Shown here piece by piece: positions 1 to 64,000 of a stretch of DNA of 64,000 nt. Numbering within the stretch: position 1 is the stretch's first letter; every line of letters starts with the position of its first letter. The notes under the pieces were generated by a model. That model worked only from the letters and a program-made list of their open reading frames with translations, was not told where the DNA came from and ran no database searches. Location: contig CAVPHR010000006.1 in assembly GCA_963704775.1 (NCBI GenBank), forward strand, positions 75 through 64,074. Direction: 5' to 3'. This stretch comes from an uncultured Chloroflexia bacterium. Lineage in GTDB: Bacteria; Chloroflexota; Limnocylindria; Limnocylindrales; CSP1-4. The position numbers and the translations under genes are program-made.

Positions 1-168
1 CCGCGCCATCAGGTCCGGATCGGCGTACGGCGCCGGCGAGTCGAAGATCCGGACCTCGTAGCCGTTCGCCTCGAGGTGCGGGATGAACAGGTCCGTCGCC
101 TCGATGGGCGCGTGGCCGTCCCAGCCCCCGCGGACGACGATGGCGAGCTTCGATGGGGCAGTCGGCAT
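1..168 (-). CDS. ThuA-like domain protein, N-terminal part only (gene runs off the left edge)
   Basis: Minus-strand frame from ATG (complement of 166-168) reads MPTAPSKLAIVVRGGWDGHAPIEATDLFIPHLEANGYEVRIFDSPAPYADPDLMAR. The GGW-x-GH N-terminus is typical of ThuA-like proteins. It is absent from the ORF track because no stop lies inside the window. Confidence 0.5.
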   Translation of the reverse strand, partial: MPTAPSKLAIVVRGGWDGHAPIEATDLFIPHLEANGYEVRIFDSPAPYADPDLMAR

Positions 169-464
169 GCGGGACGCGGTCTCCGTTCTAACGGTGGGAT
201 GGGCGGGCGACGCGATCCGCGGGTCCGAGCCGGGCGGCGCGGGCGCCGCGTGATCCCGGGCGACAGCCCTGGCGGACATCGTCCGAGTTCTATCACGGCT
301 CCGGCTTCCGCGGCGGCGCTCGCCGCCGCGTCGATCAGGCGGACGGCGGGCTGGCGGCCAGGCCGGGGTGCCCTTGATCGGCTTGATCACGACCGTGCCG
401 GTCAGGGCTTCCGACGGGGTCCGTTTCTAGAGCGATCCCGGCATGGTTGACGCAGGGAACTGGC

Positions 465-1431
465 TTAGCCTTTCGCTTGGAAGTCGAGCCAGCATGACTT
501 GGGTGGTACCAAGGTCTCAAGTTCGATCCACAGGTCAGGCGGCGGCTCGACGGCGGCTGATGCCATGAGCGTCGAGATCCGGCTAGGTTTCGTGAAACCG
601 ACAACGGTTGAGTGCACGCGGGGATCACGCATCGAGAATTGCAGGGCCGCCGTGGCTAGATCAGTGCCGTTTCTCAAGCAGGCGTCGTTCATGGCAGCGA
701 CGGCATCGAGGACGAGCTTGGGTGCCTCGGTATAGCCGTACCTAGACGACCCAGTCGGGTTGGCGAGGACACCTCCGCCGTAGATCGCGGCGTTCAGCAC
801 CCCCATGCCGGCCGCGGTTGCCTGGTCGATCAGCTCGTCCGCGCTTCGATCGACAAGGGTCCAACGATTGTGTGTGAGTAGAACCTCGAAGACGCCCAGG
901 TCAAGGTAGCGTGAAACAACGTGAACATTGCCTGCGGCGATGCCGATGTGTTGCACCCGGCCTTCGTCCTTTAGAGCAACCAGCGTGTCAACCGCTCCTC
1001 CTGCCTGCGTGATCATGGCGAAGTCGTGGTATTCCGGATCGTGCAAGAAGAGCAACGGAAGTACACCAAGCCCGAGCCGCTCCTGACTCTCATCAAGCGA
1101 GCGTCGCACCCGATCACCGGAGTAGTCACCGTGTCGTGCGTCCACTTTGGTGATCACCGTAAAGTCCTCTGGCAATCCCCCCGCGGCAGCGATGCCGACG
1201 CCGATCCGGCGCTCGCTCTCGCCTTCGCTGTAAGCGTTGGAGGTATCGAAGGCCCGAATCGGACTCTTCAGTACCTGTTGGACGAGATCGATGGCATCGG
1301 CCTCCGCGACCGCGTAGCCGTACAGTCGACAGCATGGTCCCAAGGGGGGAAGCACCCGCGATGATCGCCGAGGTCGAAACTGACGTATTGCCCAGTCTGC
1401 GGATCCAATTCGTGGGCAACGGGTCAGTCAT
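465..1431 (-). CDS. Aldo/keto reductase (D-threo-aldose / L-fucose 1-dehydrogenase-like), apparent frameshift near 1321-1340
   Basis: The N-terminus lies in one minus frame from ATG 1431: MTDPLPTNWIRRLGNTSVSTSAIIAGASPLG. The rest lies in the 465..1355 frame: LYGYAVAEADAIDLVQQVLKSPIRAFDTSNAYSEGESERRIG...LLFLHDPE. Together they make a complete AKR. Joining them needs a 1-nt frame change. Confidence 0.7.
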
Positions 1432-1524
1432 CGAGAGCCTCCCCGATCCGCGCATGGCCGTCAAACAGCCAGTCCCGTTCGCGCACGGTGCCGACGCCGA
1501 CCGCGGCGGCCCGACCGTCGGCGG

Positions 1525-3660
1525 TCACGGTTGTCTCTCTGCAAGCACCCGAACATCCCAGGGCCCGAGTTGGACGTGATCTTGGGTGTGGAACGTTTCC
1601 CCAGTCAGAATGTCGTGCACCTCGGTGGGCACGGATACTGAGGCGGGATCCCAGGACCAGTTGTGCAGGAATCGGAGCCTGGTTCCGTCGACGGCCGCTG
1701 CGCCGGTCGAGGTCATCGTGGCCGGCAGCTCGCACCAGGGTTGAACGACGTCGGTGGCTAGCCACTGGAAGAGCGACTTGGCAAAGCTCGAGTCGGGGAT
1801 GGTGCCGACGCATGTGATGCGACCCCTCTCGTGGTCACGCGTGGTTATCGCCGGCCATCGACTGAAGTGCGGGTGTTCGTATGTCGCGACGACCTGCGCG
1901 TCGTCTACGAGCAGTCCGTCACACCATCGCGTGGCCGTAGCCGCGTCGAGCTTGATCGTGGCCCCGTCGGCAGGAAGAACAGGGATCATGCTCTTCAGGT
2001 TGCTGAACTCGTCATAGTGGACGCCTGAAGCCTGTGCCAGGCGGCCGGGAGCCGTCTCGGTCCGAGCGCGCGCCTCGTGATCCGCGTATCCGGTCCGTGG
2101 GCCGATGACGAGATGCCCTCCCGCGGCCGCGTAGTCCGCCAGCCAGTCGAGTAGGTGGTCCGGGCTCATGTAGTGGCCGGGCACGACGAGGAGCGGATGA
2201 CTGGCGGCGAACTCGGCCGGATGGGTGGTGGTCGCCTTCCGGGAATGCAGGATCCGGGCCGAGAGTCCGGCGTCGAAAGCGCCGCGGTAGAAGGGGGCGA
2301 AGATCCCGTCGTACGCCCGGGCATCGGGTCCGCCTCCCGCTGCCGCCAACGGCGGGTATTTCTGCATGAGCCAGCGGTTCGGGAGCGAATACAGGAAGGC
2401 GACTTCTGCGTCGGGTCGACATCCCGCCACCAGCCGTCCTGCGCGCCGGAACTCGTCACCGACCTGGCGGAGCTCGTCGAAGGTTCGGCCCGGGTGACCC
2501 GCGTGGGGAAGGACCCCACCCCAGGAGGTTTCGGTACCGAAGTGCAGCGTGTGCCAGTGCCAGTACTCGACCATCCGCGCTCCACGGGCGACCAGCGCCC
2601 ACGCGACCTGACGCCACTGGCCGTCAAAGGCAGGGCGGTTGTCCCAGGGAGGACCGATGTGCATGGCATTGGTTTCGGTGACGAGGAAGCCCTCTTGGCG
2701 TGAGGAGTACATCCGGTCCGCGGAGAAGTACAGCGCCCAAGTTCCGGTGGTGGCCCAGTTCTGATCGTGCGGTCCGGAGCCGTCGTCCGGGAGCTGTAGC
2801 CCGTCCTGCATGGCGTAGTAGAGGTTCCCCCCAGTGGTGTCGAGGGCATCAGTGACCAGATCGTCGTCGACGGCGGGCCGGTCGTAGGCGATGCAGGTCG
2901 TGACGAACTGTCCGGGGGAGGAGTACTCCCGGACGATGTCGGCCTGCCAGTTGATGAACTGGGTGGTCTGCGCGGCCTGGAAGCGACGCCAGGCGACGTC
3001 GTACTGGGGCTGCGTGTTGCCATCGGGTGCCCAAAGATCGTCCCAGGTCGAGAGTCGGTGCGACCAGTAGACGAGGCCCCACTCACGGTTGAGGCTGTCT
3101 ACGTCGCCGTAACGATGACGCAGGTCGTCCACGAAGCGTTGGAAGACGCCGCGGTTGTGAAGGAGATGAAGGCCGGGTTCGTTGTCGACTTGGAAGCCGA
3201 CGACGGCGGGATGCCCCGCATAGCGACGAAGGATCTTGCGGATCACCCGGTCGGCATGGAAGAGGAAGGCTGGGTGCGTGAAATCGACTTCCTGCCGAGC
3301 CCCCCAAGGGATCCGTTCGCCCGTGGATCGTTCGCCGGCGATCTCCGGATACAGCCGGGCCAACCACGGCGGCACGGCATACGTGGGCGTGCCAAGGATG
3401 ACGGAGATGCCCCGCCGCGCGGCACCGTCGAGAACCGGCTCGAGCCAGTCCAGATCGAACTGGCCGTTCTCCGGTTCCCAGGTCGACCAGACCGACTCAC
3501 CGACTCGGATGACCGAGAAGTGCGCCTCCTGCATGAGATCGAGATCGACATCCAGCCGGTCATACGGTTGGTACTCGTGGTAGTAAGCCGCACCGAACAA
3601 CACGCGGTCGGAACCGGCCAACATCGCCCCACTCCTGTCGTCGTTCACTGCCCGGGTCAC
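1525..3660 (-). CDS. Glycoside hydrolase family 42 (beta-galactosidase-type)
   Basis: 711-aa ORF with the GH42 N-terminal TIM-barrel signature FGAAYYHEYQPYDRLDVDLDLMQEAHFSVIRVGESVWSTWEPENGQFDLDWLEPVLD. The GTG start overlaps the upstream GntR stop (GTGA). Confidence 0.85.
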   Translation of the reverse strand: MTRAVNDDRSGAMLAGSDRVLFGAAYYHEYQPYDRLDVDLDLMQEAHFSVIRVGESVWSTWEPENGQFDLDWLEPVLDGAARRGISVILGTPTYAVPPWLARLYPEIAGERSTGERIPWGARQEVDFTHPAFLFHADRVIRKILRRYAGHPAVVGFQVDNEPGLHLLHNRGVFQRFVDDLRHRYGDVDSLNREWGLVYWSHRLSTWDDLWAPDGNTQPQYDVAWRRFQAAQTTQFINWQADIVREYSSPGQFVTTCIAYDRPAVDDDLVTDALDTTGGNLYYAMQDGLQLPDDGSGPHDQNWATTGTWALYFSADRMYSSRQEGFLVTETNAMHIGPPWDNRPAFDGQWRQVAWALVARGARMVEYWHWHTLHFGTETSWGGVLPHAGHPGRTFDELRQVGDEFRRAGRLVAGCRPDAEVAFLYSLPNRWLMQKYPPLAAAGGGPDARAYDGIFAPFYRGAFDAGLSARILHSRKATTTHPAEFAASHPLLVVPGHYMSPDHLLDWLADYAAAGGHLVIGPRTGYADHEARARTETAPGRLAQASGVHYDEFSNLKSMIPVLPADGATIKLDAATATRWCDGLLVDDAQVVATYEHPHFSRWPAITTRDHERGRITCVGTIPDSSFAKSLFQWLATDVVQPWCELPATMTSTGAAAVDGTRLRFLHNWSWDPASVSVPTEVHDILTGETFHTQDHVQLGPWDVRVLAERQP

Positions 3661-4415
3661 TCCTTGACGCTCCCAGCGGTGAACTTCGGGATCTGCCTGG
3701 CTTCTGCGTTCGCGCTCCCACCGTCGACAAAGGTCTCGAGCCGCTCCAGCGCTGACACCAGGTGGGCGCGCATCGCTTCCTCGGCGCCATCCGGGTCGTG
3801 CTTGGCGACCGCATCGACCACCGCCAGGTGCTCGTTCTTCGTCACCGAATGAAGGCCCGCGTGGTAGTAGAGCCGGAAGGTGTGCAGGTGGCTGCGCAGT
3901 CGGGTCAGCATGTCGCTGATCATCTGGTTGCCCGCGAGGTCGGCGACCATCGCGTGGAAGGTCGCGTCATAGACCATGTCCAACCGGTTCGCCGCAGCCG
4001 TGATCTCGCCGCCGGCTCCACCGGCCCGGGCAGCGCGGCGCAGCTCCTTGATCTCGTTCGGCTCCGCCTGGGCAGCGGCCTTGGCGGCCAATGCGGGTTC
4101 CACGAGCAGCCGCAGCTCGATGAGCTCGCGCACCTGCTCGATCCCCATGAGGGGCGCCACCGTGTAGCTGCGCCCTGGCTGCTTCACGATCAAACCGTCG
4201 GCCTCGACGCGTGCCAAGGCCTCGCGCACCGGTGTCGGCGACACGCCGAGGGTGCGGGCGAGCTCTTCGATGTTGAGCCTGGCGCCGGGTTCGAACGCGT
4301 GGGTCATGAGCATGTCGGTGACGATCTCGTAGACCGAGCCGGGCAGCGGTTGCCGTTGGGCCAGGCGCTGTCCTGCGGCGGACTCATGGATTGCTTCGAT
4401 CTGATAACGGTCCAT
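3657..4415 (-). CDS. GntR-family transcriptional regulator (FadR/FCD-type C-terminal domain)
   Basis: Winged-HTH motif LNIEELARTLGVSPTPVREALARVEADGLIVKQPGRSYTVAP followed by a helical FCD-like domain. Divergent from the ABC importer operon. Confidence 0.85.
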   Translation of the reverse strand: MDRYQIEAIHESAAGQRLAQRQPLPGSVYEIVTDMLMTHAFEPGARLNIEELARTLGVSPTPVREALARVEADGLIVKQPGRSYTVAPLMGIEQVRELIELRLLVEPALAAKAAAQAEPNEIKELRRAARAGGAGGEITAAANRLDMVYDATFHAMVADLAGNQMISDMLTRLRSHLHTFRLYYHAGLHSVTKNEHLAVVDAVAKHDPDGAEEAMRAHLVSALERLETFVDGGSANAEARQIPKFTAGSVKE

Positions 4416-4470
4416 CTCGGCCTTCGCGTGTCGAGTACTGGACGGCTACGTTACAGCATCCCAATCGTCT

Positions 4471-4493
4471 CTATCCTATAGACAATAGGATAG
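4471..4493. promoter_or_regulatory. Candidate operator: perfect 9-bp inverted repeat CTATCCTAT-agaca-ATAGGATAG in the GntR/ABC divergent promoter region
   Basis: AT-rich perfect palindrome read directly in the 100-bp intergenic gap (4416-4515). It lies between the divergent GntR gene and the permease gene in otherwise GC-rich DNA. Confidence 0.45.
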
Positions 4494-4515
4494 CGTGCTG
4501 GCATAGTCCGCGACG

Positions 4516-5652
4516 ATGCAGGACAAGGGAGGGCGCGACGTGCTCGACGACGAGTCGGTGACTCGCACTGCTGCCGACGTCGCCGACGTCGCACCAGAGC
4601 CTGAGATCGGGAGGGGTCCGGATACGGCCAACGACCGATCGTCGCGCGCGATCAAGGGTGTCCTGCTGGCGCTGAAGGCGGGGCCGCTCTTCATCCTGGC
4701 GCTGATGATGCTGTTCCTCTGGGCGGCCACCGAGGGCCACGTCTTCATGACGTTCGGGAACATCGGCAACGTCCTCGAGCAGTCCGCCGGTGTCTGCATC
4801 ATCGCCTTGGGCCAGCTCCTCGTGATCCTGACCCGGGGCATCGACCTGTCGATCGGCTCGAACGTCTCGTTGTGCTGCGTCATGGTGACTGTCGTCTACC
4901 GCGACACCAACTCGGCGTGGCTGGCCATCGGGGTCACCTTGCTGACGGGGTTGTCCGTCGGTCTGGTCAACGGGCTGCTGCTGGTGTGGGGGCGTCTGCC
5001 GCATCCCTTCATCGCCACCCTCGCCACCTTGAGCATCTGCGCCGGCCTCGCCCTCTACATCGCCGGTGGCTCCACCGTCCTGGGCTCCCCGGAGATCGTG
5101 CACCTGCTCGGCGGCGGACGTATCCCTGGGATCCCGGGCGCGGGCAACATCGGATGGTTCCCCTACGCCACGCTCGTGGTGATCGTCTTCGCGGTCGTCT
5201 GTGCCGTCATCTTGCACAAGCTGGTCTGGGGACGATGGATCTACGCCGTCGGTGGCAGCCCCGAAGCCGCGGTCCGCACGGGCGTGCCGATGAACGGGAC
5301 GTTGATCTCGGTCTACGTCATGAGCGGGCTGTCGGGGGCCATCGGCGGCATGCTCTTCGTCGGAGCCGCTAACGCCGGCTCGCCGTTCACCGGGCAGGGC
5401 ATGGAGCTCAGCGCCATCGCCGCGGTGATCATCGGCGGCGGCAGCTTCCTGGGCGGCCGTGGCGGTGTCTTGAACGCCCTGACAGGTGCGTTGATCCTCG
5501 GGGTCATGCACAACGGCCTCAACCTGCTCGGTCTCGACCCGAACTTCCAGTACATCGCGGTGGGAGTGGTCGTCCTCGTCGCGGTCGAGCTCGACGTCTT
5601 GCGGGCCCTCGTCGAGAACCGGTTCCGAAGCATGCAGGCGAGGCTCGCATGA
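4516..5652 (+). CDS. Sugar ABC transporter permease (CUT2 / RbsC-AraH family)
   Basis: 378-aa polytopic membrane protein with the typical RbsC-like C-terminal half (AIAAVIIGGGSFLGGRGGVLNALTGALILGVMHNGLNLLG). ATGA overlap with the ATPase gene. Confidence 0.85.
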   Translation: MQDKGGRDVLDDESVTRTAADVADVAPEPEIGRGPDTANDRSSRAIKGVLLALKAGPLFILALMMLFLWAATEGHVFMTFGNIGNVLEQSAGVCIIALGQLLVILTRGIDLSIGSNVSLCCVMVTVVYRDTNSAWLAIGVTLLTGLSVGLVNGLLLVWGRLPHPFIATLATLSICAGLALYIAGGSTVLGSPEIVHLLGGGRIPGIPGAGNIGWFPYATLVVIVFAVVCAVILHKLVWGRWIYAVGGSPEAAVRTGVPMNGTLISVYVMSGLSGAIGGMLFVGAANAGSPFTGQGMELSAIAAVIIGGGSFLGGRGGVLNALTGALILGVMHNGLNLLGLDPNFQYIAVGVVVLVAVELDVLRALVENRFRSMQARLA

Positions 5653-6446
5653 CTGACGCCGTTCACGTCGTGGTGCCCTCCGACGTGGAACCCGTCCTGA
5701 GCGTTCGTGGTGCCACCAAGACCTTCGGGGCCGTGGTTGCACTCGAGGGCGTCGACCTCGAGGTCCGCGCCGGTGAGGTTCTCGCCCTGCTCGGCGACAA
5801 CGGCGCCGGCAAGTCGACCCTCATCAAGTGCATCAGCGGCGTCCACAAACTCGACCGAGGCGAGATCCAGATCGACGGGGCCCCCGTGCAGATCACCTCG
5901 GCGGCCGATGCCCGATCAAATGGGATCGAGACCGTCTACCAAGACCTGGCCCTGTTCGACAACCTCAACCCGACGGCGAACTTCTTCGCCGGCCGCGAAG
6001 TGGCGGGGCCGTCCTGGCTGCCACGCGGTCTCCAGTGGATGAAGCAGAAGGAGATGTCCACCCGTACAAAGGACCTTCTCGACCGTTTGCAGATCCGGCT
6101 CCCTGACTTCGATGCTGACGTGGCGCTGATGTCGGGGGGCCAACGCCAGGCGGTGGCGGTCGCGCGAGCCGTGGCGTTCTCCTCGAAGCTCGTCATCCTC
6201 GACGAGCCGACTGCCGCCCTCGGGCTTCGGGAGTCGGCGCGGGTCCTGGAGCTGGTCGATCGGCTCCGAACCTCCGGCGTCGCGGTCATCTTGATCTCTC
6301 ACAGCATGGATCACGTGATGGCGGTCGCGGACCGGGCGATGGTCATGCGCCGCGGCCGCAAGATCGGCGAGGCGCCGGCGACCGCGGACAACCAAGAGCA
6401 ACTCGTGTCCTGGATCGTCGGGGCCCGAGGGAGCACCACCGTTTGA
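5649..6446 (+). CDS. Sugar ABC transporter ATP-binding protein (single ABC domain, FrcA-like)
   Basis: Walker A GDNGAGKST, signature MSGGQRQAVAVARA, Walker B LVILDEPTAAL. 265 aa. Confidence 0.9.
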   Translation: MTDAVHVVVPSDVEPVLSVRGATKTFGAVVALEGVDLEVRAGEVLALLGDNGAGKSTLIKCISGVHKLDRGEIQIDGAPVQITSAADARSNGIETVYQDLALFDNLNPTANFFAGREVAGPSWLPRGLQWMKQKEMSTRTKDLLDRLQIRLPDFDADVALMSGGQRQAVAVARAVAFSSKLVILDEPTAALGLRESARVLELVDRLRTSGVAVILISHSMDHVMAVADRAMVMRRGRKIGEAPATADNQEQLVSWIVGARGSTTV

Positions 6447-6519
6447 AGCTTCACCACCTGGACGCACGGCACGTGCGGCAGATCCGACAAGGAAGATCCG
6501 ACAAGAAGGAGCAACACAC

Positions 6520-7538
6520 ATGTCGACTCGACTGAAGGCGTTGGTCGTGCTCGGAGCGGGGGCGATGCTCATCGCCGCGTGCAGCAGCAGCGGCGGGGGG
6601 ACCGCGGCGCCGTCCGCGAGTGCCTCGCGGCGCCGTCCGCGAGTGCCGCGGCGCCGTCCGCGAGTGCGAGCGCAGCCGCGAACGAGAAGATCAAGGTCAC
6701 GCTTCTCACCAAGGCCACGGGCGGTTTCTGGGATGCCATGATCGCGGGCGCCAAGCAGTATGAGACCGATCACCCGAACGACATCGAGCTCACGACCAAC
6801 GCGTGCAAGACCAACGACGACACGCCCTGCCAGATCGCGCAGATCCAGGACGCTGTCACCAAGGGCGCCCAGGCGATCGTGATCTCCCCGATGGGCGTTG
6901 GCGTCACCGATGCCCTCAATGAGGCTCAGCAGGCAGGCGTCCGGATCGTCTTCGTCGACAACACGATCCCCGGTGTCGTGCCGGATGCGGTTGCGGCTAC
7001 GAACAACGTCAAGGGCGGCGAGGCTGCCGGCGCGTACATCAAGAGCCAGCTGAAGTCGGGCGACACCATCGGTCTGCTCGAAGCCGTGCGTGGCGTGCCG
7101 AACCTCGACCAGCGCATCGACGGTGTCAAGGCAGCGCTCGAAGGTACTGGCGTCAAGGTCGTGATCGGGGCTCAGCAGACCCTGTGTGACACCAAGACCG
7201 GCGCCTCGGTGACGCAGGACCTGCTCACCAAGTACCCGAACCTCACAGCGATCTACTCGGCGTGCGACTCCCCGGCGATGGGTGCCGTGGCGGTCGCGGA
7301 GTCCAAGCAGCACCCGCTGCTGATCTTCGGCTACGACGGTGACCCGGAAATGGCCAAGCTCATCGAGGCAGGCAAGACCACAGCCACGATGGCGCAGTCG
7401 CCGTTCAAGATGACGAACCTCGGCGTCGAGGCGGCAGTCAAGTCGCTCAAGGGCGAGAACTACGTGAAGGCCATCGACACAGGCACCACGCTCGTGACGA
7501 AGGACAACGCGGCCGACTTCACGTCAGCCTGGCAGTAA
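6520..7538 (+). CDS. Sugar ABC substrate-binding lipoprotein (periplasmic-binding-protein type I), frame break at ~6625
   Basis: Signal peptide plus lipobox (MSTRLKALVVLGAGAMLIAAC) lies in the frame starting at 6520. The mature domain (KIKVTLLTKATGGFWDAMIAGAKQYE...VFVDNTIPG...) lies in the 6579..7538 frame. The switch falls inside a 21-nt tandem repeat. Confidence 0.75.
6604..6668 (+). repeat. Three tandem copies of a 21-nt unit gcggcgccgtccgcgagtgcc (AAPSASA linker), with 2 extra nt (tc) after copy 1
   Basis: Copies at 6604-6624, 6627-6647 and 6648-6668, read directly. The tc at 6625-6626 breaks the reading frame of the binding-protein gene. Confidence 0.8.
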
Positions 7539-7590
7539 CTCCTTCCGCATGGGAGCACGCTTCGGACGCCGGCTCAAAGGGCATCCGAAG

Positions 7591-7619
7591 GGCCCGGCAC
7601 TACCGGTGAGTGCCGGGCC
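7591..7619 (+). terminator. Stem-loop (11-bp stem) downstream of the binding-protein gene
   Basis: GGCCCGGCACT-accggtg-AGTGCCGGGCC. No U-tract follows. Confidence 0.45.
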
Positions 7620-7651
7620 ACGTGCTCCCGTGAAACCCTAGTCCACCAACG

Positions 7652-7695
7652 CCTGTCCGCCTCGGCCTGGCCTCCTCCGGGCCGAGGCGGACAGG
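7652..7695 (+). terminator. Stem-loop (16-bp GC-rich stem), putative terminator or processing site
   Basis: CCTGTCCGCCTCGGCC-tggcctcctccg-GGCCGAGGCGGACAGG. It lies immediately upstream of the dehydratase RBS. Confidence 0.55.
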
Positions 7696-7723
7696 CCCCC
7701 TCATCCATCCCACGGAGAAGCAC

Positions 7724-9058
7724 GTGCCGGTCACCATCACGGCGGTCATCGCATCGGACATCCGGTTTCCTACCTCACTGGCGCTTGACGGGTCCGACGC
7801 GATGAACCTCGAGCCCGATTATTCGGCGGCCTATGTCGTCCTCGAGACCGATCACCCGGACGGCCTCGAGGGTCACGGGCTGACATTCACGAGCGGCCGG
7901 GGCAACGAGCTGTGTGTCGAGGCGATCGAGGCCCTCGCCCCGCTCGTCGTCGGTCGGACCCTCGAGTCGTTCACGGCGGATCTCGGTGCCTTCTGGTCGC
8001 ACATCGTGGGCGACAGCCAGCTCCGCTGGGTCGGGCCCGAAAAGGGTGTCATCCACCTCGCCACCGCCGCCATCGTCAACGCCGTGTGGGACCTATATGC
8101 CAAGACCGAGGGCAAGCCGCTCTGGAAGGTCATCGTCGACATGACCCCGGAGGAGCTCGTCCGGTGCATCCCGTTCCGCTACATCACCGATGCCCTGACA
8201 CCCGCCGAGGCCCTCGACATCCTGCGCCGCAACGAACCGACCAAGGCGGCCCGCGAGGCCGAGATGCTGGCAACGGGCTACCCGGCCTACACCACCTCGA
8301 CCGGCTGGCTCGGCTACCCCGACGACAAGGTCCGTCGGCTGGCCCGGGAGGGAGTCGCGGCGGGCTGGACGCATTTCAAGATCAAGGTCGGGCGTGATCT
8401 CGAAGAGGACATCCGGCGGGCGCGGATCCTGCGCGACGAGATCGGACCGGACCGGATCCTCATGGTAGACGCCAACCAGGTCTGGGACGTCGACCAGGCG
8501 ATCGCCTGGATGGAGCGCCTCGCACCATTCCAGCCATGGTGGATCGAGGAGCCGACCAGCCCGGACGACATCCTCGGCCATGCCCGGATCGCCCGCGCGC
8601 TCGCCCCGTATGGCATCGGCGTCGCGACCGGCGAGCACTGCCACAATCGGGTGATGTTCAAGCAACTCCTGCAGGCCGAGGCGATCGCGTTCTGCCAGGT
8701 GGACGCCTGTCGCCTGGGCGGCGTGAACGAGGTGCTGGCGGTGCTCTTGCTGGCGGCCAAGTTCGGCGTGCCGGTATGTCCCCACGCCGGTGGCGTGGGC
8801 CTGTGTGAGTACGTCCAGCACCTTGCGATCATCGACTACATCGCGATCAGCGCATCGCTCGCGGATCGCGTCGTCGAGTACGTCGATCACCTCCACGAGC
8901 ACTTCGTCGACCCGGTCGTCGTCGTCTCGGGGCGCTACCAGGCGCCGGCCGCGCCCGGCTACTCGATCGAGATGAGATCCGCCTCGCGGGCCGCCTACGC
9001 GTACCCGGACGGCAGTGCCTGGCTTGCGCTGCGCGAAGCCGGGGCTGTCCGGGCTTGA
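7724..9058 (+). CDS. L-fuconate dehydratase family enzyme (enolase superfamily, mandelate racemase subgroup)
   Basis: The N-terminus DIRFPTSLALDGSDAMNLEPDYSAAYVVLETD is the hallmark of characterised FucD-type dehydratases. The barrel carries metal ligands (MVDANQVWD, IEEPTSPDD) and HAGGVGLCE. GTG start after GGAGAAG. Confidence 0.9.
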   Translation: MPVTITAVIASDIRFPTSLALDGSDAMNLEPDYSAAYVVLETDHPDGLEGHGLTFTSGRGNELCVEAIEALAPLVVGRTLESFTADLGAFWSHIVGDSQLRWVGPEKGVIHLATAAIVNAVWDLYAKTEGKPLWKVIVDMTPEELVRCIPFRYITDALTPAEALDILRRNEPTKAAREAEMLATGYPAYTTSTGWLGYPDDKVRRLAREGVAAGWTHFKIKVGRDLEEDIRRARILRDEIGPDRILMVDANQVWDVDQAIAWMERLAPFQPWWIEEPTSPDDILGHARIARALAPYGIGVATGEHCHNRVMFKQLLQAEAIAFCQVDACRLGGVNEVLAVLLLAAKFGVPVCPHAGGVGLCEYVQHLAIIDYIAISASLADRVVEYVDHLHEHFVDPVVVVSGRYQAPAAPGYSIEMRSASRAAYAYPDGSAWLALREAGAVRA

Positions 9059-9699
9059 ACGTCCTCGAGCGGATCGCCGCCAGCGGAGTCGTCCCGGTCG
9101 TCCGGATCGAGCGGGCGGAGGATGCGCCGGCGCTCGCCCGCGCGCTACGGGACGCAGGCCTGGCGTGTATCGAGATCACCTTCCGTTCCGCCGCCGCCGC
9201 GGAATCGATCCGCGCGATCCGGACCGAGGTTCCCGACGTGCTGGTCGGGGCGGGAACCGTCATCTCGCGGGCCCAGCTCGACGAGGCCCTCGCGGCAGGC
9301 GCGGAGTTCATCGTGAGCCCCGGTCTGCAGGTAGACGTGGTCCGGGCGTGTCAGGGTGGAGGCACACCGGTCCTGCCCGGAGTCTTCACGCCCACGGAGG
9401 TGATCCAGGCGATGGACCTCGGCCTGTCTGTCGTGAAGCTCTTCCCCGCCTCATCGGCAGGCGGGCCGGCATATCTGCGCACGTTGGGCGGCCCGTTCCC
9501 GGCGCTGCGTTTCGTGCCGACCGGCGGGATCGAGGCAGCGGACCTGGCAGCGTATCTCGGGGTGCCATCGGTCCTGGCGGTGGGTGGCAGCTGGATGGTC
9601 CGTCCGGGGCTGCTTCTCGAACGAGACTGGGCTGCGGTCGGTCGGCTGGCCCACGAGGCGAGTGAGGTCGTCCGGACCGTGCGCCCTCCGGCGCCCTGA
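9055..9699 (+). CDS. eda: 2-dehydro-3-deoxy-phosphogluconate / 4-hydroxy-2-oxoglutarate aldolase
   Basis: MNVLERIAASGVVPVVRIERAEDAPALARALRDAGLACIEITFRS ... VVKLFPA ... FVPTGGI is the class I KDPG aldolase pattern. The start overlaps the dehydratase stop. Confidence 0.85.
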   Translation: MNVLERIAASGVVPVVRIERAEDAPALARALRDAGLACIEITFRSAAAAESIRAIRTEVPDVLVGAGTVISRAQLDEALAAGAEFIVSPGLQVDVVRACQGGGTPVLPGVFTPTEVIQAMDLGLSVVKLFPASSAGGPAYLRTLGGPFPALRFVPTGGIEAADLAAYLGVPSVLAVGGSWMVRPGLLLERDWAAVGRLAHEASEVVRTVRPPAP

Positions 9700-10796
9700 T
9701 GGCATTGACAGTGCGTCCGCCGTCGGACTCGCGTTGGGACCTGGTGGCATTGGGCGAAGTGATGCTGCGCCTGGATCCGGGTGACGAGCGGATCCAGAGC
9801 GCCCGTCAGTTCAGGGCGTGGGAAGGCGGCGGCGAATACAACGTCGCCCGTGGCCTGAGTCGCTGCTTCGGCGCGTCGACCACCATCGTGACGGCCTTCG
9901 CAGACAACCCGGTCGGCCGGTTGATCGAAGACCTCATCCGACAGGGCGGCGTGGATCGCTCGCACATCCGCTGGGTCCCGTACGACGGGATCGGCCGCAC
10001 GGTCCGCAACGGCCTGAACTTCACGGAGCGCGGCTTTGGCGTGCGCGCGGCGGTCGGAAGCTCGGACCGGGCCAACACGGCGGCGTCCCAGCTGACCGCC
10101 GAGGACGTGGATTGGGAGGCGATCTTCGGCGCTGAAGGCGCGCGCTGGTTCCATACGGGCGGGATCTTCGCGGCACTTTCGGACACCACCCCGGGCGTGA
10201 TCGCGGCGGCGATCGAGGCGGCGCACCGGCACGGCACGGTCGTCTCATTCGACCTCAACTACCGCGACTCGTTGTGGCGCGGCCGAGGCGGTGGTCCCGC
10301 CGCCCAGCGGGTCCTTGCCGCGATCGTCGCATCGGTCGATGTGCTCATCGGCAACGAGGAGGACTTCGTCGCCGCGCTCGGCCTCGACGTCGCCGGCACG
10401 GACGGGTCGTTCGACCAGCTCGAGTCGGAGGCCTACGCGGCGATGCTCGCGGTCGCCGCGACGCGTTTCCCGAACCTGAAGGCGATCGCGGTCACCCTTC
10501 GGGTCGCCCGGACGGCCAATCGCAACGACTGGGGTGCCCTGCTCTGGTCGGATGGGGTCGTCTACCCAGCGACCACCCGGCGCGACCTCGATATCCTCGA
10601 TCGCATCGGCGGCGGCGACTCATTCGCATCGGGCCTCATCCACGGCTGGCTCGCCGGCCATCCGCCGCAGGTCGCCGTCGAATACGGAGCCGCGCACGGC
10701 GCCCTGGCGATGACGACCCCGGGCGACACGTCGATGGCGACGCAAGCCGAGGTAGAGGCGCTCATGGCAGGTGCCGGCGCCCGGGTCCGCCGATGA
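9699..10796 (+). CDS. kdgK: 2-dehydro-3-deoxygluconokinase-like PfkB-family sugar(acid) kinase
   Basis: Ribokinase/PfkB motifs (DLVALGEVMLRLDP, GGGEYNVARGL, DRIGGGDSFASGLIHG). TGATG overlap with eda. Confidence 0.8.
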   Translation: MALTVRPPSDSRWDLVALGEVMLRLDPGDERIQSARQFRAWEGGGEYNVARGLSRCFGASTTIVTAFADNPVGRLIEDLIRQGGVDRSHIRWVPYDGIGRTVRNGLNFTERGFGVRAAVGSSDRANTAASQLTAEDVDWEAIFGAEGARWFHTGGIFAALSDTTPGVIAAAIEAAHRHGTVVSFDLNYRDSLWRGRGGGPAAQRVLAAIVASVDVLIGNEEDFVAALGLDVAGTDGSFDQLESEAYAAMLAVAATRFPNLKAIAVTLRVARTANRNDWGALLWSDGVVYPATTRRDLDILDRIGGGDSFASGLIHGWLAGHPPQVAVEYGAAHGALAMTTPGDTSMATQAEVEALMAGAGARVRR

Positions 10797-11794
10797 ACCG
10801 GCCGGCTCTCGTCCTCACCGGCGTCGACAGCTTCGTCGTGGAACAGCGACCGCCGGCGGAGTCTACCGGCGACGCAGTCGCCATCGACGTCGATCTCGTG
10901 GGCCTGTGTGGGACGGACCTGCACATCGTCGAAGGCTCCCATCCCCGGGCTCGTTTCCCGCTCGTCCTCGGACATGAACTGGTCGGGCGAGCGACGGCGG
11001 GGCAACTGGCAGGGCGGGCGGTCGTGGTCGATCCGCTCATCGCCTGCGGCGACTGCTCGGCCTGCCGCCTTGGCGAGCGACACGTATGCGCCAACCTGCG
11101 CCTGATCGGCATCGATCGGGATGGCGGGCTGAGTGGGCGGGTCGTCGTGGACTCGGAGCGGGTGCACGTGGTGCCGGCCGGACTCGATCCGGTGGTGGCC
11201 GCCCTGGCAGAGCCGCTGGGGGTCGCCGTCCACGCAACCCGTCGCGCTCACGTCGGCGTTGGCGACACGATCGTGATCATGGGCGCAGGACCGATCGGGC
11301 TCCTGCTGGCGTTCGCAGCGCGACACGTCGGGGCGGCCACGATCCTCATCGGCGAGACTGCCCCGGCCCGGCGGACGTTCGCCGAGTCGCTCGGTTTCGA
11401 CACGCTTGACACGGTGGATCCGTTCGGCGACCTCGAGCGGCACACGTCGGGCCGCCTGGCTGACGTCGCGTTCGACGCTGCCGCGGTGCCAGCTGTTGCC
11501 GCACTCTTGCCTCGGCTCGTCCGGCCGGCCGGGCGCATCGGCCTCGTCGGCACCTACGCGCGGCCCGTCGAGCTCGACCTCCAGGCCATCCTCTTCAAGG
11601 AACTGACAGTGCTCGGCAATCGGGTCTACCAGCCGGCCGACATCGACGCGGCACTCCGGATGCTGGCGGACGGCCCGGCGGCGTTCAGACCGCTGATCAG
11701 CGAAGTCGTTGGGCTCGATGAGGCGCCGGCGGCGTTTGCGCGGTTGCGCGCGGGTGAGGGAGTCAAGTACCTCGTCGCGACGGGTGGGCGTTGA
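10793..11794 (+). CDS. Zn-dependent medium-chain alcohol/polyol dehydrogenase
   Basis: Starts MNRPALVLTGVDSFVVEQRPP...LVGLCGTDLHIVEG...PLVLGHELVG..CGDCSACRLGERHVC..GAGPIGLL. ATGA overlap with kdgK. The long upstream extension of the 10274 ORF is Arg-rich shadow sequence. Confidence 0.8.
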   Translation: MNRPALVLTGVDSFVVEQRPPAESTGDAVAIDVDLVGLCGTDLHIVEGSHPRARFPLVLGHELVGRATAGQLAGRAVVVDPLIACGDCSACRLGERHVCANLRLIGIDRDGGLSGRVVVDSERVHVVPAGLDPVVAALAEPLGVAVHATRRAHVGVGDTIVIMGAGPIGLLLAFAARHVGAATILIGETAPARRTFAESLGFDTLDTVDPFGDLERHTSGRLADVAFDAAAVPAVAALLPRLVRPAGRIGLVGTYARPVELDLQAILFKELTVLGNRVYQPADIDAALRMLADGPAAFRPLISEVVGLDEAPAAFARLRAGEGVKYLVATGGR

Positions 11795-12822
11795 TGCGCG
11801 CCCTGGTCAAGACGACCCGCGGTGTCGGCCACCTCGCGTTACAGGAACGGCCGGAACCCGAGGCAGTGGCCGGCTGGGTGAAGATCGCCGTCCGGTACGC
11901 TGGGATCTGCGGGACCGATCTGCACATCGTCCAGGACGAGTTCCCGTACTGGCCGCCGGTCACCCTCGGCCACGAGTTCACGGGGACCGTTGTCGAGCTC
12001 GGTGGCGGCGTCGATCCGGCCTGGCTTGGAGCACGAGTGGTCAGCGAACCGCACTCCCTGGCCTGCGGCACCTGCCACCTGTGCCGCCGTGGCTTCGCGG
12101 AGCTGTGTGCCAGCAAGCGTTCGCCCGGCTGGGGGATCGACGGCGCGTTCGCCGACCGGCTGACGATGCCTGTGCATCTCCTCCACCGTGTCCCGGCCGG
12201 GTTGCCCGACCGAGTCGCGGCCCTGGCCGAGCCGATGGCCGTGTCGGTCACCGCCCTCGCGCGGGCCGGCGTCCAGGCCGGCGACGTCGTCCTTATCGTG
12301 GGCCCCGGGCCGATCGGCATCCTGCTCGCGGCCGGTGCGCTCGCGATGGGTGCCGCGACCGTCGTGGTGGCCGGCCGGCGAGATTCGGACCGCCTCCGGT
12401 TCGCAGGGACCGTGGGAGCGCTGACGGTCCTGGACGACTCAGCGGTCGAGCTCATCCAGGACCAGACCGCCGGCCGCGGGGCAGACCTGGTCATCGACGC
12501 GACCGGAACGGCCGAGGCGATCGACCTCGCGCTCAGAGCGGTCCGGCGCCGAGGTAGGTTCGCGGCTGTGGGGATGAGCGGCCAGCCGGTCGTGCGGGTC
12601 CCATGGGATCTGGCCGTCTCGCGGGCCGTCGATGCGACCTTCTCGATGAGTTCGAACGGCACGGCGTGGGCGCCGGCGATCACGATCCTCGAGCGAACCC
12701 CGCAGCTCGAAGGCATGAGCACCGTCTTCCCGCTCGGCGACTGGGAGGCCGCGTTCGAGGCTGTCCGCGAGCGGACGGTCATCAAGGCGCTCCTCGACCC
12801 GACGACCGGCGCCGGGCGATGA
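11794..12822 (+). CDS. Zn-dependent medium-chain dehydrogenase (sorbitol / L-idonate / L-galactonate 5-dehydrogenase-like)
   Basis: MRALVKTT...YAGICGTDLHIVQDEFPYWPPVTLGHEFTGTVVELG...CGTCHLCRRG...VGPGPIGIL. Start codon overlaps the previous stop (TGATG). Confidence 0.8.
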   Translation: MRALVKTTRGVGHLALQERPEPEAVAGWVKIAVRYAGICGTDLHIVQDEFPYWPPVTLGHEFTGTVVELGGGVDPAWLGARVVSEPHSLACGTCHLCRRGFAELCASKRSPGWGIDGAFADRLTMPVHLLHRVPAGLPDRVAALAEPMAVSVTALARAGVQAGDVVLIVGPGPIGILLAAGALAMGAATVVVAGRRDSDRLRFAGTVGALTVLDDSAVELIQDQTAGRGADLVIDATGTAEAIDLALRAVRRRGRFAAVGMSGQPVVRVPWDLAVSRAVDATFSMSSNGTAWAPAITILERTPQLEGMSTVFPLGDWEAAFEAVRERTVIKALLDPTTGAGR

Positions 12823-13757
12823 CAGTGGCGGGCACGATCCTCATCACCGATTGCGACCATCCATCGACCGAGATCGAACGGGCCATGGTCGAGGCAGCCG
12901 GGTTCCGGCTCGAGGTTGCCGACTGCCGCACCGCGGCCGACGTCATCGCAGCGGGCACGACCAGCGCGGCGGCCGGACTGATCGTCCAGTACGCACCCAT
13001 CACCGGGGAGGTGTTGCGCGCCCTGCCGGCCTGTCGGGTCGTGGGCCGGTACGGTGTCGGACTCGATACGATCGACCTCGAGACCGCCGCGTCGCTGGAC
13101 ATCCGGGTCGTCAACGTGCCGGACTACTGCACGGACGAAGTCGCCGACCATGCCCTGGGACTGATCCTGGCCCTGACCCGTGGGATCGTCCCGCTCGACC
13201 GAGGAGTCCAGGCCGGCATCTGGGACTTCCGCCTGGCGGGGCGCGTTCGCCGCCCATCGAGCCAGCAGGTGGGCGTGGTCGGGCTCGGTCGGATCGGTTC
13301 GGCGTTCGCACGGCGTGCGCGGGCGCTCGGCTACACGGTGGTCGGCTCGGATCCGCGGGGACCACGCGCCTCGGATGTGCAGGTCGTCGAACTCGACGAC
13401 CTGCTTGCGACGAGCGACATCGTCAGCATCCATGCTCCGCTCGACGCCTCGACCCGCCATCTCATCGACGCGCGAACGCTGGCGCTGATGCGTCCCACGG
13501 CCATCCTGGTCAACACCAGCCGAGGCGGCCTGGTCGACCACGATGCCCTCGTCGACGCCCTGCGGTCAAGTCGTCTGGCGGGGGCGGCTCTCGATGTGCT
13601 CGAGCACGAGCCGATCCCGGCAGACGACCCATTGATCGGGCTCCCGAACGTGGTCCTGACGCCACACGCCGCGTTCTACAGCGAGGAATCGCTGGTCGAG
13701 ATGAAACAGAAGGTCACCCAGCGGGTATTGGCAGTCCTCGCCGACGGGGCCGGGTGA
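12819..13757 (+). CDS. D-isomer-specific 2-hydroxyacid dehydrogenase (CtBP/PGDH-like)
   Basis: MTVAGTILITDCD..., RVVGRYGVGLDTIDLETAASLDIRVVNVPDYCTDEVADHALGLILAL, GVVGLGRIGSAFARRARALGY, LVNTSRGGLVD, TPHAAFYSEES. ATGA overlap with the previous gene. Confidence 0.85.
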   Translation: MTVAGTILITDCDHPSTEIERAMVEAAGFRLEVADCRTAADVIAAGTTSAAAGLIVQYAPITGEVLRALPACRVVGRYGVGLDTIDLETAASLDIRVVNVPDYCTDEVADHALGLILALTRGIVPLDRGVQAGIWDFRLAGRVRRPSSQQVGVVGLGRIGSAFARRARALGYTVVGSDPRGPRASDVQVVELDDLLATSDIVSIHAPLDASTRHLIDARTLALMRPTAILVNTSRGGLVDHDALVDALRSSRLAGAALDVLEHEPIPADDPLIGLPNVVLTPHAAFYSEESLVEMKQKVTQRVLAVLADGAG

Positions 13758-13800
13758 AACGTCCGGTCAGAGATCGCACGCTATCGAAGGATGGCGATCC

Positions 13801-13949
13801 GGCGAATCAGGTGAACGTCCAGAAGTCGAATCAGGTGAACTTCGCGGCATCGCGTGGCTCCTTCTTGGAGTCCACGCCCTTGCTCTTGCCGCACGAAACC
13901 ACCAGATGTGGTGTGGAGGTGTTCCATGGATCGCTACCCATGGGGTAGC
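13801..13949. repeat. Copy 1 of a tRNA-adjacent module (two TCAGGTGAAC motifs plus two hairpins)
   Basis: Alignable by eye to 20542-20688. Shared blocks are ggcgaatcaggtgaacg, agaagtcgaatcaggtg, ggctccttctt, ccgcacg and aaccaccagatgtggtg. It ends in hairpin GCTACCC-atg-GGGTAGC abutting the tRNA-derived repeat. Confidence 0.6.
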
Positions 13950-13994
13950 TGGCTGGCGAGGAAGGATTCGAACCTTCGATCTCCTGATCCAGAG
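13950..13994 (-). repeat. Partial tRNA-Gln (3' 45 nt, CCA end to anticodon loop): att-like direct repeat
   Basis: tggctggcgaggaaggattcgaaccttcgatctcctgatccagag is identical to 20689-20733 inside the complete tRNA-Gln. Identity ends in the anticodon loop. Confidence 0.85.
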
Positions 13995-14430
13995 GACTCC
14001 CGACGTATTTCGCCGATGGTCGGTGCGATCTGAGCGTGGCGCGGGCTCGATTTCGGTTGGTCCGGCGGGCAATCAGGTTGAACATGCCGGACGGAGTCAG
14101 GTGAACGTCATTCGTTCAAGTAACTCCGGGACTGAACGTAACGCGCTCGACGACGGTTGGGAAGGGGAGCGGTTCCCGCTGTTCCGACGACTCCTGGTCC
14201 CGAACAGCTCATCTGACGTGCAAAGACATCCGCAACGATTATCGCGGGAGGCAACAGTTCAGCGAATGCGGGAGTGGTTCGCCGAACCATTGCCGGGGTG
14301 ATCGTTCTTGCTTGCATAGCTGTCCAGGACCACCACGATGAGTCTGGGGAAGCGGACGTGCCACTATTCGAAGACGTCGATATCGAGTCCGTGGCGGCAA
14401 AGGGGGTGGGGTGAGGTGACAGCAGGAAGC

Positions 14431-15363
14431 ATGATGGCGTTGAGGGCGCACAGGCAGGGTGGCCCGGAAGTTCTGGTATATGAATCTGCGCCACGGCCGA
14501 CCCCGGGGAGCGACGAGGTTCTGATCAGCGTCCACGCGGCGGCGATCACGTTCGCCGAGTTGACCTGGCCCGAGACTTGGGCCACGGATGGTGTCGACCG
14601 GACTCCGGTCATCCCGTCCCACGAGTTCTCTGGGGTCGCGGCCGAGGTCGGCGATGGCGTAACCGGACTGTCGGTCGGTGACGAGCTGTACGGGCTTGTG
14701 CCGTTCGACCGGGACGGCGCCGCGGCGGAGTACGTCAGCGTACCGGCCGCGAGTGTGGCCACCCGGCCTCGCACGGTGTCGCACGTCGTTGCGGCGGCCG
14801 CGGTGCTCCCTGCACTGACCGCCTGGGAAGCCTTGGTCGATCACGCGAAAGTTCAACCCGGCCAACGTGTGCTCGTGCGTGGAGGCGCCGGCGGTGTCGG
14901 GTCCTTCGTCACCCAGCTGGCGACTGCGCTTGGAGCCCGGGTCACGGCCACGGTGCATGCCCCCGACGCGGGGCACGTCCTCACTCTGGGCGCCGAACGC
15001 GTGATCACCAACGAACAGGAGTCGCTCGACGCGGAGAAAGGTGCCTTTGACGCCGTGATCGACGCCGTCGGTCAGGAAACACCGGAGGCCCTGTTCGCGG
15101 CACTCCGTCCTGGCGGGCGCCTGATTACCCTCCAGGAGCCTCCCTCACAGCAGACGGCCGACAAATACGGCGTAACGGCCCTCTTCTTCGTCGTGACGGC
15201 GAACCGGGACCGTCTGTCACAGGTGGCCGACATGATCGACACCGGCAAGCTGAAGGTCAGCGTCGCCGCGACGTTTCCGCTGGCCGATGGCCGAGCCGCC
15301 TACCAAAGCGGCGCCTCTAGGAGACACCGCCCGGGGAAGACCGTGCTGGTCGTCCGGGACTGA
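14431..15363 (+). CDS. NADPH:quinone oxidoreductase-like MDR (zeta-crystallin family)
   Basis: MMALRAHRQGGPEVLVYESAPRPTPGSDEVLISVHAAAITFAELTW...RVLVRGGAGGVGSFVTQLA...GKTVLVV. ATG preceded by AGGAAG. The upstream part of the 14338 ORF is not conserved-looking. Confidence 0.8.
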   Translation: MMALRAHRQGGPEVLVYESAPRPTPGSDEVLISVHAAAITFAELTWPETWATDGVDRTPVIPSHEFSGVAAEVGDGVTGLSVGDELYGLVPFDRDGAAAEYVSVPAASVATRPRTVSHVVAAAAVLPALTAWEALVDHAKVQPGQRVLVRGGAGGVGSFVTQLATALGARVTATVHAPDAGHVLTLGAERVITNEQESLDAEKGAFDAVIDAVGQETPEALFAALRPGGRLITLQEPPSQQTADKYGVTALFFVVTANRDRLSQVADMIDTGKLKVSVAATFPLADGRAAYQSGASRRHRPGKTVLVVRD

Positions 15364-15377
15364 GCGGTTCTCCGCAG

Positions 15378-16358
15378 GTGATAGCCATGCGACGCATGCA
15401 GGCGGTCGGCATCGACGCGTTCGGCGGCGAGGTACGAGTGCTCAAGCTCGCGGCGCCAGCGTCGCCCGCGCCGGACGAGGTCGTGATCTCGGTGCGCGCC
15501 GCCGGTGTCGGCAACTGGGACGAGTTCGTCCGCGTCGGCGACTGGGATGTCGGCCGGCCGCCGCCGCTGGCCCTCGGGGTTGAAGCGGCCGGGGTCGTTG
15601 ACGCGGCCGGCGAGGACGTGACGAGCCTCGCACCAGGCGACGAGGTGCTCACCCACCCACTGCCGCTGCGACACCAGGGCGCGTGGGCGGAGTGGCTCGT
15701 CGCTCCGGCCGCGCTCGTCGCGCGGAAGCCGGCCGCCGTCCCATGGGCGGCGGCGGCCGCATTCCCGGTGCCCGCGCTCACCGCCGACCAGGCGCTAACC
15801 GACGCCGCACCCGTCCCTGCCGGGAAATGGGTGCTCGTGCACGGCGCCGGTGGCGTCACCGGCGGGCTCGCCGTCCAGCTCGCGGTCGCGCGAGGCGCGA
15901 CCGTCGTCGCGACGGCGGGCCCGTCGAGCGTGGCGCGCATCCTCGGCGACGGGGCACATGCTGTAGTCGACTATCACGATCCCGAGTGGCCGACCCTCGT
16001 GCGAAACGCAACTCCAGGTGGACGTGGAGTTGACGCTGTAGTGAATGCGGCCCGCGGCGGGGCGGCGACCGCGTTGCAGACCGTCGCAGACGGCGGCCAT
16101 CTGGCGACGATCACTGGCGATCCGCCGTCACCTGAACGAGGAGTCACGGTCGCGAACATCTACGTCCGCGCGGACGGTGCTCGGCTTGCGGTCCTGGTGG
16201 CAGCACTCGCGGATGGGCTGCTGTCGCTCCACGTGGGAGCCACATTCCCGCTCGCAGACGCGGCCACGGCGCTCCAGGGCGCCGTCACCGGCCGCGCCGC
16301 CGGCGCGACCGTCCTGTCTCTCGAAGGCATCTCAAGTGACGCGCCGGACCACAAGTAA
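15378..16358 (+). CDS. NADPH:quinone oxidoreductase-like MDR, second paralogue
   Basis: MQAVGIDAFGGEVRVLKLAAPASPAPDEVVISVRAAGVGNWDEFVRVGDW...VLVHGAGGVTGGLAVQLA. The exact start (15378, 15387 or 15396) is uncertain. Confidence 0.8.
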   Translation: MIAMRRMQAVGIDAFGGEVRVLKLAAPASPAPDEVVISVRAAGVGNWDEFVRVGDWDVGRPPPLALGVEAAGVVDAAGEDVTSLAPGDEVLTHPLPLRHQGAWAEWLVAPAALVARKPAAVPWAAAAAFPVPALTADQALTDAAPVPAGKWVLVHGAGGVTGGLAVQLAVARGATVVATAGPSSVARILGDGAHAVVDYHDPEWPTLVRNATPGGRGVDAVVNAARGGAATALQTVADGGHLATITGDPPSPERGVTVANIYVRADGARLAVLVAALADGLLSLHVGATFPLADAATALQGAVTGRAAGATVLSLEGISSDAPDHK

Positions 16359-16423
16359 GTCGTACGCGCCGCGAGACACATAGCTCCGCGAGGCGGCTGC
16401 CTCGCCGTACAGCGCATCTGGGG

Positions 16424-16519
16424 GGCTCCTTCTTTGAGCCCGCGCCACGGCCTTTCCGCACGACACCAGATGCGGTGTGGGGAGTCTTCTGGGCCGCCAC
16501 CCGTTGGGTCGCTGGCTGG
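16424..16519. repeat. Copy 2 of the tRNA-adjacent module (diverged, ends in TGGCTGG only)
   Basis: ggctccttctttgagcccgcgccacggcctttccgcacgacaccagatgcggtgt... parallels 20597-20660. It keeps the ACACC/GGTGT hairpin and the terminal heptamer of the tRNA-Gln end, then diverges. Confidence 0.5.
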
Positions 16520-16578
16520 CTGGAGAGCGGCGCCTTCCAAGGCGCCTGTCGCGAGTTCGAACCTCGTCTCCCGCTCCA
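16504..16578 (+). pseudogene. tRNA-Gly(UCC)-like fragment (good 3' half, degenerate 5' half)
   Basis: 16531-16578 reads cgCCTTCCAAggcgcc-tgtc-GCGAGTTCGAACCTCGT-CTCCCGC-T-CCA. That gives a Gly UCC anticodon loop, canonical T-arm, acceptor 3' strand, U discriminator and CCA. No GCGGGAG 5' acceptor strand is present upstream, and the anticodon stem is offset by 1 nt. Confidence 0.45.
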
Positions 16579-16612
16579 AACATAAGTTCCACGTTCGGAC
16601 TCACCGAAAGCC

Positions 16613-17206
16613 ATGAAGGCTACGCGGGATGCCAAGCTGGCCTCTCAGACGGCACGGCTTGCTACCATTCGGCGCATGGTGAGAGGTGACTGGCCTGAGC
16701 TCGAATACCTCGTCATCGGGACGGGCGTGAGAGTCCTGCGCGCCAATGAAGCAGCGGCTAGCATTTCGGCCGCAGTCCAGGCATTGAACGAGGCGACTGC
16801 GGCCCTCCCACAGCAGCCAACGGCGGCGGACGTATCGAAATTGGCGGGACTGTGCGCGGCGCAGGTGGCGGCGCTCGAGGCAGTAGCCACGGCACTCGAG
16901 ACCGAGATGGCCGCCATCGCACCGGGGCAGGACCGGATCATCGACATCATCGACGCCGACCACGAGGCGACTGGCGTTGCCGAGGAGTACCTCGGGGGCG
17001 CCGTGTCCCTTGGCACGGCGGCCGCATTCCTGATCGAGGAACTCGCCAGGCTCCCCCGATCCCTCGAAAAGCTTGGTCGGACCTTCCCGACGGTCGAAGA
17101 AGCGACCGACGGTCTGGCTTCTACGATTCGTCGAGTGGTCGAGGCGCTTGAGCCAGCGATCGGATGGGGGGCTCGCTCCACCGCGATCCTGTCCGACTGG
17201 ACTTGA
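16613..17206 (+). CDS. Hypothetical protein, Ala-rich and predicted all-helical, no recognisable family
   Basis: 197-aa ORF with moderate GC3, lower than neighbouring core genes. It competes with an antisense 212-aa shadow ORF. I recognised no motif. Confidence 0.4.
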   Translation: MKATRDAKLASQTARLATIRRMVRGDWPELEYLVIGTGVRVLRANEAAASISAAVQALNEATAALPQQPTAADVSKLAGLCAAQVAALEAVATALETEMAAIAPGQDRIIDIIDADHEATGVAEEYLGGAVSLGTAAAFLIEELARLPRSLEKLGRTFPTVEEATDGLASTIRRVVEALEPAIGWGARSTAILSDWT

Positions 17207-17219
17207 CGCCGGCGGCTAG

Positions 17220-17477
17220 GTGAGCCGCAGTCAGCACTTCCGGGCAGACTCCTCGGCATCGCGGGTCGCGGTCCGTGGTCCACTGCTGATCATCGACGGC
17301 GAGAAGGACCACACGGTGCCGCCGGCGATCGCGAATGCCGCCTACAACCGGCAGAAGGGCAACCCGGGCGTGACGGAGTACGTGGAGATCACGGACCGAG
17401 GCCACTCCCTCACCATCGATCACGGCTGGCGCGAGGTCGCCGACACCGCGCTCGCCTTTGTCAAGCGCTTCGCCTAG
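17220..17477 (+). pseudogene. C-terminal stub of an alpha/beta hydrolase (about the last 65 residues only)
   Basis: PLLIIDGEKDHTVPPAIANAAYNRQKGNPGVTEYVEITDRGHSLTIDHGWREVADTALAFVKRFA matches the strand-8/His-loop end of alpha/beta hydrolases. The nucleophile elbow and N-terminal 200+ aa are missing. Confidence 0.6.
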
Positions 17478-17792
17478 TCGTGAACGTCCGTTCCGCGCCG
17501 GCCGTGCGTGACCGTCGCCTCGGCGGCGTCCCATCGGCGGAGGCTGATACGGCCGGCGCACCAGCTTTGCGAATCGATGGTCGGGCAAATGGGGACCGAC
17601 CAAATCATCGGCCGACGGGCTGGAAGGTCCCGGGCTATTCCAGTTCGTCAGTAGTCCGCCGGCGAGCCGCCGCCCCGACCCTGGTCCTCTGCCTGACATG
17701 GCACCCGAATAGCCTCCGACGGATCGCCGGCGAGCCCGGGCTGGATCACGACCAGCGGCGCGACGAGCGCGATGATCTGTTCGGGTCGCAGG

Positions 17793-18839
17793 TCAGACAT
17801 GGGGTCGCGTCGGACCCGGGATGTCTGTGCCCAGTCCATGGCTCTCCAGGCGGCTGCGCTGGTCGAGCGAGAAGAGCAGCGCCAACGAGGGCACGATCAG
17901 CACGGCCGCGACGACGAAGATCACGACCAGTGCCTGCAGTGAGCCCTCTGGTGCGGCAGCGGCCGCGATCGACATCGACCCGGGCAGGATGTCGGGGTAC
18001 TGGGCGGCGCCCCAGCCCCAGACGATGGCCACCACCGCCCCGATGGCCAGGGCCCGGGTGAACATCAACGCCTGTCGTCGGAGCAGGAGGAGAGCAGCGA
18101 GCCCCAGGACGACCGAACCGACGACGAACGGCCAGCCACGTCCGCTCAGGTTCTCGACGAACGCCGGGGTGTCGAAGCGCAGGACCACGAGTCCGCCGAT
18201 GGCAAGGCCGCCGGCGACGAGACCGGCGAGCGTGGCCCGACGCAGGAAGTACGCGGCAAGGCGGGTCTCGGAGCGGCGCCGGGCGTCGGCCACCAGGAAG
18301 ACCGCGGCGAGGTAGGCACAGATCGTGATCGCGAGGAGCCCGACGAAGATCGAGGTCGGGTTGATCCAGCTCTCGATCGGGTCCCCGGCAGCGTTGCCCA
18401 TCGGCACCCGACCGGACACGATCGCGCCGACCGCCGCACCGAGGAAGAACGGGGTGACCACGGACGAGATGGCGAAGACGGCACCGGCCGCGCGCCGGCC
18501 GGTCAGGTTCGCCGCGGTCGGGCGGAAGGCGAAGGCCGCACCGCGCAGGACGATCCCGAGCGCCGCGAGACTCAGGGGTACGAACAGGGTCGACATGATC
18601 GCGGCGAACGCGGGCGGGAAGGCGGTCCAAAGGATGACGATGGCGAAGATGAGCCAGGTGTGGTTCGCCTCCCAGACCGGTCCGATCGCGTCGGCGATGA
18701 GTGCCCGTGGCGCTGCCCCGCGCTCCGAGCCGCCCGCCGTCAGATCCCAGAACCCGGCCCCGAAGTCGGCGCCACCGAAGACCGCGTAGACGGTCAGCGC
18801 GAGCAGGAGCATGACCGCCGCGAGGTCGGCGGTCGTCAT
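17793..18839 (-). CDS. cydB: Cytochrome bd-type quinol oxidase subunit II
   Basis: 348-aa polytopic protein starting MTTADLAAVMLLLALTVYAVFGGADFGAGFWDL (typical CydB N-terminus). ATGA overlap with cydA. Confidence 0.9.
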   Translation of the reverse strand: MTTADLAAVMLLLALTVYAVFGGADFGAGFWDLTAGGSERGAAPRALIADAIGPVWEANHTWLIFAIVILWTAFPPAFAAIMSTLFVPLSLAALGIVLRGAAFAFRPTAANLTGRRAAGAVFAISSVVTPFFLGAAVGAIVSGRVPMGNAAGDPIESWINPTSIFVGLLAITICAYLAAVFLVADARRRSETRLAAYFLRRATLAGLVAGGLAIGGLVVLRFDTPAFVENLSGRGWPFVVGSVVLGLAALLLLRRQALMFTRALAIGAVVAIVWGWGAAQYPDILPGSMSIAAAAAPEGSLQALVVIFVVAAVLIVPSLALLFSLDQRSRLESHGLGTDIPGPTRPHV

Positions 18840-20296
18840 CGGTCGGCCTCGTCCTTCGTTCGGTCGTCATCGGTTCGATCGCCGTAGTCCTCGTCGGCGG
18901 TCCGATGCGGCCCGTAGGGGACAGAACCCTCATCCGTGGACAGGCTCGAGAGGTCGCGGCCACCGGCGGCGGCATCGGCCCGTGCCCAGCGACGGGCCAG
19001 CGCTCGCAGGGCGAACAGGGTGGCGATGCCCAGACCGGCGTACAGGACGACGACCGAGATGAACGTGGCTCGGACCCCGTCGGCCTGGGTGACCGCGTCG
19101 CTCGTGCGCAGCACCTCGTACACGACCCACGGCTGACGGCCGACCTCGGTGACGATCCAGCCGGCCTCGAGAGCCAGGATCGCCCCGATCCCGGCGAGTG
19201 TCGCGACCCGCAGGAACCAGCGTGAGGTCGCATGGTCACGCCGCCGGACGCGCAGGAACAACGCCCACGCACCCAGGAGGACGAGCACGGTCCCGATCCC
19301 GACCATCGTGTCCCAGGCCAGGTGGACGATCGTGGCCGGCGGTCGCTGGTCGACCGGGATCTGGTCGAAACCGGTGATCGTCGTGTTGGTATCGAACGCG
19401 GCCAGCCACGACGTCAGGTCGGGGATCCGGAGCCCTCCGATGACCTGGCCGTCGATGAGGATCCCTCCGACCGTCACGGGCTGGTGCGGACCTGTCGTCG
19501 TGATCAGCTCCATCGCCGCGAACTTCGCCGGCTGGTCGAGGAAGACCTCGCGTGCCGCGAAGTCACCGACCGCGACCTGGATCGGGGCCAGGATCGCGGC
19601 CACCGTGAACGGGATAGCGAATCCCAGCCGCACGTAGCGATCGCGCTGGCCCCGCAGCAGGCCGACGGCGTAGACCGAGGCCAGCAGGAAGCCGGTGACC
19701 ATGTACGCCGCAATGAGCATGTGCGGGACTTCGTAGGCGGTCGCCCCGTTGAAGATGACCTCGAGGGGTGCGACGGAGACGACCCGCCCGTCCGGACCCA
19801 GGATGTACCCGGCCGGCTGGTTCATCCAGCTGTTGGCGGCGACCACGGAGAACGTCCCACCCAGGCCGGCCAGGGCCACCGGGATCCCGGACCAGAAGTG
19901 GGCCCACGGCGAGAGCCGGTCCCAACCATAGATGTAGATGGCGATGAAGATGGCTTCGAGGAAGAAGAAGATGCCCTCGATCGCGAAGGGGATCCCGAAG
20001 GCGCCACCGAAGCGACCCATGAGGACCGGCCAAAGGAGGCCCATCTCGAAAGATAGGACCGTCCCGGTGACCGCACCGACGGCGAAGGTCACGGCCATGA
20101 CCAACGACCACCGGCGGGCAAGCAGGAGTGCCGCGGGATCGGCGCGGCGCAGACCGATCCAGTTGGCGATCAGGACCAGCGTCGGCAGGCCCACTCCGAG
20201 GCAGGCCAGGATGATGTGGAACCCGAGGGTGAATGCCATCTGGGAGCGGGCGGCAACCAGGTTTGCCGCGACGTCGTAGACCATCGGACGCGTCAC
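18836..20296 (-). CDS. cydA: Cytochrome bd-type quinol oxidase subunit I
   Basis: ARSQMAFTLGFHIILACLGVG..., GAVTGTVLSFEMGLLWP, FAIEGIFFFLEAIFIAIYIYGW and a Q-loop region. It carries an acidic C-terminal tail. Confidence 0.9.
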   Translation of the reverse strand: MTRPMVYDVAANLVAARSQMAFTLGFHIILACLGVGLPTLVLIANWIGLRRADPAALLLARRWSLVMAVTFAVGAVTGTVLSFEMGLLWPVLMGRFGGAFGIPFAIEGIFFFLEAIFIAIYIYGWDRLSPWAHFWSGIPVALAGLGGTFSVVAANSWMNQPAGYILGPDGRVVSVAPLEVIFNGATAYEVPHMLIAAYMVTGFLLASVYAVGLLRGQRDRYVRLGFAIPFTVAAILAPIQVAVGDFAAREVFLDQPAKFAAMELITTTGPHQPVTVGGILIDGQVIGGLRIPDLTSWLAAFDTNTTITGFDQIPVDQRPPATIVHLAWDTMVGIGTVLVLLGAWALFLRVRRRDHATSRWFLRVATLAGIGAILALEAGWIVTEVGRQPWVVYEVLRTSDAVTQADGVRATFISVVVLYAGLGIATLFALRALARRWARADAAAGGRDLSSLSTDEGSVPYGPHRTADEDYGDRTDDDRTKDEADR

Positions 20297-20541
20297 CTCA
20301 CCGGACGGGTCATCTAGCGGTCGTCCGAGTGTACGGCGGGCCGGGTATCCTCGGGACGACCCTGACCCTCAGCTTCGAGTCGACCCGTGGAAGTCCTGAC
20401 CTCGATGAGAGACGCGGTTTCGATACTCCTCGAGCGGAACAGGCTGATCTCCGTGCTCGGATACCACCTGAGTTGAACCAAACGCGTGGCGGCGCGGGTC
20501 GCGGCTCGGAGTACGCGGCGTCAGGTGACTTTTCGCCCTTC

Positions 20542-20688
20542 GGCGAATCAGGTGAACGACGAGAAGTCGAATCAGGTGCACTTCGGCGCGTTTCTGGGCT
20601 CCTTCTTCGAGCCCGCGCCACGCTCTTCCCGCACGCAACCACCAGATGTGGTGGTCGGAAGGCCTCAGATCCCTACGGCTGGTAGGGA
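20542..20688. repeat. Copy 3 of the tRNA-adjacent module (immediately 3' of tRNA-Gln)
   Basis: Holds TCAGGTGAAC-type motifs at 20548 and 20572, with a third variant just upstream at 20521. It has the CACCA/TGGTG hairpin and hairpin CCCTAC-ggctg-GTAGGG abutting the tRNA 3' end. Confidence 0.6.
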
Positions 20689-20763
20689 TGGCTGGCGAGG
20701 AAGGATTCGAACCTTCGATCTCCTGATCCAGAGTCAGGCGCCTTACCGCTTGGCCACTCGCCA
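20689..20763 (-). tRNA. tRNA-Gln: tRNA-Gln (anticodon CUG), CCA encoded
   Basis: Reverse complement folds as TGGCGAG-TG-GCC-AAGCGGTAA-GGC-G-CCTGA-CTCTGGA-TCAGG-AGATC-GAAGG-TTCGAAT-CCTTC-CTCGCCA-G-CCA. This is a full cloverleaf of 75 nt, architecturally parallel to E. coli tRNA-Gln. Confidence 0.92.
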
Positions 20764-21075
20764 GTGGAGCGGCGGTGATGATACCGCACGACCTCCCGGG
20801 ACTCCCGTCGGACCCGGCTTCAGACCGGTGGGCTTCGTCGGAACCTGTCCGTCGCCCGGACCGTCTCGACCCTAACCGCCGCTCACCGCGGATCGGGCGT
20901 GGGTCACCGACTACGACACCAAACGAGCTGGTGGGTCTGCCCCGGTAAGACGGCGCCATCTCGCTCGTCGGTCCCCGGACCGACGAGCGGATCCGCTTGA
21001 CGCTCGCCACGGCGTCCAAGAAGATGCCGCATACGATTGCCTGCTTCGAGATGGGTCGGGAGTGATCTGCCCAGC

Positions 21076-22095
21076 ATGACCGGTCGCAAGGTCACGATGC
21101 GCGACGTCGCACGTGCGGCAGGCGTCACCCAGAGCACCGTCTCGCGGGTCCTGTCGCCCACGCCCAACGGCATCCGGATCAGCGCCGAGACGCGAGATCG
21201 GGTCATGGCGGCGGTCGCCGAGCTCGGTTTCCACCCGAACCAGTACGCCCGCAGCCTGCGAGGCAAGAAGTCGCACATGATCGCGATGCTGATCGCGGAC
21301 ATCAGCAACCCCTTCTATCACCCCCTTGTCCGGGCGGTGCAGGATGTCGCATTCGGGCATCACTACGACGTGATGATCGCCAACAGCGATCACACGCGCG
21401 AGAAGGAGGAGCTGTTCGTCGAGTCGGTTACTCGGAGACCTGTCGACGGCGCGGTGATGATCCCGTATCACCTGACGGCCGACGACCTGGACGACCTCAT
21501 GGTCCGGACCGGCGTCGCCATCGCGGCCGTCGGCAGTCGGATCGAGCACCCCAGCATCGACGTCAGCTTCGGGGACGACGCCAAGGCGAGCTACGAAGTC
21601 GTCCGATGGCTCATCCGCGAGCGCGGCCACCGACGACTGGGGATGATCTGTGCCAACCCCGAATTCACCGTGACGAAGCACCGGCTGGCGGCGTTCCGCA
21701 GGGCGCTCGACGAGGCCGGACTGCCTGCCCCCGACGAGTACGTCGTGGCCGGCGACTGGACCGTCGAAACCGGCCAGCGCGGGATCCGCGAGCTGCTGTC
21801 GCTCGCCGAGCCGCCGACCGCGGTCTTCGCCGCGAGCGACACCATCGCCATCGGAGCCATGGAGGCGGCCGAGTCGATGGGCCGACGCATCCCGGACGAC
21901 GTGGCGATCGTCGGCTTCGACGACATCCCGGAGGCCCAGTGGGTTCGGCCGCGACTGACGACCGTCGCCCAGTACCCGGGCGAGATGGGCGAAAGACTGG
22001 CGACGGCCCTCTTCGAGCGGATCGACGGGAAGGAGGACATCGAGCGGCGAGTGTTCGAGGTCCCGTGCCGGTTCATCGAGCGCGAGTCCGCCTGA
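21076..22095 (+). CDS. LacI-family transcriptional regulator
   Basis: MTGRKVTMRDVARAAGVTQSTVSRVLS HTH followed by a periplasmic-binding-protein-like sugar-binding core (AMLIADISNPFY..., VFAASDTIAIGAMEA..., VGFDDIPEA). Confidence 0.85.
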   Translation: MTGRKVTMRDVARAAGVTQSTVSRVLSPTPNGIRISAETRDRVMAAVAELGFHPNQYARSLRGKKSHMIAMLIADISNPFYHPLVRAVQDVAFGHHYDVMIANSDHTREKEELFVESVTRRPVDGAVMIPYHLTADDLDDLMVRTGVAIAAVGSRIEHPSIDVSFGDDAKASYEVVRWLIRERGHRRLGMICANPEFTVTKHRLAAFRRALDEAGLPAPDEYVVAGDWTVETGQRGIRELLSLAEPPTAVFAASDTIAIGAMEAAESMGRRIPDDVAIVGFDDIPEAQWVRPRLTTVAQYPGEMGERLATALFERIDGKEDIERRVFEVPCRFIERESA

Positions 22096-22268
22096 CCCTT
22101 GTCCGACGTCGGGCGCCCTGAAGCCGATCGGGGATCCCCGTGCCTGGCCAGAGTGCGCCAAAACCAACCCGGTTCGCGCGCCCCCATTGACCATGCAATC
22201 GTATGCTATTGTTCGTATGCACTCTCAGTGTGTACGTCCCCCGCGCGTGTCACATGCAGGGAGCAGGG

Positions 22269-23767
22269 ATGCTGAACCGGATCAAGATCGATCTCGACCG
22301 GACGGTCGGCGACATCGATCGCAACGTCTTCGGCGGCTTCGTCGAGCACCTCGGACGGTGCGTGTACGGCGGCATCTACGATCCGACGTCACCAGGTGCT
22401 GACGAGCACGGTCTCCGGGACGACGTCCGCCAGGCCATCGACGGCCTACGAGCTCTCGAACATCCGGTACCCGGGCGGGAACTTCGTCTCCGGCTATCGA
22501 TGGCGCGACGGCGTCGGCCCGGTCGAGGACCGGCCGGCGAGACCCGACCTCGCCTGGGGCGCGATCGAGCCGAACACCTTCGGAACCAACGAGTTCGTCC
22601 GCTTCTGCCGCAAGATCGGCGCCGAGCCCTACTTCGTCGTGAACTGCGGGGACGGCGACCTGCGCGAGGCCCGCGACTGGGTCGAGTACTGCAACGGGAC
22701 GTCGGACACGACCCTGGCGCGCCTCCGGGCCGCGCACGGCTTCCCCGAGCCCCACCGGATCCGGTACTGGGGCATCGGCAACGAGGTCGACGGGGCGTGG
22801 CAGATCGGGGCGAAGAGCCCGGCCGAGTACGCCCGCGCCTACCACGAGTTCGCCAAGGTGATGCGCTGGACCGACCCCACCATCAAGCTGATCGCGTCGG
22901 CGACGTCGGACTGGGACGGCGACATCGTCGAGCGGGTCACGCTGCTGACCGAGGAGGCCGTGGACCTCATCGACTACCTGTCGATCCACTGGTACGTCGG
23001 CGACCCGGACCGGGACATCGACGCCTATCTCGCGACATCGGAGACCATCGAGGCCCGCCTGAGCGCCTACGAAGGACTCGCCCGTGGGATGACGCTCCGT
23101 CGGGCCGGACGCCGACCGCAGGCGGCCCCGATCCCCCTGGCGGTCGACGAGTGGAACGTCTGGTACCGGACGACCGGCGATCGGGTGGGGACACCGCCGC
23201 ACCTCCTCGAGGAGACCTACGACCTGGCGGACGCGCTCGTCGTGGCGATGCACCTGAACGCCTTCATCCGCCACGCGGCGACTGTTCGCATGGCGAACCT
23301 CGCCCAGCTCGTCAACGTCATCGCTCCCGATCGTGACGACCCCCGACGGCGTCGTCCTCCAGACGATCTACCACCCGTTCGCGCTGTTCAGCCGCTCCGT
23401 CGGCCGCGTCGCGCTCGATACGTGGTGGGACGGTGACACCTTCACCGGCGGCGATCTCCAGGGCGTCCGGACGCTCGACTGCTCCTCCTCGATCGATCCG
23501 GACGCCCGCCGCCTCAGCGTTCACGTCGTCAATCGCCACCAGACCGAGGCTCTCGAGGGCGTCATCGAGCTGGTCGGAGGTCGGCTCGGCAGCTGCGTCG
23601 AGATCACGACGATCGACGGGCCCGACCTTCGACTCACGAACTCCGCGGAACGACCCGATGCGGTCGTGGCGACCGAGCAGGAGCTCGAGATCCGCCCGGC
23701 GACCGAGTTTCGCCATGTCTTTCCACCCCGCTCCGTGACCGGGCTCGTGTTCACGGATCTGAGCTGA
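22269..23767 (+). CDS. abfA: GH51 alpha-L-arabinofuranosidase, interrupted by two apparent frameshifts (~22443 and 23326-23328)
   Basis: Three consecutive frames give one GH51 protein. First: MLNRIKIDLDRTVGDIDRNVFGGFVEHLGRCVYGGIYDP...DDVRQAIDG. Second: YELSNIRYPGGNFVSGYRWRDGVGP...YWGIGNEVDGAWQIG...MANLAQLVNVIAP. Third: IVTTPDGVVLQTIYHPFALFS...VTGLVFTDLS. Total length is about 499 aa. Confidence 0.75.
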
Positions 23768-23870
23768 CCGAGAGGAGGACGCCGGGCGCACACGACGTGG
23801 TAGGTGGGGACAGGAGCCGATCCGCGCGGCGACTCGCGGTGGATCCGAGCTCATAGAGAGGAGCGACTGC

Positions 23871-25232
23871 ATGAAACGACTGCTCGGGCTGGCGGTCATC
23901 GCATCCCTCGTCTGGGCGTGCGGCGGCCCCAGCACCTCGACCGCGCCAAGCGGCTCCGCCGACAGTCCGCCGGCGGCCGAAGCATCGCCGACGCCGAATA
24001 CCGGTCTGTGCACGGCCAAGACACCTGAAGAGGCGACGTTCACCTTCTGGACCTTCGTCGATCGCCACGCCACGTGGTGGCAGAAGCGGGCGGACGAGTG
24101 GAACACGGCGAACCCTGACAAGAAGATCACGCTCAACTGCTCGGTCATCGCATACCAGCAGATGCACGACAACCTGGCCGCCGCGTTCACGGCCGGATCC
24201 GGCGCACCGAACCTCGTCGACATCGAGATCGGCAAGTTCGCGAATTTCACCAAGGGAACCATCCACCTGGCCGACATGACGGCTGAGGTCCAGCCGTACG
24301 TCGCGGACCTCGTCGCGACCCGGCTCGCGCCGTATCAGGCGGCTGGCAAGCAGTACGCCGTCGACTACCACCTGGGCGCGGTCCTCGCCTTCTACAACAA
24401 GGACCTCCTCGACGCCGGTGGCGTCGACCCGGCGACGATCAAGACATGGGACGACTACATCGCGGCCGGCAAGAAGGTGCAGGCGGCGAAGCCCGACGTG
24501 AACTTCGCGGCGATCGACATCACCGGCGTCATCCCGGTCCGCAGCCTGATGCTCCAGGCGGGCGGCGGCGTGTACGACCAGAGCGGCAAGCTGATCATGA
24601 ACTCGCCGGCGAACGTCACGGCGCTCCAGCTCGCATCGAAGATGATCAACGAGGACAAGATCGCGGTGCCTGCTCCGGGCGGCAACAACGGCCAGCCCGA
24701 CTTCTTCGCGGCGATGCAGGCGGGCAAGATCGCGTCGGTCTGGATGCCCCAGTGGTACATGACCCGCTTCCCCGACAACATGGCCGATCTGTGCGGCCAC
24801 ATGGTCATCGAGCCGATGCCGACCTTCCCGGGCGGCCAGTTCACCACGACCATGCAGGGAGGCACCGGCACTGCGGTCACCGACCAGACGCCGGCCGACA
24901 AGCAGCAGCTCGCCAAGGACTTCGTGACCTGGGCGAAGCTGACAAAGGAGGGCCAGACGTCGATCTGGACCGATCTCGGCTTCGACCCATACCGGACGGA
25001 CGTCTACGACGATCCGGCGCTCCGGAAGCCGGACCCGTGCTTCAACAACCAGATCACATTCGACGTCATCAAGAGCGAGCTCGGTGGCGTCGCACCCGAG
25101 TACACGGGCCCTGCGTACCCGCAGGCCCAGGACTACATGGCGAACACGCTCATCAACGACGTGCTCGTCAACAAGGTCGATCCCAAGGAGGCCCTAGACA
25201 CGGCGCAGCAGACGATCGAATCACAGCAGTGA
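23871..25232 (+). CDS. Carbohydrate ABC transporter substrate-binding lipoprotein (family 1 SBP)
   Basis: Lipoprotein signal MKRLLGLAVIASLVWAC followed by a 430-aa SBP_bac_1-like domain. It sits next to two MalF/MalG-type permease genes. Confidence 0.85.
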   Translation: MKRLLGLAVIASLVWACGGPSTSTAPSGSADSPPAAEASPTPNTGLCTAKTPEEATFTFWTFVDRHATWWQKRADEWNTANPDKKITLNCSVIAYQQMHDNLAAAFTAGSGAPNLVDIEIGKFANFTKGTIHLADMTAEVQPYVADLVATRLAPYQAAGKQYAVDYHLGAVLAFYNKDLLDAGGVDPATIKTWDDYIAAGKKVQAAKPDVNFAAIDITGVIPVRSLMLQAGGGVYDQSGKLIMNSPANVTALQLASKMINEDKIAVPAPGGNNGQPDFFAAMQAGKIASVWMPQWYMTRFPDNMADLCGHMVIEPMPTFPGGQFTTTMQGGTGTAVTDQTPADKQQLAKDFVTWAKLTKEGQTSIWTDLGFDPYRTDVYDDPALRKPDPCFNNQITFDVIKSELGGVAPEYTGPAYPQAQDYMANTLINDVLVNKVDPKEALDTAQQTIESQQ

Positions 25233-25316
25233 GACGATCCCCGCGCTGAGACGCGCGTGACCTGGCGCCGCATCGGCCTGGCCGGTGCGGCGCTGGCACC
25301 CCCCTGGAGAGGCGCC

Positions 25317-26210
25317 ATGGCGAGAGTGCGAACCCTGCTCTTCAGCTCGAAGCTCGCCCCCTACGTCTTCATCGCGCCATTCCTGCTGATCTTCATCGTC
25401 TTCCGCGTGATCCCGACGATCTACGCGGTCGTGATCAGCCTCGACAAGTTCGAAGGCACCGACGATCTCGGATTCACCGGCGTCCTGAACTACCAGAAGG
25501 TCCTCTCCAACCCGGCCCTCGGCAAGGCGTTCAGCAACACCGTCCTCTACACGCTCGGAACGCTGCTCGTGCTCATCCCGATCCCGCTCGTGCTGGCCGC
25601 CCTCCTCGACAGCGGTCGGGTCGTCAAGGGGACCGTCTTCCGAGTCGCGCTGTTCCTGCCGGCACTCACGTCATTGGTCGTCGTCAGCGTCATCTTCCGG
25701 ATCGTGCTCTCGAATGACGGACTCTTGAACGTCGGGCTGTCGGGGGTCGGACTCGGCGAGAACGCCTGGCTCGAGACCCAGAGCCTCGCGATCCCCGCGA
25801 TGATCATCGTCGCGGCCTGGCGCTGGACCGGCGTCAACATCATCTACTTCAGTTCGGGTCTCGTGAACGTCCAGCGGGACCTCTACGAGGCCGCGGCGCT
25901 CGATGGCGCGGGCGCGTGGCGCACATTCCGCAGCATCACCCTGCCGATGATCCAGCCGACCGTGCTGTTCGTGCTCATCCTGTCGATCATCGGCGGCTTC
26001 CAGCTCTTCGTCGAGCCCTACCTCCTGTGGTCGTTCGGCAACTCGCCGGGCAACGGCGGCCTCTCGGTCGCCCTGCTCATCTACCGCACCGCCTTCAACA
26101 ACTTCAATTTCGGGCAGGCGGCGGCGATGGGGGTGCTCCTGGCACTGGTCATCCTGGTCGTCTCGATCATCCAGTTCCACTTCTTCGGCGGCAGAAGGTC
26201 CGAGCGTTGA
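25317..26210 (+). CDS. Carbohydrate ABC transporter permease (MalF/CUT1 type)
   Basis: MARVRTLLFSSKLAPYVFIAPFLLIFIVFRVIPT... and EAA loop region YEAAALDGAGAWRTFRSITLPM. Confidence 0.85.
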   Translation: MARVRTLLFSSKLAPYVFIAPFLLIFIVFRVIPTIYAVVISLDKFEGTDDLGFTGVLNYQKVLSNPALGKAFSNTVLYTLGTLLVLIPIPLVLAALLDSGRVVKGTVFRVALFLPALTSLVVVSVIFRIVLSNDGLLNVGLSGVGLGENAWLETQSLAIPAMIIVAAWRWTGVNIIYFSSGLVNVQRDLYEAAALDGAGAWRTFRSITLPMIQPTVLFVLILSIIGGFQLFVEPYLLWSFGNSPGNGGLSVALLIYRTAFNNFNFGQAAAMGVLLALVILVVSIIQFHFFGGRRSER

Positions 26211-27106
26211 CCGCCGGGGACGACGTTCGCGAGCAGGCCGGCGAGCGTGCGGCGGTCAAGGTCGCCTCCGGAGCGCGACCACGCCGGATCACGGCGACCA
26301 AGGCCGGCATCGCGGTGGTCTTCCTCATCCTGTCGCTGCTGTTCATCATCCCGATCTACTGGATGGTCCTCAGCTCCATGCGCCCGCAGAGCTCGATCTT
26401 CGGCGCCAACATCAACCTGCTGCCGACCGGGTTGTCCCTCGACAACTACGTGCGCCTCTTCCGGGATACCCCGTTCGCGAAGTGGTTCTTCAACTCGGCT
26501 ACGCAGTCGCTGGGCTACGCGACCCTGACCGTGGCGATGTGCGCGATGGCCGGCTACGCGTTCGCGAAGTACCGGTTTCGCGGCCGAACGGTGATCTTCT
26601 GGACGATCCTCATCTCGCAGATGCTGCCGTTCCAGCTGCTGATCGTGCCCCTCTTCATCGAGATCGTCCGGCTCGGGCTGGTCGAGTCGTACTGGGCTGC
26701 CATCGTGCCACTGGCGGCCCACCCGATCGGGTTGTTCTTCATGCGCCAGTACATGCTCGGATTCAGCGACGACCTGCTCGCCGCCGGCCGGGTGGACGGC
26801 GCCAGCGAATACCGGCTCTTCTGGTCGGTCGTGCTTCCGAACATCCGGCCGGCCCTTGCGACCCTCTTCATCCTGTTCGCGCTCGACTACTGGAACAACC
26901 TGCTCTGGCCGCTGATCGTGTTCCGGCAAGTGGAGAACATGCCGCTGGCCGTCGGACTGGCGAACATGATCAGCCAGTACAAGGTCTCCTATGACCTGCT
27001 CCTTGCGGGCTCGACGCTGGCGACCCTGCCCGTCATCGCGCTGTTCATCCTGTTCCGCAAGCAGTTCATGGCGGGCACCGCCGTCACCGGAACGGGGATC
27101 CAGTAG
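26207..27106 (+). CDS. Carbohydrate ABC transporter permease (MalG/CUT1 type)
   Basis: IPIYWMVLSSMRPQS... and LLAAGRVDGASEYRLFWSVVLPNIRP EAA loop. The likely TTG start at 26207 overlaps the previous stop, but the start is uncertain. Confidence 0.8.
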   Translation: MTAGDDVREQAGERAAVKVASGARPRRITATKAGIAVVFLILSLLFIIPIYWMVLSSMRPQSSIFGANINLLPTGLSLDNYVRLFRDTPFAKWFFNSATQSLGYATLTVAMCAMAGYAFAKYRFRGRTVIFWTILISQMLPFQLLIVPLFIEIVRLGLVESYWAAIVPLAAHPIGLFFMRQYMLGFSDDLLAAGRVDGASEYRLFWSVVLPNIRPALATLFILFALDYWNNLLWPLIVFRQVENMPLAVGLANMISQYKVSYDLLLAGSTLATLPVIALFILFRKQFMAGTAVTGTGIQ

Positions 27107-27182
27107 CGCCGACTCGGTCGGTCCGCGCCCGGTACGTTCGGGGGAGGTGCCAACCTTGCCCTGACCGGGTAGCCTCGTAGAC

Positions 27183-27980
27183 ATGCACCGACCGACCGGC
27201 CCCGGTCCGACCGGCCGCCTCCTGATCCTCGTGCTCAGCGTCGCGCTGCTGACCGGGCTGACCGCCACGGTCACGACGGCAGCCGACGGCGCGGCCCTCC
27301 CCGCGTGCAAGGTCGCGGACACGCTCACCCTGCACCGATCCCTGACCGACTGGCGCCGTGCCCTCCTCGACCAGCAGTTCCGGCTCTCGAGCGCCCACAA
27401 GCCCAGGGATCTGCGCTCGACCGCGGGCGCGGGGCTCAACGCCGGCTACAAGGTCCGCCGCGTCGCCCTGACCGACCTCAAGAAGATGGCGACCGCGGCT
27501 CGCCGGGCCAGTGCCCGCTTCTCGGTCCAGTCCGCCTACCGGAGCTATGCGACCCAGAAGGCGACGTTCCAGAGCTGGGTCCGCGCCCACGGCTACGCCG
27601 TCGCGCTCAAGGAGAGTGCCCGGGCCGGCCACAGCGAGCATCAGCTCGGGACGACCGTCGACCTGCGGACGTACGGCGGGCGGGCTCCCTGGGACGTGAA
27701 GGACTGGGGCAAGTCGAAGGCCGGCAAGTGGCTCAAGGCGAATGCGTGGAAGTACGGCTTCGTCATGAGCTACCCGAAGGGCAAGACCGCGGTGACCTGC
27801 TACACGTACGAGCCCTGGCACTACCGGTATGTCGGTCGTCCTCTTGCGAAGGACGTCCGCGACAGCACGCTGACCCTGCGCGAATTCCTCTGGCAGCGGC
27901 AGAACCCGCCGGCCGCGCCGGAGCCAACCCCGACTCCGACCCCGACGCCCGAACCGAGTCCGAGCGACACCACCTCCTGA
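27183..27980 (+). CDS. Secreted M15B (VanY-type) D-alanyl-D-alanine carboxypeptidase
   Basis: Signal peptide, then SAYRSYATQKATF...SEHQLGTTVDL...YGFVMSYPKGKTAVTCYTYEPWHYRYVG (Zn ligands H-x6-D ... H). Pro/Thr-rich C-terminal tail. Confidence 0.8.
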   Translation: MHRPTGPGPTGRLLILVLSVALLTGLTATVTTAADGAALPACKVADTLTLHRSLTDWRRALLDQQFRLSSAHKPRDLRSTAGAGLNAGYKVRRVALTDLKKMATAARRASARFSVQSAYRSYATQKATFQSWVRAHGYAVALKESARAGHSEHQLGTTVDLRTYGGRAPWDVKDWGKSKAGKWLKANAWKYGFVMSYPKGKTAVTCYTYEPWHYRYVGRPLAKDVRDSTLTLREFLWQRQNPPAAPEPTPTPTPTPEPSPSDTTS

Positions 27981-28001
27981 CGTCGGGTCCGCGACGAGCG
28001 G

Positions 28002-31000
28002 TCAGTCCATCAGCCCGAGGCGGGTTGCGATCGTCGCCGCCTCGACCCGACCACCGACCCCGAGCTTGCCGATGATGTGCGACACGTGGACGCCGGCCGT
28101 GCTCTCGCTGATGAACAGCTCTTCCGCGATCTGACGATTGGTCCGGCCCAGGGCGACGAGCCTGAGGACCTCGACCTCGCGCGGTGTCAGGTCGTAGGCG
28201 CCGAGCGGGTCGGCCACGCTGGCTTCGACGGCGACCGGGCTGATCGCCGCCTCGAGTGAGACCCGCCCTCGTGTCGCCAGCTGTTCGATCCGCTCGCGGA
28301 GCGGCCGCGCACCGAGGCCGACCGCTGCATGATGGGCGGCTCGCAGCTGCTCGGCCGCCTCGACGCGATCCCCGCGATCGGCCATGAGCGCCTCCGCGAG
28401 CCGGAAACGCGCATATGCAACGAGGTATGCCGTCCGCCGCTCCGCGAGGAGCTCGACAGCGGCTCGCCAGGCCGCCGGGTCGGCGTGGTCGCCGGCGCGA
28501 CGACATTCCGCATTGGTCAACGCGAGATGACCGCGCGCCTCAAGGTCGGATCCTGGAGGGTGCGGCACCGATTCGAATGCCCGCGCGAGCACGTCGCGAT
28601 GCGCGACCAGGCGAGCCTCGGCAGCGGCCGCTCCGCTCAGGTCACGGCTCGCCCGCGCCCGCTCGGCCGCGTCCCCTTCGACCATCGCGGACAGGATGAC
28701 AGTCCGTCCCAGGACGGCGAGGTCCTCGGTCTCCTCCAGGATGTCGAGCGTCTCGTCCACGGCTCGCCGAGCAGCGTCGAACTCGTTCCGCCAGAAATGC
28801 ATCTCGATCGCCCCGGCTCGCAACGGACCGTTGAACTGGGCCTCGCGTCCGTTCCCGAGGGCAGCGAAGCCGCGGCCGACCGCGCGTTCGGCGGCCTCGA
28901 AGTCGCCGCGGGCGGCATACAGGCGACCCAGCATCGAGTCACAGAAGATCCGGCCGACGCCTGACGATGAGTCCGAGACGCGTTCGGCCAGGCCCAAGGC
29001 GTCATCCCAGCGACCGAGCGCGTACCAGGCCTGGGACGCATTGAGGATCAGGAAGTCCCCGTACTGTCGCGGGCCCCCAAGTCCGACCTCTGCCATACGG
29101 TCGGCGCCCTTCATTGCGACCGCGGCGGCCTCCTCGAAGTCACCGGCCAACTCGATCACCGTCGACAGGCAGGCATAGCCGCGACCGACATCGTCGAGAT
29201 CACCGACCTCCTCCGCGATCGCGATGGCCTCGCGCAGGATCACGATGGCCGCCCTCGTGTCGCCGAGCTGCGCGATGTCCGTGCCCTCGGACGCCATCGC
29301 ATGGCCTTCGATCTGGCGGTTGCCGAGCTCCCGGGCCATGACGGCCGCCTCGCGTGCGAGCGGGAGCGATTCCGAATACCGGGCGGCGAGCATCAGGATC
29401 TGGGCGTACCCGGCGAGGACGCGCGCCCGTTCCTCGGATGGCGGTTCGGCGCGGACCAGCTCCGCAGCGCGCGTATAGGCTGCGACGGACCCCTCGATCT
29501 CGCCCTGCGTCCAGAGCGCACGGCCGAGCCGCTCATGGAGCAGGCCCGCCCGGCTCGGGTCGCGCACAGGATCGACGAGCCCGAGCAGCACCCGGTAGTG
29601 ATCGGCGGCCCGGTCGAAGTCACCCGCCAGCTGCGCGGCCTGCCCGGCTCGCTGGATCAGGTCCTCACGGGTCATGCCTGACGCTGCCTCCGGATCCGGT
29701 ACGACCTCCCAGAGCTCCACCGCGCGTTCGAACTGGCTCTCGGATTCCGCGAAGGCGTTGGTCTCGAAGGCGGCGATCCCGGCGGCCGCCGACGCGGCGA
29801 GCGCCCGAGTCTGCTCGCGAGCGGCCACCCAGTGGTAGGCGATCTCGGCCAGCCGGCCCGCGTCGCCGCCTGCACCCGATCGGGTCTCGAGCTCGGTGGC
29901 GATGGCCACATGGAGGCGACGGCGGTCGCCCGGCAGGAGGGCGTCGTACACGGCCTCGCCCATCAGTGCGTGCCTGAACGCATATCGCTCGGCATCGCCC
30001 TGGTCCTCGGCCACGAGCAGCCCGGCCGTCGTCGCTTCGGCGAGCGCGGCCATGAGCTCGCGGTCATCGAGGTCGGCGATCGTGGCGAGCAGGTCGTGAT
30101 CGACGCGCCGACCAGCGACGGACGCGACGCCCAGCAGTCGATGCGCGTCTTCGCTGATCCCGGCGAGCCGCGCCCGGAGCACCTCGGCGAGGGTCACGGG
30201 CAGGCTCCGGCTCCCCGTTCCGGTGGCGAGCAGCTCCTCGGTGAAGAACGGGTTGCCCTCGGAGCGTTCCCAGATCGCGGTGGCCACCACGGGTTCGAGT
30301 TCGGTGCCGAGGATGGCTGTCAGCTGGCGCAGGACCTGCTCCCGGTCGAGTCTCGAGAGCTCGATGCGTTCGACGCATGAGACACGGTCGACCTCTGCCA
30401 GCCACGGCAGCAGGGGGTGGCGACGATGGAGCTCGTCGCTGCGGAATGTGGCCAGGATGAGCAGCCGCTCGTCGCGGATGTTGCGCACGAGGAAGGCGAG
30501 GAGCTCTCGCGTGGAGTCGTCGGCCCAGTGGACGTCCTCCACGACCAGCACGACGGCCCCCTCGTCGCCGAGCCGGCGGAGCAGGTCGAGGAGCGTCTCG
30601 TAGAGGCGGCTCCGGGCCCAATCGGGTCGGAGCTCGGCGGCCTCGATCGACCGGGCCGCAGACACGCCGGCGAATCGGAATGCTGCGGCGACTGCGACGA
30701 TCGCCTCACGCGTGGCCGGCGACCATTCGTCGCGGTCGGCATTCCCGAGCTGGTCCTCGAGCCCCCGCACCAGCGGGCGGACCGCCTCGACGATCGGACC
30801 GAAGGGGAGTGAGCCCTCCGCGACCCCCACACATCCGCCGGTCAGCACGATTGCGCCGGCCGCGCGGGCGTGCTCCGTCGCCTCGGCGACCAGGCGCGTC
30901 TTGCCGATGCCCGCTTCGCCACCGATGAGCACGACCCGGGCGCGACCTGCCGACGCGTCCGCGAACGCGTTCGAGAGGACCTCGAGCTCGGCACTGCGGC

Positions 31001-31106
31001 CGACGATCTCAGGGCTGACAATTCGGCCGGCCATCGCCTCGATGATACGGGGCGGCCCGAGTTCTTCGGTCGTGCCGGCCGGGCGGAGGCTTTCGTCGAT
31101 GACCAT
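28002..31106 (-). CDS. Large ATP-binding LuxR-family regulator (LAL type: AAA/NTPase + TPR-like repeats + C-terminal LuxR HTH)
   Basis: Walker A LIGGEAGIGKTRL, Walker B VVLVVEDVHWAD, long helical repeat region. C-terminal TPREVEVLRLVALGRTNRQIAEELFISESTAGVHVSHIIGKLGV. Confidence 0.85.
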   Translation of the reverse strand: MVIDESLRPAGTTEELGPPRIIEAMAGRIVSPEIVGRSAELEVLSNAFADASAGRARVVLIGGEAGIGKTRLVAEATEHARAAGAIVLTGGCVGVAEGSLPFGPIVEAVRPLVRGLEDQLGNADRDEWSPATREAIVAVAAAFRFAGVSAARSIEAAELRPDWARSRLYETLLDLLRRLGDEGAVVLVVEDVHWADDSTRELLAFLVRNIRDERLLILATFRSDELHRRHPLLPWLAEVDRVSCVERIELSRLDREQVLRQLTAILGTELEPVVATAIWERSEGNPFFTEELLATGTGSRSLPVTLAEVLRARLAGISEDAHRLLGVASVAGRRVDHDLLATIADLDDRELMAALAEATTAGLLVAEDQGDAERYAFRHALMGEAVYDALLPGDRRRLHVAIATELETRSGAGGDAGRLAEIAYHWVAAREQTRALAASAAAGIAAFETNAFAESESQFERAVELWEVVPDPEAASGMTREDLIQRAGQAAQLAGDFDRAADHYRVLLGLVDPVRDPSRAGLLHERLGRALWTQGEIEGSVAAYTRAAELVRAEPPSEERARVLAGYAQILMLAARYSESLPLAREAAVMARELGNRQIEGHAMASEGTDIAQLGDTRAAIVILREAIAIAEEVGDLDDVGRGYACLSTVIELAGDFEEAAAVAMKGADRMAEVGLGGPRQYGDFLILNASQAWYALGRWDDALGLAERVSDSSSGVGRIFCDSMLGRLYAARGDFEAAERAVGRGFAALGNGREAQFNGPLRAGAIEMHFWRNEFDAARRAVDETLDILEETEDLAVLGRTVILSAMVEGDAAERARASRDLSGAAAAEARLVAHRDVLARAFESVPHPPGSDLEARGHLALTNAECRRAGDHADPAAWRAAVELLAERRTAYLVAYARFRLAEALMADRGDRVEAAEQLRAAHHAAVGLGARPLRERIEQLATRGRVSLEAAISPVAVEASVADPLGAYDLTPREVEVLRLVALGRTNRQIAEELFISESTAGVHVSHIIGKLGVGGRVEAATIATRLGLMD

Positions 31107-31133
31107 CGAAGGTGGGAGTCAGACCGTTCGTCG

Positions 31134-31298
31134 TCAGACCGCGGCAGGCGAGCGATGGGTCCGGACCAGACGAGCGAGGCTCCAGCGATGCTTCGGCGCC
31201 GACCCGGCGGGGCCCCGGCGCACGAGGCGATCGGCCTCGGCCATGGCCTGGAACTCGGCGATCCGCATCTCGGCGAAGCTCTTCCGTGTCGTCATCAT
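31134..31298 (-). CDS. Small ORF (54 aa) immediately upstream of the LAL regulator, hypothetical
   Basis: GGAAGGA RBS lies 6 nt before ATGATG. High GC3. Peptide MMTTRKSFAEMRIAEFQAMAEADRLVRRGPAGSAPKHRWSLARLVRTHRSPAAV. It is below the 60-aa cut-off of the ORF track. Confidence 0.35.
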   Translation of the reverse strand: MMTTRKSFAEMRIAEFQAMAEADRLVRRGPAGSAPKHRWSLARLVRTHRSPAAV

Positions 31299-31440
31299 GG
31301 TTCCGTCCTTCCGGTGGGACGGCTCAGTCGCCGTCGTCGTGGATGAACGTACGAGTCACGGTGGGTCGGGAGCATCGGGCGAACGCGTCGTTCGCGGCCC
31401 CGATCGCCTTCATTTGCGTCGCCCGACCCTTTACGTCGCG

Positions 31441-35115
<3,675 letters not shown>

Positions 35116-35214
35116 TCCACTCGACTCATCGGACGACCGATGAGTTTTCCCCTGGTCCGACGTTTCACGACCAGACGACCGGTTCGACCGGACCGGCCAC
35201 AGCTGGAGGAAACC

Positions 35215-35634
35215 ATGGACTGGACACTCGAACTCGTGATGATCCCCGTCACCGACATCGATCGTGCAAAGGCGTTCTATGAGGATCAGGTCGGCTTCGG
35301 CGTGCTCGTCGACACCAGGGTCGGCGAGGACTTCCGCGTCGTCCAGATGACGCCCCCAGGCTCGTCGTGCGCCATCGCGATCATGAAGACGAGCCCGATG
35401 GCGCCGGGAACGCAGCACGGCCTCCACCTGTGCGTCTCCGACATCGACGTCGCCCGGGCGGAGCTCGTCTCGCGGGGCGTGGACGCCAGCGAGTTCTTTC
35501 ATTTCGGCGCCCAAGGGCAGCAGCCCGGCCCGGATCCGAAGCGCGAGAGCTACAACACGTTCCTCTCGTTCAACGACCCCGACGGCAACACATGGCTCGT
35601 CCAGGAGGTCCGCCGGGAGGCGCCGGTCTCGTGA
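35215..35634 (+). CDS. Glyoxalase/bleomycin-resistance (VOC) family protein
   Basis: MDWTLELVMIPVTDIDRAKAFYEDQVGF...LSFNDPDGNTWLVQE. GGAGGA RBS before the ATG. Confidence 0.75.
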   Translation: MDWTLELVMIPVTDIDRAKAFYEDQVGFGVLVDTRVGEDFRVVQMTPPGSSCAIAIMKTSPMAPGTQHGLHLCVSDIDVARAELVSRGVDASEFFHFGAQGQQPGPDPKRESYNTFLSFNDPDGNTWLVQEVRREAPVS

Positions 35635-36617
35635 CCGCTACGATCGGGCGGATGGATCCGACCGACGAGGTGACCGCCGCGATCTCGGGTGACGAACCCA
35701 CGTTCGCGGCGCTCACCGAGCGCCACCGTCGCGAGCTGCACGTCCACTGCTACCGGATGCTCGCGTCGTTCGACGAGGCCGACGACGCGGTGCAGGAGAC
35801 CTTCCTCCGGGCGTGGCGCGGCCGCGACGGGTTCGATGGCGGCTCGCTGTTCCGGGCGTGGCTCTATCGCATCGCGACCAACGTCTGCCTCGACATGCTC
35901 CGGCGCCGGTCGCGGCACCTGACGTCACTCCACTCGTATGTCGACGTGCCCTGGCTCCAGCCATATCCCGACCAGTTGCTGGACGAGGTCGCGCCGAGCG
36001 ACGAGGAACCCGATGCGGTGGTCATCACCCGCGAGACCATCGAGCTCGCGTTCCTCGCGGCGATGCAGGTCCTGCCGCCACGACAGCGGGCCGCGTTGAT
36101 CGCCCGGGACGTGCTCGGCTGGCCCGCCGCCGACACGGCGATGCTGCTCGAGACCAGCGTTGCCGCCACGAACAGCGCGCTTCAGCGGGCACGGGCAACG
36201 ATGCAGGAGCACCTGCCGGCTCGTCGCGCGGACTGGTCGGCGGGCGAGCCCAGCGAGGAGGAACGCGACCTGCTCGCAAAGTTCATCGACGCCCACGAGC
36301 GAGGCGACGCCGCCCTGGCCGTGGCGATCGCCGCCCAGGACCTCCGGGTCTCGATGCCACCCGCGAATCTGCTCTACGACGGCATCGAATCGATCGCGCC
36401 GCTGCTCGATCGCGCGTTGCGTGACGGCGAGTGGCGCCTGGTGCCGACGCTGGCCAACCGGATGCCGACAGCGGCCAGCTACCTCCGACAGCAGGGCGAC
36501 ACGATCTACCGCGCGTTCAAGCTCGACGTCCTTCGGGTCCAGGACGGACGGATCGCGGAGATCACGACGTTCGGCGCGGCGCTATTCCCGGCATTCGGGT
36601 TGGCGCCGACCCTCTAG
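35631..36617 (+). CDS. ECF-type RNA polymerase sigma-70 factor with long C-terminal (NTF2/SnoaL-like) extension
   Basis: Region 2 HRRELHVHCYRMLASFDEADDAVQETFLRAWR, region 4 LPPRQRAALIARDVLGWPAADTAMLLETSVAATNSALQRARATM, then about 130 extra residues. The start is GTG 35631 (overlapping the previous stop) or ATG 35652. Confidence 0.8.
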   Translation: MTATIGRMDPTDEVTAAISGDEPTFAALTERHRRELHVHCYRMLASFDEADDAVQETFLRAWRGRDGFDGGSLFRAWLYRIATNVCLDMLRRRSRHLTSLHSYVDVPWLQPYPDQLLDEVAPSDEEPDAVVITRETIELAFLAAMQVLPPRQRAALIARDVLGWPAADTAMLLETSVAATNSALQRARATMQEHLPARRADWSAGEPSEEERDLLAKFIDAHERGDAALAVAIAAQDLRVSMPPANLLYDGIESIAPLLDRALRDGEWRLVPTLANRMPTAASYLRQQGDTIYRAFKLDVLRVQDGRIAEITTFGAALFPAFGLAPTL

Positions 36618-36620
36618 ACG

Positions 36621-37451
36621 CTAGGTCAGCTCACCACGCAACTGCTGGAGGGCGCGTTCCAGCGGGCCACGGAGGGCTCGGCGCGGCTCGCCCGGGAAGG
36701 CGGTCTCGTCGGCGACCGCGTCGTCGAGGGACAGCTCGCCGGCGAGGACGTCACGGGCGAGCGCGGCCAGGACCGCGAACGATGTGGCCTGCGACTCGGC
36801 GAACGCCCGGCCGGCATGGTCGCCGTGGCCGGGCACGACCACGCCATCGCCCACGAGCCCTGCGAGGGCGGTCGCCGTGGCCGGCCAGTCGAGCGGGTAC
36901 CCGTCGCCGAAGAAGGGGACCGCCCCGCCCTCGAGCAGGTCGCCGGCCCACAGCACGCCTGTCCCGGGGACGCTGATGACGATGTCGTGATCGGTATGGC
37001 CGCGCCCCAGGTACCGGAGCTCGACCGTCCGCCCGCCGACCTCGATGGTCGCTAACTCGGCGAACGTCTTGTCGGGCGGATCGATCACGACCTCACCCAG
37101 GTCGTACGCCAGCTCCGGATTCTCGAGCGCGATCGTCGACCGGCGGGCGTCGCCCGTCCGCTCGATGAAGGACACGCACCGCTCGTGGCCCCAGATGACG
37201 GCCGGACGGAACACGTTGTTGCCGAAGGCGTGGTCGAAGTGCCCGTGGGTGTCCACGACGACCGTGACCGGCGCGTCGGTCAGGTTGCCGACGTGGGCCA
37301 GGATCTCGCGCGCCTGCGCGTGCGTGGACCGCGTGTCGATGACGAGGGCCTCGCCGTCGCCGAGGATCAGCCCGATGTTCTGGTCGTAGAAGGCGTATCG
37401 GCGCACGAAGAACCGATCGCCGATCTCGACCCAGCCGTCTTCGACACCCAT
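36621..37451 (-). CDS. MBL-fold metallo-hydrolase
   Basis: MGVEDGWVEIGDRFFVRRYAFYDQNIGLILGDGEALVIDT... VVVDTHGHFDHAFGN (HxHxDH) ... GHTDHDIV ... VPGHGD. Confidence 0.75.
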   Translation of the reverse strand: MGVEDGWVEIGDRFFVRRYAFYDQNIGLILGDGEALVIDTRSTHAQAREILAHVGNLTDAPVTVVVDTHGHFDHAFGNNVFRPAVIWGHERCVSFIERTGDARRSTIALENPELAYDLGEVVIDPPDKTFAELATIEVGGRTVELRYLGRGHTDHDIVISVPGTGVLWAGDLLEGGAVPFFGDGYPLDWPATATALAGLVGDGVVVPGHGDHAGRAFAESQATSFAVLAALARDVLAGELSLDDAVADETAFPGEPRRALRGPLERALQQLRGELT

Positions 37452-37504
37452 CGGCGCATGGTATCGACGGCGAGCGATGCCGGAGGGTCGCGTACGCTGC
37501 GCCC

Positions 37505-38359
37505 ATGCCATCGATCGTCAGTCACGCGACCGCGGCGGACGGCACGGACCTGCTCGTCCGGCACTGGCCACCCGACGAGGTCGAGGCCGGCGGGGCCTGG
37601 GCAGGCAAGCCGTGGGCCTCGATCCTGCTGGTCCACGGCCTGGGCGAGCAGTCCGGTCGCTACGAGCACGTCGGCGACCAGTTCGCGAGCGCCGGGCTCG
37701 ACGCGTGGGCGTACGACCAGCGCGGCAACGGCGGCTCGGGCGGGCGGCGCGGCGACATCGAGCGTTGGTCGCAGTTCCATGACGACCTCGGTGAACGGCT
37801 CGCGGCCGTCCGGGGCGGCGCCGGTGGCCGACCGGTCGTGGTCTACGGCCATTCGATGGGTGGGCTCGTCGTCGCTGGCTATCTCCTGAGCGACCGGCCC
37901 CGGCCGGATCTCGTGGTCCTCGGGTCGCCCGGGCTCGATTCGGCGCTGCCCGGGTGGAAGAAATCGGTCTCGCGCGTCCTCGCGAGGGTCACGCCGACGC
38001 TCCCGATCCCGAACGGCATCGACGGCTCGACTTTGTCACGCGACGCGACGGTCGGCGAGAAGGCCGGCGCCGACGCACGGAACACGACGTCCAGCACGGC
38101 CAGGTTCGGTGCCGCGGGACTCGCCGAGCAGGCCCGCGTTCGAGCGGGCGCCGCGGCCGGGTTCGGCGTCCCGACGCTGGTTCTGCACGGCCTCGACGAT
38201 GGCCTGGTCCCATCCTCGGCGTCCGAGGTCCTCGAAGGCGCCCCAGGCGTCGAGCGCCGCACGTTCCCGGGCCTCCGCCACGAGCTCCACAACGAACCCG
38301 AGGGCCCCGAGATCATCGAAGACGTGATCACCTGGCTGAGAGGCCACGTCCCGAAGTGA
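37505..38359 (+). CDS. Alpha/beta hydrolase (lysophospholipase / monoacylglycerol lipase-like)
   Basis: ILLVHGLGEQSGRYEHVGDQFASAGLDAWAYDQRGNGGSGG, nucleophile elbow VVYGHSMGGLV, LVLHGLDDGLVP, RHELHNEPE. Confidence 0.8.
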   Translation: MPSIVSHATAADGTDLLVRHWPPDEVEAGGAWAGKPWASILLVHGLGEQSGRYEHVGDQFASAGLDAWAYDQRGNGGSGGRRGDIERWSQFHDDLGERLAAVRGGAGGRPVVVYGHSMGGLVVAGYLLSDRPRPDLVVLGSPGLDSALPGWKKSVSRVLARVTPTLPIPNGIDGSTLSRDATVGEKAGADARNTTSSTARFGAAGLAEQARVRAGAAAGFGVPTLVLHGLDDGLVPSSASEVLEGAPGVERRTFPGLRHELHNEPEGPEIIEDVITWLRGHVPK

Positions 38360-38567
38360 GGGAGCCGTCGGCGTTCAGTCGTCGGACGTAGCCGTTGGGG
38401 CGTCCGTCGCAGAGCGAACTGAGAATCGGCGTTGCTGGCGAGTCCAGCCCAAGGCGGTGCCGAGCACGTGAGCGAGCGCACCTAAAGGTGCGTGAGTGAG
38501 CGCGCGCAGAAGCCAACGCAGGGATGGGCCGTCAGAAGCGCCGCCGTGGTAACGTGCGATTAACTTC

Positions 38568-38660
38568 ATATGCCTCCGGGGAGCGCTGGTGCGCTGAGAG
38601 TGTGGCAACCGCCACAGACCCGCCGAACCTGATCCGGCTCATACCGGCGAAGGAAGCAGG
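38568..38660 (+). promoter_or_regulatory. TPP (THI-box) riboswitch
   Basis: ccGGGGAGCgctggtgcgCTGAGAgtgtggcaaccgccacagACCCgccGAACCTGATCCGGctcATACCGGCGAAGGAAGc matches the conserved TPP aptamer core (CTGAGA, ACCC, GAACCTGATC-GG-TAATGCC-GCG-AGGGA pattern). It sits upstream of a ykoE-type gene. Confidence 0.85.
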
Positions 38661-38676
38661 CCGATCGACATCGATG

Positions 38677-38712
38677 ACGCCGCCCCCGGCATCCGGAGGC
38701 GGCGTTTCGCTT
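38677..38712 (+). terminator. Expression-platform hairpin after the TPP aptamer (terminator-like, weak U-tract)
   Basis: ACGCCGCC-cCCGGcatCCGGa-GGCGGCGT followed by TTCGCTT. It lies 25 nt upstream of the GGAGG RBS of the next gene. Confidence 0.5.
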
Positions 38713-38736
38713 GCATCGACCTGGAGGTTCGCGATC

Positions 38737-39336
38737 ATGTCCACGACGATCGGCACGGCGTCACCGAACACGGTGCCGGACACCCGCTGGCGGACGCGCG
38801 ACATCGTCGTCGCCGCCGTGATCGGCGTGTCGTTCGGGGTGGTCTTCTGGTTCTGGGGTCTCGTCTGGGAGACGCCGCCGTTGAAGGCGCTCTCCACGCT
38901 CGCTCTCCCGCTCCGTGACCTCGGTTACGCGGTCTGGCTCATCCCGGCGGTCCTCGCCCCGCTGATCATCCGCAAGCCCGGCGCGGCGCTCTTCGCCGAG
39001 CTCGTGGCCGCCGGCGTCTCGGCGCTCCTGGGCAGCCTGTGGGGCGTCGACACCCTGCTGTCGGGCTTCGTCCAGGGTGCTGCCGCGGAATTGGTCTTCG
39101 CCTTCACCCTCTATCGCCTCTGGTCGTTCCCGGTCCTCGCCATCGCCGCCGTTGCGAGCGCCGCAGCCGCGTGGCTGCACGACTGGCAGCTCTACTACCT
39201 CGAAGTCGATCTGACGGTCCAGATCTGGCGCTTCATCTTCATGGCGATCTCGGCCGTGGTGATCGTCGCCGGTGGCTCCGTCGCGATCCACAGGTCGCTC
39301 AAACGCGCGGGCGTCCTCGACGGGTTTCCCGACTGA
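38737..39336 (+). CDS. ykoE: ECF-transporter substrate-specific (S) component, YkoE-like (thiamine-precursor/HMP uptake)
   Basis: 199-aa, 6-TM protein (RDIVVAAVIGVSFGVVFWFWG..., LIIRKPGAALFAELVAAGVSAL...). Placed directly after a TPP riboswitch and before duplicated-ATPase and T-component genes, the known ykoEDC arrangement. Confidence 0.7.
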   Translation: MSTTIGTASPNTVPDTRWRTRDIVVAAVIGVSFGVVFWFWGLVWETPPLKALSTLALPLRDLGYAVWLIPAVLAPLIIRKPGAALFAELVAAGVSALLGSLWGVDTLLSGFVQGAAAELVFAFTLYRLWSFPVLAIAAVASAAAAWLHDWQLYYLEVDLTVQIWRFIFMAISAVVIVAGGSVAIHRSLKRAGVLDGFPD

Positions 39337-40818
39337 CCGCGGTCGACGGCGAGGTCGCCGCCGGCTCGCTGTCGGCCCGCGACCTCACGATCACCCACCG
39401 CGCCGCGGCCCGACCGGCAGTCGTCGACGTCGCGTTCGAGCTCGACCCGGGACAGACGCTGCTCATCGTCGGGCCCTCCGGATCTGGCAAGAGCACGCTC
39501 GCCCTGGCCGTTGCCGGACTCGTTCCGCGCGACATCCCGGCGACCGTCGAGGGCGAGCTGCGACTGGACGGGAGATCGATCGGCGACCTCGAGGGACCGG
39601 CCGTCGCGTCCCGGGTCGGGATCGTGTTCCAGGACCCGACCTCCCAGATCGTCATGGAGCGGGTCGAGGATGACGTCGCGTTCGGCCTCGAGAGCCGGGG
39701 TTGGCCGGCGGACCTCATGCACCGCCGCGTCCCCGAGGCGCTGGCGTCGGTCGGGCTCGAGGCCGCGCTGCGAAGGCGGTCGCGGACCCTGTCGGGAGGG
39801 CAGCAACAGAGACTCGCGCTGGCCGGCGTGCTCGCCGCGCGCCCGGGCATCCTCGTCCTGGACGAACCGACGGCGAACCTCGATCCGGCCGGAGCCGCGA
39901 CGCTGGCCGCGTGGCTGGCGACCCTGCGGGACGAACGATCGACGACCACCGTCCTGATCGAGCACCGCGCGGCGATCGCCTGGCCACTCGCCGACGTGGT
40001 CCTGGCCCTCGGACCCGATGGGCGACCCATCGACGTCGGGCCCGCGGCTGACGTCCTGGCCCGATCCGCGCGGTCGATGCGGGATGCGGGCATCTGGCTG
40101 CCGGTGGAGGTCGACCCGATCGGAGGCCCATCGTTGCCGTCCTCGTCACCAGGGTCCACGCTGCTTGCAGCGACAGATCTGAGCTACGGCTACGAGCGGG
40201 AGCGCCCCGTCCTGCATGACGCCTCGCTGGATGCGGCGGAGGGTGAACGGATCGCGCTGGTCGGGCCAAACGGCAGCGGTAAGTCCACGCTCGCGCGGCT
40301 GCTCGTCGGCCTGCTCCGACCGGACCGCGGACACGTCACGCTCGTCGGCGACGAGCCGGCCCGACTGGCGCCCCGCGAGCTTGCCCGCCGCGCCGCGTAC
40401 GTGTTCCAGGAACCGGAGCGGCAGTTCCTCGCGACGAGCGTCCTTGACGAGGTGACCCTCGGCCTGGACGCCGCTCAACGAGGCAAGGTCGACGATCTCA
40501 TGACCCGCCTCGGGACTCCCCCTGGACCAATTCGCGGACCGCAGCCCGTATCGGTTGTCCGGCGGTGAGCAGCGACGCCTGTCGCTCGCGTGCGCGCTCG
40601 TGCGGGACCCGCGCGTCCTCGTGCTCGACGAGCCGACGTTCGGGCAGGACCGGCTCGGGTACGAGGGTCTCGTCGCGATCCTCGGAGAGCGCCTGCTCGA
40701 CGGGACGTGCCTCATCGCCGCGACGCACGACGAGCGGTTCGTCCATGACGTCGCGAGCCGGATCGTGCATCTCGACCATGGCCGCATCACGTCCGACCGA
40801 CCGGCCGCGACCCCATGA
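39331..40818 (+). CDS. ykoD: ECF-transporter tandem ATPase (YkoD-like, two ABC domains), frameshift at the C5 run 40518-40522, start codon unclear
   Basis: Domain 1: GPSGSGKST, LSGGQQQRLALAG, ILVLDEPTANLD. Domain 2: GPNGSGKST, then a frame switch to LDQFADRSPYRLSGGEQRRLSLACALVRDPRVLVLDEPTFGQD. There is no in-frame ATG/GTG/TTG between the ykoE stop and Walker A. The only candidate is CTG at 39331. Confidence 0.7.
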
Positions 40819-41576
40819 TCCAGCGGCTCGACCTCACAGACGCTCAGCTCGACAGCGCCCTCGGACGGACCAGCCCGCTCGTGAAGCTCGGTGTCGCCCT
40901 GGGCTGGCTCATCGGACTCGCCTTCACGACGGCGATCTGGCCTCCGCTCATCCTGTCGGCGATCGCGCTCGCCGCCGGACTCGGGCTGGGAGGCATTCGC
41001 CCCGGCGCCCTTGGGCGGTCGCTGGCGCCGCTCTGGATCGCGGCGATCAGCATCGGGCTCGTCAACACCCTGTTCTCGGCCGCGAACGCCGACCCGACGG
41101 CCGACGTCGTCCTGGCCCTGGGTCCTATCCGGATCACCGAGGCGGCACTGGCGGGCGGAGTCGCGCTCGGCGCGAGGGTCGTCGCGATCGCGTCGGTGGG
41201 TGCCGTGTTCGCCCTCACGACCGACTCGACGCGACTGGCGGACTCGCTCGTCCAGCAGGGCCACGTGTCGGACCGGTTCGCCTACGGCGCGCTCGCCGCA
41301 TACCAGGGGATCCCGCGGTTCGCGGAGGACCTCACCACGTTGCGCCAGGCCCGCCGGATCCGGGGCATGCGCGGCGGCTGGCACCCGCGACTGCTGCTCG
41401 GCCTGCTGGTCCTCGCCATCCGCCATGGCGACCGGCTGGCGCTGGCGATGGACGCACGAGCCTTCGGATCCGGGCCACGCAGCCGCTACCGCGAGGTCCG
41501 CTGGTCCGTGATGGATGGGGCGTTCGCGATCGGGGCGGCTGCCGCCCTCGTGCTCGCCATCCCGACCGGACGGTAG
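40815..41576 (+). CDS. ykoC: ECF-transporter transmembrane (T) component (CbiQ/EcfT family, YkoC-like)
   Basis: 253-aa membrane protein with the conserved ARAF-type C-terminal motif region (LALAMDARAFGSGPR). ATGA overlap with the ATPase gene. Confidence 0.8.
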   Translation: MIQRLDLTDAQLDSALGRTSPLVKLGVALGWLIGLAFTTAIWPPLILSAIALAAGLGLGGIRPGALGRSLAPLWIAAISIGLVNTLFSAANADPTADVVLALGPIRITEAALAGGVALGARVVAIASVGAVFALTTDSTRLADSLVQQGHVSDRFAYGALAAYQGIPRFAEDLTTLRQARRIRGMRGGWHPRLLLGLLVLAIRHGDRLALAMDARAFGSGPRSRYREVRWSVMDGAFAIGAAAALVLAIPTGR

Positions 41577-41656
41577 CGTTCCGTCTGCAGGGTCACTGAG
41601 CGGATCGCCGCCCCGGTCGGCGATGATCGGAGCCTGATCCGCAGCGGGAGCGCCAC

Positions 41657-42970
41657 GTGACGGACGCCCGGACGATCGTCTTCTTCCCCGAGGGTGCATA
41701 CGGCCCGACCAACAACTGCGTCGGTATCGGGCAGGTCCTGCGCGCGCGAGGCCATCGGGTGGTATTCGTCGTCGAGGAGTCGTTCGCCGGCACCCTGGAG
41801 GCCAAGGGCTTCGAAGAGCGTCTGATGCGGCTCGGCCCGCCGCCGGAGACCCCCGAGATCCCCGGACAGTTCTGGATCGACTTCATCCGCGACACTTCGC
41901 CGGTCTTTCGCAAGTCCACGCTCGAGCAGCTCGGCGAGTTCATCGCACCCACGTTCCAGGCCCTCATCGATGGCGCGAAATACGTCGACACGAGGCTCAA
42001 CGAGATCTTCGAGGAGCTCGGCCCCGACGTGATCGTCGAGGACAACGTCGTGGCGTTCCCCGCACTCGCGGCATCCGGGCGGCCGTGGGTCCGGATCATG
42101 TCCTGCAACCCGGCCGAGCTGAAGGATCCAGCCGTGGCGCCGTTCTCGTCCGGGTACGCGGCCGCGGACCGGGGCGGCTGGCCGGCCTTCCACGAAGAGG
42201 TCCGCCGGACCCACGCCGACATGTGGGCCGATTTCGATGCGTTCTGTCGCGAGCACGGCGAGCACGGGCTGACCTATGGGGACCTCGGGCCCGACTTCAT
42301 CGCCGAGTCCCCATACCTCAACCTGTATTCCTATCCAGCGGAGGCGGACTACGCGCGCGAGCGCCCGCCCGGGCCGACATGGCACCGCCTCGACGCGACG
42401 GTCCGCGAGGCCGACACGACCTGGGAGCTGCCCGAGCACCTGCGCGAGCGCGACGGCGCACTCATCTACCTCTCGCTCGGGTCGCTCGGGTCCGCGGACG
42501 TCGGGCTCATGCAGCGGCTGGTCGACCTGCTTGCGACGACGGAGCACCGGGTCATCGTCTCGAAGGGGCCGCTGGCCGACCAGATCGCGCTCCACGACAA
42601 CCAGACCGGCGAGGGCTTCCTGCCGCAGCCGGCGATCCTGCCGCAGGTGGACCTCGTGATCACCCACGGCGGGAACAACACCGTCACCGAGGCGTTCCAC
42701 CACGGCAAGCCGATGATCGTGCTGCCGCTCTTCTGGGACCAGGTCGACAACGCGCAGCGGGTCGACGAGACCGGCTTCGGTCGACGACTCTCGACCTACG
42801 GCTTCCGCGACGAGGAGCTGACCGACGCCATCGACGAACTGCTCGACGACCGGGGTCTCGCGGCTCGCCTTGACGCCATGTCCAGACGCATCAAGGCCGG
42901 CTCCGGAACGGTCCGGGCCGCGGACCTCATCGAACGGGTCGCCCGGACGGGTGGGGCCGTCACCGCCTGA
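41657..42970 (+). CDS. GT1-family (UDP-glycosyltransferase / MGT-like) glycosyltransferase
   Basis: N-terminal FFPEGAYGPTNNCVGIGQVLRARGHRV and C-terminal nucleotide-sugar motif VITHGGNNTVTEAFHHGKPMIVLPLFWDQVDNAQRV. GTG start. Confidence 0.8.
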   Translation: MTDARTIVFFPEGAYGPTNNCVGIGQVLRARGHRVVFVVEESFAGTLEAKGFEERLMRLGPPPETPEIPGQFWIDFIRDTSPVFRKSTLEQLGEFIAPTFQALIDGAKYVDTRLNEIFEELGPDVIVEDNVVAFPALAASGRPWVRIMSCNPAELKDPAVAPFSSGYAAADRGGWPAFHEEVRRTHADMWADFDAFCREHGEHGLTYGDLGPDFIAESPYLNLYSYPAEADYARERPPGPTWHRLDATVREADTTWELPEHLRERDGALIYLSLGSLGSADVGLMQRLVDLLATTEHRVIVSKGPLADQIALHDNQTGEGFLPQPAILPQVDLVITHGGNNTVTEAFHHGKPMIVLPLFWDQVDNAQRVDETGFGRRLSTYGFRDEELTDAIDELLDDRGLAARLDAMSRRIKAGSGTVRAADLIERVARTGGAVTA

Positions 42971-43027
42971 TCACGAAGAAGCCCTCCGGATCGCGGAGGG
43001 CCTCGTCGGGCGTGGTATTGCCAGAGC

Positions 43028-43483
43028 CTACGTATCGCCGCCGCCGTCTTCGCCACCGCTGTCCTCGCAGGTGACCTTGAACACCTTCGACTTGGCCTTG
43101 ACGTCGGTGAGGTCGGCCTTGCCGTACAGCGTGGCCTTGTAGTGACCGGCATCCAGTCGGAACACGTCGGTCGCGCGGTAGCCGTCCGCGTCGGCCGGAC
43201 CGAACACGAACGGACCGGCCTCGGTGCCCTGCGGGTCATCGCCGCCCTGCACCGAGAAGACGAGGTACCCAACCTGTCCGGCATCGAGACCGAACGCCTC
43301 GACGTTGAACACGCAGACCTTCGGGTCGTTGTCGGGCGAGCCGACCGGCGTGCCCTGTTCGTGGATCTTCAGGGTGCCGTTGTTCCCGGCGAAGACCGCC
43401 GAGGATCCAAAGAGGCAGATCAGTCCTGCCGCCGCTGCCGCGGCACCGAGCCTGCGGGCCCGGCGGATGGCTGCGTTGGTCAT
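43028..43483 (-). CDS. Small secreted protein of unknown function
   Basis: From MTNAAIRRARRLGAAAAAAGLICLFGSSAVFA (signal peptide), then GNNGTLKIHEQGTPVGSPDNDPKVCVFNVEAFGLDAGQVGYLVF..., acidic Gly-rich tail. The family is not confidently recognised. Confidence 0.5.
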   Translation of the reverse strand: MTNAAIRRARRLGAAAAAAGLICLFGSSAVFAGNNGTLKIHEQGTPVGSPDNDPKVCVFNVEAFGLDAGQVGYLVFSVQGGDDPQGTEAGPFVFGPADADGYRATDVFRLDAGHYKATLYGKADLTDVKAKSKVFKVTCEDSGGEDGGGDT

Positions 43484-43730
43484 GTGGGGATACCGTCCTT
43501 CGGGCCAATTCGAGGGGTATGCGAGAGGGCGCAGGGAGCGCTCGCGGTCATTCGTCAATGGTCGTCATCGGCGGTCCGCCGGCAAGGCTCCGTTGGTTCG
43601 GACCCGACGGGCATTCGTTCGCATCGACAGGCGCTCACGAAGGCAGCCCACGTGGCGGGACGGACTTCCTGAGCGGGACTAGCATGACGACACTTTTCAC
43701 CCCGACCCGTCAGGCCCAGGAGGCACTCCC

Positions 43731-45182
43731 GTGACCGACACCCTCGAGCGAGTCAAGACCTACAAGCAGCTCATCGGCGGCGAGTTCGTCGATGCCGCCG
43801 ACGGCCGCACGGCCGATGTCATCAACCCAGCCGACGACCAGGTCATCGCCAATGTCCCGGCGAGCTCGAACGAGGACGTCGATCGCGCCGTCAACGCCGC
43901 AGATACGGCATTCCAGAGCTGGAAGAACACGACGCCACAGGATCGTTCGCTGCTCCTGCTCAAGATCGCCGACGCGCTCGAGGCGCGTGGCGACGAGCTT
44001 GGCCGGCTCGAGAGTGCCAACGCCGGCAAGCCGGTCGGGGCCGCCATCGACGAGATGGCCGTCTGCGCCGACCTGTTCCGATTCTTCGCGGGGGCCTCGC
44101 GTGTCATGGACGGCCTCGCCGCCAACGAGTTCGCGGCAGGGCACACGTCGATCATCCGGCGCGACCCGATCGGCGTCGTCGCCTCGATCGCGCCCTGGAA
44201 CTACCCGCTCTACATGGCCTCCTGGAAGCTCGGCCCGGCGCTCGCGACCGGGAACACCGTGGTCCTCAAGCCGTCCGCCCGGACCCCGCTGACCGCCCTG
44301 GCGTTCGCCGAGATCCTCGCGGAGATCCTGCCCCCGGGCGTCGTCAACGTCCTCTCGGGCGCCGGCGGCGAGATCGGTGACGCGCTGGTCGGCCATCCGA
44401 AGGTGCGTATGGTCTCGATCACTGGTGACACCGTCACGGGTAAGCGCATCGCGCGCATCGCGTCGGAGACCGTGAAGCGCCTTCACCTCGAGCTCGGTGG
44501 CAAGGCCCCGATCATCGTCTTCGACGATGCCGACGTGGACCTCGCGGCAGAGACCCTGCGGTCCGCCGGCTACTGGAACAGCGGCCAGGACTGCACCGCG
44601 GCCACGCGCGTCATCGCCGGCCCGGCGGTCTACGACAAGTTCGTCTCAGCGCTGGCCGACCAGGTCAAGACCATCAAGTGGGGCAACCCGGCCGAAGGCG
44701 ACGACATCGAAATGGGTTCGATGATCGCGCAGGCCCAGGCCGAAAAGGTCCAGGGCATGGTCGACCGGGCGCGCGCGGGCGCCGAGATCGTCGTCGGCGG
44801 AGTTCGACCGGACCGCGCCGGCGCCTACTACGCGCCGACCATCATCGCCGGGCCGGACCAGAAGTCCGAGATCATCCAGGACGAGATCTTCGGCCCGGTC
44901 GTCACCGTCCAGCGCTTCAGCGACGAGGAGCAGGCGGTCCAATGGGCCAACGACACGCCCTATGGGCTGGCGTCCTCGATCTTCACCAGCGACATCGGCC
45001 GGGCGATGCGTGTCGCGAAGGCCCTCGACTTCGGGCACGTCTGGATCAACGAGCACTTCACATTGACCTCGGAGACCCCGCACGGCGGCGTGAAGCAGTC
45101 GGGCTGGGGCAAGGACGGCTCGAAGTACGCGCTCGAGGACTACACGTTCATCAAGCACGTGATGATCAACACCGGGTCCTGA
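43731..45182 (+). CDS. NAD(P)-dependent aldehyde dehydrogenase (aminobutyraldehyde/betaine-aldehyde dehydrogenase-like)
   Basis: [10 protein letters not shown]..., [11 protein letters not shown], catalytic LELGGKAP and GQDCTAATR. 483 aa. GTG start after AGGAGG. Confidence 0.9.
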
Positions 45183-45214
45183 CCGGCGACGGGTCACGCC
45201 TGGATCGTCCGGGC

Positions 45215-46622
45215 GTGACGCTGGCGGACGTCGAGGCCGCCGTCTCGAGTCTTGACCCCGCGGCCGTCGCGGAGGCGCGCTGGTTCGGCGAGAAGTGGCG
45301 CGCGATCGAGGCGATCGACCTCGACGAGGCGTTCGTCCTCGGCGACGTCGCGCCGCATGTGCTTGCCATCGTGTCGGCGCGCCTGGCCGGCGGTGGCTCC
45401 AGTCGGTATTCCTTCGCCCTGACCGGGCGACCGCTTCGGCCGGCCGAACCGGGCGATGGCGCATGGCGGGCCCTGGCCGGCGCGATGGCCGACGGACGTG
45501 CGATCGCGGCGATCCCGTCCGCCGACGCCGAGGCGCCCGCAGCGGCCCTGGTCTGCCGGCCGGGGTCGGCGATGCCGCCGGGGATCTCGGTCGACGCCGA
45601 GCGCGACCTCGGGTCCGACCAGTCGAACACATCGGTCGTGCTCGGCGAGCAGATCGTGCTCAAGGCGTATCGACGGCTCCAGCCCGGTCTGAACCCGGAC
45701 CTCGAGTTGACCGCCTACCTGACCGAGGAGACGGGGTTCACGGCCGTCCCGCCGTTGGCGGGATTCGCGGAGGTCATCTCGGCACGCCACGGCACCGCCA
45801 CCGTGGCCATCGCCCAGGCGTATGTGGTCGACGGGGCTGATCTCTACGAGTCGATGGCTGAGGCGCTCACGGCGTGGATCCTCGCGCCGGGAGAGGTCAC
45901 GGTCGAGTTCGCGACCGAGGTCCCGGCCGACATCGGAGCACTAACGGCGGGCATGCACGCGGCCCTGGCCTCCGCGGATGGCTCGCCCGAGTTCCAGCCG
46001 CGCGACTCGACCCCGGCCGAACGACGTGCCTGGGCGACCGATGCGGCGGCCCAGCTCGAGCGGGCCCTGGCCGTCACACCGGACGACGTCGGCCACGCCC
46101 TGCGCGAGCTGGCGCCGGCGATCGCCGACGAGCTGGCGCACCTCGAGACGCTGCCCGGCACGCCGTTGCTGACCCGGGTCCACGGCGACTACCACCTGGG
46201 CCAGATCCTGCTCGCACCCGACGGCTACAGGATCATCGACTTCGAGGGAGAGCCGACACGGTCGCTCGACGAACGGCGCGCCCACGGTTCGCCGCTGCGC
46301 GACGTCGCCTCGATGCTCCGCTCGATCGACCATGTCGGCCGGAGCGCGCAGACGCCGCGCCATCGAGCGCAACGGGGGACCGGTCGCGTCGCCGGGCCTC
46401 GACCTCGAGGGGTGGCTGCGCCGGTCCCGCGAGCGATTCATCGACGCGTATCGGGCCGGCCTTCGCGAGGCCGGCGCTCCGATCGCGTTCGATGCCGACC
46501 TCCTGCGGGCCTTCGAGATCGACAAGGAGGTCTACGAGTACGTCTACGCGGCGACCTGGCTGCCGTCGTGGCTGTGGGCGCCGGACGAGGGCATGCACGG
46601 TCTGTTCGAGGACCCGGCGTGA
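45215..46622 (+). CDS. Maltokinase-like (Mak/Pep2 family) phosphotransferase, apparent frameshift near 46345-46355
   Basis: LGSDQSNTSVVLGEQIVLKAYRRLQPGLNPDLELTAYL, RVHGDYHLGQILLAPDGYRIIDFEGEP, DVASMLRSIDH. The C-terminus lies in the next frame: ...FDADLLRAFEIDKEVYEYVYAATWLPSW. The GTG start at 45215 is tentative. Confidence 0.65.
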
Positions 46623-47608
46623 CCGATCGCGCGGGTCTGCTCCTCGAGGACATCCTCGCGGGCCCCGCCGCCCTAGAACGGCTGATCCGTGCGTACGAGG
46701 ATCCGAACGGGCCGTTGAGTGCTCTCGATCCGTCGCGTCTGGCCGGGCGCCGCGTCGTCCTGTCGGGCCTCGGAAGCTCGCGCTACGCGGCGCTGACCGC
46801 GGCCGCGGACCTGCGGGCGTCGGGCGTCGCCGCCTGGGCCGAACACGCCTCGACGAGCACGGGGACACCGCCGGGACCCGATGTCGTGTTCATCGCGATC
46901 TCGGCCTCGGGCCGAACGCCGGAGGTCATCGAGGCGGCGCGCCGACATCGCCGCTCGAGCCTCGTGATCGGCGTCACCAATGATCCTGGCTCGCCGGTGG
47001 CGGGCGAGGCCGACATCGTCCTGCCGCTGTTCGCCGGGGAGGAGCGCTCCGGCGTCGCCTCCCGAACGTTCCGGGCGACGGTCGCGGTGCTCGGGCTCGT
47101 CGGTGATCGGGTTCTCGGCCAGAAGCGATCCCCGGACGCGCTGCGCTCGGCCTCGGCGGCCCTGACGGAGGCGATCGGTGGTCGCGCCGCGTGGCTCGCC
47201 GACGCCGCGGAGCTGCTCGACGGGGCGCCGGCGATCGACGTCCTCGGTGACGCCGCCGACATCGGGACCGTCTCGCAGGCCGCGCTGATGCTGCGCGAGG
47301 GCCCACGTCTGCCAGGCGAGGCGCACGACGCGGGCGACTGGCTGCACACGGCCATCTACCGAGCGCTGCCTGGTCACCGCGCCGTGCTGTTCGGCGGCAC
47401 CCCGTACGACGAGACGCTGGTCCGGACCATCGCGGGTCGGGGAGGGAAGACGCTCGTGGTCGGGTCGCCGGTCGAGGGGGCGGCCCTCGTTGTCGGCCTG
47501 CCTCGGTCGACGCCGGACGACACGGTCGGCCGCAGCCTCGTCCGTTCGATCATCGCCGAGTTCCTGTCGGCCGAGCTCTGGGGCCGGGCCGCCGCGACGG
47601 ACCTGTAG
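46619..47608 (+). CDS. SIS-domain (sugar-phosphate isomerase/aminotransferase-like) protein
   Basis: VVLSGLGSSRYAALTAAADL, VFIAISASGRTPEVIEAA, VGVTNDPGSPVAGEAD and a second SIS-like half. The GTG start overlaps the maltokinase stop (GTGA). Confidence 0.75.
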   Translation: MTDRAGLLLEDILAGPAALERLIRAYEDPNGPLSALDPSRLAGRRVVLSGLGSSRYAALTAAADLRASGVAAWAEHASTSTGTPPGPDVVFIAISASGRTPEVIEAARRHRRSSLVIGVTNDPGSPVAGEADIVLPLFAGEERSGVASRTFRATVAVLGLVGDRVLGQKRSPDALRSASAALTEAIGGRAAWLADAAELLDGAPAIDVLGDAADIGTVSQAALMLREGPRLPGEAHDAGDWLHTAIYRALPGHRAVLFGGTPYDETLVRTIAGRGGKTLVVGSPVEGAALVVGLPRSTPDDTVGRSLVRSIIAEFLSAELWGRAAATDL

Positions 47609-47611
47609 GGC

Positions 47612-48553
47612 TCAGTCGCCCACGGCCGCCCGGAGTTCGCCGAGCCGCTCGATCGTCTCGGTGTCGAACGGGTCGCGGAAGGTGAAGATCACCTCGCGGA
47701 CCCCGACCTGCCGGTAGCGGTCGACCAGGGCGGCCACCTCGTCGATGGTCCCGCCGACCGTGAGCCCGCGATCCGTCCCGTCCGAGCCGGCCACCCCCTC
47801 AAGTCCATGCAGCCTGGCGGTCTCCGCCCAGGCCTCCCGGGCCGCCGCCGGGTCGTCGCGGATCACGCCGTGGATCGTCACGGTCCGCTCGATGTCGTCG
47901 AACGGGCGGCCGACCTCGTCGCACCGCTGCCGCAGGACCTCGCCCACCTCGGCGATCCGCTCGGGCAGCCCGTAGCCGTTCCAGATGTCGGCGACGGCCG
48001 CGGTCGTGCGCAGGGTCTTGGTCGGCCCCGACCCGCCGATGAGGATCGGCATCCGCGGTTGGACCGGGCGTGGAGCGCAGACCGCATCCTGCATCGAGTA
48101 GTACCGGCCCGTGTGCGTCACGGTCTCGCCGTCGAGCAGGCGCCGGATGAGTCGGGCCGACTCGTCGAGCCGGTCCAGGCGGTCGCCGAAGCCCGTGCCG
48201 AAATCGATGCCGAAGGCCTCGTGCTCGAGCTTGAACCACCCGCCTCCGAGGCCGAGGACGGCCCGTCCGCCCGAGAGGTGATCGACCGTCGTGGCGAGCT
48301 TGGCCGTGAGGCCCGGGTTCCGGAACGTGTTGGCCCCGACGAGGAGGCCTAGCCGGACACGCTGGGTCAGGACCGCGAGCGCGGCGAGCGTCGTCCAGCC
48401 CTCGAGCTTGGCGTCGGTGGGATCGCCCTCGTCGGCGAGCAGGTGGTCGTCGATCCAGAGGCTGTCCCAGCCGACCCGCTCGGCGAGCCGGCACGCGTCG
48501 AGCAGGCTCGGCCACTCGGTCCGATTGATCCAGATGGCTGCCCCGAACCTCAT
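47612..48553 (-). CDS. Luciferase-like monooxygenase (LLM) family oxidoreductase, probably F420-dependent
   Basis: From MRFGAAIWINRTEWPSLLDACRLAERVGWDSLWIDDHLL...GLLVGANTFRNPGLTAKLATTVDHLSGGRAVLGLGGGW. The upstream 145 aa of the ORF-track entry are Arg-rich shadow sequence. Confidence 0.85.
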   Translation of the reverse strand: MRFGAAIWINRTEWPSLLDACRLAERVGWDSLWIDDHLLADEGDPTDAKLEGWTTLAALAVLTQRVRLGLLVGANTFRNPGLTAKLATTVDHLSGGRAVLGLGGGWFKLEHEAFGIDFGTGFGDRLDRLDESARLIRRLLDGETVTHTGRYYSMQDAVCAPRPVQPRMPILIGGSGPTKTLRTTAAVADIWNGYGLPERIAEVGEVLRQRCDEVGRPFDDIERTVTIHGVIRDDPAAAREAWAETARLHGLEGVAGSDGTDRGLTVGGTIDEVAALVDRYRQVGVREVIFTFRDPFDTETIERLGELRAAVGD

Positions 48554-48558
48554 GGGCG

Positions 48559-49278
48559 TTACGCGCGGACGGTCGCGAGGAACCGGAAGACCGGCATCCC
48601 CGCGGCGAAGGCGTCGGCGAGTGTGTCCGGCAGCGACGGCGACAGCACCTCGGCGTCGGACAGGCGCCGGCCGAAGACGACGTCCTTGTAGCGGAACAGG
48701 TCGGCCATCGGGTGGTCCACGGGCAACCCTGGCGGCACGCGCTTGAGGTGCTCGTGGGCGGTGACCGTCCCGAATGCCGCCTGGAACCCGGGCTCCTCGA
48801 GCGCCGCCCGGACACGATCGGGGTCCTCCACGATGGCCCGCCGGAACGCATCGAGGCGGGGCTTCTCGGCCATCCACATGCCGCCGCCGACGTACATCTC
48901 GCCGGGCTGGAAGTTGAAGTAGCCGCCGTTCCCGTGGGCTGAGCCATCGGCCTCGATCAGGCTGCCGTCGGCGGAGCGCTCGAGCCACGGGAAGCTCGCC
49001 CCGAGGTGCGTCTTGTACGGCGACTTGTCCTTCGAGAAGCGCGTGTCGCGGTAGATCCGGAAGATCGAGCGCTTGGGATCGGCGAGCAGCGGGATGTCGC
49101 GGGCCGCCAGGCGCTCCGCGAGCGCGGCGACCAGCGCCTCGATCGGTTCCTTGAGCAGCCGCTCGTAGTCGGCCTTGCGCGGGTTGAACCAGTCGCGCTC
49201 GTTGTTCGCCGCGAGGTCGGCCAGGAAGTCGATGGCCTCGGGCCGGAACCCGCTGAACGTGGACGTGGCGATGGCCAT
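48559..49278 (-). CDS. DUF2461 / TIGR02453-family protein
   Basis: FSGFRPEAIDFLADLAANNERDWFNPRKADYERLLKEP...FRIYRDTRFSKDKSPYKTHLG...GGGMW is characteristic of this family. Confidence 0.8.
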   Translation of the reverse strand: MAIATSTFSGFRPEAIDFLADLAANNERDWFNPRKADYERLLKEPIEALVAALAERLAARDIPLLADPKRSIFRIYRDTRFSKDKSPYKTHLGASFPWLERSADGSLIEADGSAHGNGGYFNFQPGEMYVGGGMWMAEKPRLDAFRRAIVEDPDRVRAALEEPGFQAAFGTVTAHEHLKRVPPGLPVDHPMADLFRYKDVVFGRRLSDAEVLSPSLPDTLADAFAAGMPVFRFLATVRA

Positions 49279-49369
49279 GGGACGACTCCTGACTGGTTCG
49301 GGGAGACGAATTTACGCCACGCCGCTCACCTCCGGATCATCGCCCGTCGGCTCGCCTATCCTGCCTCAC

Positions 49370-50242
49370 GTGACGGGCACGATCCCTCGGCAGCCCGCGA
49401 CCAGGCTGCGCTTCAACCGCCGGCTGTTTCGCTGGCACGACTCTGGCCGCCGCCCCCTCGTCATCCGCGAGGCAACGACGCCGTGGCAGGTCCTCGTCGC
49501 CGAGGTCATGTCGCAGCAGACCGGGATCGAGCGGGTCGGCCCGGCCTGGCGCCGGTTCATCGAGCGTTGGCCGACGCCCGCCGATCTCGCGGCCGCCGGC
49601 ACCCACGAACTCCTGGCGGCCTGGGCCGGGCTCGGCTACAACCGGCGCGCCCTTGCCCTGCGAGAAGCCGCCCGCGCGATCGTCGCGGATCACGGCGGCC
49701 GCGTGCCCGGAAGCGTCGAGGCCCTCGAGCGACTGCCGGGGGTGGGTCCGTACACGGCGCGCGCCGTGGCCGCATCGGGATTCGCTGTGCCGGTCGCGCC
49801 GCTCGACGTGAACACCCGACGGGTCGTGTCGCGGGTGCTCGGCGTGTCGTCGAGCTTGCCCGGATTGCAGGCGGCAGCCGACGACCTCGTCTCGCGCGGC
49901 AAGCCAGGTCGCTGGCTCGATGCCGTGATGGACCTGGCGACCGCGACGTGCACCCGACACGCACCGAGCTGTGACCTCTGCCCGCTCGAGGCGATCTGCG
50001 CGTCCAGAGGCAGCGTCGTGCCCGTCGAGGCGGCGAGCCGCGGCGCGCCGTTCCCGGCCACCACTCGCTGGCTTCGGGGGCGCCTTCTCGCCGCCGTCAC
50101 GAGGGCGCCGACAGGGTCATGGGTCCCGCTGCCCGAACGCCTCGGCGAGCACGATGCCGACGCCATCGACGCGGCGGCACGGGGTCTCGAGCGCGATGGG
50201 TTCCTCGACCTGCGCTTAGGGGACGCGCGCGTTCGGGAGTGA
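49370..50242 (+). CDS. mutY: A/G-specific adenine DNA glycosylase (MutY family)
   Basis: PWQVLVAEVMSQQTGIERV, HhH-GPD LPGVGPYTARAV, DVNTRRV, Fe-S loop CTRHAPSCDLCPLEAIC. GTG start at 49370 chosen. The earlier part of the ORF overlaps the divergent gene. Confidence 0.8.
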   Translation: MTGTIPRQPATRLRFNRRLFRWHDSGRRPLVIREATTPWQVLVAEVMSQQTGIERVGPAWRRFIERWPTPADLAAAGTHELLAAWAGLGYNRRALALREAARAIVADHGGRVPGSVEALERLPGVGPYTARAVAASGFAVPVAPLDVNTRRVVSRVLGVSSSLPGLQAAADDLVSRGKPGRWLDAVMDLATATCTRHAPSCDLCPLEAICASRGSVVPVEAASRGAPFPATTRWLRGRLLAAVTRAPTGSWVPLPERLGEHDADAIDAAARGLERDGFLDLRLGDARVRE

Positions 50243-50301
50243 GTCCACCCGGGCCGCGCTCCCGATGAGCTGACCGTCGTTCGGCTACGCTTCGCCGCGC
50301 G

Positions 50302-51106
50302 ATGCCCACCACCGTCGAGCGCGCGGCCGCATCGGCCGCGCTACCCGCCAACGACCCGTCCATCTTCGAGCTTGACCTGCGCGGCCTGCGCGCGCGATGG
50401 GCAGCGTCGGCCGCGCTGACGGCGATCTCCGGCGAGGCGATGACGGGTACTGATCGGCGGGCCCAGGCACTCGGCGTGCCCGAGGAACGGCTCATGGAGC
50501 ACGCCGGGACCGCGGTGGCCGCTGCCGTCCACGCACTCGCCGTGGACCTCGGGCGGTGGGGGACCGGCCCGATCGTGATCCTCTGTGGCCCGGGCAACAA
50601 CGGCGGCGACGGCTACGTGGCCGCCCGCCGGCTGGCGCTGGCCGGGGCGTCCGTGGTGGTCGGCCTGGTCACGCCCGACACGCGCCCGGCCGGGGCGACG
50701 GCCGCTCGCAACTGGGACCGGATCGCGCGCGACGCCGGGATCGCCAAGGTCCACCTGCCGGTCGCCCGCGACGTCGCGATGTTCGAGCACGGCATCGAGA
50801 AGGCCGCCGTCATCGTCGACGCGCTGCTCGGGACGGGCGTCCAGGGCGTCCTTCGGGAGCCGATCAGGACCGCGGTCGAGGTCATCGTGCGGGCGGCCGC
50901 GAAAGGCGTCCCCGTCGTGGCCGTCGACACGCCGACCGCCGTCGACCTCTCCAGCGGCGAGCCGTCGGACCCGGCGGTCCGGGCCGACATGACCGTCACG
51001 TTCCACCGCCCCAAGACCGGGCCTGCTCACGACCCGCGGAAAAGCTCATGCCGGCAAGGTCCTCGTCGCGCCGATCGGCATCCCGGCCGAGGCCGACCGT
51101 GGCTGA
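50302..51106 (+). CDS. NAD(P)H-hydrate epimerase (YjeF N-terminal domain), apparent frameshift at ~51019-51023
   Basis: LMEHAGTAVAAAV, ILCGPGNNGGDGYVAARRL, VDALLGTGVQG, TVTFHRPKTG. The next frame then gives LLTTRGKAHAGKVLVAPIGIPAEADRG-stop, the canonical C-terminus. The start is uncertain. Confidence 0.7.
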
Positions 51107-51329
51107 GAGCCGTCCCGCGGGCCACCAGCCCGGCTGGCGGGAGGTCGCGCTCGTGGCCGCGGCGGTCGTGGTGGTCGTGATGGGCGCGGCGATCCTCACA
51201 AGCATCCTGCCATCGAGCCTGCAGCAGATCGTCTTCCACACGCCCCTCGCCATCGTCGTGCTCGTCGTGGGCACCGGGTGGCTGCTCTGGCGGATCTCCC
51301 GGCGCCGGCCGGAGGAGCCGCTCCCGTGA
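51099..51329 (+). CDS. Small two-TM membrane protein, hypothetical
   Basis: GTG overlaps the epimerase stop. VAESRPAGHQPGWREVALVAAAVVVVVMGAAILTSILPSSLQQIVFHTPLAIVVLVVGTGWLLWRISRRRPEEPLP. Two clear hydrophobic helices. Confidence 0.35.
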   Translation: MAESRPAGHQPGWREVALVAAAVVVVVMGAAILTSILPSSLQQIVFHTPLAIVVLVVGTGWLLWRISRRRPEEPLP

Positions 51330-51345
51330 CGCACCCGCCCACCGC

Positions 51346-53019
51346 ATGACGGGGCCCGCCCCCCTCGACGCTCGCCGAGGGAACCTCGCGGCGTTGGCGG
51401 ACGGGACCTGGGACGTCGTCATCGTCGGCGGCGGGATCGTCGGCAGCGGCGCCTTGCTCGATGCGGTCTCGCGCGGGATGCGGGCGGCGCTCATCGAACA
51501 GGACGACATCGCAGCGGGCACATCGTCGCGCTCGTCCCGGCTCATCCACGGAGGGCTGCGATACCTTGAGCAGTTCCGGTTCGGGCTGGTCCGCGAGGCG
51601 CTGGCGGAGCGCTCGCGGATCCTCCACCTCGCGCCGCATCTCGTGCGCCTCGAGCCGTTGCTCTTCCCGATCTACGGGATCCCGTACCTCTCGAAGGCCT
51701 TCTACGACACCGGCCTGACGATGTACGACCTCCTTGGCGCCCGCCAGGACGGGGGATGGCACAGACGGCTCTCGAAGGCGGACACGCTCGAGATGGCGCC
51801 GACCCTGCGCCACGAGGGACTGCGTGGCGGCCTGCTCTACCACGACGGCGTCGAGGACGACGCGCGGTACACGCTGGCCGTGGCCCGGACCGCCGTCGCG
51901 GATGGCGGACTGGCCGTCACGCGCGTGAAGGCGACCGGCCTGCGCACGTCTGCGAGCTACGGCACGCTCGAGGCGGTCAAGGCGCAGGACCTGGTGACTG
52001 GCTGGGAGTTCGAGATCAAGGCACGGGCCGTCGTGGACGCGACGGGCGTCTGGGCCGCCGAGCCCGATCACGCCTTCGGCAGCGGCTCGATGCGCATCCT
52101 GCCGAGTCGCGGCGCGCATCTCGTCGTGCCACGGGAGCGGATCCCGAACCGGCACGGCCTGACCATCCGGGTGCCCGGCAAGATCGTCTTCCTCGTGCCG
52201 TGGCCGGACCACTGGCTGATCGGCACGACCGACGCCCCGTACGAGGGCGCCTCGGCCCACCCGTCGGCCGACGGGTGGGAGGTCGACCTGCTGCTTGCCA
52301 CCGTCAACGCCACCATGGACGTCGACCTCCGGCGTGAGGACATCGTGGGCACGTACGCCGGGCTGCGGCCGCTCATCGCCCCGTCCGGTGGTTCGACCGT
52401 GAAGGCCTCGCGCGAGCACCGCGTGACCGTCGAGCGGACCGGGGTCGTCCGGATCGGCGGCGGGAAGTACACGACCTACCGGGTCATGGCCCGCGACGTC
52501 ATCGATGCCGTCCTCGGCAAGGAGGCGGCCAAGGCGCGTCCGAGTCTCACCGCCGACCGGCGCCTGGTGGGTGCCGCCGACCCCGACGCGCTCGCGAGGA
52601 TCGCCGCGGAGCTCGAGACGATCCCGGCGATCGCCGCCATCGGACCGGAGACCGCCTCGCGGCTGGTCTCGCGTCATGGCACCGAGGCGTCTGGCGTGGC
52701 CAGCCTCGGCGCGGAGCGGGACCTGGTCAGGCCGCTCGTGCCCGGGCGGCCGTTCCTGGAGGCCGAGGTGACCTGGGCCGCCCGCCACGAGCTCGCCCTG
52801 TCGCTCGACGACATGCTGGCGCGCCGGACGAGGCTCGCCCAGGAGCTCCCGGACCGCGGCGCGGCGATCGCCCCGCGCGTGGCCGAGCTGCTCGGCGCCG
52901 AGCTCGGCTGGGGCGAGACCCGGCGAGCCCGCGAGGTGGAGGCGTACCTGGAGATGGCGCGCCGCGAGTACTCGGTCGCCGCGTCGAACGGGGCCGGGAC
53001 GAGGCCGCAGATCAGCTGA
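51346..53019 (+). CDS. glpD: FAD-dependent glycerol-3-phosphate dehydrogenase
   Basis: DVVIVGGGIVGSGALLDAVSRGMRAALIEQDDIAAGTSSRSSRLIHGGLRYLEQ and a C-terminal GlpD helical domain. 557 aa. Confidence 0.9.
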   Translation: MTGPAPLDARRGNLAALADGTWDVVIVGGGIVGSGALLDAVSRGMRAALIEQDDIAAGTSSRSSRLIHGGLRYLEQFRFGLVREALAERSRILHLAPHLVRLEPLLFPIYGIPYLSKAFYDTGLTMYDLLGARQDGGWHRRLSKADTLEMAPTLRHEGLRGGLLYHDGVEDDARYTLAVARTAVADGGLAVTRVKATGLRTSASYGTLEAVKAQDLVTGWEFEIKARAVVDATGVWAAEPDHAFGSGSMRILPSRGAHLVVPRERIPNRHGLTIRVPGKIVFLVPWPDHWLIGTTDAPYEGASAHPSADGWEVDLLLATVNATMDVDLRREDIVGTYAGLRPLIAPSGGSTVKASREHRVTVERTGVVRIGGGKYTTYRVMARDVIDAVLGKEAAKARPSLTADRRLVGAADPDALARIAAELETIPAIAAIGPETASRLVSRHGTEASGVASLGAERDLVRPLVPGRPFLEAEVTWAARHELALSLDDMLARRTRLAQELPDRGAAIAPRVAELLGAELGWGETRRAREVEAYLEMARREYSVAASNGAGTRPQIS

Positions 53020-53107
53020 CCGGTCGGCGTCACACGACTGTCATCGCCGTGTCACGTGGCAGCCCCATGGTCGGGGCCATACCGACGCCGATGGAGGTCT
53101 CGCCGCC

Positions 53108-53570
53108 ATGCTCCGCCGAATGTCGCTCGTCGCCCTATTGCTTCTGCTCACAGGCTGCTCGTCTGCGGGGCAGACTCCGAGTCCGAGTGTCGCAGCATCC
53201 CCTGGATGCACCCGCCGCCGCCATGGAGGTCATGGGTAAGGGACAGCTCCAGCCCGTGGACGGGACGGCCACCGGCGTCGCGGAACTCGTCGTGCTTCCG
53301 GACAAGACGTACGAGGTCGTACTCGACGGCTTCAAGACCGAGTCGATCGCGCACACCAACGTCGTCCTCGTCTCGAACGCCTCAGTGAACGCGACAAGCG
53401 ACATCGACAAGTCGAAGCTGCTCGACCTTGGTCCGTTGACCGCCACCGAAGGAATGCAGACCTACATCATCCCTGCCGCCATGGCGGCATCCGTGATGGA
53501 CGGTTATCACAGCGTCGTGATCTGGGACACGGAGATGGCCCACGCGATCGCCGCCGCTTCCCTCAAGTAG
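53108..53570 (+). CDS. Lipoprotein with DM13-like C-terminal domain, apparent frameshift in the C4 run 53199-53202
   Basis: Signal plus lipobox MLRRMSLVALLLLLTGC lies in one frame. The mature part (LDAPAAAMEVMGKGQLQPVDGTATGVAELVVLPDKTYEVVLDGFKTES...HSVVIWDTEMAHAIAAASLK) lies in the 53049 frame. Its topology parallels the DM13 domain of the next gene. Confidence 0.5.
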
Positions 53571-53580
53571 GACCGAGCCC

Positions 53581-54288
53581 GTGGAATTGCTCGACGACAT
53601 CGGGCGGACCTTCTTCAACGCGCTGTATGACCTGCGGTTTCCCGTCGCGATCGGGGCCGCCGTCGCGGTCGCCCTGGCTGCTGTCCTCGGATGGCGCCGC
53701 GGCTGGTTCGCGGCGGCTCGCCGGCATCCGGCCCGAACCGGAGCGTTGGTCGCGGTGGCACTCGCGGTCGGCGTTCCGCTGACCTGGTACCTCGCGTCGC
53801 CGATCTTCATCCGGACCGCGCTCGTCGAGCCGGCGCCGGTGATCGCGCGCTCGAGCCCCGCCCCGGTCATGACCGCCGCGCCGGCGGACCCGACGAGCCC
53901 ACGCTCGACTTCGACGACGGCGCCCACCGCCATGCCGACCGCGACGCCGTTCCTGCCGATCACACACGTCAGCGGCTCGTTCTACGGCTCCGATGACTTC
54001 CATTTCGGGCGAGGGACGGCGACGATCGTCGAGACATCACCGGGCCGATTCCACCTTCGCCTGGAGGACTTCTCGGTCCGCAACGGGCCGGACCTGTTCG
54101 TCTATCTGTCGCCGGCGGCCGATGGCTACGACGATGGCGCCCTGGAGATCGGAAAGCTCAAGGCCACCGATGGCTCGTTCGGCTACGACCTGCCGGAAGG
54201 GACCGATCCAGCGGATTTCGCCAGCGCCATCATCTGGTGCAAACAGTTCAGCCACTTGTTCGCCACCGCGCCCTTCGAATCCGCCTGA
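53581..54288 (+). CDS. Membrane-anchored DM13 domain protein
   Basis: N-terminal TM helices, Pro/Thr linker, then SGSFYGSDDFHFGRGTATIVETSPGRFHLRLEDFSVRNGPDLFVYLS...IGKLKATDGSFGYDLPEG...SAIIWCKQFSHLFATAP, the DM13 pattern. Confidence 0.75.
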   Translation: MELLDDIGRTFFNALYDLRFPVAIGAAVAVALAAVLGWRRGWFAAARRHPARTGALVAVALAVGVPLTWYLASPIFIRTALVEPAPVIARSSPAPVMTAAPADPTSPRSTSTTAPTAMPTATPFLPITHVSGSFYGSDDFHFGRGTATIVETSPGRFHLRLEDFSVRNGPDLFVYLSPAADGYDDGALEIGKLKATDGSFGYDLPEGTDPADFASAIIWCKQFSHLFATAPFESA

Positions 54289-54405
54289 CGGGCCATGCGA
54301 AGTAGGCAAAAGTCGGGGCTATGCAACCTGTGGACGAGGTCGTAATATCCCGCCCGTAAATGCCGTGGAAACGTCCGCGGCCAGAGCGTAGCTCGACGCA
54401 CTCGG

Positions 54406-54463
54406 ACTCCTCTCACGGCTGACGCGAGAACCCGACGGGATCGCGCCGGCTACCGAGAGGAGT
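54406..54463 (+). promoter_or_regulatory. Possible SD-sequestering helix in the 5' leader of the zinc-ribbon gene
   Basis: ACTCCTCTC (54406-54414) is perfectly complementary to GAGAGGAGT (54455-54463). The latter contains the only Shine-Dalgarno-like element before GTG 54473. A TAATAT box lies at 54343-54348. Confidence 0.3.
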
Positions 54464-54472
54464 TTCGTTTTC

Positions 54473-54850
54473 GTGTACAGCGACAAGAACCTGACCTGCG
54501 CGGACTGTGGACAGGAATTCGTGTTCACAGCCTCCGAGCAGGATTTCTATGCGCAGCGTGGGTTCACCGAGCCGCGCCGATGCCCGTCGTGCCGCGCCAG
54601 CCGCAAGGCCGCGCGCAACGCCGAGGGCGGCGGCAGCTCCTATGGTGGCTACGGGGCCGGCGGCGGCTACTCCGCGGGGGGTAGCGGCGGCTACGGCGGA
54701 GGCGGCTACGCCTCCCGCGATCGCGGACCCCGCGAGATGTTCGCGGCCACGTGCTCGAACTGTGGCAAGGAAGCCCAGGTCCCGTTCCGCCCGACCAGCG
54801 GCAAGCCGGTCTACTGCAGCGACTGCTTCCGGAGCATGCGCGGCGGCTGA
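54473..54850 (+). CDS. Double zinc-ribbon (CxxC...CxxC twice) protein with central Gly/Tyr/Ser-rich low-complexity linker
   Basis: MYSDKNLTCADCGQEFVFTASEQDFYAQRGFTEPRRCPSCR ... GGGSSYGGYGAGGGYSAGGSGGYGGGGY ... ATCSNCGKEAQVPFRPTSGKPVYCSDCF. GTG start. Confidence 0.7.
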   Translation: MYSDKNLTCADCGQEFVFTASEQDFYAQRGFTEPRRCPSCRASRKAARNAEGGGSSYGGYGAGGGYSAGGSGGYGGGGYASRDRGPREMFAATCSNCGKEAQVPFRPTSGKPVYCSDCFRSMRGG

Positions 54851-54903
54851 TCCAGACCTCTCGGTGCGGGCCGACCCACGGCCCGCCGAACCAGCGTGAT
54901 CCC

Positions 54904-54930
54904 GACCCGGGTCGTCAGCCGACCCGGGTC
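54904..54930. repeat. Two copies of the palindromic unit GACCCGGGTCGT, 17 bp apart
   Basis: GACCCGGGTC at 54904-54913 and 54921-54930, between convergent genes. They are preceded by hairpin GCGGGCCG-accca-CGGCCCGC (about 54866-54886). Confidence 0.5.
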
Positions 54931-54948
54931 GTTCGATTCAGCGACGCC

Positions 54949-55599
54949 TCAGCGGATAGGAGGCTTGCCGGCGAGCAGGCTCAGGTCGAACTTGCGCTCG
55001 GTGCCCTTTAGCAGGCGTTCGATGTTGTCGGCGTGGGCCAGCCAGATGAACGCGGCCCCGACCGCCGAGTAGACGACATACGGCAACGGCGTCTCCGGGA
55101 CGACCAGGAACACGAGGAGCATCGCAGGGAACATGGCCGCCGACCCGAGCAGGGAGCCGAGCGAGACGTAGCGGGTCAGCAGGATGACGAGGATGAACAC
55201 GGGCGCTGCCAGGAGGACGGCGATCGGCTGGATCACCAGCATCGTGCCGACGCCGGTCCCGACCCCGCGCCCACTCCGGAAACCCGCGAAGACCGACCAG
55301 ATCGCCCCGGCCACGGCGGCGCCGCCGCACAGGACCTCCGTGAGCGGGTCGCCGCCGGTCACGAAACGTGCCAGCAGGACGGGGAGCGCGCCCTTGAGGA
55401 GGTCGCCGATGACCACGACCGCTGCCCACTTGCGACCGAGCGCACGGAGGGCATTCGTGCCGCCCGTCCGCCCGGAACCGATGGTCCGCGGGTCAGGCCC
55501 ACCTGAGATGCGGGCGACCAGGATGCCGACGGGGATGGAGCCGCCGAGGTAGGCGACGAGCATCAGGACGACGGTGCGGAAAAGGACCGCGGCATCCAT
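54949..55599 (-). CDS. plsY: Glycerol-3-phosphate acyltransferase PlsY
   Basis: YLGGSIPVGILVARISGGPDPRTIGSGRTGGTNALRALG, DLLKGALPVLLARF. 216-aa membrane protein. Confidence 0.9.
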   Translation of the reverse strand: MDAAVLFRTVVLMLVAYLGGSIPVGILVARISGGPDPRTIGSGRTGGTNALRALGRKWAAVVVIGDLLKGALPVLLARFVTGGDPLTEVLCGGAAVAGAIWSVFAGFRSGRGVGTGVGTMLVIQPIAVLLAAPVFILVILLTRYVSLGSLLGSAAMFPAMLLVFLVVPETPLPYVVYSAVGAAFIWLAHADNIERLLKGTERKFDLSLLAGKPPIR

Positions 55600-55662
55600 C
55601 GAACTGCTCCAGCGTCGGTCAAGGCCCCCCGAGGCCGGAGTCTAGCACCGGCCGAACGCGAA

Positions 55663-55695
55663 GCGGCCGGCCCTCCGGGGTGGAGGACCGGCCGC
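55663..55695 (-). terminator. GC-rich hairpin downstream of the subtilase gene
   Basis: GCGGCCGGcCCTCC-ggggt-GGAGGaCCGGCCGC. Weak T-tract on the minus strand (TTCGCGTTCGG). Confidence 0.45.
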
Positions 55696-55726
55696 TGCCG
55701 CTGCGCTTTCGAGGCGAAGCCCCGAG

Positions 55727-58700
55727 TTACTTCTTGGTGACGACCACGTTGGTCTTGACGATGGTGACGCCCGACACTGTCGAGGCGGTCATCTCGGTCA
55801 CGACCGGACCGGTGCCGCGATCGGCACCCTTGGCCGTGAAGCTATAGGTGAGGGTCGCGCCGGGGGTCGGGGCGGTCGAGGTGACGCGCAGGTCGACCGT
55901 CGGCACGGTGTTCGTCGGCAGGCCCACTCCCTGGCCGATGTCGTTCTCGGCGCCGACCAGGAGGTCCTGGCCTGCCGGAGCGGCGGGCAGGGCGCCCGGG
56001 TCGTAGGCGAACGTGATGTCCTGTGTGCCGTCGACGCCGATCCACGTCTGGAAGACGCGGAGGCTGGATGTCCCGAACACGTTGACCCGCCACTCGATGA
56101 CGAGCCATGTGTTGACCCCATCGGTCAGCGTGCCGGCGTAGATCCCGGGTGCCCCTGTCCCGTCGAGGTCGGTCCAGAACGGCGCCAGCAGGTTGTTGGG
56201 CCGGGCCGGATCTCCGATCTGGGTGAGGTTGCAGCAGTTGTTGTCCTCACTCGTGCCTCCGCCGGCCACCGCGTAGCCATTGGAGTCGACACCGATCTGG
56301 GTGTATTCGACGCCGTTGAAGACGAACGCCGGGACGTTGAAGTTGAGGATCTGCTCGTCACCGATGGCGGTCGGCGTGATGCCGAAGGCATCGAGTGGGA
56401 GGTACCCGAAGAGTTCCCCTGGGGCGGTCGTTGGAACGCCCGGCGCGGCCCCGCTCAAGTTGCCTGAGGCGGTGACCTTGTGGCTTCCCTGCTGGGTCGC
56501 GCCGGTTGCGCTCAGGATCTTGAGGTGGCCGTCGGTCTTGGTCGTCAGGTCGACGGCAGCGTCGGCGAACGTGTGGTTCGTCGCCGCGACCGTGCACACG
56601 GTCGTCTCGCCTTGCTTGATGGTGCCGGGCGCGCAGCTCTGAGCGAGGCTGACGTCGCCCTGGGTGTGGATGAACGCGACGGGCAGATGCAACCGCCAGC
56701 CGAGCGGGATGCTTGAACCCTTCTTCGCGACGATCTTGATCGCGCCGAACTGCTGGTCGCCGAGCGGCGCGTCGGATTCGATGGTGACCTTGAGGGTCTT
56801 GGACGCGCCTGCCTTGAGCTCGAACTTGGTCGGCGAGACGCTGATCTTCGATCCGGCCGGCGACGTGGTCGAGGCCTCGAACTTCTGCTTCGTGCCGGTC
56901 GTGTTCGTCACGGTCCGGGTCGTCGTGATGCGACCCGGCATCACCGGCGCGTTGACCGACGCGATGTTGAGATGGATCGCGTTGAGCTCGTCGGCGGTCA
57001 ACAGCGCGAAGTCGGCGGCTGACTCATCGAGCACGAGCGGCGACGCCACGGCTGCGGCGACGTCGATCCGTCCGGACCCGAAGTCGAACGGGTCGGCCGG
57101 GGTGGTGAGATCTTCCTTCTTGACGTTCGTGATCGCGGTCAGCATCAGCGCCGACTTGACCTGGCCGGGCGTCCAGCTCGGATGGCTGGCTCGGACGAGG
57201 ATGCTGGCGCCCGCGACATGCGGACCTGACATCGACGTCCCGGCGATCGCCTGGAACATCTCACCTGGGGGCCCACCCAGGACGTCCTCGCGGACGGGCG
57301 TGTGGCCGGCCAGGATCTGGACGCCGGGCGCCGTGACATCGGGCTTGATGAAGTTGCCCGCAGGTCCGCGGGACGAGAAGGCGGCCATGACGTCTGCCAC
57401 GCCGTTCTGCTTGGTCCCTGCGGTGAAGGAGGCCGTCACGCCGGTGTGCCCGTTCACGAACGCCAGGAACGAGGTCCCGTCCGCGAGGTGGACCGTCGGC
57501 AGCCAATGGTTGTCAGTCTCGACGTCGGCGAGGGCCGGGTTGTACAGGATCATCCCGGCGGCGCCACCCTGGAGGACGTTGAAGCCCTTCTCGACGCGAG
57601 CGTTGCCACCGCGCTGGCAGGCCACGATCTTGCCCGTGAACAGGCCGGCAGGCGGCGCAGCATCACAGAGCGGTCGGCTGTACGGGGCGGCCGAGGAAAG
57701 GACGACCGGCAATGGGCCGGCTGCTTGGGTGATCGATGCGCCGACGAGCGAGGCCGTATCGCCGTTGCTGGCGTTCAGTGACAGCGTGGAGGCGAATTCG
57801 CGCCGCTGCGTCGATGCCGCCACTGTGGTGACCCACGGCGAGAGGTGGTTGGCGGTGCTGGCGCCCGGACCTTCGTTGCCGGCCGAGGCAGCCACCGAGA
57901 CCCCGGCCGCGTATGCGTCGAGGAAGGCGAGCTCCACCGGGTCGGTCATCGGGTCGGTTCCGCCCGAGATCGAGAAGTTGATGACCTTGACGCCGTCCAG
58001 GATCGCCTGGCCCACGGCGGCGGCTGAGTCGGAGCCGAAGCAGCCCTCGACGCCGCAGACCTTGTACTCGATGACGTATGCGCCAGGCGCCATCCCGTGG
58101 ATGGGGCCGCGCTCGACACCGAAGATCGGCGCGGACGCGACGACATTGCCGGCGGCCGTGCTGGTCGTGTGGGTGCCGTGACCGTTGGAGTCACGTGCCG
58201 TGTGGAACGTCTCTCCCGATGCGCGACCGGGGTCGGAGAGGTATGTCGCGAGGAACGGCTGACCGCCGATGAGCTTGTTGTTGCAGACGAAGACGTCGGT
58301 GGCCGGGGTCAGCGGGTTGTCCCCGAAGTTGCAGGCTCGTGGCGTCGCGTCGGCCTTCGGCGGCGGCGCGGGCAGGTTGCCCAGGTCTGCGAAGGACGGA
58401 TGCTCCGGCCAGACGCCGGTGTCGAGGTCGCCGAAGATGATCCCCTTGCCGGCTGTCGGCGTTCCGCCGAGGGCCGCGTAGACGGGATCGGCGTCGACGA
58501 ACGACGGGCTCGAATCTGTGAGCGGGTGCGCGAGCGTGTCGTACTGGACGGCGACCACGCCCTTGATCGCGAGCACCTTTTCCACCGCCGAGGCGGGGAT
58601 CCGGGCGGCGACACCGCCATAGACCGTGTCGAGCCGGGTGCCCAGCTTCGCGGACGGGACCGCCTTGCGGACGGCGGCCGAGAACGCGTCCTGGCGGGAC

Positions 58701-59065
58701 CCGACGTACTTGCTGTAGGCCTTGACCGCGGCGGAGTCGCTGTCGAGGGCCTTCCCGGTCACCCGCGGGCTCGTGGGTGCCAGATCGGCGATGCCGCCCT
58801 CGTAGACCGCGACCGAGTCGACGTCGAGCTTGATCACGACGTTGACCATCGCGGAGTCCTTGCGGGCCAGGAGCTTGGCGTCCGTCTCGGCGAGTCGGCT
58901 CGTCGCGGACTTGGATCCGGTGACACGACCGTCAAGGGTCGGTTGTGCGCCCGAGGGCGCAAGGGTCGGCGGGTCGGCCGCCCAGGCAGGGGCTGCCATG
59001 GTGAGGATGACGAGCAGGGCAAAGGCCGTGGACAGCGTCGAACGCCGTCGGGTCGAGATGCGCAT
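55727..59065 (-). CDS. Secreted S8 (subtilisin-family) serine peptidase, about 1112 aa, with PA-domain insertion and long C-terminal extension including a NIDO-like domain
   Basis: Signal peptide MRISTRRRSTLSTAFALLVILTMAAPAWA. Catalytic motifs DLDTGVWPEHPSF (Asp), HGTHTTSTAAGN (His), GTSMSGPHVAGA (Ser). GGAGA RBS. The upstream 103 aa of the track ORF were rejected. Confidence 0.9.
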   Translation of the reverse strand: MRISTRRRSTLSTAFALLVILTMAAPAWAADPPTLAPSGAQPTLDGRVTGSKSATSRLAETDAKLLARKDSAMVNVVIKLDVDSVAVYEGGIADLAPTSPRVTGKALDSDSAAVKAYSKYVGSRQDAFSAAVRKAVPSAKLGTRLDTVYGGVAARIPASAVEKVLAIKGVVAVQYDTLAHPLTDSSPSFVDADPVYAALGGTPTAGKGIIFGDLDTGVWPEHPSFADLGNLPAPPPKADATPRACNFGDNPLTPATDVFVCNNKLIGGQPFLATYLSDPGRASGETFHTARDSNGHGTHTTSTAAGNVVASAPIFGVERGPIHGMAPGAYVIEYKVCGVEGCFGSDSAAAVGQAILDGVKVINFSISGGTDPMTDPVELAFLDAYAAGVSVAASAGNEGPGASTANHLSPWVTTVAASTQRREFASTLSLNASNGDTASLVGASITQAAGPLPVVLSSAAPYSRPLCDAAPPAGLFTGKIVACQRGGNARVEKGFNVLQGGAAGMILYNPALADVETDNHWLPTVHLADGTSFLAFVNGHTGVTASFTAGTKQNGVADVMAAFSSRGPAGNFIKPDVTAPGVQILAGHTPVREDVLGGPPGEMFQAIAGTSMSGPHVAGASILVRASHPSWTPGQVKSALMLTAITNVKKEDLTTPADPFDFGSGRIDVAAAVASPLVLDESAADFALLTADELNAIHLNIASVNAPVMPGRITTTRTVTNTTGTKQKFEASTTSPAGSKISVSPTKFELKAGASKTLKVTIESDAPLGDQQFGAIKIVAKKGSSIPLGWRLHLPVAFIHTQGDVSLAQSCAPGTIKQGETTVCTVAATNHTFADAAVDLTTKTDGHLKILSATGATQQGSHKVTASGNLSGAAPGVPTTAPGELFGYLPLDAFGITPTAIGDEQILNFNVPAFVFNGVEYTQIGVDSNGYAVAGGGTSEDNNCCNLTQIGDPARPNNLLAPFWTDLDGTGAPGIYAGTLTDGVNTWLVIEWRVNVFGTSSLRVFQTWIGVDGTQDITFAYDPGALPAAPAGQDLLVGAENDIGQGVGLPTNTVPTVDLRVTSTAPTPGATLTYSFTAKGADRGTGPVVTEMTASTVSGVTIVKTNVVVTKK

Positions 59066-59433
59066 GCGTTCTCCAGTCGTGGGGTGGGCAGGGGCGGCCG
59101 ACGTTGGCCGCCGGTGGCACGAGCGGGAGGCCCCCTGGTCTCCGTGGTCGCCCCGGCCTTCCTCCCAAGGCCTGGGGATCTGACGGTGCGCGGCTCTGTC
59201 TGTGCGCAGAAATGTAGGCAACGCCCGTTTCCGCGTTCTGTCCGATTCGCACGCTTCTGGCCCTGAACCGCGGATTTGTTGACGGCTGGCAACACCATTC
59301 GTCCGCGGCGGGCTCGGTTGCGGGACTCTCGACCCCGCGCGTACCATCGGTCGCGATGACCCACCCGCCTGCACGGCGCGCCGACGAACAGCCGCGGCCG
59401 CCGCTCGACAGGCTCCCCGAGGCTTCCTGACCC

Positions 59434-60876
59434 ATGGCCGTCGGCTCTTCCAACGACTTCGACCTCGTCGTGCTCGGCGCGGGCACAGGCGGCTACACCG
59501 CGGCCTTTCGGGCGGCCCAGCTCGGGCTCAAGGTGGCCCTCGTGGACGAGGACAAGATCGGCGGGACCTGCCTCCATCGAGGCTGCATCCCGACCAAGGC
59601 GCTGCTCGAGTCGGCCGCCTTCGTCGAGCGTGTCCGCCACGCCAAGGAGTACGGCCTGGTCCTGCCCGGCGAGGCCGTCGTCGACTATGCGGCGATGGCC
59701 GCCCGGCGAGACGCGGTCGTGAAGCGGCTGTGGACCGGACTCAAGACGCTCATCGACAAGAACAAGGTCACCTGGATCCCCGGCCGCGGCCGGCTCGACG
59801 GCCCCCAGAAGATCCGCGTCAGCCAGCCCGGGGAGGACGGCACGCCGGGCAAGGGCGGCGAGCGGATCCTCCAGGCGACCGACGTCATCCTCGCGACCGG
59901 CTCGCGGGTCAAGTCGCTGCCGGGCCTGACGCCCGACGGCAAGCGGATCGTGACCAGCGACGACGTGCTCAGGATGGATTCGCTGCCGAAGGACATCGTC
60001 ATCGTCGGCGCCGGCGCGGTCGGCGTCGAGTTCGCCTCGATGTTCCAGGACGTCGGCGTCAAGGTCACGCTCCTCGAGTACCTGCCGCAGATCGTGCCGC
60101 TCGAGGACGGCGAGGTCAGCAAGGTCGTGGAGCGGAGCTTCACCAAGCGCGGCATGACCGTGATGACCAACGCCCGCTTCGACGCCAAGGCGGTCACCAC
60201 CGACAAGGACGGCATCTGCGTGATGGTCGGGCCGGAGGGCAAGGAGCCCGCCGAACTGCGGGCCGAGCTGATGCTCGTCGCGACCGGCCGGGCCGCCAAC
60301 ATCGAGGACATCGGGCTCGAGACCACGAAGGTCGAGACCGATCGCGGGATCATCAAGGTCAACGGCCACATGCGCACGAAGGAGCCGCACGTCTACGCGA
60401 TCGGCGACATCGTCGGTGGCCTGTGGCTGGCCCATACCGCCGGCCACGAGGGCATCACCGCGGCCCACACGATCGCCGGCGAGGCCGACGTCCACGAGAT
60501 GGACTACGACAGCCAGCCGCGCGCGACCTACTGCCGGCCCGAGATCGCCTCGATCGGGCTGACCGAGGAGCAGGTCAAGGCGGCCGGTCGCGAGTACAAG
60601 GTCGGCAAGGTCCCGTTCCAGGCGATCGCCAAGGCCCTCATCGGCGGGGAGTACGAGGGCTTCGCCAAGGTCATCGCCGACACGGCGACGGGCGACACCA
60701 TCGGCGTCCACATCGTCGGGCCCCATGCGACCGACCTCATCGCCGAGGCCAGCCTGGGCATCTCGCTCGAGGTCACGCCCTGGGAGATCGGGGCGGCCAC
60801 GCACGCGCATCCGACGCTGTCCGAGGTCCTCGGCGAGGCCGCGCTGGCGGTCGACGGGCGGTCCATCAACTTCTAG
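59434..60876 (+). CDS. lpd: Dihydrolipoyl dehydrogenase (E3)
   Basis: DLVVLGAGTGGYTAAFRAAQLGLKVALVDEDKIGGTCLHRGCIPTKALL (FAD fold plus redox disulfide), C-terminal HAHPTLSE. Confidence 0.92.
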   Translation: MAVGSSNDFDLVVLGAGTGGYTAAFRAAQLGLKVALVDEDKIGGTCLHRGCIPTKALLESAAFVERVRHAKEYGLVLPGEAVVDYAAMAARRDAVVKRLWTGLKTLIDKNKVTWIPGRGRLDGPQKIRVSQPGEDGTPGKGGERILQATDVILATGSRVKSLPGLTPDGKRIVTSDDVLRMDSLPKDIVIVGAGAVGVEFASMFQDVGVKVTLLEYLPQIVPLEDGEVSKVVERSFTKRGMTVMTNARFDAKAVTTDKDGICVMVGPEGKEPAELRAELMLVATGRAANIEDIGLETTKVETDRGIIKVNGHMRTKEPHVYAIGDIVGGLWLAHTAGHEGITAAHTIAGEADVHEMDYDSQPRATYCRPEIASIGLTEEQVKAAGREYKVGKVPFQAIAKALIGGEYEGFAKVIADTATGDTIGVHIVGPHATDLIAEASLGISLEVTPWEIGAATHAHPTLSEVLGEAALAVDGRSINF

Positions 60877-60912
60877 GCGGATCCACCGCTAGCGGAGGGC
60901 CCCGATCGCGCG

Positions 60913-61929
60913 ATGACGGTGAGCAAGGGGAGCACTGCACTCGCCGCATCTGTCGGCCTGACCGACGACGACCTCGTCGAGATGTACCGCCTGGTCGCGC
61001 TCGCACGGGCCGTCGACGAGCGGATGTGGATCCTCAACCGGGCTGGCCGGATCCCGTTCGTCATCAGCGGGCAGGGCCACGAGGGCGCCCAGGTCGGGAT
61101 CGCCTGGGCGTTCGAGAAGGGCCATGACTGGATCGCGCCCTTCTACCGCTCGATCGCGACCTGCCTGACGTTCGGGATGAGCGCCCGCGACATCATGACC
61201 GCCCAGTACGCCACCGCCGGCGACCCGTCGTCCGGCGGTCGCCAGATGCCGGGGCACTACGGCAGCCACGAGCACAACCTGGTCTCGGTGTCCTCGCCGG
61301 TGGCGACGCAGCTCCTGCACGCCGTGGGGATCGCCCTCGCGGCCAAGATCCGCAAGACCGGCCAAGTCGCGATGACCAGCATGGGCGAGGGCTCCTCGAA
61401 CCAGGGCGACGTCCACGAGGGGCTCAACTTCGCGGCGATCCACAAGCTGCCGTTCGTCTTTGTCGTCGAGAACAACGGCTACGCGATCAGCGTGCCTGCT
61501 GCGATGCAGGTGTCCGTGCCGAACGTCGCGGACCGGGCGCCCGGCTACGGGATCCCGGGCGTCGTCGTCGACGGCGGCGACGTGCTTGCCTGCTACGCGG
61601 CGGCGCGGGATGCGGTCGCACTGGCGCGCTCCGGTGGCGGGCCGACCCTCATCGAGGCGAAGGTCATGCGGCTGACGGCCCACTCGTCGGACGACCAGCA
61701 GACGAAGTACCGCTCCGAGGACGAGCTTACCGCCGAGCGCGGCCGCGATCCGCTGCCGCTGTTCCGCGGCCAGCTTCGCGAGGCGGGCGTGCTGACCGAC
61801 GAGATCGAGGCGCGCCTGACCGCCGAGATCACCGCAGCGGTCGACGACGCGACCGAGTACGCCGAGTCGCAGCCGGACCCGGACCCGGCGACCGCCTTGC
61901 GCTACGTTTACGCCGAGGACGTCGACTGA
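60913..61929 (+). CDS. 2-oxoacid (branched-chain/pyruvate-type) dehydrogenase E1 alpha subunit, TPP-dependent
   Basis: [39 protein letters not shown]..., TPP motif [45 protein letters not shown]. Confidence 0.9.
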
Positions 61930-62913
61930 TGCCGGCGATGACGTTCATCGAGGCGATCCGCGCAGACGCTGGCCGACGAGATGCGCCGCGACGAGTCGGT
62001 CATCGTGCTCGGCGAGGACGTCGGGAAGAAGGGCGGCGTCTTCCTGGCCACCGACGGGCTGTGGGGCGAGTTCGGCGACGAGCGCGTGATCGACACGCCG
62101 CTGACCGAGTCGATGATCGTCGGCGCCTCGATCGGCGCGGCGGTCAACGGCCTCCGGCCCGTCGCCGAGATCCAGTTCGCCGACTTCATCTTCCCGGCGT
62201 TCAACCAGCTCGTGTCCGAAGCGGCCCGGATGCGCTACCGCTCGAACAACGGCTACGCGGTCCCGATGACGATCCGGGCACCCTACGGCGGCGGCGTCCA
62301 CGGCGCGCTGTATCACTCGCAGAGCGTCGAGGCGTTCTTCACCCACGTGCCGGGTCTCAAGGTCGTCATCCCGTCGACCCCGTACGACGCGCGCGGCCTG
62401 CTGCGCTCGTCCATCCGCGACGACGACCCGGTCCTCTTCTTCGAGCACAAGAAGATGTACCGATCGGTCCGCGGCGACGTCCCCGACACGGACTACGTCG
62501 TGCCGCTCGGCCGGGCCGCGGTCACCCATCCGGGCACGCAGATCACGGTCATCGCCTACGGCCTGATGGCGCACTACGCGCTCGAGGCCGCCGACCGCGT
62601 CGCCGACGACGGCATCAGCGTCGAGGTCATCGACCTGCGCACCCTGCGGCCGCTGGACAAGGAGACGGTGCTGGACTCGGTCAAGAAGACGGGCAAGTGC
62701 CTGGTCGTCTACGAGGACAACCGGTTCGGCGGGTACGGCGCCGAGGTGGCCGCGACCGTGGCCGAGGAGGCGTTCGACTACCTCGACGGCCCGGTCACGC
62801 GCATCGCCGGACCCGACGTGCCGGGCGTGCCCTACAACCACGCCCTCGAAGACTGGTTCATGCTCAGCCCGGAGAAGATCGCCGATGCCGTCCGCAAGCT
62901 CGCGGCGTACTGA
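61929..62913 (+). CDS. 2-oxoacid dehydrogenase E1 beta subunit, apparent frameshift at ~61962
   Basis: [11 protein letters not shown] lies in one frame. [54 protein letters not shown]... lies in the 61981 frame. A single extra nucleotide is needed to explain the split. Confidence 0.8.
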
Positions 62914-62925
62914 GGAGCGCCTCTG

Positions 62926-63408
62926 ATGCCCGACCTCGAGGCCGTTCACGACCTCCTGCGTGGGCTCCTCGAGCCGTATCGGGCCGAGCTCTCGGTGACG
63001 GCCGACGGACCAGGCGGCCTGACCCTCGAGGTGCCGGGTCTCGAAGGCAAGCCGTGGGGCTACGTGGCCGGGACCCGCCTCGGCAAGCGCTATGTGAGCT
63101 TCTACCTGATGCCGGTCTACGCGGAGCCGGCGCTCGCCAGGTCGATCTCCCCAGCCCTGGCCAAGCGGCGTCAGGGAAAGTCGTGCTTCAACTTCACGAC
63201 CGTGGACGAGGCCCTCTTCGCCGAGCTCGCCGACCTCGCGGCGCGGGGCATCCCGGGTTTCCGAGCAACCGCCGAGGCCGCTGGCGGCGACGCGTCCGTA
63301 ACGGCGCGATCGTCCTGCGACGGGCCCGGCTCGACCGGGTTGGCCGGATGGGGGACACTACGCGCGACATCAGGCAGACCGGAGGAAGAGCGAACGTGGC
63401 GAAGGTGA
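62926..63408 (+). CDS. Hypothetical protein (DUF1801/YdhG-like features) inserted between E1 beta and E2
   Basis: High-GC3 ORF: [38 protein letters not shown]...[54 protein letters not shown]. The C-terminal about 45 aa look non-conserved and overlap the E2 start. Confidence 0.45.
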
Positions 63409-64000
63409 CGATGCCCCAACTCGGCGAGAGCGTCGCCGAGGGGACGATCGGCAAATGGCTCAAGCAGGTCGGCGACCACGTCGACAAGTACGAGCCGCTC
63501 CTCGAGGTCATCACCGACAAGGTCAATGCCGAGGTCCCGTCGCCCTTCGAGGGCGTTCTCAAGGAGATCCTGGCCGAGGAGGGCGCGACCGTCCCCAACG
63601 ACGCCGAGATCGCGGTGATCGACACCGGCGACGAATCCGACGCCTCCGCCGCCGCACCGGCGACGACCTCGGCGCCTGCCCCGGCCGCCGAGTCCGCGAG
63701 CGGCCCGGCCGGCTCCGACGAGCGACCGGCCCCGGCGACGGCGCCCGAGGCCCCCGCCGCAGCCCCCGCCCCAGCAGCTCCCGTGGCCGCTCCGGCCGCC
63801 CCTGCCGCGGCCCCGGCAGCAGCGTCGCTCGCGCCTGCCGCGACGCTGGCCGCGACCGGTGACCCCGACGCGCGCATGACCCCTGCCGTTCGTCGCCTGC
63901 TGCGCGAGCACGGCCTGAGCCCCGAGCAGATCAAGGGCACGGGCGGCGGCAACCGGATCACCCGCGACGACGTACTCGCGGTGGTCGAGTCGATCCGGAC
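63396..64000 (+). CDS. Dihydrolipoamide acyltransferase (E2), N-terminal part (gene continues past the window)
   Basis: GGAGGAAGAG RBS then [61 protein letters not shown] (lipoyl domain, lipoyl-Lys in TDKV). Ala/Pro linker. Peripheral-subunit-binding domain [33 protein letters not shown]. Confidence 0.85.

Follow-up and report, generated by a model that had tools for sequence, protein, structure and literature searches.

A candidate route for L-galacto-configured sugars built around a FucD-family dehydratase in an uncultured Chloroflexia bacterium

A locus of an uncultured Chloroflexia bacterium places a FucD-family dehydratase gene directly before genes for a KDPG aldolase, a KDG-type kinase and three dehydrogenases. 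The question is which sugar this set of enzymes would degrade, and in what order the steps would run. The window, i.e. the whole 64,000-nucleotide stretch of DNA that was analysed, carries the locus close to its start. Judged from the sequence, there is about an even chance that the genes of the locus are regulated together and serve to import an L-galacto-configured hexose and break it down by an oxidative, semi-phosphorylative path; L-galactose is the likeliest such sugar. In the initial annotation the substrate was held to be not determinable from sequence; this still holds, and each substrate and the order of the steps are given below as we infer them.

All 12 genes are present, with the families first noted, as found by Pfam and NCBIfam profile searches. 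The AKR, GH42 and regulator genes are on the minus strand and the remainder on the plus strand, as follows.

465-1431, minus strand, AKR, probable L-galactose-type aldose 1-dehydrogenase, 321 amino acids (Pfam Aldo_ket_red)
1525-3660, minus strand, GH42 glycosidase, 711 amino acids (three GH42 Pfam domains)
3657-4415, minus strand, GntR/FCD-family transcription regulator (Pfam GntR and FCD)
4471-4493, no strand, perfect 9+9 inverted repeat, CTATCCTAT-N5-ATAGGATAG, in the divergent promoter region, a candidate operator
4516-5652, plus strand, ABC permease, CUT2 type (Pfam BPD_transp_2)
5649-6446, plus strand, ABC ATPase with a single nucleotide-binding domain, 265 amino acids (Pfam ABC_tran; ATGA overlap with the permease gene)
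6520-7538, plus strand, lipoprotein sugar-binding protein (Pfam Peripla_BP_4; frame translations)
7724-9058, plus strand, FucD-family (enolase superfamily) acid-sugar dehydratase (similarity to ENOSF1 and Xanthomonas FucD)
9055-9699, plus strand, KDPG/KHG aldolase, Eda (TIGR01182, 246.1 bits; cut-off 156)
9699-10796, plus strand, PfkB-family 2-keto-3-deoxy-hexonate (KDG-type) kinase (Pfam PfkB, 83 bits)
10793-11794, plus strand, Zn-MDR dehydrogenase MDR1, NAD type (Zn ligands, Glu after strand beta-2, clade)
11791-12822, plus strand, Zn-MDR dehydrogenase MDR2, NADP-like (Zn ligands kept; AGRRDS stretch)
12819-13757, plus strand, D-isomer-specific 2-hydroxyacid dehydrogenase (HADH), NAD type (Pfam 2-Hacid_dh and 2-Hacid_dh_C)

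The earlier gene calls stand as to family, but not as to the extent of the AKR (465-1355) or the start of the binding-protein gene (6579), both of which are frame-broken. The open reading frame at 465-1355 is the 3′ part of the 321-amino-acid AKR gene, whose ATG is at 1431 and whose frame is broken near 1326 by one extra base in this assembly. Four related MAGs have the whole AKR in a single frame, but here its N-terminal part, with the DTSNAY motif, is shifted to another frame; an intact copy is found at L111:1420-2385, and the extra base is absent from contigs of three of four RNA-library runs. The binding-protein gene begins at 6520, with a lipobox, in a different frame from 6579-7538; the shift is near 6625, within a 21-nt repeat of the linker whose copy number differs among six related MAGs. 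Errors in long-read assembly may account for both frame breaks. The genome, of 3.38 Mb, has a completeness score of 58%, and the contig ends 74 nt from the window start, so DNA to the left of the AKR is beyond the reach of this assembly.

Direct reading of the junctions gives overlaps of ATGA at 5649, TTGA at 9055, TGATG at 9699, ATGA at 10793, TTGA or TGATG at 11791 and ATGA at 12819, with an overlap at each junction from FucD through HADH; the overlaps first reported for 9055-13757 are thereby confirmed. On the other strand, the regulator gene overlaps the GH42 start by 4 nt. Terminator-like sites were not found between 4516 and 13700. The inverted repeat is unique in the 3.38-Mb genome when up to one mismatch per arm is allowed, and overlaps the sole sigma-70-like site of the region (4479-4507). 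Soil RNA libraries yielded contigs that span the locus and join all junctions from FucD to HADH, and this support is weak because DNA carry-over is possible.

The same junctions bear on a fairly improbable alternative, a mosaic with no single pathway, in which an uptake/GH42/FucD module stands beside a separately acquired eda-kdgK-MDR-MDR-HADH cassette and the two serve different or several substrates, such as unsaturated-uronate products, D-arabinose or L-fucose, via promiscuous enzymes. A mosaic agrees with two related loci (L019 and L024) in which the left genes are 88-98% identical to those of the window and eda to hadh only 72-86%. It also agrees with a locus (L020) where another enolase-family dehydratase, together with a lactonase, an AKR and RhaM, accompanies the five-gene cassette, with FucD elsewhere, and with more distant triad loci that have an ALDH, an IclR, a GMC oxidoreductase and a weak GH88 match. 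Against a mosaic are the unbroken run of overlaps, the conservation of the 12-gene arrangement in six MAGs, and the pairing of the MDR with FucD or another acid-sugar dehydratase in most related loci.

Reading the locus as one pathway begins with the dehydratase. The protein aligns with human ENOSF1 (4a35) at 620 bits over residues 8-436 and with X. campestris FucD (1yey, 2hxt) at 569 bits over the full length. The solved FucD and ENOSF1 proteins compared are about 440 amino acids long. The stretches FKIKVG, MVDANQ, IEEPT, ATGEH, QVDACR and PHAGG match ENOSF1 exactly or almost exactly in the alignment, and we take them to be the KxK strand, the Asp/Glu/Glu metal ligands and the Asp-His pair. 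By these similarities the enzyme is classed as a member of the L-fuconate dehydratase family (FucD/ENOSF1). FucD is known to accept L-galactonate as a side substrate, and the dehydratase is proposed to act on this acid, making 2-keto-3-deoxy-L-galactonate (L-KDGal).

A Xanthomonas-type L-fucose route was considered for this locus and rejected. Profile searches with Pfam and NCBIfam models detected neither SDR nor FAH genes in positions 1-14400, in agreement with the initial annotation, and both accompany a second paralogue, FucD2, elsewhere. FucD2 is 67-74% identical and sits on another contig (C4), where its neighbours are an Amidohydro_2 lactonase, an AKR, an FAH hydrolase and an extended SDR (epimerase-family). 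In a close relative (G040), the two FucD genes are ~295 kb apart on one contig. The initial view that L-fucose does not fit is thus borne out by the separate FucD2 locus; FAH and SDR genes just outside the window would have spoken for L-fucose, and those found, an FAH and an extended SDR, are at that separate locus.

The aldolase and kinase would make up a lower pathway through KDG and KDPG. Eda also passes PRK05718 (243.9 bits; cut-off 241) and scores 115 bits against the KDPGal-aldolase model, under the cut-off of 207. The kinase scores 278 bits against the kinase half of NF041633 and 162 bits against the haloarchaeal KDG/KDGal kinase model NF041332, each under the cut-off of the model.

The link between dehydratase and kinase would be provided by the dehydrogenases. 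MDR1 has Cys39, His61 and Glu62 as catalytic residues, Cys85/88/91/99 as structural residues, and Glu188 after strand beta-2, which is the NAD type. Two trees, both quickly built and with long reference branches, place the MDR1 subclade as sister to 35 MDRs that form a clade (SH-aLRT 96 and 95); the trees are without the Luteolibacter LguD and P. vulgatus L-galactonate 5-dehydrogenases, which could fall in the MDR1 clade. A KduD-like SDR is found in 33 of the 35 sister-clade loci, and the one tested gives 310 bits to TIGR01832 (kduD). KduD-like reductases act on 2,5-diketo-3-deoxygluconate and KDG. The sister-clade loci also contain an AKR (22 loci), eda (19), an L-fucono-lactonase-like gene (19), kdgK (15), FucD of at least 50% identity (13) and another enolase-family dehydratase (12). 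In many Actinomycetota, MDR1-group MDRs adjoin FucD, a KduD-like SDR, Eda and KdgK.

One member of the sister clade (L056), 36% identical to MDR1, is from Steroidobacter agaridevorans and is located between a cycloisomerase and a 5-reductase, with the gene order cycloisomerase-MDR-SDR-(PhyH)-ALDH. The S. agaridevorans cycloisomerase scores 367 bits against the solved 3,6-anhydro-L-galactonate cycloisomerase, an enzyme whose product is L-KDGal. This gene order is also that of P. atlantica ABG41066-41069, whose enzymes convert L-KDGal to L-DDGal and then to KDG in the account of Lee (2014) as cited in PMC5943477. By analogy with this synteny in an agar degrader other than P. atlantica, MDR1 is proposed to be an L-KDGal 5-dehydrogenase.

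The proposed route would run as follows. The CUT2-type ABC system would bring the sugar in, and the AKR would oxidise it at C1; the lactone would open spontaneously or via an Amidohydro_2 lactonase encoded elsewhere. The FucD-family enzyme would convert L-galactonate to L-KDGal. The 4(S)-OH is common to L-KDGal and KDG (PMC11199699); L-KDGal has the C4 configuration of KDG and the wrong one at C5, hence the predicted oxidation at C5 by NAD-dependent MDR1, giving 2,5-diketo-3-deoxygluconate. Reduction of C5 to the D configuration would then yield KDG, with the NADP-type MDR2 as best candidate and HADH as an alternative or auxiliary enzyme. KdgK would phosphorylate KDG, and Eda would split KDPG to pyruvate and D-glyceraldehyde-3-phosphate. 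This whole reading, with dehydration of L-galactonate first, then C5 inversion to KDG, followed by KdgK and Eda, is evenly poised between right and wrong. Two initial suggestions gain support: that the extra dehydrogenases perform a redox epimerisation ending in KDG and KDPG, and that the substrate is best sought among C6-hydroxylated acids of L-galacto configuration.

The order of steps first put forward was different: an LgoD-like MDR would convert L-galactonate to D-tagaturonate, a second dehydrogenase would form D-altronate, and the FucD-family enzyme would replace UxaA in making KDG. Of that scheme the L-galacto start and the KDG/KDPG end are supported, and the tagaturonate/altronate order is less so in view of the MDR1 relatives and is considered unlikely. 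Xanthomonas FucD reportedly accepts D-altronate, which is a point for this order, as is a search of the genome assembly (58% complete) that detected no UxaA-family gene. The C5 surroundings are alike in L-galactonate and L-KDGal, so a related MDR could use either, and all characterised bacterial L-galactose/L-galactonate routes, in E. coli, P. vulgatus and Luteolibacter LG18, follow this order (PMC12632266). On the other hand, MDR1 was rejected as an LgoD orthologue: E. coli LgoD is 32% identical to MDR1 and outside its clade, and forcing LgoD and the MDR1 subclade together costs 25.7 lnL (AU p = 0.022). L-galactonate is already a good FucD substrate and would therefore be dehydrated ahead of any epimerisation. 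C5 inversion after dehydration fits better because KduD-like reductases, not tagaturonate reductases, come after the relatives of MDR1, one of which lies beside an L-KDGal-making cycloisomerase.

For the reductive step that dehydration followed by C5 inversion calls for, MDR2 is the foremost candidate. It carries AGRRDS at the position of the acidic residue of NAD-type enzymes, and NAD-type MDR1 with NADP-like MDR2 would match the expectation for an oxidise-then-reduce pair. The MDR2 clade is separate (support 100) and is found only adjoining MDR1-subclade genes. MDR2 together with HADH occurs in 11 of 13 MDR1-subclade loci, none of which has a KduD-like SDR; no true KduD was found in the genome assembly (58% complete). 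In the MDR1 subclade, MDR2 and HADH, by co-occurrence, stand in for the KduD-like SDR, and MDR2 is proposed to be a 2,5-diketo-3-deoxygluconate 5-reductase. The HADH translation has a readable GxGxxG...D motif and Arg/Glu/His triad, and an NCBIfam search gave no equivalog model at or above cut-off. There are three dehydrogenases where two suffice, and HADH is without an assigned step, which counts against the best explanation.

HADH would have a defined role if the epimerisation were at C2. It would oxidise a D-2-hydroxy aldonate, such as D-allonate or L-talonate, giving a 2-keto acid that an MDR would reduce, and FucD would dehydrate the resulting L-2 epimer (D-altronate or L-galactonate). 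The full triad of 2-keto/2-hydroxy acid enzymes in HADH is in keeping with this, and a D-allose binding protein is the second-best NCBIfam model for the binding protein (89 bits). C2 epimerisation is nevertheless very improbable, as the MDR1 relatives indicate C5 chemistry on 2-keto-3-deoxy acids and no supporting gene neighbourhood was seen; Zn-MDRs are also not known to act as 2-ketoaldonate reductases.

The binding protein belongs to a neutral-sugar type (ribose/allose), and its closest solved structure is 4yle (117 bits; no ligand named). The only solved relatives of the AKR at E<=1e-15 are plant L-galactose dehydrogenases, at ~100 bits. These features speak against a reductive route like that of fungi, in which the AKR would convert D-galacturonate to L-galactonate and FucD would make L-KDGal, followed by the same C5 epimerisation, kinase and aldolase. 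Fungi offer a precedent, forming L-KDGal with a reductase and then an L-galactonate dehydratase of the enolase family (PMC11219438), and such a route needs no lactonase or mutarotase. L-fucono-lactonase-like and RhaM mutarotase genes are found in related clusters, however, and the reductive route is regarded as improbable. The cluster itself is without a lactonase or mutarotase, which counts against the best explanation.

The catalytic, trimerisation and C-terminal domains of the GH42 glycosidase score 258, 87 and 32 bits, respectively (Pfam). Its closest solved structure, at 282 bits, is 5xb7, the alpha-L-arabinopyranosidase BlArap42B (PMC8106489). Microbacterium, Agreia and Acidothermaceae loci have homologues with 60% identity next to genes of the same MDR pathway. 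Going by its relatives, GH42 would release sugars of D-galacto or L-arabino configuration, and these cannot serve FucD as substrates. GH42 has no assigned place in the proposed pathway, which counts against the best explanation.

In the proposed route, the upper part of the FucD pathway would be followed by the lower part of the 3,6-anhydro-L-galactose pathway that agar degraders use. This join was not described in the literature searched; it is new to that literature, yet made of known enzyme kinds. It resembles the 3,6-anhydro-L-galactose pathway of P. atlantica T6c, as far as that is given by Lee et al. (2014) as cited in PMC5943477, in the lower half, where a Zn-MDR 5-dehydrogenase turns L-KDGal into a 2,5-diketo-3-deoxy acid, a 5-reductase yields KDG, and KDG kinase and KDPG aldolase complete the route; the clade with the syntenic agar-degrader MDR is the sister group of MDR1. 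The two differ in that L-KDGal would arise here from a FucD-family enzyme and there from an aldehyde dehydrogenase and cycloisomerase, and in that an NADP-like MDR and a D-2-hydroxyacid dehydrogenase are found here in place of the SDR reductase. The host is also a soil Chloroflexota, with a locus that has no agarase genes.

With the X. campestris XCC4065-4069 L-fucose pathway (Yew et al., 2006) the locus shares a FucD-family dehydratase and an AKR-type aldose dehydrogenase. It has no KDF 4-dehydrogenase or FAH, and contains instead a kinase, a KDPG aldolase and three other dehydrogenases; unlike X. campestris, this genome has the separate FucD2 locus with lactonase, AKR and FAH for a fucose-type route. 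The D-tagaturonate pathway (E. coli LgoD-UxaB-UxaA, Phocaeicola vulgatus and Luteolibacter LG18 lguABCDE; PMC12632266) likewise starts from L-galactose or L-galactonate, inverts C5 by an oxidation/reduction pair and ends in KDG, KDPG, and pyruvate plus GAP. There, inversion comes before dehydration and the dehydratase is of the UxaA type, whereas here the dehydratase is of the FucD type and the MDR is not LgoD-like.

The FucD/MDR/KduD-like SDR/Eda/KdgK clusters of Actinomycetota (Microbacteriaceae, Micrococcaceae and others), for which no characterisation was found in the literature searched, display the same logic and an orthologous MDR clade. They often include an AKR, a GntR/FCD regulator, an L-fucono-lactonase-like gene and RhaM, and some have the 60%-identical GH42. 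The KduD-like SDR in those clusters contrasts with MDR2 and HADH here. Many of the Actinomycetota clusters also include FAH, a combined fucose/galactose design that in this genome is split in two.

The plus-strand operon of the window encodes the permease, ATPase and binding protein of an ABC importer, followed by a dehydratase of the L-fuconate dehydratase (FucD) family (7724-9058), KDPG aldolase (Eda), 2-keto-3-deoxygluconate (KDG) kinase (KdgK), two Zn-dependent MDR dehydrogenases (MDR1 and MDR2) and a D-2-hydroxyacid dehydrogenase (HADH) that ends at 13757. An AKR-family protein, a GH42 glycosidase (1525-3660) and a GntR/FCD regulator (3657-4415) are encoded divergently on the minus strand. 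Every gene named in the initial annotation is present, with its family borne out by Pfam and NCBIfam; no NCBIfam model names the dehydratase, MDR1, MDR2, HADH or the AKR above cut-off. The genome comprises 3.38 Mb in six contigs with 71% G+C, and the window opens its 988-kb contig. Near-identical loci are found in soil metagenome-assembled genomes (MAGs) of uncultured Chloroflexia and Candidatus Limnocylindrales. Gene overlaps of 1-4 nt are present at every junction from 9055 to 12819 and also between the permease and ATPase genes, and no terminator-like sites were found inside the plus-strand gene string. The 100-bp divergent region displays a perfect 9+9 palindrome, which has one copy genome-wide and overlaps the sole promoter-like site of the region. 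Directly after the operon, at 14338-16358, are two more MDR-family genes of the quinone-oxidoreductase type (ADH_zinc_N_2), which lie outside the cluster conserved in related MAGs. The segment 13795-14115, downstream of the operon, contains the motif AATCAGGTGAAC(G/T)TC three to four times, and the copies surround ~13935-13995, which resembles the 3′ part of a minus-strand tRNA; ARAGORN called no tRNA at 13500-17500.

The segment 7724-13757 is found in soil, rhizosphere, plant and urban metagenomes and in six soil metatranscriptome runs. Four RNA runs, of which two appear to be a single data set, yielded contigs that span the locus at 95-100% identity and bridge all junctions from FucD to HADH; their low-cover parts are left out as evidence. 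These contigs would fit expression of the genes as a single unit in soil, bearing in mind that RNA-library contigs carry no information on strand or transcript ends and may stem from DNA carry-over. Over the ABC ATPase gene (5761-6240), the contigs of each of the four RNA runs add up to a depth 10-20 times that found elsewhere. This peak is likely to represent conserved ATPase sequence of many other organisms rather than higher expression.

The AKR gene (1431 to 465, minus strand, 321 aa) has an extra base near 1326 that breaks the frame in this assembly. The N-terminus, including the DTSNAY active-site stretch, is in a single frame in four related MAGs, one intact copy exists, and the extra base is missing from contigs of three of the four RNA-library runs. 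Compared with the soil RNA-library contigs, the assembly has one surplus base near each of 1326 and 7666 and lacks one near 1440. The binding-protein gene starts at 6520 and encodes a lipobox; its signal peptide and mature domain are in different frames in this assembly. The break lies inside a 21-nt repeat (6604-6668) coding for AAPSASA within the lipoprotein linker, and both copy number and unit length of the repeat vary among six related MAGs. As the marker-gene completeness estimate is only 58%, the AKR and binding-protein breaks may be long-read errors and not decay; this estimate and the single-base differences speak for indel errors throughout the assembly.

The dehydratase clearly belongs to the FucD family: over its full length it scores 620 bits against human ENOSF1 and 569 bits against FucD of Xanthomonas, and its conserved active-site stretches are intact in alignment to ENOSF1. 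A second FucD paralogue (FucD2), 67-74% identical, is found on a small contig of the same genome, C4, in a fucose-type cluster:

Contig C4 (L012), 1-10185: FucD2, two CUT1 permeases, binding protein, IclR regulator, Amidohydro_2 lactonase, AKR, FAH hydrolase and extended SDR.

On C4, a frame break near 731-750 divides FucD2, which is also truncated at the contig end, and the FAH hydrolase gene is apparently frame-broken too. In G040, a close relative, both FucD genes reside on one 2.2-Mb contig, ~295 kb apart, and FucD2 again adjoins AKR, FAH and extended SDR genes. A classical fucose-type lower pathway therefore exists, attached to the other paralogue. The initial annotation had considered L-fucose a misfit for the window locus, and this is upheld, as the FAH and SDR genes sit with FucD2 and not just outside the window. 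L-fucose as the substrate is rejected on account of the separate FucD2/FAH locus, and also because a 6-deoxy acid is not phosphorylatable. A UxaA-family gene and a true KduD were not found in the genome, which, given the genome quality, does not equate to their absence.

MDR1 has many unnamed homologues, labelled butanediol or bacteriochlorophyllide dehydrogenase in their sources, and, among 23 further genomes of the genus, is present in only one. Loci around MDR1 relatives, eighty in all, were annotated by tblastn and a GC-frame gene caller, with families checked on representatives; as the caller sometimes fuses or misses genes, neighbour counts were redone with tblastn. In two quick trees, which agree, the MDR1 subclade (14 rows) is sister to a clade of 35 MDRs (SH-aLRT 96 and 95), and E. 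coli LgoD, RspB and IdnD fall outside both clades. A tree constrained to join LgoD with the MDR1 subclade is worse by 25.7 log-likelihood units (AU p = 0.022), which argues against MDR1 being LgoD-like.

One sister-clade member is found in Steroidobacter agaridevorans, where the gene order is enolase-family gene, MDR, SDR, PhyH and aldehyde dehydrogenase, and where the enolase-family gene scores 367 bits against the solved 3,6-anhydro-L-galactonate cycloisomerase. The order is that of P. atlantica ABG41066-41069, whose products are described as converting anhydro-galactose to 2-keto-3-deoxy-L-galactonate (L-KDGal), then to 2,5-diketo-3-deoxy-L-galactonate and KDG (Lee 2014, as reported in PMC5943477). 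The remaining sister-clade members are mostly from Actinomycetota, with the operon order MDR, SDR, Eda, KdgK, and the one SDR tested from the sister clade displays 310 bits against the KduD model. KduD-type enzymes interconvert KDG and 2,5-diketo-3-deoxygluconate; the simplest reading of the Actinomycetota operons is therefore that L-KDGal, as the dehydratase product, would be oxidised at C5, reduced at C5 to KDG and converted to KDPG.

The lineage of the window differs in the partners of the MDR. By tblastn, a KduD-like SDR is found at 33 of 35 sister-clade loci, with MDR2 at none and HADH at one, whereas the SDR is found at none of 13 loci of the MDR1 subclade and MDR2 plus HADH at 11. MDR2 forms its own strongly supported clade, with members only beside MDR1-subclade genes. 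Zinc ligands are kept in both MDRs. MDR1 has a glutamate at the NAD-marking position and MDR2 has Gly-Arg-Arg there, which is common in NADP users; HADH displays an NAD motif and the full Arg/Glu/His triad. The swap of the SDR for MDR2 and HADH, together with the cofactor residues, argues for oxidation by MDR1 and, most likely, reduction by MDR2. HADH may itself carry out the reduction, serve as an additional reductase or belong to a feeder branch. The idea that MDR1 and MDR2 form a heteromer was dropped, and no claim is made for it.

At two related loci, L019 and L024, the segment from GH42 to FucD is 88-98% identical to the window and that from eda to hadh 72-86%. The drop at the FucD/eda junction is suggestive of a recombination event in which lineages exchanged the lower-pathway cassette. 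In the complete genome that contains locus L020, the five-gene cassette is accompanied by a LacI regulator, a different enolase-family dehydratase, an L-fucono-lactonase-like gene, an AKR and a RhaM mutarotase, and FucD is located elsewhere. The lower pathway thus appears to behave as an exchangeable cassette. At the more distant triad loci, the neighbours are aldehyde dehydrogenases, IclR regulators, other enolase-family enzymes and, in one case, a weak GH88 match, so the cassette may take L-KDGal-like intermediates from several sources.

L-galactose is the best substrate candidate on sequence grounds, because the only solved relatives of the AKR are plant L-galactose dehydrogenases, L-fucono-lactonase-like and RhaM genes are found in related clusters, the kinase requires a C6 hydroxyl and the fucose-type locus is separate in the genome. 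A possible alternative feed is D-galacturonate reduced to L-galactonate, which fits a window cluster without a lactonase; the AKR relatives favour L-galactose. Oxidative routes from D-galactose or L-arabinose via FucD are rejected by our stereochemical reasoning, and chain inversion of D-galactose via galactitol or galacturonate was judged too speculative. The nearest solved relative of the binding protein, 4yle, gives no ligand clue. Likely sources of L-galactose are plant pectin and xyloglucan side chains and red-algal galactans.

The nearest structure to the GH42 protein is the alpha-L-arabinopyranosidase BlArap42B; GH42 enzymes release D-galacto- or L-arabino-configured sugars, neither of which is a possible feed for FucD. 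In three other lineages, genes for 60%-identical GH42 proteins occur alongside this MDR pathway, in two cases with a GH141-like gene. A mixed plant glycan bearing both sugar kinds is a lead that might explain the GH42. At four related loci (L030, L086, L038 and L043; Microbacterium, Agreia and Microbispora), a ~700-aa beta-helix protein with a weak GH141 match is found with a CUT1 ABC system and adjoins GH42 and/or the MDR pathway. It may represent a fucosidase or galactosidase of the same regulon.

In the proposed route, L-KDGal from the dehydratase would be oxidised at C5 by MDR1 and reduced, most likely by MDR2, to KDG, which would then yield KDPG. L-KDGal and KDG share the 4(S)-hydroxyl (PMC11199699), so only C5 needs inverting; direct phosphorylation of L-KDGal would be expected to end in L-glyceraldehyde-3-phosphate. 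The general idea of the earlier scheme (L-galactonate to D-tagaturonate, D-altronate, KDG and KDPG) stands, but its step order is the less likely one. The substrates are assigned here from family membership, phylogeny and gene neighbourhood. It is tentatively hypothesized, at somewhat less than even chances, that a third bacterial L-galactose route, from the sugar through L-galactonate, a FucD-type dehydratase, L-KDGal, C5 inversion of the 2-keto-3-deoxy acid and KDG to KDPG, occurs widely in Actinomycetota and also in soil Chloroflexota; that eda-kdgK-MDR1-MDR2-HADH represents an exchangeable 'L-KDGal funnel' for FucD, other enolase-family dehydratases and aldehyde dehydrogenases as feeders; and that KduD has been displaced by an NADP-type MDR and HADH. 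If so, HADH would hold a sugar-acid activity not yet described. The hypothesis would resolve an annotation puzzle, in that FucD genes are often beside KDG kinase and KDPG aldolase genes, whose products cannot use a 6-deoxy acid. It also offers a testable function for a large unnamed Zn-MDR clade, for the KduD-like SDRs that follow it and for the MDR2 and HADH pair that replaces them, and would add an L-galactose route in abundant, uncultured soil bacteria.

This route is not described in the literature searched, which held no paper combining FucD, C5 inversion of L-KDGal, KdgK and Eda, and none linking FucD to KduD or to an L-KDGal 5-dehydrogenase for L-galactose. Bacterial L-KDGal catabolism is treated as still open in a 2024 review (PMC11219438). 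In the known bacterial L-galactose and L-galactonate routes, C5 is inverted before dehydration and UxaA is used (PMC12632266; PMC5507952), and in a non-phosphorylative L-galactose route L-KDGal is oxidised at C4 (PMC11199699). The chemistry proposed here is of no new kind, and there is a known precedent for each step. The locus most likely joins an upper FucD route to the lower half of the anhydro-galactose route, with other dehydrogenases standing in for KduD.

Follow-up and report, generated by a model that had tools for sequence, protein, structure and literature searches.

tRNA-Gln-adjacent repeat modules in an uncultured Chloroflexia bacterium as probable remnants of decayed integrative islands

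Features of the tRNA-Gln locus

The window analyzed here is a stretch of 64,000 nucleotides from an uncultured Chloroflexia bacterium (contig CAVPHR010000006.1). The locus within it was mapped precisely, including the core, the two arms, the integrase stub, and the cargo, and its features are as follows:

13767-13949, minus strand: module copy 1, the resident tRNA flank and putative older element scar (follows a full tRNA in L003, L004, and L007)
13803-13816 and 13827-13840, minus strand: repeats of copy 1
13848-13850, minus strand: ATG of copy 1, opening a 27-codon stub that ends with TGA at 13767-13769
13933-13949, 13899-13913, and 13856-13873, minus strand: hairpin, palindrome, and Shine-Dalgarno (SD) hairpin of copy 1
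13950-13994, minus strand: attR core, a displaced 45-nt 3' fragment of tRNA-Gln (by identity to 20689-20733)
13995-14200, minus strand: distal (P) arm of the island, conserved in genome junctions and metagenome contigs
13995-14006: P-arm junction ACGTCGGGAGTC
14034-14050: P-arm inverted 17-mer
14093-14106 and 14070-14083, minus strand: repeats P1 (GTTCACCTGACTCC) and P2 (GTTCAACCTGATTG)
14338-15363 and 15378-16358, plus strand: two zinc-type alcohol dehydrogenase or quinone oxidoreductase genes (Pfam ADH_N, ADH_zinc_N)
16414-16519, minus strand: module copy 2, a putative internal scar (also in L001)
16496-16512, 16464-16477, and 16423-16441, minus strand: hairpin, palindrome, and SD hairpin of copy 2, with an ATG
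16519-16575, plus strand: tRNA-Gly(UCC)-like 3' fragment, tail to tail with the tRNA-Gln stub of copy 2
17793-18839, minus strand: cydB (GC3 frame analysis)
18836-20296, minus strand: cydA (Pfam Cyt_bd_oxida_I, E = 1.6e-124; GC3 frame analysis)
20480-20688, minus strand: module copy 3, the tRNA-proximal (P') arm of the inserted island (homology to intact integrase 5' ends in L011/L012)
20568-20581, 20544-20557, and 20517-20530, minus strand: repeats P'1, P'2, and P'3 of copy 3
20589-20591, minus strand: degenerate start codon (ACG) of copy 3, with an integrase remnant of ~37 codons reaching ~20480
20670-20688, 20639-20654, and 20596-20614, minus strand: hairpin, palindrome, and SD hairpin of copy 3
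20689-20733, minus strand: attL core, the 3' 45 nt of the intact tRNA-Gln(CTG) (core coordinates)
20689-20763, minus strand: intact tRNA-Gln(CTG) (ARAGORN; Rfam tRNA 70 bits)

The tRNA segments next to copies 1 and 3, which a first-pass annotation of this DNA had reported as identical, matched at 45 of 45 positions (20689-20733 and 13950-13994), and the displaced fragment begins within the anticodon loop (CTCTGG). The flanks of this core, in contrast, are 80-86% identical, and homology between copies 1 and 3 reaches ~170 nt beyond the tRNA. The insert is bounded by an identical tRNA-Gln fragment in direct repeat and lies alongside an intact tRNA, the arrangement expected of a tRNA-targeting island.

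The empty site was recovered in three close relatives (L003, L004, and L007, with flank identities of 97.7-99.6%), where the full tRNA is joined straight to copy 1, and in a soil-metagenome contig (run X3) that joins 13949 to 20689 and skips 6739 bp. Given that close relatives and the soil contig carry this empty site, the 45-nt repeat marks the limits of an insertion, 13995-20688. A conserved P arm was found in the window, in four genome junctions, and in 12 metagenome contigs; its two repeats, at positions -107 and -83 relative to the core, are its best-conserved part, and the cargo adjoining it varies between junctions. By comparison with L001, cydAB occupies the place that the integrase and a second recombinase hold in intact relatives. 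The kinds of cargo found in these islands are defense genes, redox enzymes, and regulators, and cydAB and the dehydrogenase genes of the window would be horizontally acquired cargo.

The copies might instead have arisen by segmental duplication or by homologous recombination between paralogous tRNA-Gln loci. One relative (L008) does have two full tRNA-Gln genes 2.4 kb apart, and the homology of copies 1 and 3 past the tRNA would fit such an origin. It is nevertheless very improbable, given that one precise anticodon-loop junction is common to at least 16 independent contigs with differing cargo, that an identical core adjoins diverged flanks, and that relatives have integrase genes attached. 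Just as improbable is that the repeats are iterons of a lost replicon, a reading of the motif that the first-pass annotation had offered; neither the window region nor any annotated related locus showed a replication gene, and nothing was found in support of iterons.

Module anatomy and the integrase gene

The three diverged but homologous module copies described earlier were recovered by alignment and now extend over 13791-13949, 16414-16519, and 20480-20688. On the minus strand, which is the tRNA strand, the module runs from the tRNA end through a hairpin, the palindrome CCACCACATCTGGTGG, the SD hairpin, and the start codon to the GTTCACCTGATTCG repeats. All three copies had been placed directly 3' of a tRNA-Gln end; copies 1 and 3 do abut one, whereas in copy 2 the tRNA is reduced to its final 8-12 nt (GCCAGCCA), and decamer repeats and integrase codons are both missing. 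The copy 2 block is also present in L001, at 95.9% identity. When one genome each of 185,579 species was searched, the exact module pattern was found at only eight loci, all of them in MAGs labeled "uncultured Chloroflexia". Every one of these matches lay at a full or partial tRNA-Gln end.

In related metagenomic loci, the same leader opens a tyrosine integrase gene of 300-355 aa. Intact homologues of 353-355 aa (L011, L012, L016, and L017) share the layout of the window (tRNA, hairpin, palindrome, SD, ATG, repeats), and the module-initiated ORF of L001 matches Phage_integrase and the SAM-like domain, with one premature stop. Rather than being a tRNA-adjacent unit of its own, as first described, the module consists of a tRNA trailer followed by the beginning of an integrase gene, from its 5' UTR and ribosome-binding site into its first codons. 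Read on the opposite strand, the Shine-Dalgarno sequence AAGAAGGAGCC gives the shared block ggctccttctt. The integrase matched Pfam by its SAM-like domain (aa 43-125) and catalytic domain (aa 159-308) only, and its 38-aa N-terminal extension is optional, since many of the homologues called are without it. The rebuilt tRNA of intact relatives has the integrase gene as its neighbor, and relatives also carry a second, convergent tyrosine recombinase and a ~200-aa orphan protein that is conserved.

In the window, integrase codons 1 to ~37 are left in copy 3 and codons 1-20 in copy 1. Among window ORFs from 7.7 to 27.9 kb there was no Phage_integrase match, so that the integrase expected of an island is missing from this region. 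Since the integrase is lost here and kept in relatives, the window copy would be a decayed member of a group of tRNA-targeting islands and, judging from its sequence, cannot move on its own. The modules are very probably the ends of such decayed integrative islands at tRNA-Gln.

The overall explanation favored here, at a probability of roughly 0.7, is a decayed island at tRNA-Gln whose repeats are putative accessory sites. Serial islands would have piled up at a tRNA-Gln of one soil Chloroflexota bacterium and later lost their integrase genes. The island at 13995-20688 would have entered tRNA-Gln(CTG), in the region from the anticodon loop to the 3' end, by site-specific recombination through a tyrosine recombinase; the island's own 45-nt copy would rebuild the tRNA, and the original copy would have been displaced to 13950-13994. 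The module would be the tRNA-proximal arm, with the hairpin, the palindrome, the integrase SD hairpin and start codon, and three GTTCACCTGAYTC repeats, which would fall within the first ~25 integrase codons or, in distant relatives, within a separate leader ORF. Copy 3 would be the island's own, its integrase cut after ~37 codons and followed by cydAB; copy 2 would be an internal scar, and copy 1 an older scar that is now the fixed tRNA flank. A puzzling repeat would then be explained by the scars that serial integration leaves at a single tRNA gene.

Two conserved hairpins had been put forward as a sign of selection for structure, and this could be upheld only for the tRNA-adjacent one. It is present in 3/3 window copies and in nearly all relatives, occurs as two sequence types with unrelated stems, and folds at -8 to -14 kcal/mol, as compared with -5 to -8 for shuffled sequences. 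Elsewhere RNAalifold found little covariation; the covariation term for the module was positive, and there were nearly no compensatory changes outside the first hairpin. An Rfam search gave no match within the modules at E <= 5, with only the tRNA and a distant TPP riboswitch passing. Located just past the CCA end, the hairpin may serve as a replacement tRNA trailer or terminator. It is highly unlikely that the whole module acts as a structured RNA, be it a tRNA trailer, an sRNA, or repeats that pair with the 3' strand of the anticodon stem. The unrelated stems of the CCA-adjacent hairpin would suit such a role, and pairing is conceivable given that the repeats mimic the 5' strand of that stem. 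The Rfam and RNAalifold results speak against it, however, the tRNA transcript of the integrated state excludes the distal-arm copies, and a terminator or trailer role of the first hairpin is already part of the decayed-island explanation.

Phased repeats on both arms

All seven starts that had been listed for the decamer TCAGGTGAAC and its variants were found, in one orientation throughout. The decamer is exact at 13807, 13831, 14097, and 20548, where ~0.1 exact 10-mers would be expected by chance per 128 kb of two-strand sequence; it has one substitution at 20572, a 1-nt insertion at 14073 (TCAGGTTGAAC), and a 1-nt deletion at 20521 (TCAGGTGAC-T). The 14-mer CGAATCAGGTGAAC occurs in three exact copies and one with a single mismatch, with no others in the window. 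Spacings of 24, 24, 27, and 24 were obtained as originally given, and the motif flanks the att-like core on both sides at distances that proved to be conserved. The repeat positions past the tRNA end (~+112, +136, and +162) are kept even where the sequence between them has diverged. A spacing of 24-26 bp is not a whole number of helical turns, which counts against the favored explanation.

Repeats 1 and 2 read TCA-CCT-GAT, codons with shares of 5%, 6%, and 16% in their respective families here, and repeat 3 lies in another frame (V/G-H-L-T). In L013 and L015, a leader ORF contains the repeats, and its stop (TGA) overlaps with the start of the integrase. Some selection at the peptide level is possible, since distant relatives keep an S/R-S-P-D/Y-S reading at repeats 1 and 2 (CSPYS in L013, CRPDS in L015, RSPYS/RSPDS in P0023, and RSPNS in P0027). 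The proposal that the repeats are kept for the encoded peptide (SSPDS / RSPDS), needed either by the N-terminus of the integrase or by a leader peptide, is nonetheless extremely doubtful: the codons fixed there are rare ones ending in A or T, in a genome of 68% GC, the same 8-10-mer is kept in a second frame (repeat 3) and in the non-coding distal arm, and many homologues were called without the N-terminal extension. Repeat conservation acts at the nucleotide level.

P1 and P'3 (CACCTGACTCC) have CCTGACTC in common with GGCGCCTGACTC, the stretch of tRNA that borders the identity block on its left, and the repeats match the tRNA half-site adjoining the crossover in CCTGACTC or CCTGAYTC. In other scars at this tRNA, GCGCCTGACTC repeats recur at 23-24 bp spacing. 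Against the favored explanation, the island's own left core half-site (GGGAGTC) is unlike the repeat motif.

Given the fixed distances from the core, the rare codons in two frames, and the likeness to the half-site, the repeats are most likely accessory recombinase-binding sites, even though the integrase lacks an arm-binding domain; somewhat better than even odds are given to this function. The three proximal and two distal repeats, all in one orientation, would be copies of the attB left half-site, which is the 5' strand of the anticodon stem. Candidate binders are the simple XerC/D-like integrase, the partner recombinase, or both, and the putative role is assembly of the recombination complex, possibly with integrase autoregulation, since the repeats overlap the translation start region of the integrase.

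A chiefly regulatory role, in which the repeats control integrase expression as repressor or excisionase-like operators, or as a leader-peptide or rare-codon device acting through an overlapping stop and start, is improbable. The repeats do follow just past the SD and ATG and are built of rare codons, and the leader ORF of L013 and L015 has the overlapping stop. In addition, no sigma-70-like promoter was found between the tRNA and the integrase, so that control by read-through is plausible. The two distal-arm copies, however, are far from the integrase start in the integrated state and best conserved there, the motif resembles the core half-site, and repeat 3 is in a different frame. Regulation of this kind is compatible with the accessory-site explanation and is not an exclusive alternative to it.

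Comparison with known integrative systems

Island sequences restore the tRNA gene that they split, and the end of the island can be told from the displaced fragment (PMC4383910). Islander/TIGER-type and P4-like islands have in common with this locus the tRNA 3' target, the replacement 3' part, the displaced identical fragment, and variable cargo; unlike them, the window has lost all recombinase genes, and its resident tRNA flank would be an older scar of the same family. The family to which these islands belong is so far undescribed and is hosted by uncultured Chloroflexota. For spotting its members in Chloroflexota metagenomes, the module and the 200 bp of conserved distal arm offer good tags.

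In lambda attP, the arm-type sites are P1, P2, and P'1-P'3; their sequence is unlike that of the core sites, and a separate arm-binding domain at the N-terminus recognizes them. As in lambda, two distal and three proximal direct repeats lie here on two arms, phased, in one orientation, and 80-210 bp from the core, at conserved positions. In contrast to lambda, the repeats resemble the core half-site instead of forming a distinct arm motif, the proximal ones are located inside the integrase leader or first codons, and Pfam detected no arm-binding domain of the lambda type in the integrase. The first-pass suggestion of arm-type recombinase sites therefore gains from the att junction, the empty site, and the integrase start in the module, but these are not classical lambda-type sites, given an integrase that lacks an arm-binding domain and repeats that are similar to the core half-site. 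One locus (L045) gives a partial view of the arrangement, with P arm, core, module, and integrase junction, and not a one-piece P-core-P' attP of an integrase-bearing element.

Another possible parallel is TnpI/IRS, in which a tyrosine recombinase has extra direct repeats of its own motif beside the core that organize the synapse and give direction. TnpI is the resolvase of a Tn3-family transposon, with repeats on one side only and directly adjoining the core; the system here is integrative, with putative binding sites on both sides at a distance. Integrase domain architecture and motif resemblance would fit TnpI/IRS, whereas placement and reaction type differ. If binding is true, the islands would be a naturally occurring integrative system in which core-type accessory sites exert higher-order control, comparable with TnpI/IRS.

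Most mobile-element integrases that use arm sites have an arm-binding domain, and simple tyrosine recombinases on mobile elements are known from the IntBrujita and IntKX subgroups (PMC8138268). These resemble the integrase described here in having core-binding and catalytic domains without an arm-binding domain; the phased repeats on both arms, the convergent second tyrosine recombinase, and the ~200 aa orphan protein are additional here. A more speculative picture, which is possible but doubtful, is of an undescribed family of tRNA-Gln-specific elements with defense cargo in soil Chloroflexota, in which the simple XerC/D-like integrase, second recombinase, and ~200 aa protein would assemble on phased copies of the attB half-site on both arms. 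With the proximal copies inside the leader ORF of the integrase, intasome assembly would be coupled to integrase expression, and cargo units lacking an integrase, like that of the window, would be mobilized in trans to give a cassette-like array at the tRNA.

Tandem accretion, CIME-type elements, SGI1 tandem arrays, and integrase-less remnants have been described (PMC2297512). As in CIME-type and SGI1 arrays, several units stand in series at one att site, some without an integrase; internal att-like junctions were found in the window, L001, L005, L013, and L045. The units here differ in being heavily rearranged. The tRNA-Gly-like fragment at 16519-16575 scored 18.8 bits against the Rfam tRNA model, which is below threshold, and soil contigs with real tRNA-Gly genes continue from 16532 and 16547; it is probably the scar of a further integration event.

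Module copies at the tRNA-Gln gene

The window has a GC content of approximately 68%. Its tRNA-Gln gene ends in a 45-nt segment, from CTCTGG in the anticodon loop onwards, of which a second, identical copy lies at 13950-13994. The three homologous module copies, the identical tRNA segment and the phased decamers reported in the first-pass annotation were all confirmed by coordinates and alignment.

Features of the tRNA-Gln locus and island
20689-20763, minus strand: tRNA-Gln(CTG), the sole tRNA of the window
20689-20733: core, the 45-nt tRNA-Gln 3' segment (displaced copy at 13950-13994)
13791-13949, 16414-16519 and 20480-20688: module copies 1, 2 and 3, homologous by alignment
13995-20688: island
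13995-14200: distal (P) arm, with repeats P1 (14093-14106) and P2 (14070-14083)
20568-20581, 20544-20557 and 20517-20530: repeats P'1, P'2 and P'3 of the proximal (P') arm, module copy 3

All three copies lie at a tRNA-Gln end as originally described, but in copy 2 the tRNA is reduced to 8-12 nt and the decamer is absent. Four starts (13807, 13831, 14097 and 20548) show the decamer unaltered; the one at 20572 differs by a single substitution, the one at 14073 has 1 nt inserted and the one at 20521 lacks 1 nt. The extended 14-mer does not occur in the 64-kb window outside this repeat set. Since the module lies downstream of the tRNA, it is properly read on the minus strand, where the order is tRNA CCA end, a 6-8 bp hairpin, the palindrome CCACCACATCTGGTGG, CGTGCGG, a hairpin (GGGCTC-GAAGAAG-GAGCCC) containing a strong Shine-Dalgarno (SD) sequence, an ATG 7-8 nt further on, and the repeats (GTTCACCTGATTCG). 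The shared block ggctccttctt is the reverse complement of this ribosome-binding site.

The genome collection was scanned using an exact module pattern, which returned eight loci, all from uncultured 'Chloroflexia' soil MAGs. Every one of these lay at a full or partial tRNA-Gln end. Viral contigs gave no matches to the repeat pair and two to the module pattern, both low-GC chance matches without a tRNA.

Three related loci (L003, L004 and L007) match the window at 97.7-99.6% identity on the left side of 13994; in them the full tRNA-Gln leads straight into copy 1, with the same 2-hydroxyacid dehydrogenase gene beyond it. In one soil-metagenome contig 13949 is joined to 20689 across the shared 45 nt. 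On both counts 13995-20688 is an insertion. The regenerated tRNA with its displaced fragment is the pattern that classically marks islands in tRNA genes (PMC4383910). Among the relatives, a glutaminyl-tRNA synthetase-type gene (tRNA-synt_1c, both anticodon-binding domains) was observed between two full tRNA-Gln genes in L008 (1527-4067), and another upstream of tRNA-Gln in L012 (277-1500).

The integrase gene and its remnants

In related locus L001, the ORF running from the module ATG through the repeats matches Phage_integrase and a SAM-like core-binding domain and is interrupted by one premature stop. A read-through search recovered intact homologues of 353-355 aa at 80-88% identity and remoter ones at 49-62%. 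On the contigs of these homologues (L011, L012, L016 and L017) the tRNA-Gln is likewise followed by hairpin, palindrome, SD, ATG, three repeats and integrase. The 'module' is therefore not a tRNA-adjacent element in its own right and instead comprises the 5' end of an integrase gene together with its att arm, as seen in L001 and these four loci. The protein consists of just two domains, one for core binding (aa 43-125) and one for catalysis (aa 159-308), and lacks an arm-binding domain.

Remnants of the gene in the window comprise codons 1 to approximately 37 after copy 3, where the start has decayed to ACG, and codons 1-20 after copy 1, within a stub of 27 codons; copy 2 is followed by no integrase codons. 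The window ORFs between 7.7 and 27.9 kb yielded no recombinase, and no integrase was found in L002, L005, L006 or L008, nor downstream of other scars. A short leader ORF, opened by the SD and ATG, holds the repeats in L013 (9910-10008) and L015 (125-202); the overlap of its TGA with the integrase start codon (GTGGCTGA and ATGGCTGA) suggests translational coupling. In the close family the two are fused, and the leader forms an optional extension of 38 aa on the integrase.

With a probability of roughly 0.9, each of the three modules is a scar, an integrase 5' end plus an att arm, left by an island family that accreted in tandem and decayed. Several P-arm/core junctions occur in series in L001, L005, L013 and L045; therefore islands accreted in tandem and then decayed. 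L005 has another partial tRNA-Gln 3' end at approximately 3960-4004 on the minus strand, behind which no module follows; this end and the junction at 1607-1651 bound a 2.3-kb unit with an ECF sigma factor/DUF6596 gene.

Arms and repeats

The conserved P arm spans 205 bp (13995-14200) and adjoins the displaced tRNA fragment. Besides the window, it was found at four genome-locus junctions and on at least 12 metagenome contigs, where 12 of the 120 loci listed by the scan were real. The tRNA-Gln core always follows 81 nt later, and unrelated cargo precedes the arm. Its most invariant block, ACTTGAACGAATGACGTTCACCTGACTCCGTCCGGCATGTTCAACCTGATTGCC, contains both repeats (14073 and 14097). The 17-mer GCGTGGCGCGGGCTCGA occurs in inverted copies in the P arm (14034-14050, plus strand) and in the module (20607-20623, minus strand) just before the SD hairpin; the pair would flank the core in a circular attP and could be the site of a second protein. 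At the start of the P arm (14164-14194, minus strand) and in its homologues, two GGGAAC motifs 9 nt apart (the first being GGAAC in the window) overlap a small hairpin, AGCGG-GAA-CCGCT, and mark the conserved outer boundary of the arm.

The CCTGA of the repeats lies approximately 112, 136 and 162 nt past the CCA end in all members, including L013 and L014 with their differing intervening sequence, and the distal-arm repeats lie at -107 and -83 ahead of the core. Repeats 1 and 2 translate as TCA-CCT-GAT-TCG; in the window's genome TCA accounts for just 5% of its codon family, CCT for 6% and GAT for 16%. In repeat 3 the same 8-10-mer falls in a different frame (V/G/D-H-L-T), and the distal-arm copies are non-coding. 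Judged from sequence, the constraint on the repeats is at the nucleotide level and not on the peptide.

At the left border of the identity block the tRNA reads GGCGCCTGA|CTCTGG, and P1 and P'3 (CACCTGACTCC) have CCTGACTC in common with this border. Other scar types behind tRNA-Gln (L050, L054, L119 and L057) carry one inverted and two direct motif copies at 23-24 bp spacing; these motifs, GCGCCTGAYTC or GGTCACCTGRCTCG, are nearly identical to the anticodon-stem half-site of the tRNA itself. The palindrome TTGTGACAATTGTTACAA is present in L050 as well, with a near variant in L054. Taken together, the core resemblance, the scar motifs and an integrase without an arm-binding domain point to accessory core-type half-sites: the recombinase(s) themselves would bind the repeats as additional copies of the core half-site. 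We favour this putative role only slightly, and we infer both the binding and any integrase autoregulation. The first reading of att-like arms with recombinase sites was largely right.

With two repeats on one arm and three on the other, the layout recalls lambda attP, which has two-plus-three sites on its two arms. The nearest described analogy is the tyrosine recombinase TnpI, which binds DR1/DR2 motifs beside its IR1-IR2 core (PMC2847244). Most mobile-element integrases have an arm-binding domain (PMC8138268), so the pairing of arm repeats with an integrase that lacks one is somewhat unusual. This domain architecture and the core-like phased repeats within the integrase leader are the details of note, as are the paired second recombinase and orphan partner protein of intact elements.

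Hairpins and cargo

Nearly every copy has the hairpin beside the CCA end. Its stems are of two unrelated types (GCTRCCC/GGGTAGC and TCCCTAC/GTAGGGA), and L013 shows a third form. The two types were misaligned by RNAalifold when it was run on 15 modules; by per-sequence folding the first hairpin is more stable than shuffled controls. Outside it, in the palindrome and SD hairpin, covariation was negligible (RNAalifold, 15 modules). Structure kept across differing sequences is seen in the first hairpin alone. We interpret the first hairpin as a replacement tRNA trailer or terminator, necessarily brought by the element; it has no T-run and no consensus-terminator match. The modules matched no Rfam family at gathering or permissive thresholds, and promoter and terminator consensus scans gave nothing useful.

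Common to the intact elements (L011, L012, L013, L014, L015 and L017) are three genes, coding for the integrase, a second tyrosine recombinase in convergent orientation (approximately 300-320 aa) and an orphan protein of approximately 200 aa. L011-L017 were viewed within 10-kb flanks, and their distal ends fall outside these. Most of the cargo serves anti-phage defence, with genes for type I restriction-modification, McrBC, Dcm, Vsr, an OLD-like nuclease with UvrD helicase, a KAP NTPase and toxin-antitoxin systems. The orphan protein had no match by Pfam, PDB sequence search or hhalign, and its reading as two core-binding-like domains was unsupported by these searches (hhalign against two recombinase alignments).

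Apart from cydAB, the island now contains two zinc dehydrogenase genes, module copy 2, a tRNA-Gly-like fragment and a few ORFs without assignment. The cytochrome bd oxidase genes cydAB occupy 17793-20296 on the minus strand; no cydDC transporter genes were found among the nearby ORFs scanned, and an exact-protein look-up of cydB returned no record. The motif as a Rex, CRP or ECF promoter element of cydAB was dropped because in relatives the same module precedes integrase genes or nothing.

The tRNA-Gly(UCC)-like 3' fragment (16519-16575, plus strand) retains the anticodon arm, T arm, acceptor end and CCA and lacks the D arm. It meets the 8-12 nt tRNA-Gln stub of copy 2 tail to tail, with the same block in L001, and is probably a displaced piece from another integration event, now carried as cargo. 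Elsewhere in the window, a TPP riboswitch was observed at 38567-38673 on the plus strand (Rfam RF00059, 68.6 bits).

Follow-up and report, generated by a model that had tools for sequence, protein, structure and literature searches.

The tRNA-Gln(CUG) gene of the 64-kb window (the whole stretch of Chloroflexota DNA analyzed here) is very probably the att site of a tyrosine-integrase family, with the window recording at least three successive integrations followed by deletion of every integrase gene. This reading is carried by the repeats at the tRNA, the homology of their arms to integrase-bearing elements, the lack of any recombinase in the window, and the recurrence of the same junctions elsewhere. 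Elements of this family would cross over in the anticodon loop and bring with them the 45 3'-terminal nt of the tRNA, which would rebuild the gene on integration. Read leftward from the tRNA, the array would comprise (i) module B (~16521-20688), containing a tRNA-like scar, orf197, a hydrolase stub, and cydBA, and ending in a complete integrase-proximal arm that lacks an integrase; (ii) an internal att remnant (16423-16520); (iii) module A (13995-16422), consisting of a conserved distal arm and two MDR oxidoreductase genes; and (iv) the displaced 45-nt tRNA fragment, with a third, truncated arm (13800-13949) on its left that is fused to the chromosomal 2-hydroxyacid dehydrogenase flank (Table 1). 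The minimum of three integrations would follow from the internal att remnant, which splits two modules, and from the arm remnant that precedes the left 45-mer. Because 13995-20733 keeps both arms and two perfect cores, it would hold every cis site that an integrase needs. We infer the order of the integration events and any present-day mobility of the array.

Table 1. Features of the tRNA-Gln array, in window coordinates
Feature	Position	Strand	Evidence
Arm copy 1: hairpins and two motif copies (13804-13816, 13828-13840)	13800-13949	-	84-89% identical to arm copies beside full tRNAs in L016, L098, L117, L041
Left core copy: displaced 3' fragment of tRNA-Gln	13950-13994	-	Repeat searches
Putative distal arm ("P-prime arm", junction class I)	13995-14194		Adjoins the 45-mer in each of 10 metagenome contigs, at 80-89% identity
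Two MDR-superfamily, quinone-oxidoreductase-like genes (module A cargo)	14431-15363, 15378-16358	+	Pfam ADH_N, ADH_zinc_N(_2)
Arm copy 2, truncated: hairpins only, no motif array	16423-16520	-	Repeat families, three-way alignment; 78-84% identical to arms in L016, L053, L098, L117, L134
tRNA-like remnant: acceptor, anticodon-like, and T arms plus CCA end, no D arm	16519-16579	+	Subthreshold Rfam tRNA match (18.8 bits, E 0.13)
197-aa ORF, no family	16613-17206	+	No Pfam, NCBIfam, or PHROG match
85-aa alpha/beta-hydrolase C-terminal stub, pseudogene fragment	17220-17477	+	Weak Pfam matches to C-terminal ends of PF00326, PF00561
cydB (17793-18839) and cydA (18836-20296), cytochrome bd oxidase (module B cargo)	17793-20296	-	Pfam PF02322, PF01654
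Arm copy 3, putative integrase-proximal "P arm": three hairpins, then three motif copies	20486-20688	-	85-87% identical to L060, L041, L117 over 20481/20486-20733 and beyond
Right core copy: last 45 nt of intact tRNA-Gln	20689-20733	-	Identical to 13950-13994 over 45 nt
Intact tRNA-Gln(CUG), probable integration target	20689-20763	-	ARAGORN; Rfam tRNA 70.1 bits

The tRNA-Gln target, its core repeat, and the flanking arms

The first-pass annotation of this DNA had described a perfect 45-bp direct repeat, read as the minus-strand tRNA-Gln(CUG) from its CCA end back into the anticodon loop. The repeat was recovered by repeat search and by a 25-mer drawn from the core, which matched the window twice at up to 3 mismatches (0 matches expected from shuffles). 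The tRNA scan proposed with that description returned tRNA-Gln(ctg) as the only tRNA in the window (ARAGORN), and the Rfam alignment showed that the 45-mer runs, in tRNA sense, from the first anticodon-loop base (CUCUGGA) to the CCA, as claimed. The same array, with the same three copies, is present in an independent assembly from a close relative (L005, 96 to 99.5% identity), which shows that the repeat is not an assembly artifact; the arrangement is identical in both strains available. The 5' side of tRNA-Gln is syntenic with contig L136, where the same tRNA bears an integrase-bearing island, and this synteny supports a native position for the gene.

Sequence identity had been said to stop exactly at the ends of the repeat. 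To the right of the core the copies do part as described (GACTCCCGACG versus TCAGGCGCCTTA), but to the left similarity runs on for ~150 bp from both (13800-13949 versus 20541-20688, 84 to 86% identity). The unit flanking the cores on this side consists of hairpins and two or three copies of GAATCAGGTGAAC spaced 24 nt apart, which are putative arm-type integrase binding sites. In arm copies 1 and 3, as in the integrase-bearing loci of other contigs, the motif arrays begin 101 to 113 nt past the tRNA end with a spacing of 24 to 26 nt. Arm copy 1 stops short of the third motif and of the integrase, resembles the L136 arm in layout, and appears to be the remnant of an older element. Arm copy 2 terminates in TGGCTGGC (16513-16520), the first 8 nt of the 3' end of tRNA-Gln, and appears to be what is left of an internal att site separating module A from module B. 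The three motifs of arm copy 3, CACCTGATTC in tRNA sense, lie at 20569-20581, 20545-20557, and 20518-20527, and no integrase gene lies beyond them.

On the other side of the left core, the 200-bp distal arm directly follows the 45-mer, a placement shared by all 11 contigs of junction class I. Its 40-nt near-invariant core starts at 14068 and contains the motif copies CAATCAGGTTGAAC (from 14070) and GAGTCAGGTGAAC (14094-14106); in contigs long enough to show it, similarity always stops at 14185-14194. RNAalifold found no compensatory double changes in any pair (11 sequences, both strands); we treated the distal arm as a set of DNA sites rather than as a structured RNA. Its core had no match in viral contigs, and no distal arm was recognizable at the left end of module B.

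Neither the spacers (six-frame Pfam search for PF00589, PF00239, and PF07508) nor the likely open reading frames of the 64-kb window contained a recombinase, and tblastn with cognate integrases matched only the motif array, in agreement with the earlier report that the island has none. Integrase, primase, and helicase genes were likewise absent from the island, as were phage structural and conjugation genes. Pfam and PHROGs showed only metabolic genes, unlike the content of a prophage or an actinomycete-type integrative conjugative element. Elsewhere, a predicted prophage uses the same tRNA-Gln site.

Integrases and recurrent junctions in related contigs

A scan of metagenomes with the 45-mer gave 122 matches, 65 of them full tRNA-Gln genes. 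About 50 of the 122 are displaced 45-mer fragments, and these fall into recurrent junction classes (11 in class I, at least 19 in class II, and 6 in class III); classes II and III lengthen the identity block by 4 nt. Open reading frames of ~330 to 350 aa lie on the tRNA strand 60 to 215 nt past the tRNA 3' end in eight contigs (L040, L043, L054, L118, L094, L023, L033, and L015). The three that were scanned (L094, L040, and L118) match PF00589 (E values of 4e-31 to 6e-32) and carry the SAM-like N-terminal domain PF02899. In L135 and L136, the order is tRNA-Gln, hairpins, two or three copies of TTCACCTGATTC, and then a tyrosine integrase. The homology of arm copy 3 to L060, L041, L134, and L117 ends at the integrase start position (ORF HRFDAVV...), where L060, L041, and L134 retain only N-terminal integrase remnants and the L117 contig ends. 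The first-pass annotation had seen in the repeat the footprint of site-specific integration into the 3' part of a tRNA, by an element either decayed or dependent on an integrase encoded elsewhere, and the ~50 displaced 45-mers, the adjoining integrases, and the arm homology support this reading.

Six class I contigs are long enough to be read beyond the distal arm; the cargo past it is unrelated each time and includes no integrase. Small bracketed modules are found in L016, L047, L103, L070, and L015; gene checks in two of them, L016 and L047, turned up no integrase. Besides a second integrase, the ~10 kb read past the integrase in L135 and L136 contain HTH regulators and a type I restriction-modification system alongside unknowns; no relaxase, coupling protein, or conjugation or replication module was seen there. 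The class I distal arm is tied to a particular integrase indirectly, through the shared motif and the tandem arrangement in L060, because no complete integrase-bearing element with this arm was recovered on one contig.

It is possible, though we would not expect it, that the array is still alive, its integrase-less modules working as cassette-like units. Their excision and insertion would then depend on a tRNA-Gln-specific integrase, supplied by another part of the genome or by an incoming element and acting in trans or, once accretion has occurred, in cis. Both cores of the composite island are perfect, its proximal arm is complete with three motifs, and its distal arm is complete as well; the conservation of the latter (80 to 89%, with its near-invariant core) despite unalignable cargo suggests selection on the site. 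The recurrence of small bracketed modules also fits such movement, and mobilization of cis-mobilizable elements (CIMEs) by accretion is documented in other phyla (PMC5704250). Against a live array, the 64-kb window encodes no integrase, the two strains available share one arrangement with no movement seen, and the internal att is cut to 8 nt, so that neither module A nor module B could move on its own. In a weak test, the 3.46-Mb contig of L005 carried none of the 120 best relatives of the L094 integrase.

A wider proposal is equally tentative: the tRNA-Gln(CUG) of soil Chloroflexota might host a cassette-like system in which a tRNA-Gln-specific tyrosine integrase captures, stacks, and exchanges integrase-less modules in trans. 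As part of it, the modules would perhaps be of one to four genes, each with a conserved attP of ~400 bp, and this attP could, with no greater assurance, be composed of a 150- to 200-bp proximal arm, the 45-bp core, and the 200-bp distal arm, the arms sharing GAATCAGGTGAAC. If true, the array would be a functional analogue of integron or tycheposon arrays, not a graveyard of decayed islands, and modules mobilized in trans would offer a simple, testable cargo-exchange system.

Cargo, composition, and the left boundary

Pfam and NCBIfam upheld the cargo list given earlier (two MDR genes, a 197-aa orphan, an 85-aa hydrolase stub, and cydAB). The best NCBIfam match of the MDR genes is the PIG3 quinone-oxidoreductase subfamily, below its cutoff; their GC3 is 0.79 to 0.80, versus 0.82 to 0.89 in the flanks. 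The 197-aa ORF has the lowest GC3 of the island (0.74) and is conserved in L005, with only a 47-aa C-terminal match elsewhere (L038). The hydrolase stub matches a PHROG esterase (E 0.003). The tRNA-like remnant at the left end of module B is 94% conserved in L005, had no other match, and could be the att scar of a different tRNA site. For cydAB, GC3 is flank-like (0.88 to 0.89). The closest nonconspecific CydA homologues are 78 to 84% identical, and all five lie in unrelated contexts; the window CydB had no exact-protein record. A native link between cydAB and tRNA-Gln was considered and rejected, with no tRNA-Gln at the four CydA-homologue loci scanned and no gap upstream of cydA at the fifth (L141).

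Spacers within the island had been described as less GC-rich than the chromosome. This is true of 13995-14430 (59.9%), but 16359-16612 (66.5%) and 17478-17792 (69.2%) are near the values usual for the window (64 to 75% per kb). No island window exceeds a z of 1.5 in tetranucleotide distance, those over cydAB being typical or nearly so (z of -1.4 to +1.25). The comparison of GC3 and k-mer profiles proposed in the first-pass annotation thus does not set the island apart from its flanks. An undistinctive composition was counted against the island explanation.

In four relatives, homology to the left flank gives out where the 2-hydroxyacid dehydrogenase gene ends or shortly beyond (13726-13795); in one of them, L010, it ends at 13795, the outer edge of the motif array. 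Foreign DNA would therefore begin at ~13796, not at 13950, an amendment to the earlier boundary. The island had been described as a single unit of ~6.8 kb. Its nature as an integration island stands, but it appears to be composite, with two cargo modules, an internal att remnant, and this earlier start. An empty site in which the dehydrogenase gene abuts tRNA-Gln had also been predicted, and we found it in no relative. Five dehydrogenase orthologues (71 to 99% identity) lose homology at the gene end and have no tRNA-Gln in their context; in the relatives, other genes lie beyond the left gene cluster, and tRNA-Gln is missing there. None of four relatives found through a LacI-like neighbor in a scan of a genome collection has a tRNA nearby. 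With no empty site among the relatives, insertion at precisely this point of the chromosome is deduced rather than observed.

A single 6.7-kb island is improbable. The 150 bp left of 13950 would then be the native tRNA-Gln trailer, moved aside along with the former 3' end, and the copy carried by the island would resemble it only through a related donor. A perfect 45 bp next to a flank of ~85% identity fits different origins of the two copies, and the hairpin part of the trailer does adjoin many full tRNA-Gln genes. However, trailer and motif array precede an integrase gene or its remnant in L135, L136, L094, L060, L041, and L134, which argues that the trailer is element DNA; the end of L010 homology at 13795 places it outside the conserved chromosomal flank, and a third arm copy sits inside the island. 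Least probable is an origin of the repeats by segmental duplication, homologous recombination of the tRNA-Gln region, or assembly artifact with no site-specific recombination: three direct copies with extended similarity would fit, but this origin is already largely refuted by the recurrent junctions, the distal-arm conservation, and the motif arrays, the anticodon-loop break being common to dozens of unrelated contigs, 45/45 identity beside 85% not being what duplication would yield, integrases being physically linked to the same sequences elsewhere, and the independent assembly having the same structure.

The stack of integrase-less modules is an ordinary kind of genomic island, of known element type, in a little-studied soil Chloroflexota lineage, probably Limnocylindria-like, for which a full-text literature search on integrases of Limnocylindria gave no described mobile elements. 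It gives this uncultured, abundant soil lineage a precisely mapped att site (core and both arms, together with a candidate motif for the arm sites and candidate integrases) and locates a respiratory oxidase (cydAB) and quinone-oxidoreductase-like genes in a gene-exchange hot spot.

Comparison with known systems

The att site has the form of those of the tRNA-integrated islands with anticodon-centered attP catalogued in Islander (PMC4383910; Williams 2002, cited there), where this is the commonest class recorded. In both, a tRNA gene is the target of a tyrosine integrase (here the probable one), the 3' part of that gene comes from the island, and a displaced 3' fragment lies in direct orientation at the far end, downstream of the gene, with an identity block that starts at the canonical crossover sublocation in the anticodon loop. 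Unlike the window array, each catalogued island needs an internal integrase gene (PMC4383910). The array would escape Islander for lack of one, and such arrays would be missed by island finders that require an integrase.

Direct repeats of a ~13-nt motif on both sides of the core, 70 to 160 nt away and beside int, recall a lambda-type attP, which has arm-type integrase binding sites; judged by their placement, the window motifs are candidate counterparts. An integron cassette array consists of an IntI integrase with attI and cassettes that end in attC hairpins. The window array was rejected as one: it has no integrase, and its repeats consist of arm-bearing tRNA fragments instead of attC sites.

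The tycheposon arrays of Prochlorococcus genomic islands (bioRxiv 10.1101/2020.12.28.424599) are similar in that older elements are displaced inward by newcomers, the island is strewn with degenerate remnants and additional partial tRNAs, and tandem elements are parted by partial copies of the target tRNA, as they are in the window. Tycheposons differ in lineage and habitat, the window lineage being from soil, and are defined by their own integrase and replication module; the window island has neither, and no replication module was seen in L135 or L136.

The closest resemblance suggested by the layout is to CIMEs and to the tandem accretion of islands derived from ICEs or IMEs, of which elements related to ICESt1 of Streptococcus thermophilus are examples (Pavlovic 2004 and Bellanger 2011, as cited in PMC5704250). 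A CIME descends from an ICE or IME, an ancestor equipped with conjugation or mobilization genes. The differences are of host and target (Chloroflexota and tRNA-Gln here, Firmicutes for the S. thermophilus elements) and in the lack of a conjugation module in the ~10 kb read past the integrase in the intact relatives L135 and L136. As in CIMEs, attL and attR appear to be kept (two 45-bp cores with arms at 13995-14194 and 20486-20688), while 13995-20733 lacks an integrase and the proximal-arm homology ends at the integrase start codon position. Where site-specific integrations follow one another at a target gene's end, a tandem array of decayed elements is described as the outcome (PMC5704250). 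The same course may be read in the window: displaced 45-mers fall into recurrent junction classes, and the arms are conserved around unrelated, integrase-less cargo, which together argue for tandem accretion of integrase-less modules.

Repeat array at the tRNA-Gln gene

The sole tRNA of the window, tRNA-Gln(ctg), was located with ARAGORN and scored 70 bits against Rfam. The first-pass annotation had reported a 45-bp direct repeat of its 3′ part, and this was confirmed: the two copies of this core are identical at 45/45 nt, and a 25-mer taken from it occurs twice in the window at ≤3 mismatches and not at all in 100 shuffles. In tRNA sense, the Rfam alignment places the start of the core at the first base of the anticodon loop and its end at the terminal CCA. 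By its crossover position, the array falls into the anticodon-centred attP class, which is more common in Islander than any other (PMC4383910). The earlier claim that the repeat ends sharply held for the 45-nt identity but not for the left side, where similarity runs ~150 bp past the CCA end (13800-13949 versus 20541-20688, 84 to 86% identity).

This extension belongs to a unit, which we call the proximal arm (the integrase side), in which an array of GAATCAGGTGAAC at 24-nt spacing comes after three small hairpins. Five copies of the motif lie in the window, along with a sixth that is degenerate. Copy 1 of the unit is cut off past its second motif. Homology of copy 3 to related arms stops at ~20486, the exact position at which an integrase open reading frame (ORF) would be expected to start. 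The third, shorter copy (copy 2), inside the island, has kept the hairpins alone and carries at its terminus 8 nt, TGGCTGGC, with which the tRNA 3′ end begins. GAATCAGGTGAAC is a putative arm-type binding site, judging by where it lies, its regular spacing, its occurrence on both arms and the integrase genes linked to it. Directly adjoining the 8-nt stump of copy 2 is a tRNA-like remnant with an acceptor stem, an anticodon-like hairpin, a T arm and CCA, lacking a D arm (Rfam 18.8 bits, below threshold; 94% conserved in the close relative L005). Possibly, the remnant is an att scar that derives from another tRNA site.

An assembly artefact as the source of the repeats is ruled out by L005, a 3.46-Mb ENA contig from an independent assembly, which shows this array too, all three repeat copies included. 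L005 and the window are 99.5% identical over the left flank, 96 to 97.5% over the island and 94% past 27.1 kb; neither a strain polymorphism for the island modules nor an excised circle was seen. Upstream of cydA, L005 (9700-9760), which may contain long-read errors, has one 24-bp array unit fewer than the window (20518-20581), with two motif copies versus three; motif-array copy number therefore varies between strains.

Order of features in the array, left to right, with window coordinates
Order	Feature	Coordinates (strand)	GAATCAGGTGAAC positions
1	Chromosomal flank		
2	Proximal arm, copy 1; truncated, read as an older element's	13800-13949	13804, 13828
3	Core	13950-13994	
4	Distal arm	13995-14194	14094
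5	Two MDR genes (module A)		
6	Proximal arm, copy 2; truncated, with 8-nt core stump	16423-16520	
7	tRNA-like remnant (possible scar), then orf197, hydrolase stub, cydBA (module B)	16519-16579 (+), remnant	
8	Proximal arm, copy 3; full, without integrase	20486-20688	20518 (degenerate), 20545, 20569
9	Core and tRNA-Gln	20689-20733 (core); 20689-20763 (-) (tRNA)	

Cargo, composition and flanks

Pfam and NCBIfam bore out the cargo previously listed: two MDR/quinone-oxidoreductase-like genes, a 197-aa ORF (orf197) without a family, an 85-aa hydrolase stub, and cydB and cydA. Three kinds of search likewise upheld the reported absence of a recombinase from the island. None was found in six-frame translations of every island spacer compared with Pfam, nor in the annotated genes or any ORF with compositional support across the entire 64 kb of the window, and tblastn with the cognate integrases matched only the motif arrays and no integrase gene. 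Composition, proposed as an island marker, failed: GC3 (0.74 to 0.80 in module A and orf197, 0.88 to 0.89 in cydAB and the hydrolase stub, 0.82 to 0.89 in the flanks) and tetranucleotide profiles (island z ≤ 1.5) do not set the island apart, as is expected if the donors were relatives. The strongest tetranucleotide outliers of the window lie at 1-5500 and 24500-27500 (z ~2.4, above the island itself); these regions hold a GH42 beta-galactosidase and an aldo-keto reductase of low GC3 (0.68 to 0.74), together with ABC permeases of a strain-specific sugar cluster.

The host belongs to the Chloroflexota, and the relatives of several genes are labelled Chloroflexia, Chloroflexota or Candidatus Limnocylindria/Limnocylindrales. 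The left gene cluster (enolase-family gene, KDPG aldolase, PfkB, two Zn-ADHs and 2-hydroxyacid dehydrogenase, in that order) is kept in four related contigs (L010, L011, L012 and L014) at 76 to 92% nucleotide identity. In all four, homology ends where the dehydrogenase gene does or just past it (window 13726-13795); unrelated genes, with no tRNA-Gln, follow. The predicted empty site, with the dehydrogenase abutting tRNA-Gln, was not found among the relatives examined. In L010, homology breaks off at 13795, where the motif array has its outer edge; therefore, the left 150-bp copy of the unit lies outside the conserved chromosome.

The 5′ side of tRNA-Gln is native. L136, a long related contig, has ADH, metallo-beta-lactamase, hydrolase, aldehyde dehydrogenase, HhH-GPD and YjeF_N genes, among others, upstream of its tRNA-Gln, and those common to L136 (122-8133) and the window (34093-51180) keep the same order and orientation at 44 to 85% amino-acid identity. 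Between tRNA-Gln and this syntenic block, the window holds ~13 kb of extra DNA (20.8-34.1 kb); the same interval in L136 spans ~1.6 kb, with ferritin and carbonic anhydrase. The tRNA 5′ side also differs between strains: window 20960-27107 (6.1 kb; LacI-like regulator, arabinofuranosidase and ABC sugar transporter) is absent from L005, which has in its place a 267-aa gene of which the window retains ~80 bp (20882-20960). Another contig, L001, has a homologous sugar cluster without any tRNA. The C-terminus of the alpha-L-arabinofuranosidase (22276-23436, +) looks truncated or frameshifted, its Alpha-L-AF_C match in Pfam covering only profile positions 1-56 of 165 and its tail being Arg/Pro-rich.

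Junctions and integrases in related contigs

An exact-match scan of metagenomes with the core 45-mer returned at least 122 matches on at least 120 contigs. Among the 122 matches listed, 65 are complete tRNA-Gln genes and 6 lie too near a contig end for classification; the others are mostly 3′ fragments running into non-tRNA DNA of recurrent classes. Class I (at least 11 contigs) continues GACTCCCRACG..TTTCTGCCGATGGTCGGTG, the window sequence from 13995; class II (at least 19) continues TC(A/T)G....CGAATCAGGCCTCGCGAGCC, and class III (at least 6) continues TCAGGTGACCGATTTTCGCGATTC.

In class I contigs, ~200 bp past the 45-mer are 80 to 89% identical to the distal arm of the window, and a 40-nt block, GGCAATCAGGTTGAACATGCCGGACGGAGTCAGGTGAACG (from window 14068), is invariant or has ≤2 mismatches. 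This similarity stops at 14185-14194 in every contig long enough, and the genes beyond differ in each class I contig read: two-component systems and an ABC transporter in L071; a LuxR/AAA16 regulator, DUF1269 and transporters in L086; TetR, MDR dehydrogenase, DUF6326 and hydrolase in L062 and L016; HD-GerE in L082; and CAAX protease and hydrolase in L085. No integrase was found within up to 7.5 kb past the class I distal arm. A structured RNA was rejected since RNAalifold detected no compensatory changes on either strand among 11 copies; the distal arm is read as a set of DNA sites.

Several contigs carry two 45-mer copies bracketing a short module: 3.3 kb in L016 (TetR, MDR dehydrogenase and DUF6326, annotated from the near-identical L062 module), 3.2 kb in L047 (a single STAND-NTPase/cyclase gene), 2.5 kb in L103, and ~0.7 kb in L070 and L015. 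A predicted prophage contig in IMG/VR combines a full tRNA-Gln with a displaced 45-mer fragment. In this 41-kb predicted viral contig (L138/L140, IMGVR_UViG_3300043667_000015), the arm beside the full tRNA-Gln has another repeat, CGGTGGCGGTAC, twice, and the displaced fragment adjoins an integrase arm of the type seen in L040. Apparently, a prophage integrated at the tRNA-Gln site on top of an older element, and the site is therefore a hot spot for several element types.

Clustering of all long ORFs from the 120 listed 45-mer contigs recovered one family of ~330 to 350 aa, encoded on the tRNA strand and starting 60 to 215 nt past the tRNA 3′ end. All three members scanned matched PF00589 (E ~1e-31), and two of the three have a SAM-like N-terminal domain. 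The stretch separating the tRNA end from the integrase start holds hairpins followed by two to four copies of (G/T)TCACCTGA(T/C)TC, 24 to 26 nt apart, the first 101 to 113 nt past the tRNA; copies 1 and 3 of the window have this same layout. Integrase homologues led to two long contigs, L135 and L136, in which tRNA-Gln and the same arm are followed by the integrase and then by a second one, convergent to it; beyond these come regulators, a type I restriction-modification system and genes of unknown function. In these two intact islands, the second tyrosine recombinase gene (L135 11079-11975; L136 11005-11967) comes immediately after the first. In L060, L041, L134 and L117, the arm is 82 to 87% identical to window copy 3; L117 stops just where the integrase ORF begins, and in the other three only the first 30 to 85 integrase codons (RFDAVVADFVAACRAKDLPPRTIEFYL...) follow, so integrase decay is common in this family. 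None of the best 120 relatives of the L094 integrase lies on the 3.46-Mb L005 contig, which is a weak test for a cognate integrase elsewhere in the genome.

Proposed successive integrations and comparison with known systems

The window has the geometry predicted if elements integrated one after another at the 3′ part of a tRNA gene on the minus strand. Each arrival would insert distal arm, cargo, proximal arm and core immediately left of the tRNA 5′ part and would push older elements leftward. The observed order calls for no fewer than three integrations, together with several deletions. The first-pass reading, integration into a tRNA 3′ end by an element now decayed or mobilized in trans, was right in substance. 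That integrase-less modules with well-conserved arms are still exchanged in trans is the more interesting possibility, although we consider it rather doubtful.

Islands of this sort, decayed, in tandem at a tRNA gene and resembling a cis-mobilizable element (CIME), are already known; what is new is a detailed map of one from a lineage in which no earlier description of such an island was found. Islander accepts an island only with an integrase gene and would therefore pass over this array. As a whole, 13995-20733 retains both arms and both cores and lacks a recombinase, and in these respects it matches the published definition of CIMEs, elements formed by decay and accretion (PMC5704250). Similar arrays, in tandem and partly degenerate, have been described for tycheposons (bioRxiv 10.1101/2020.12.28.424599).
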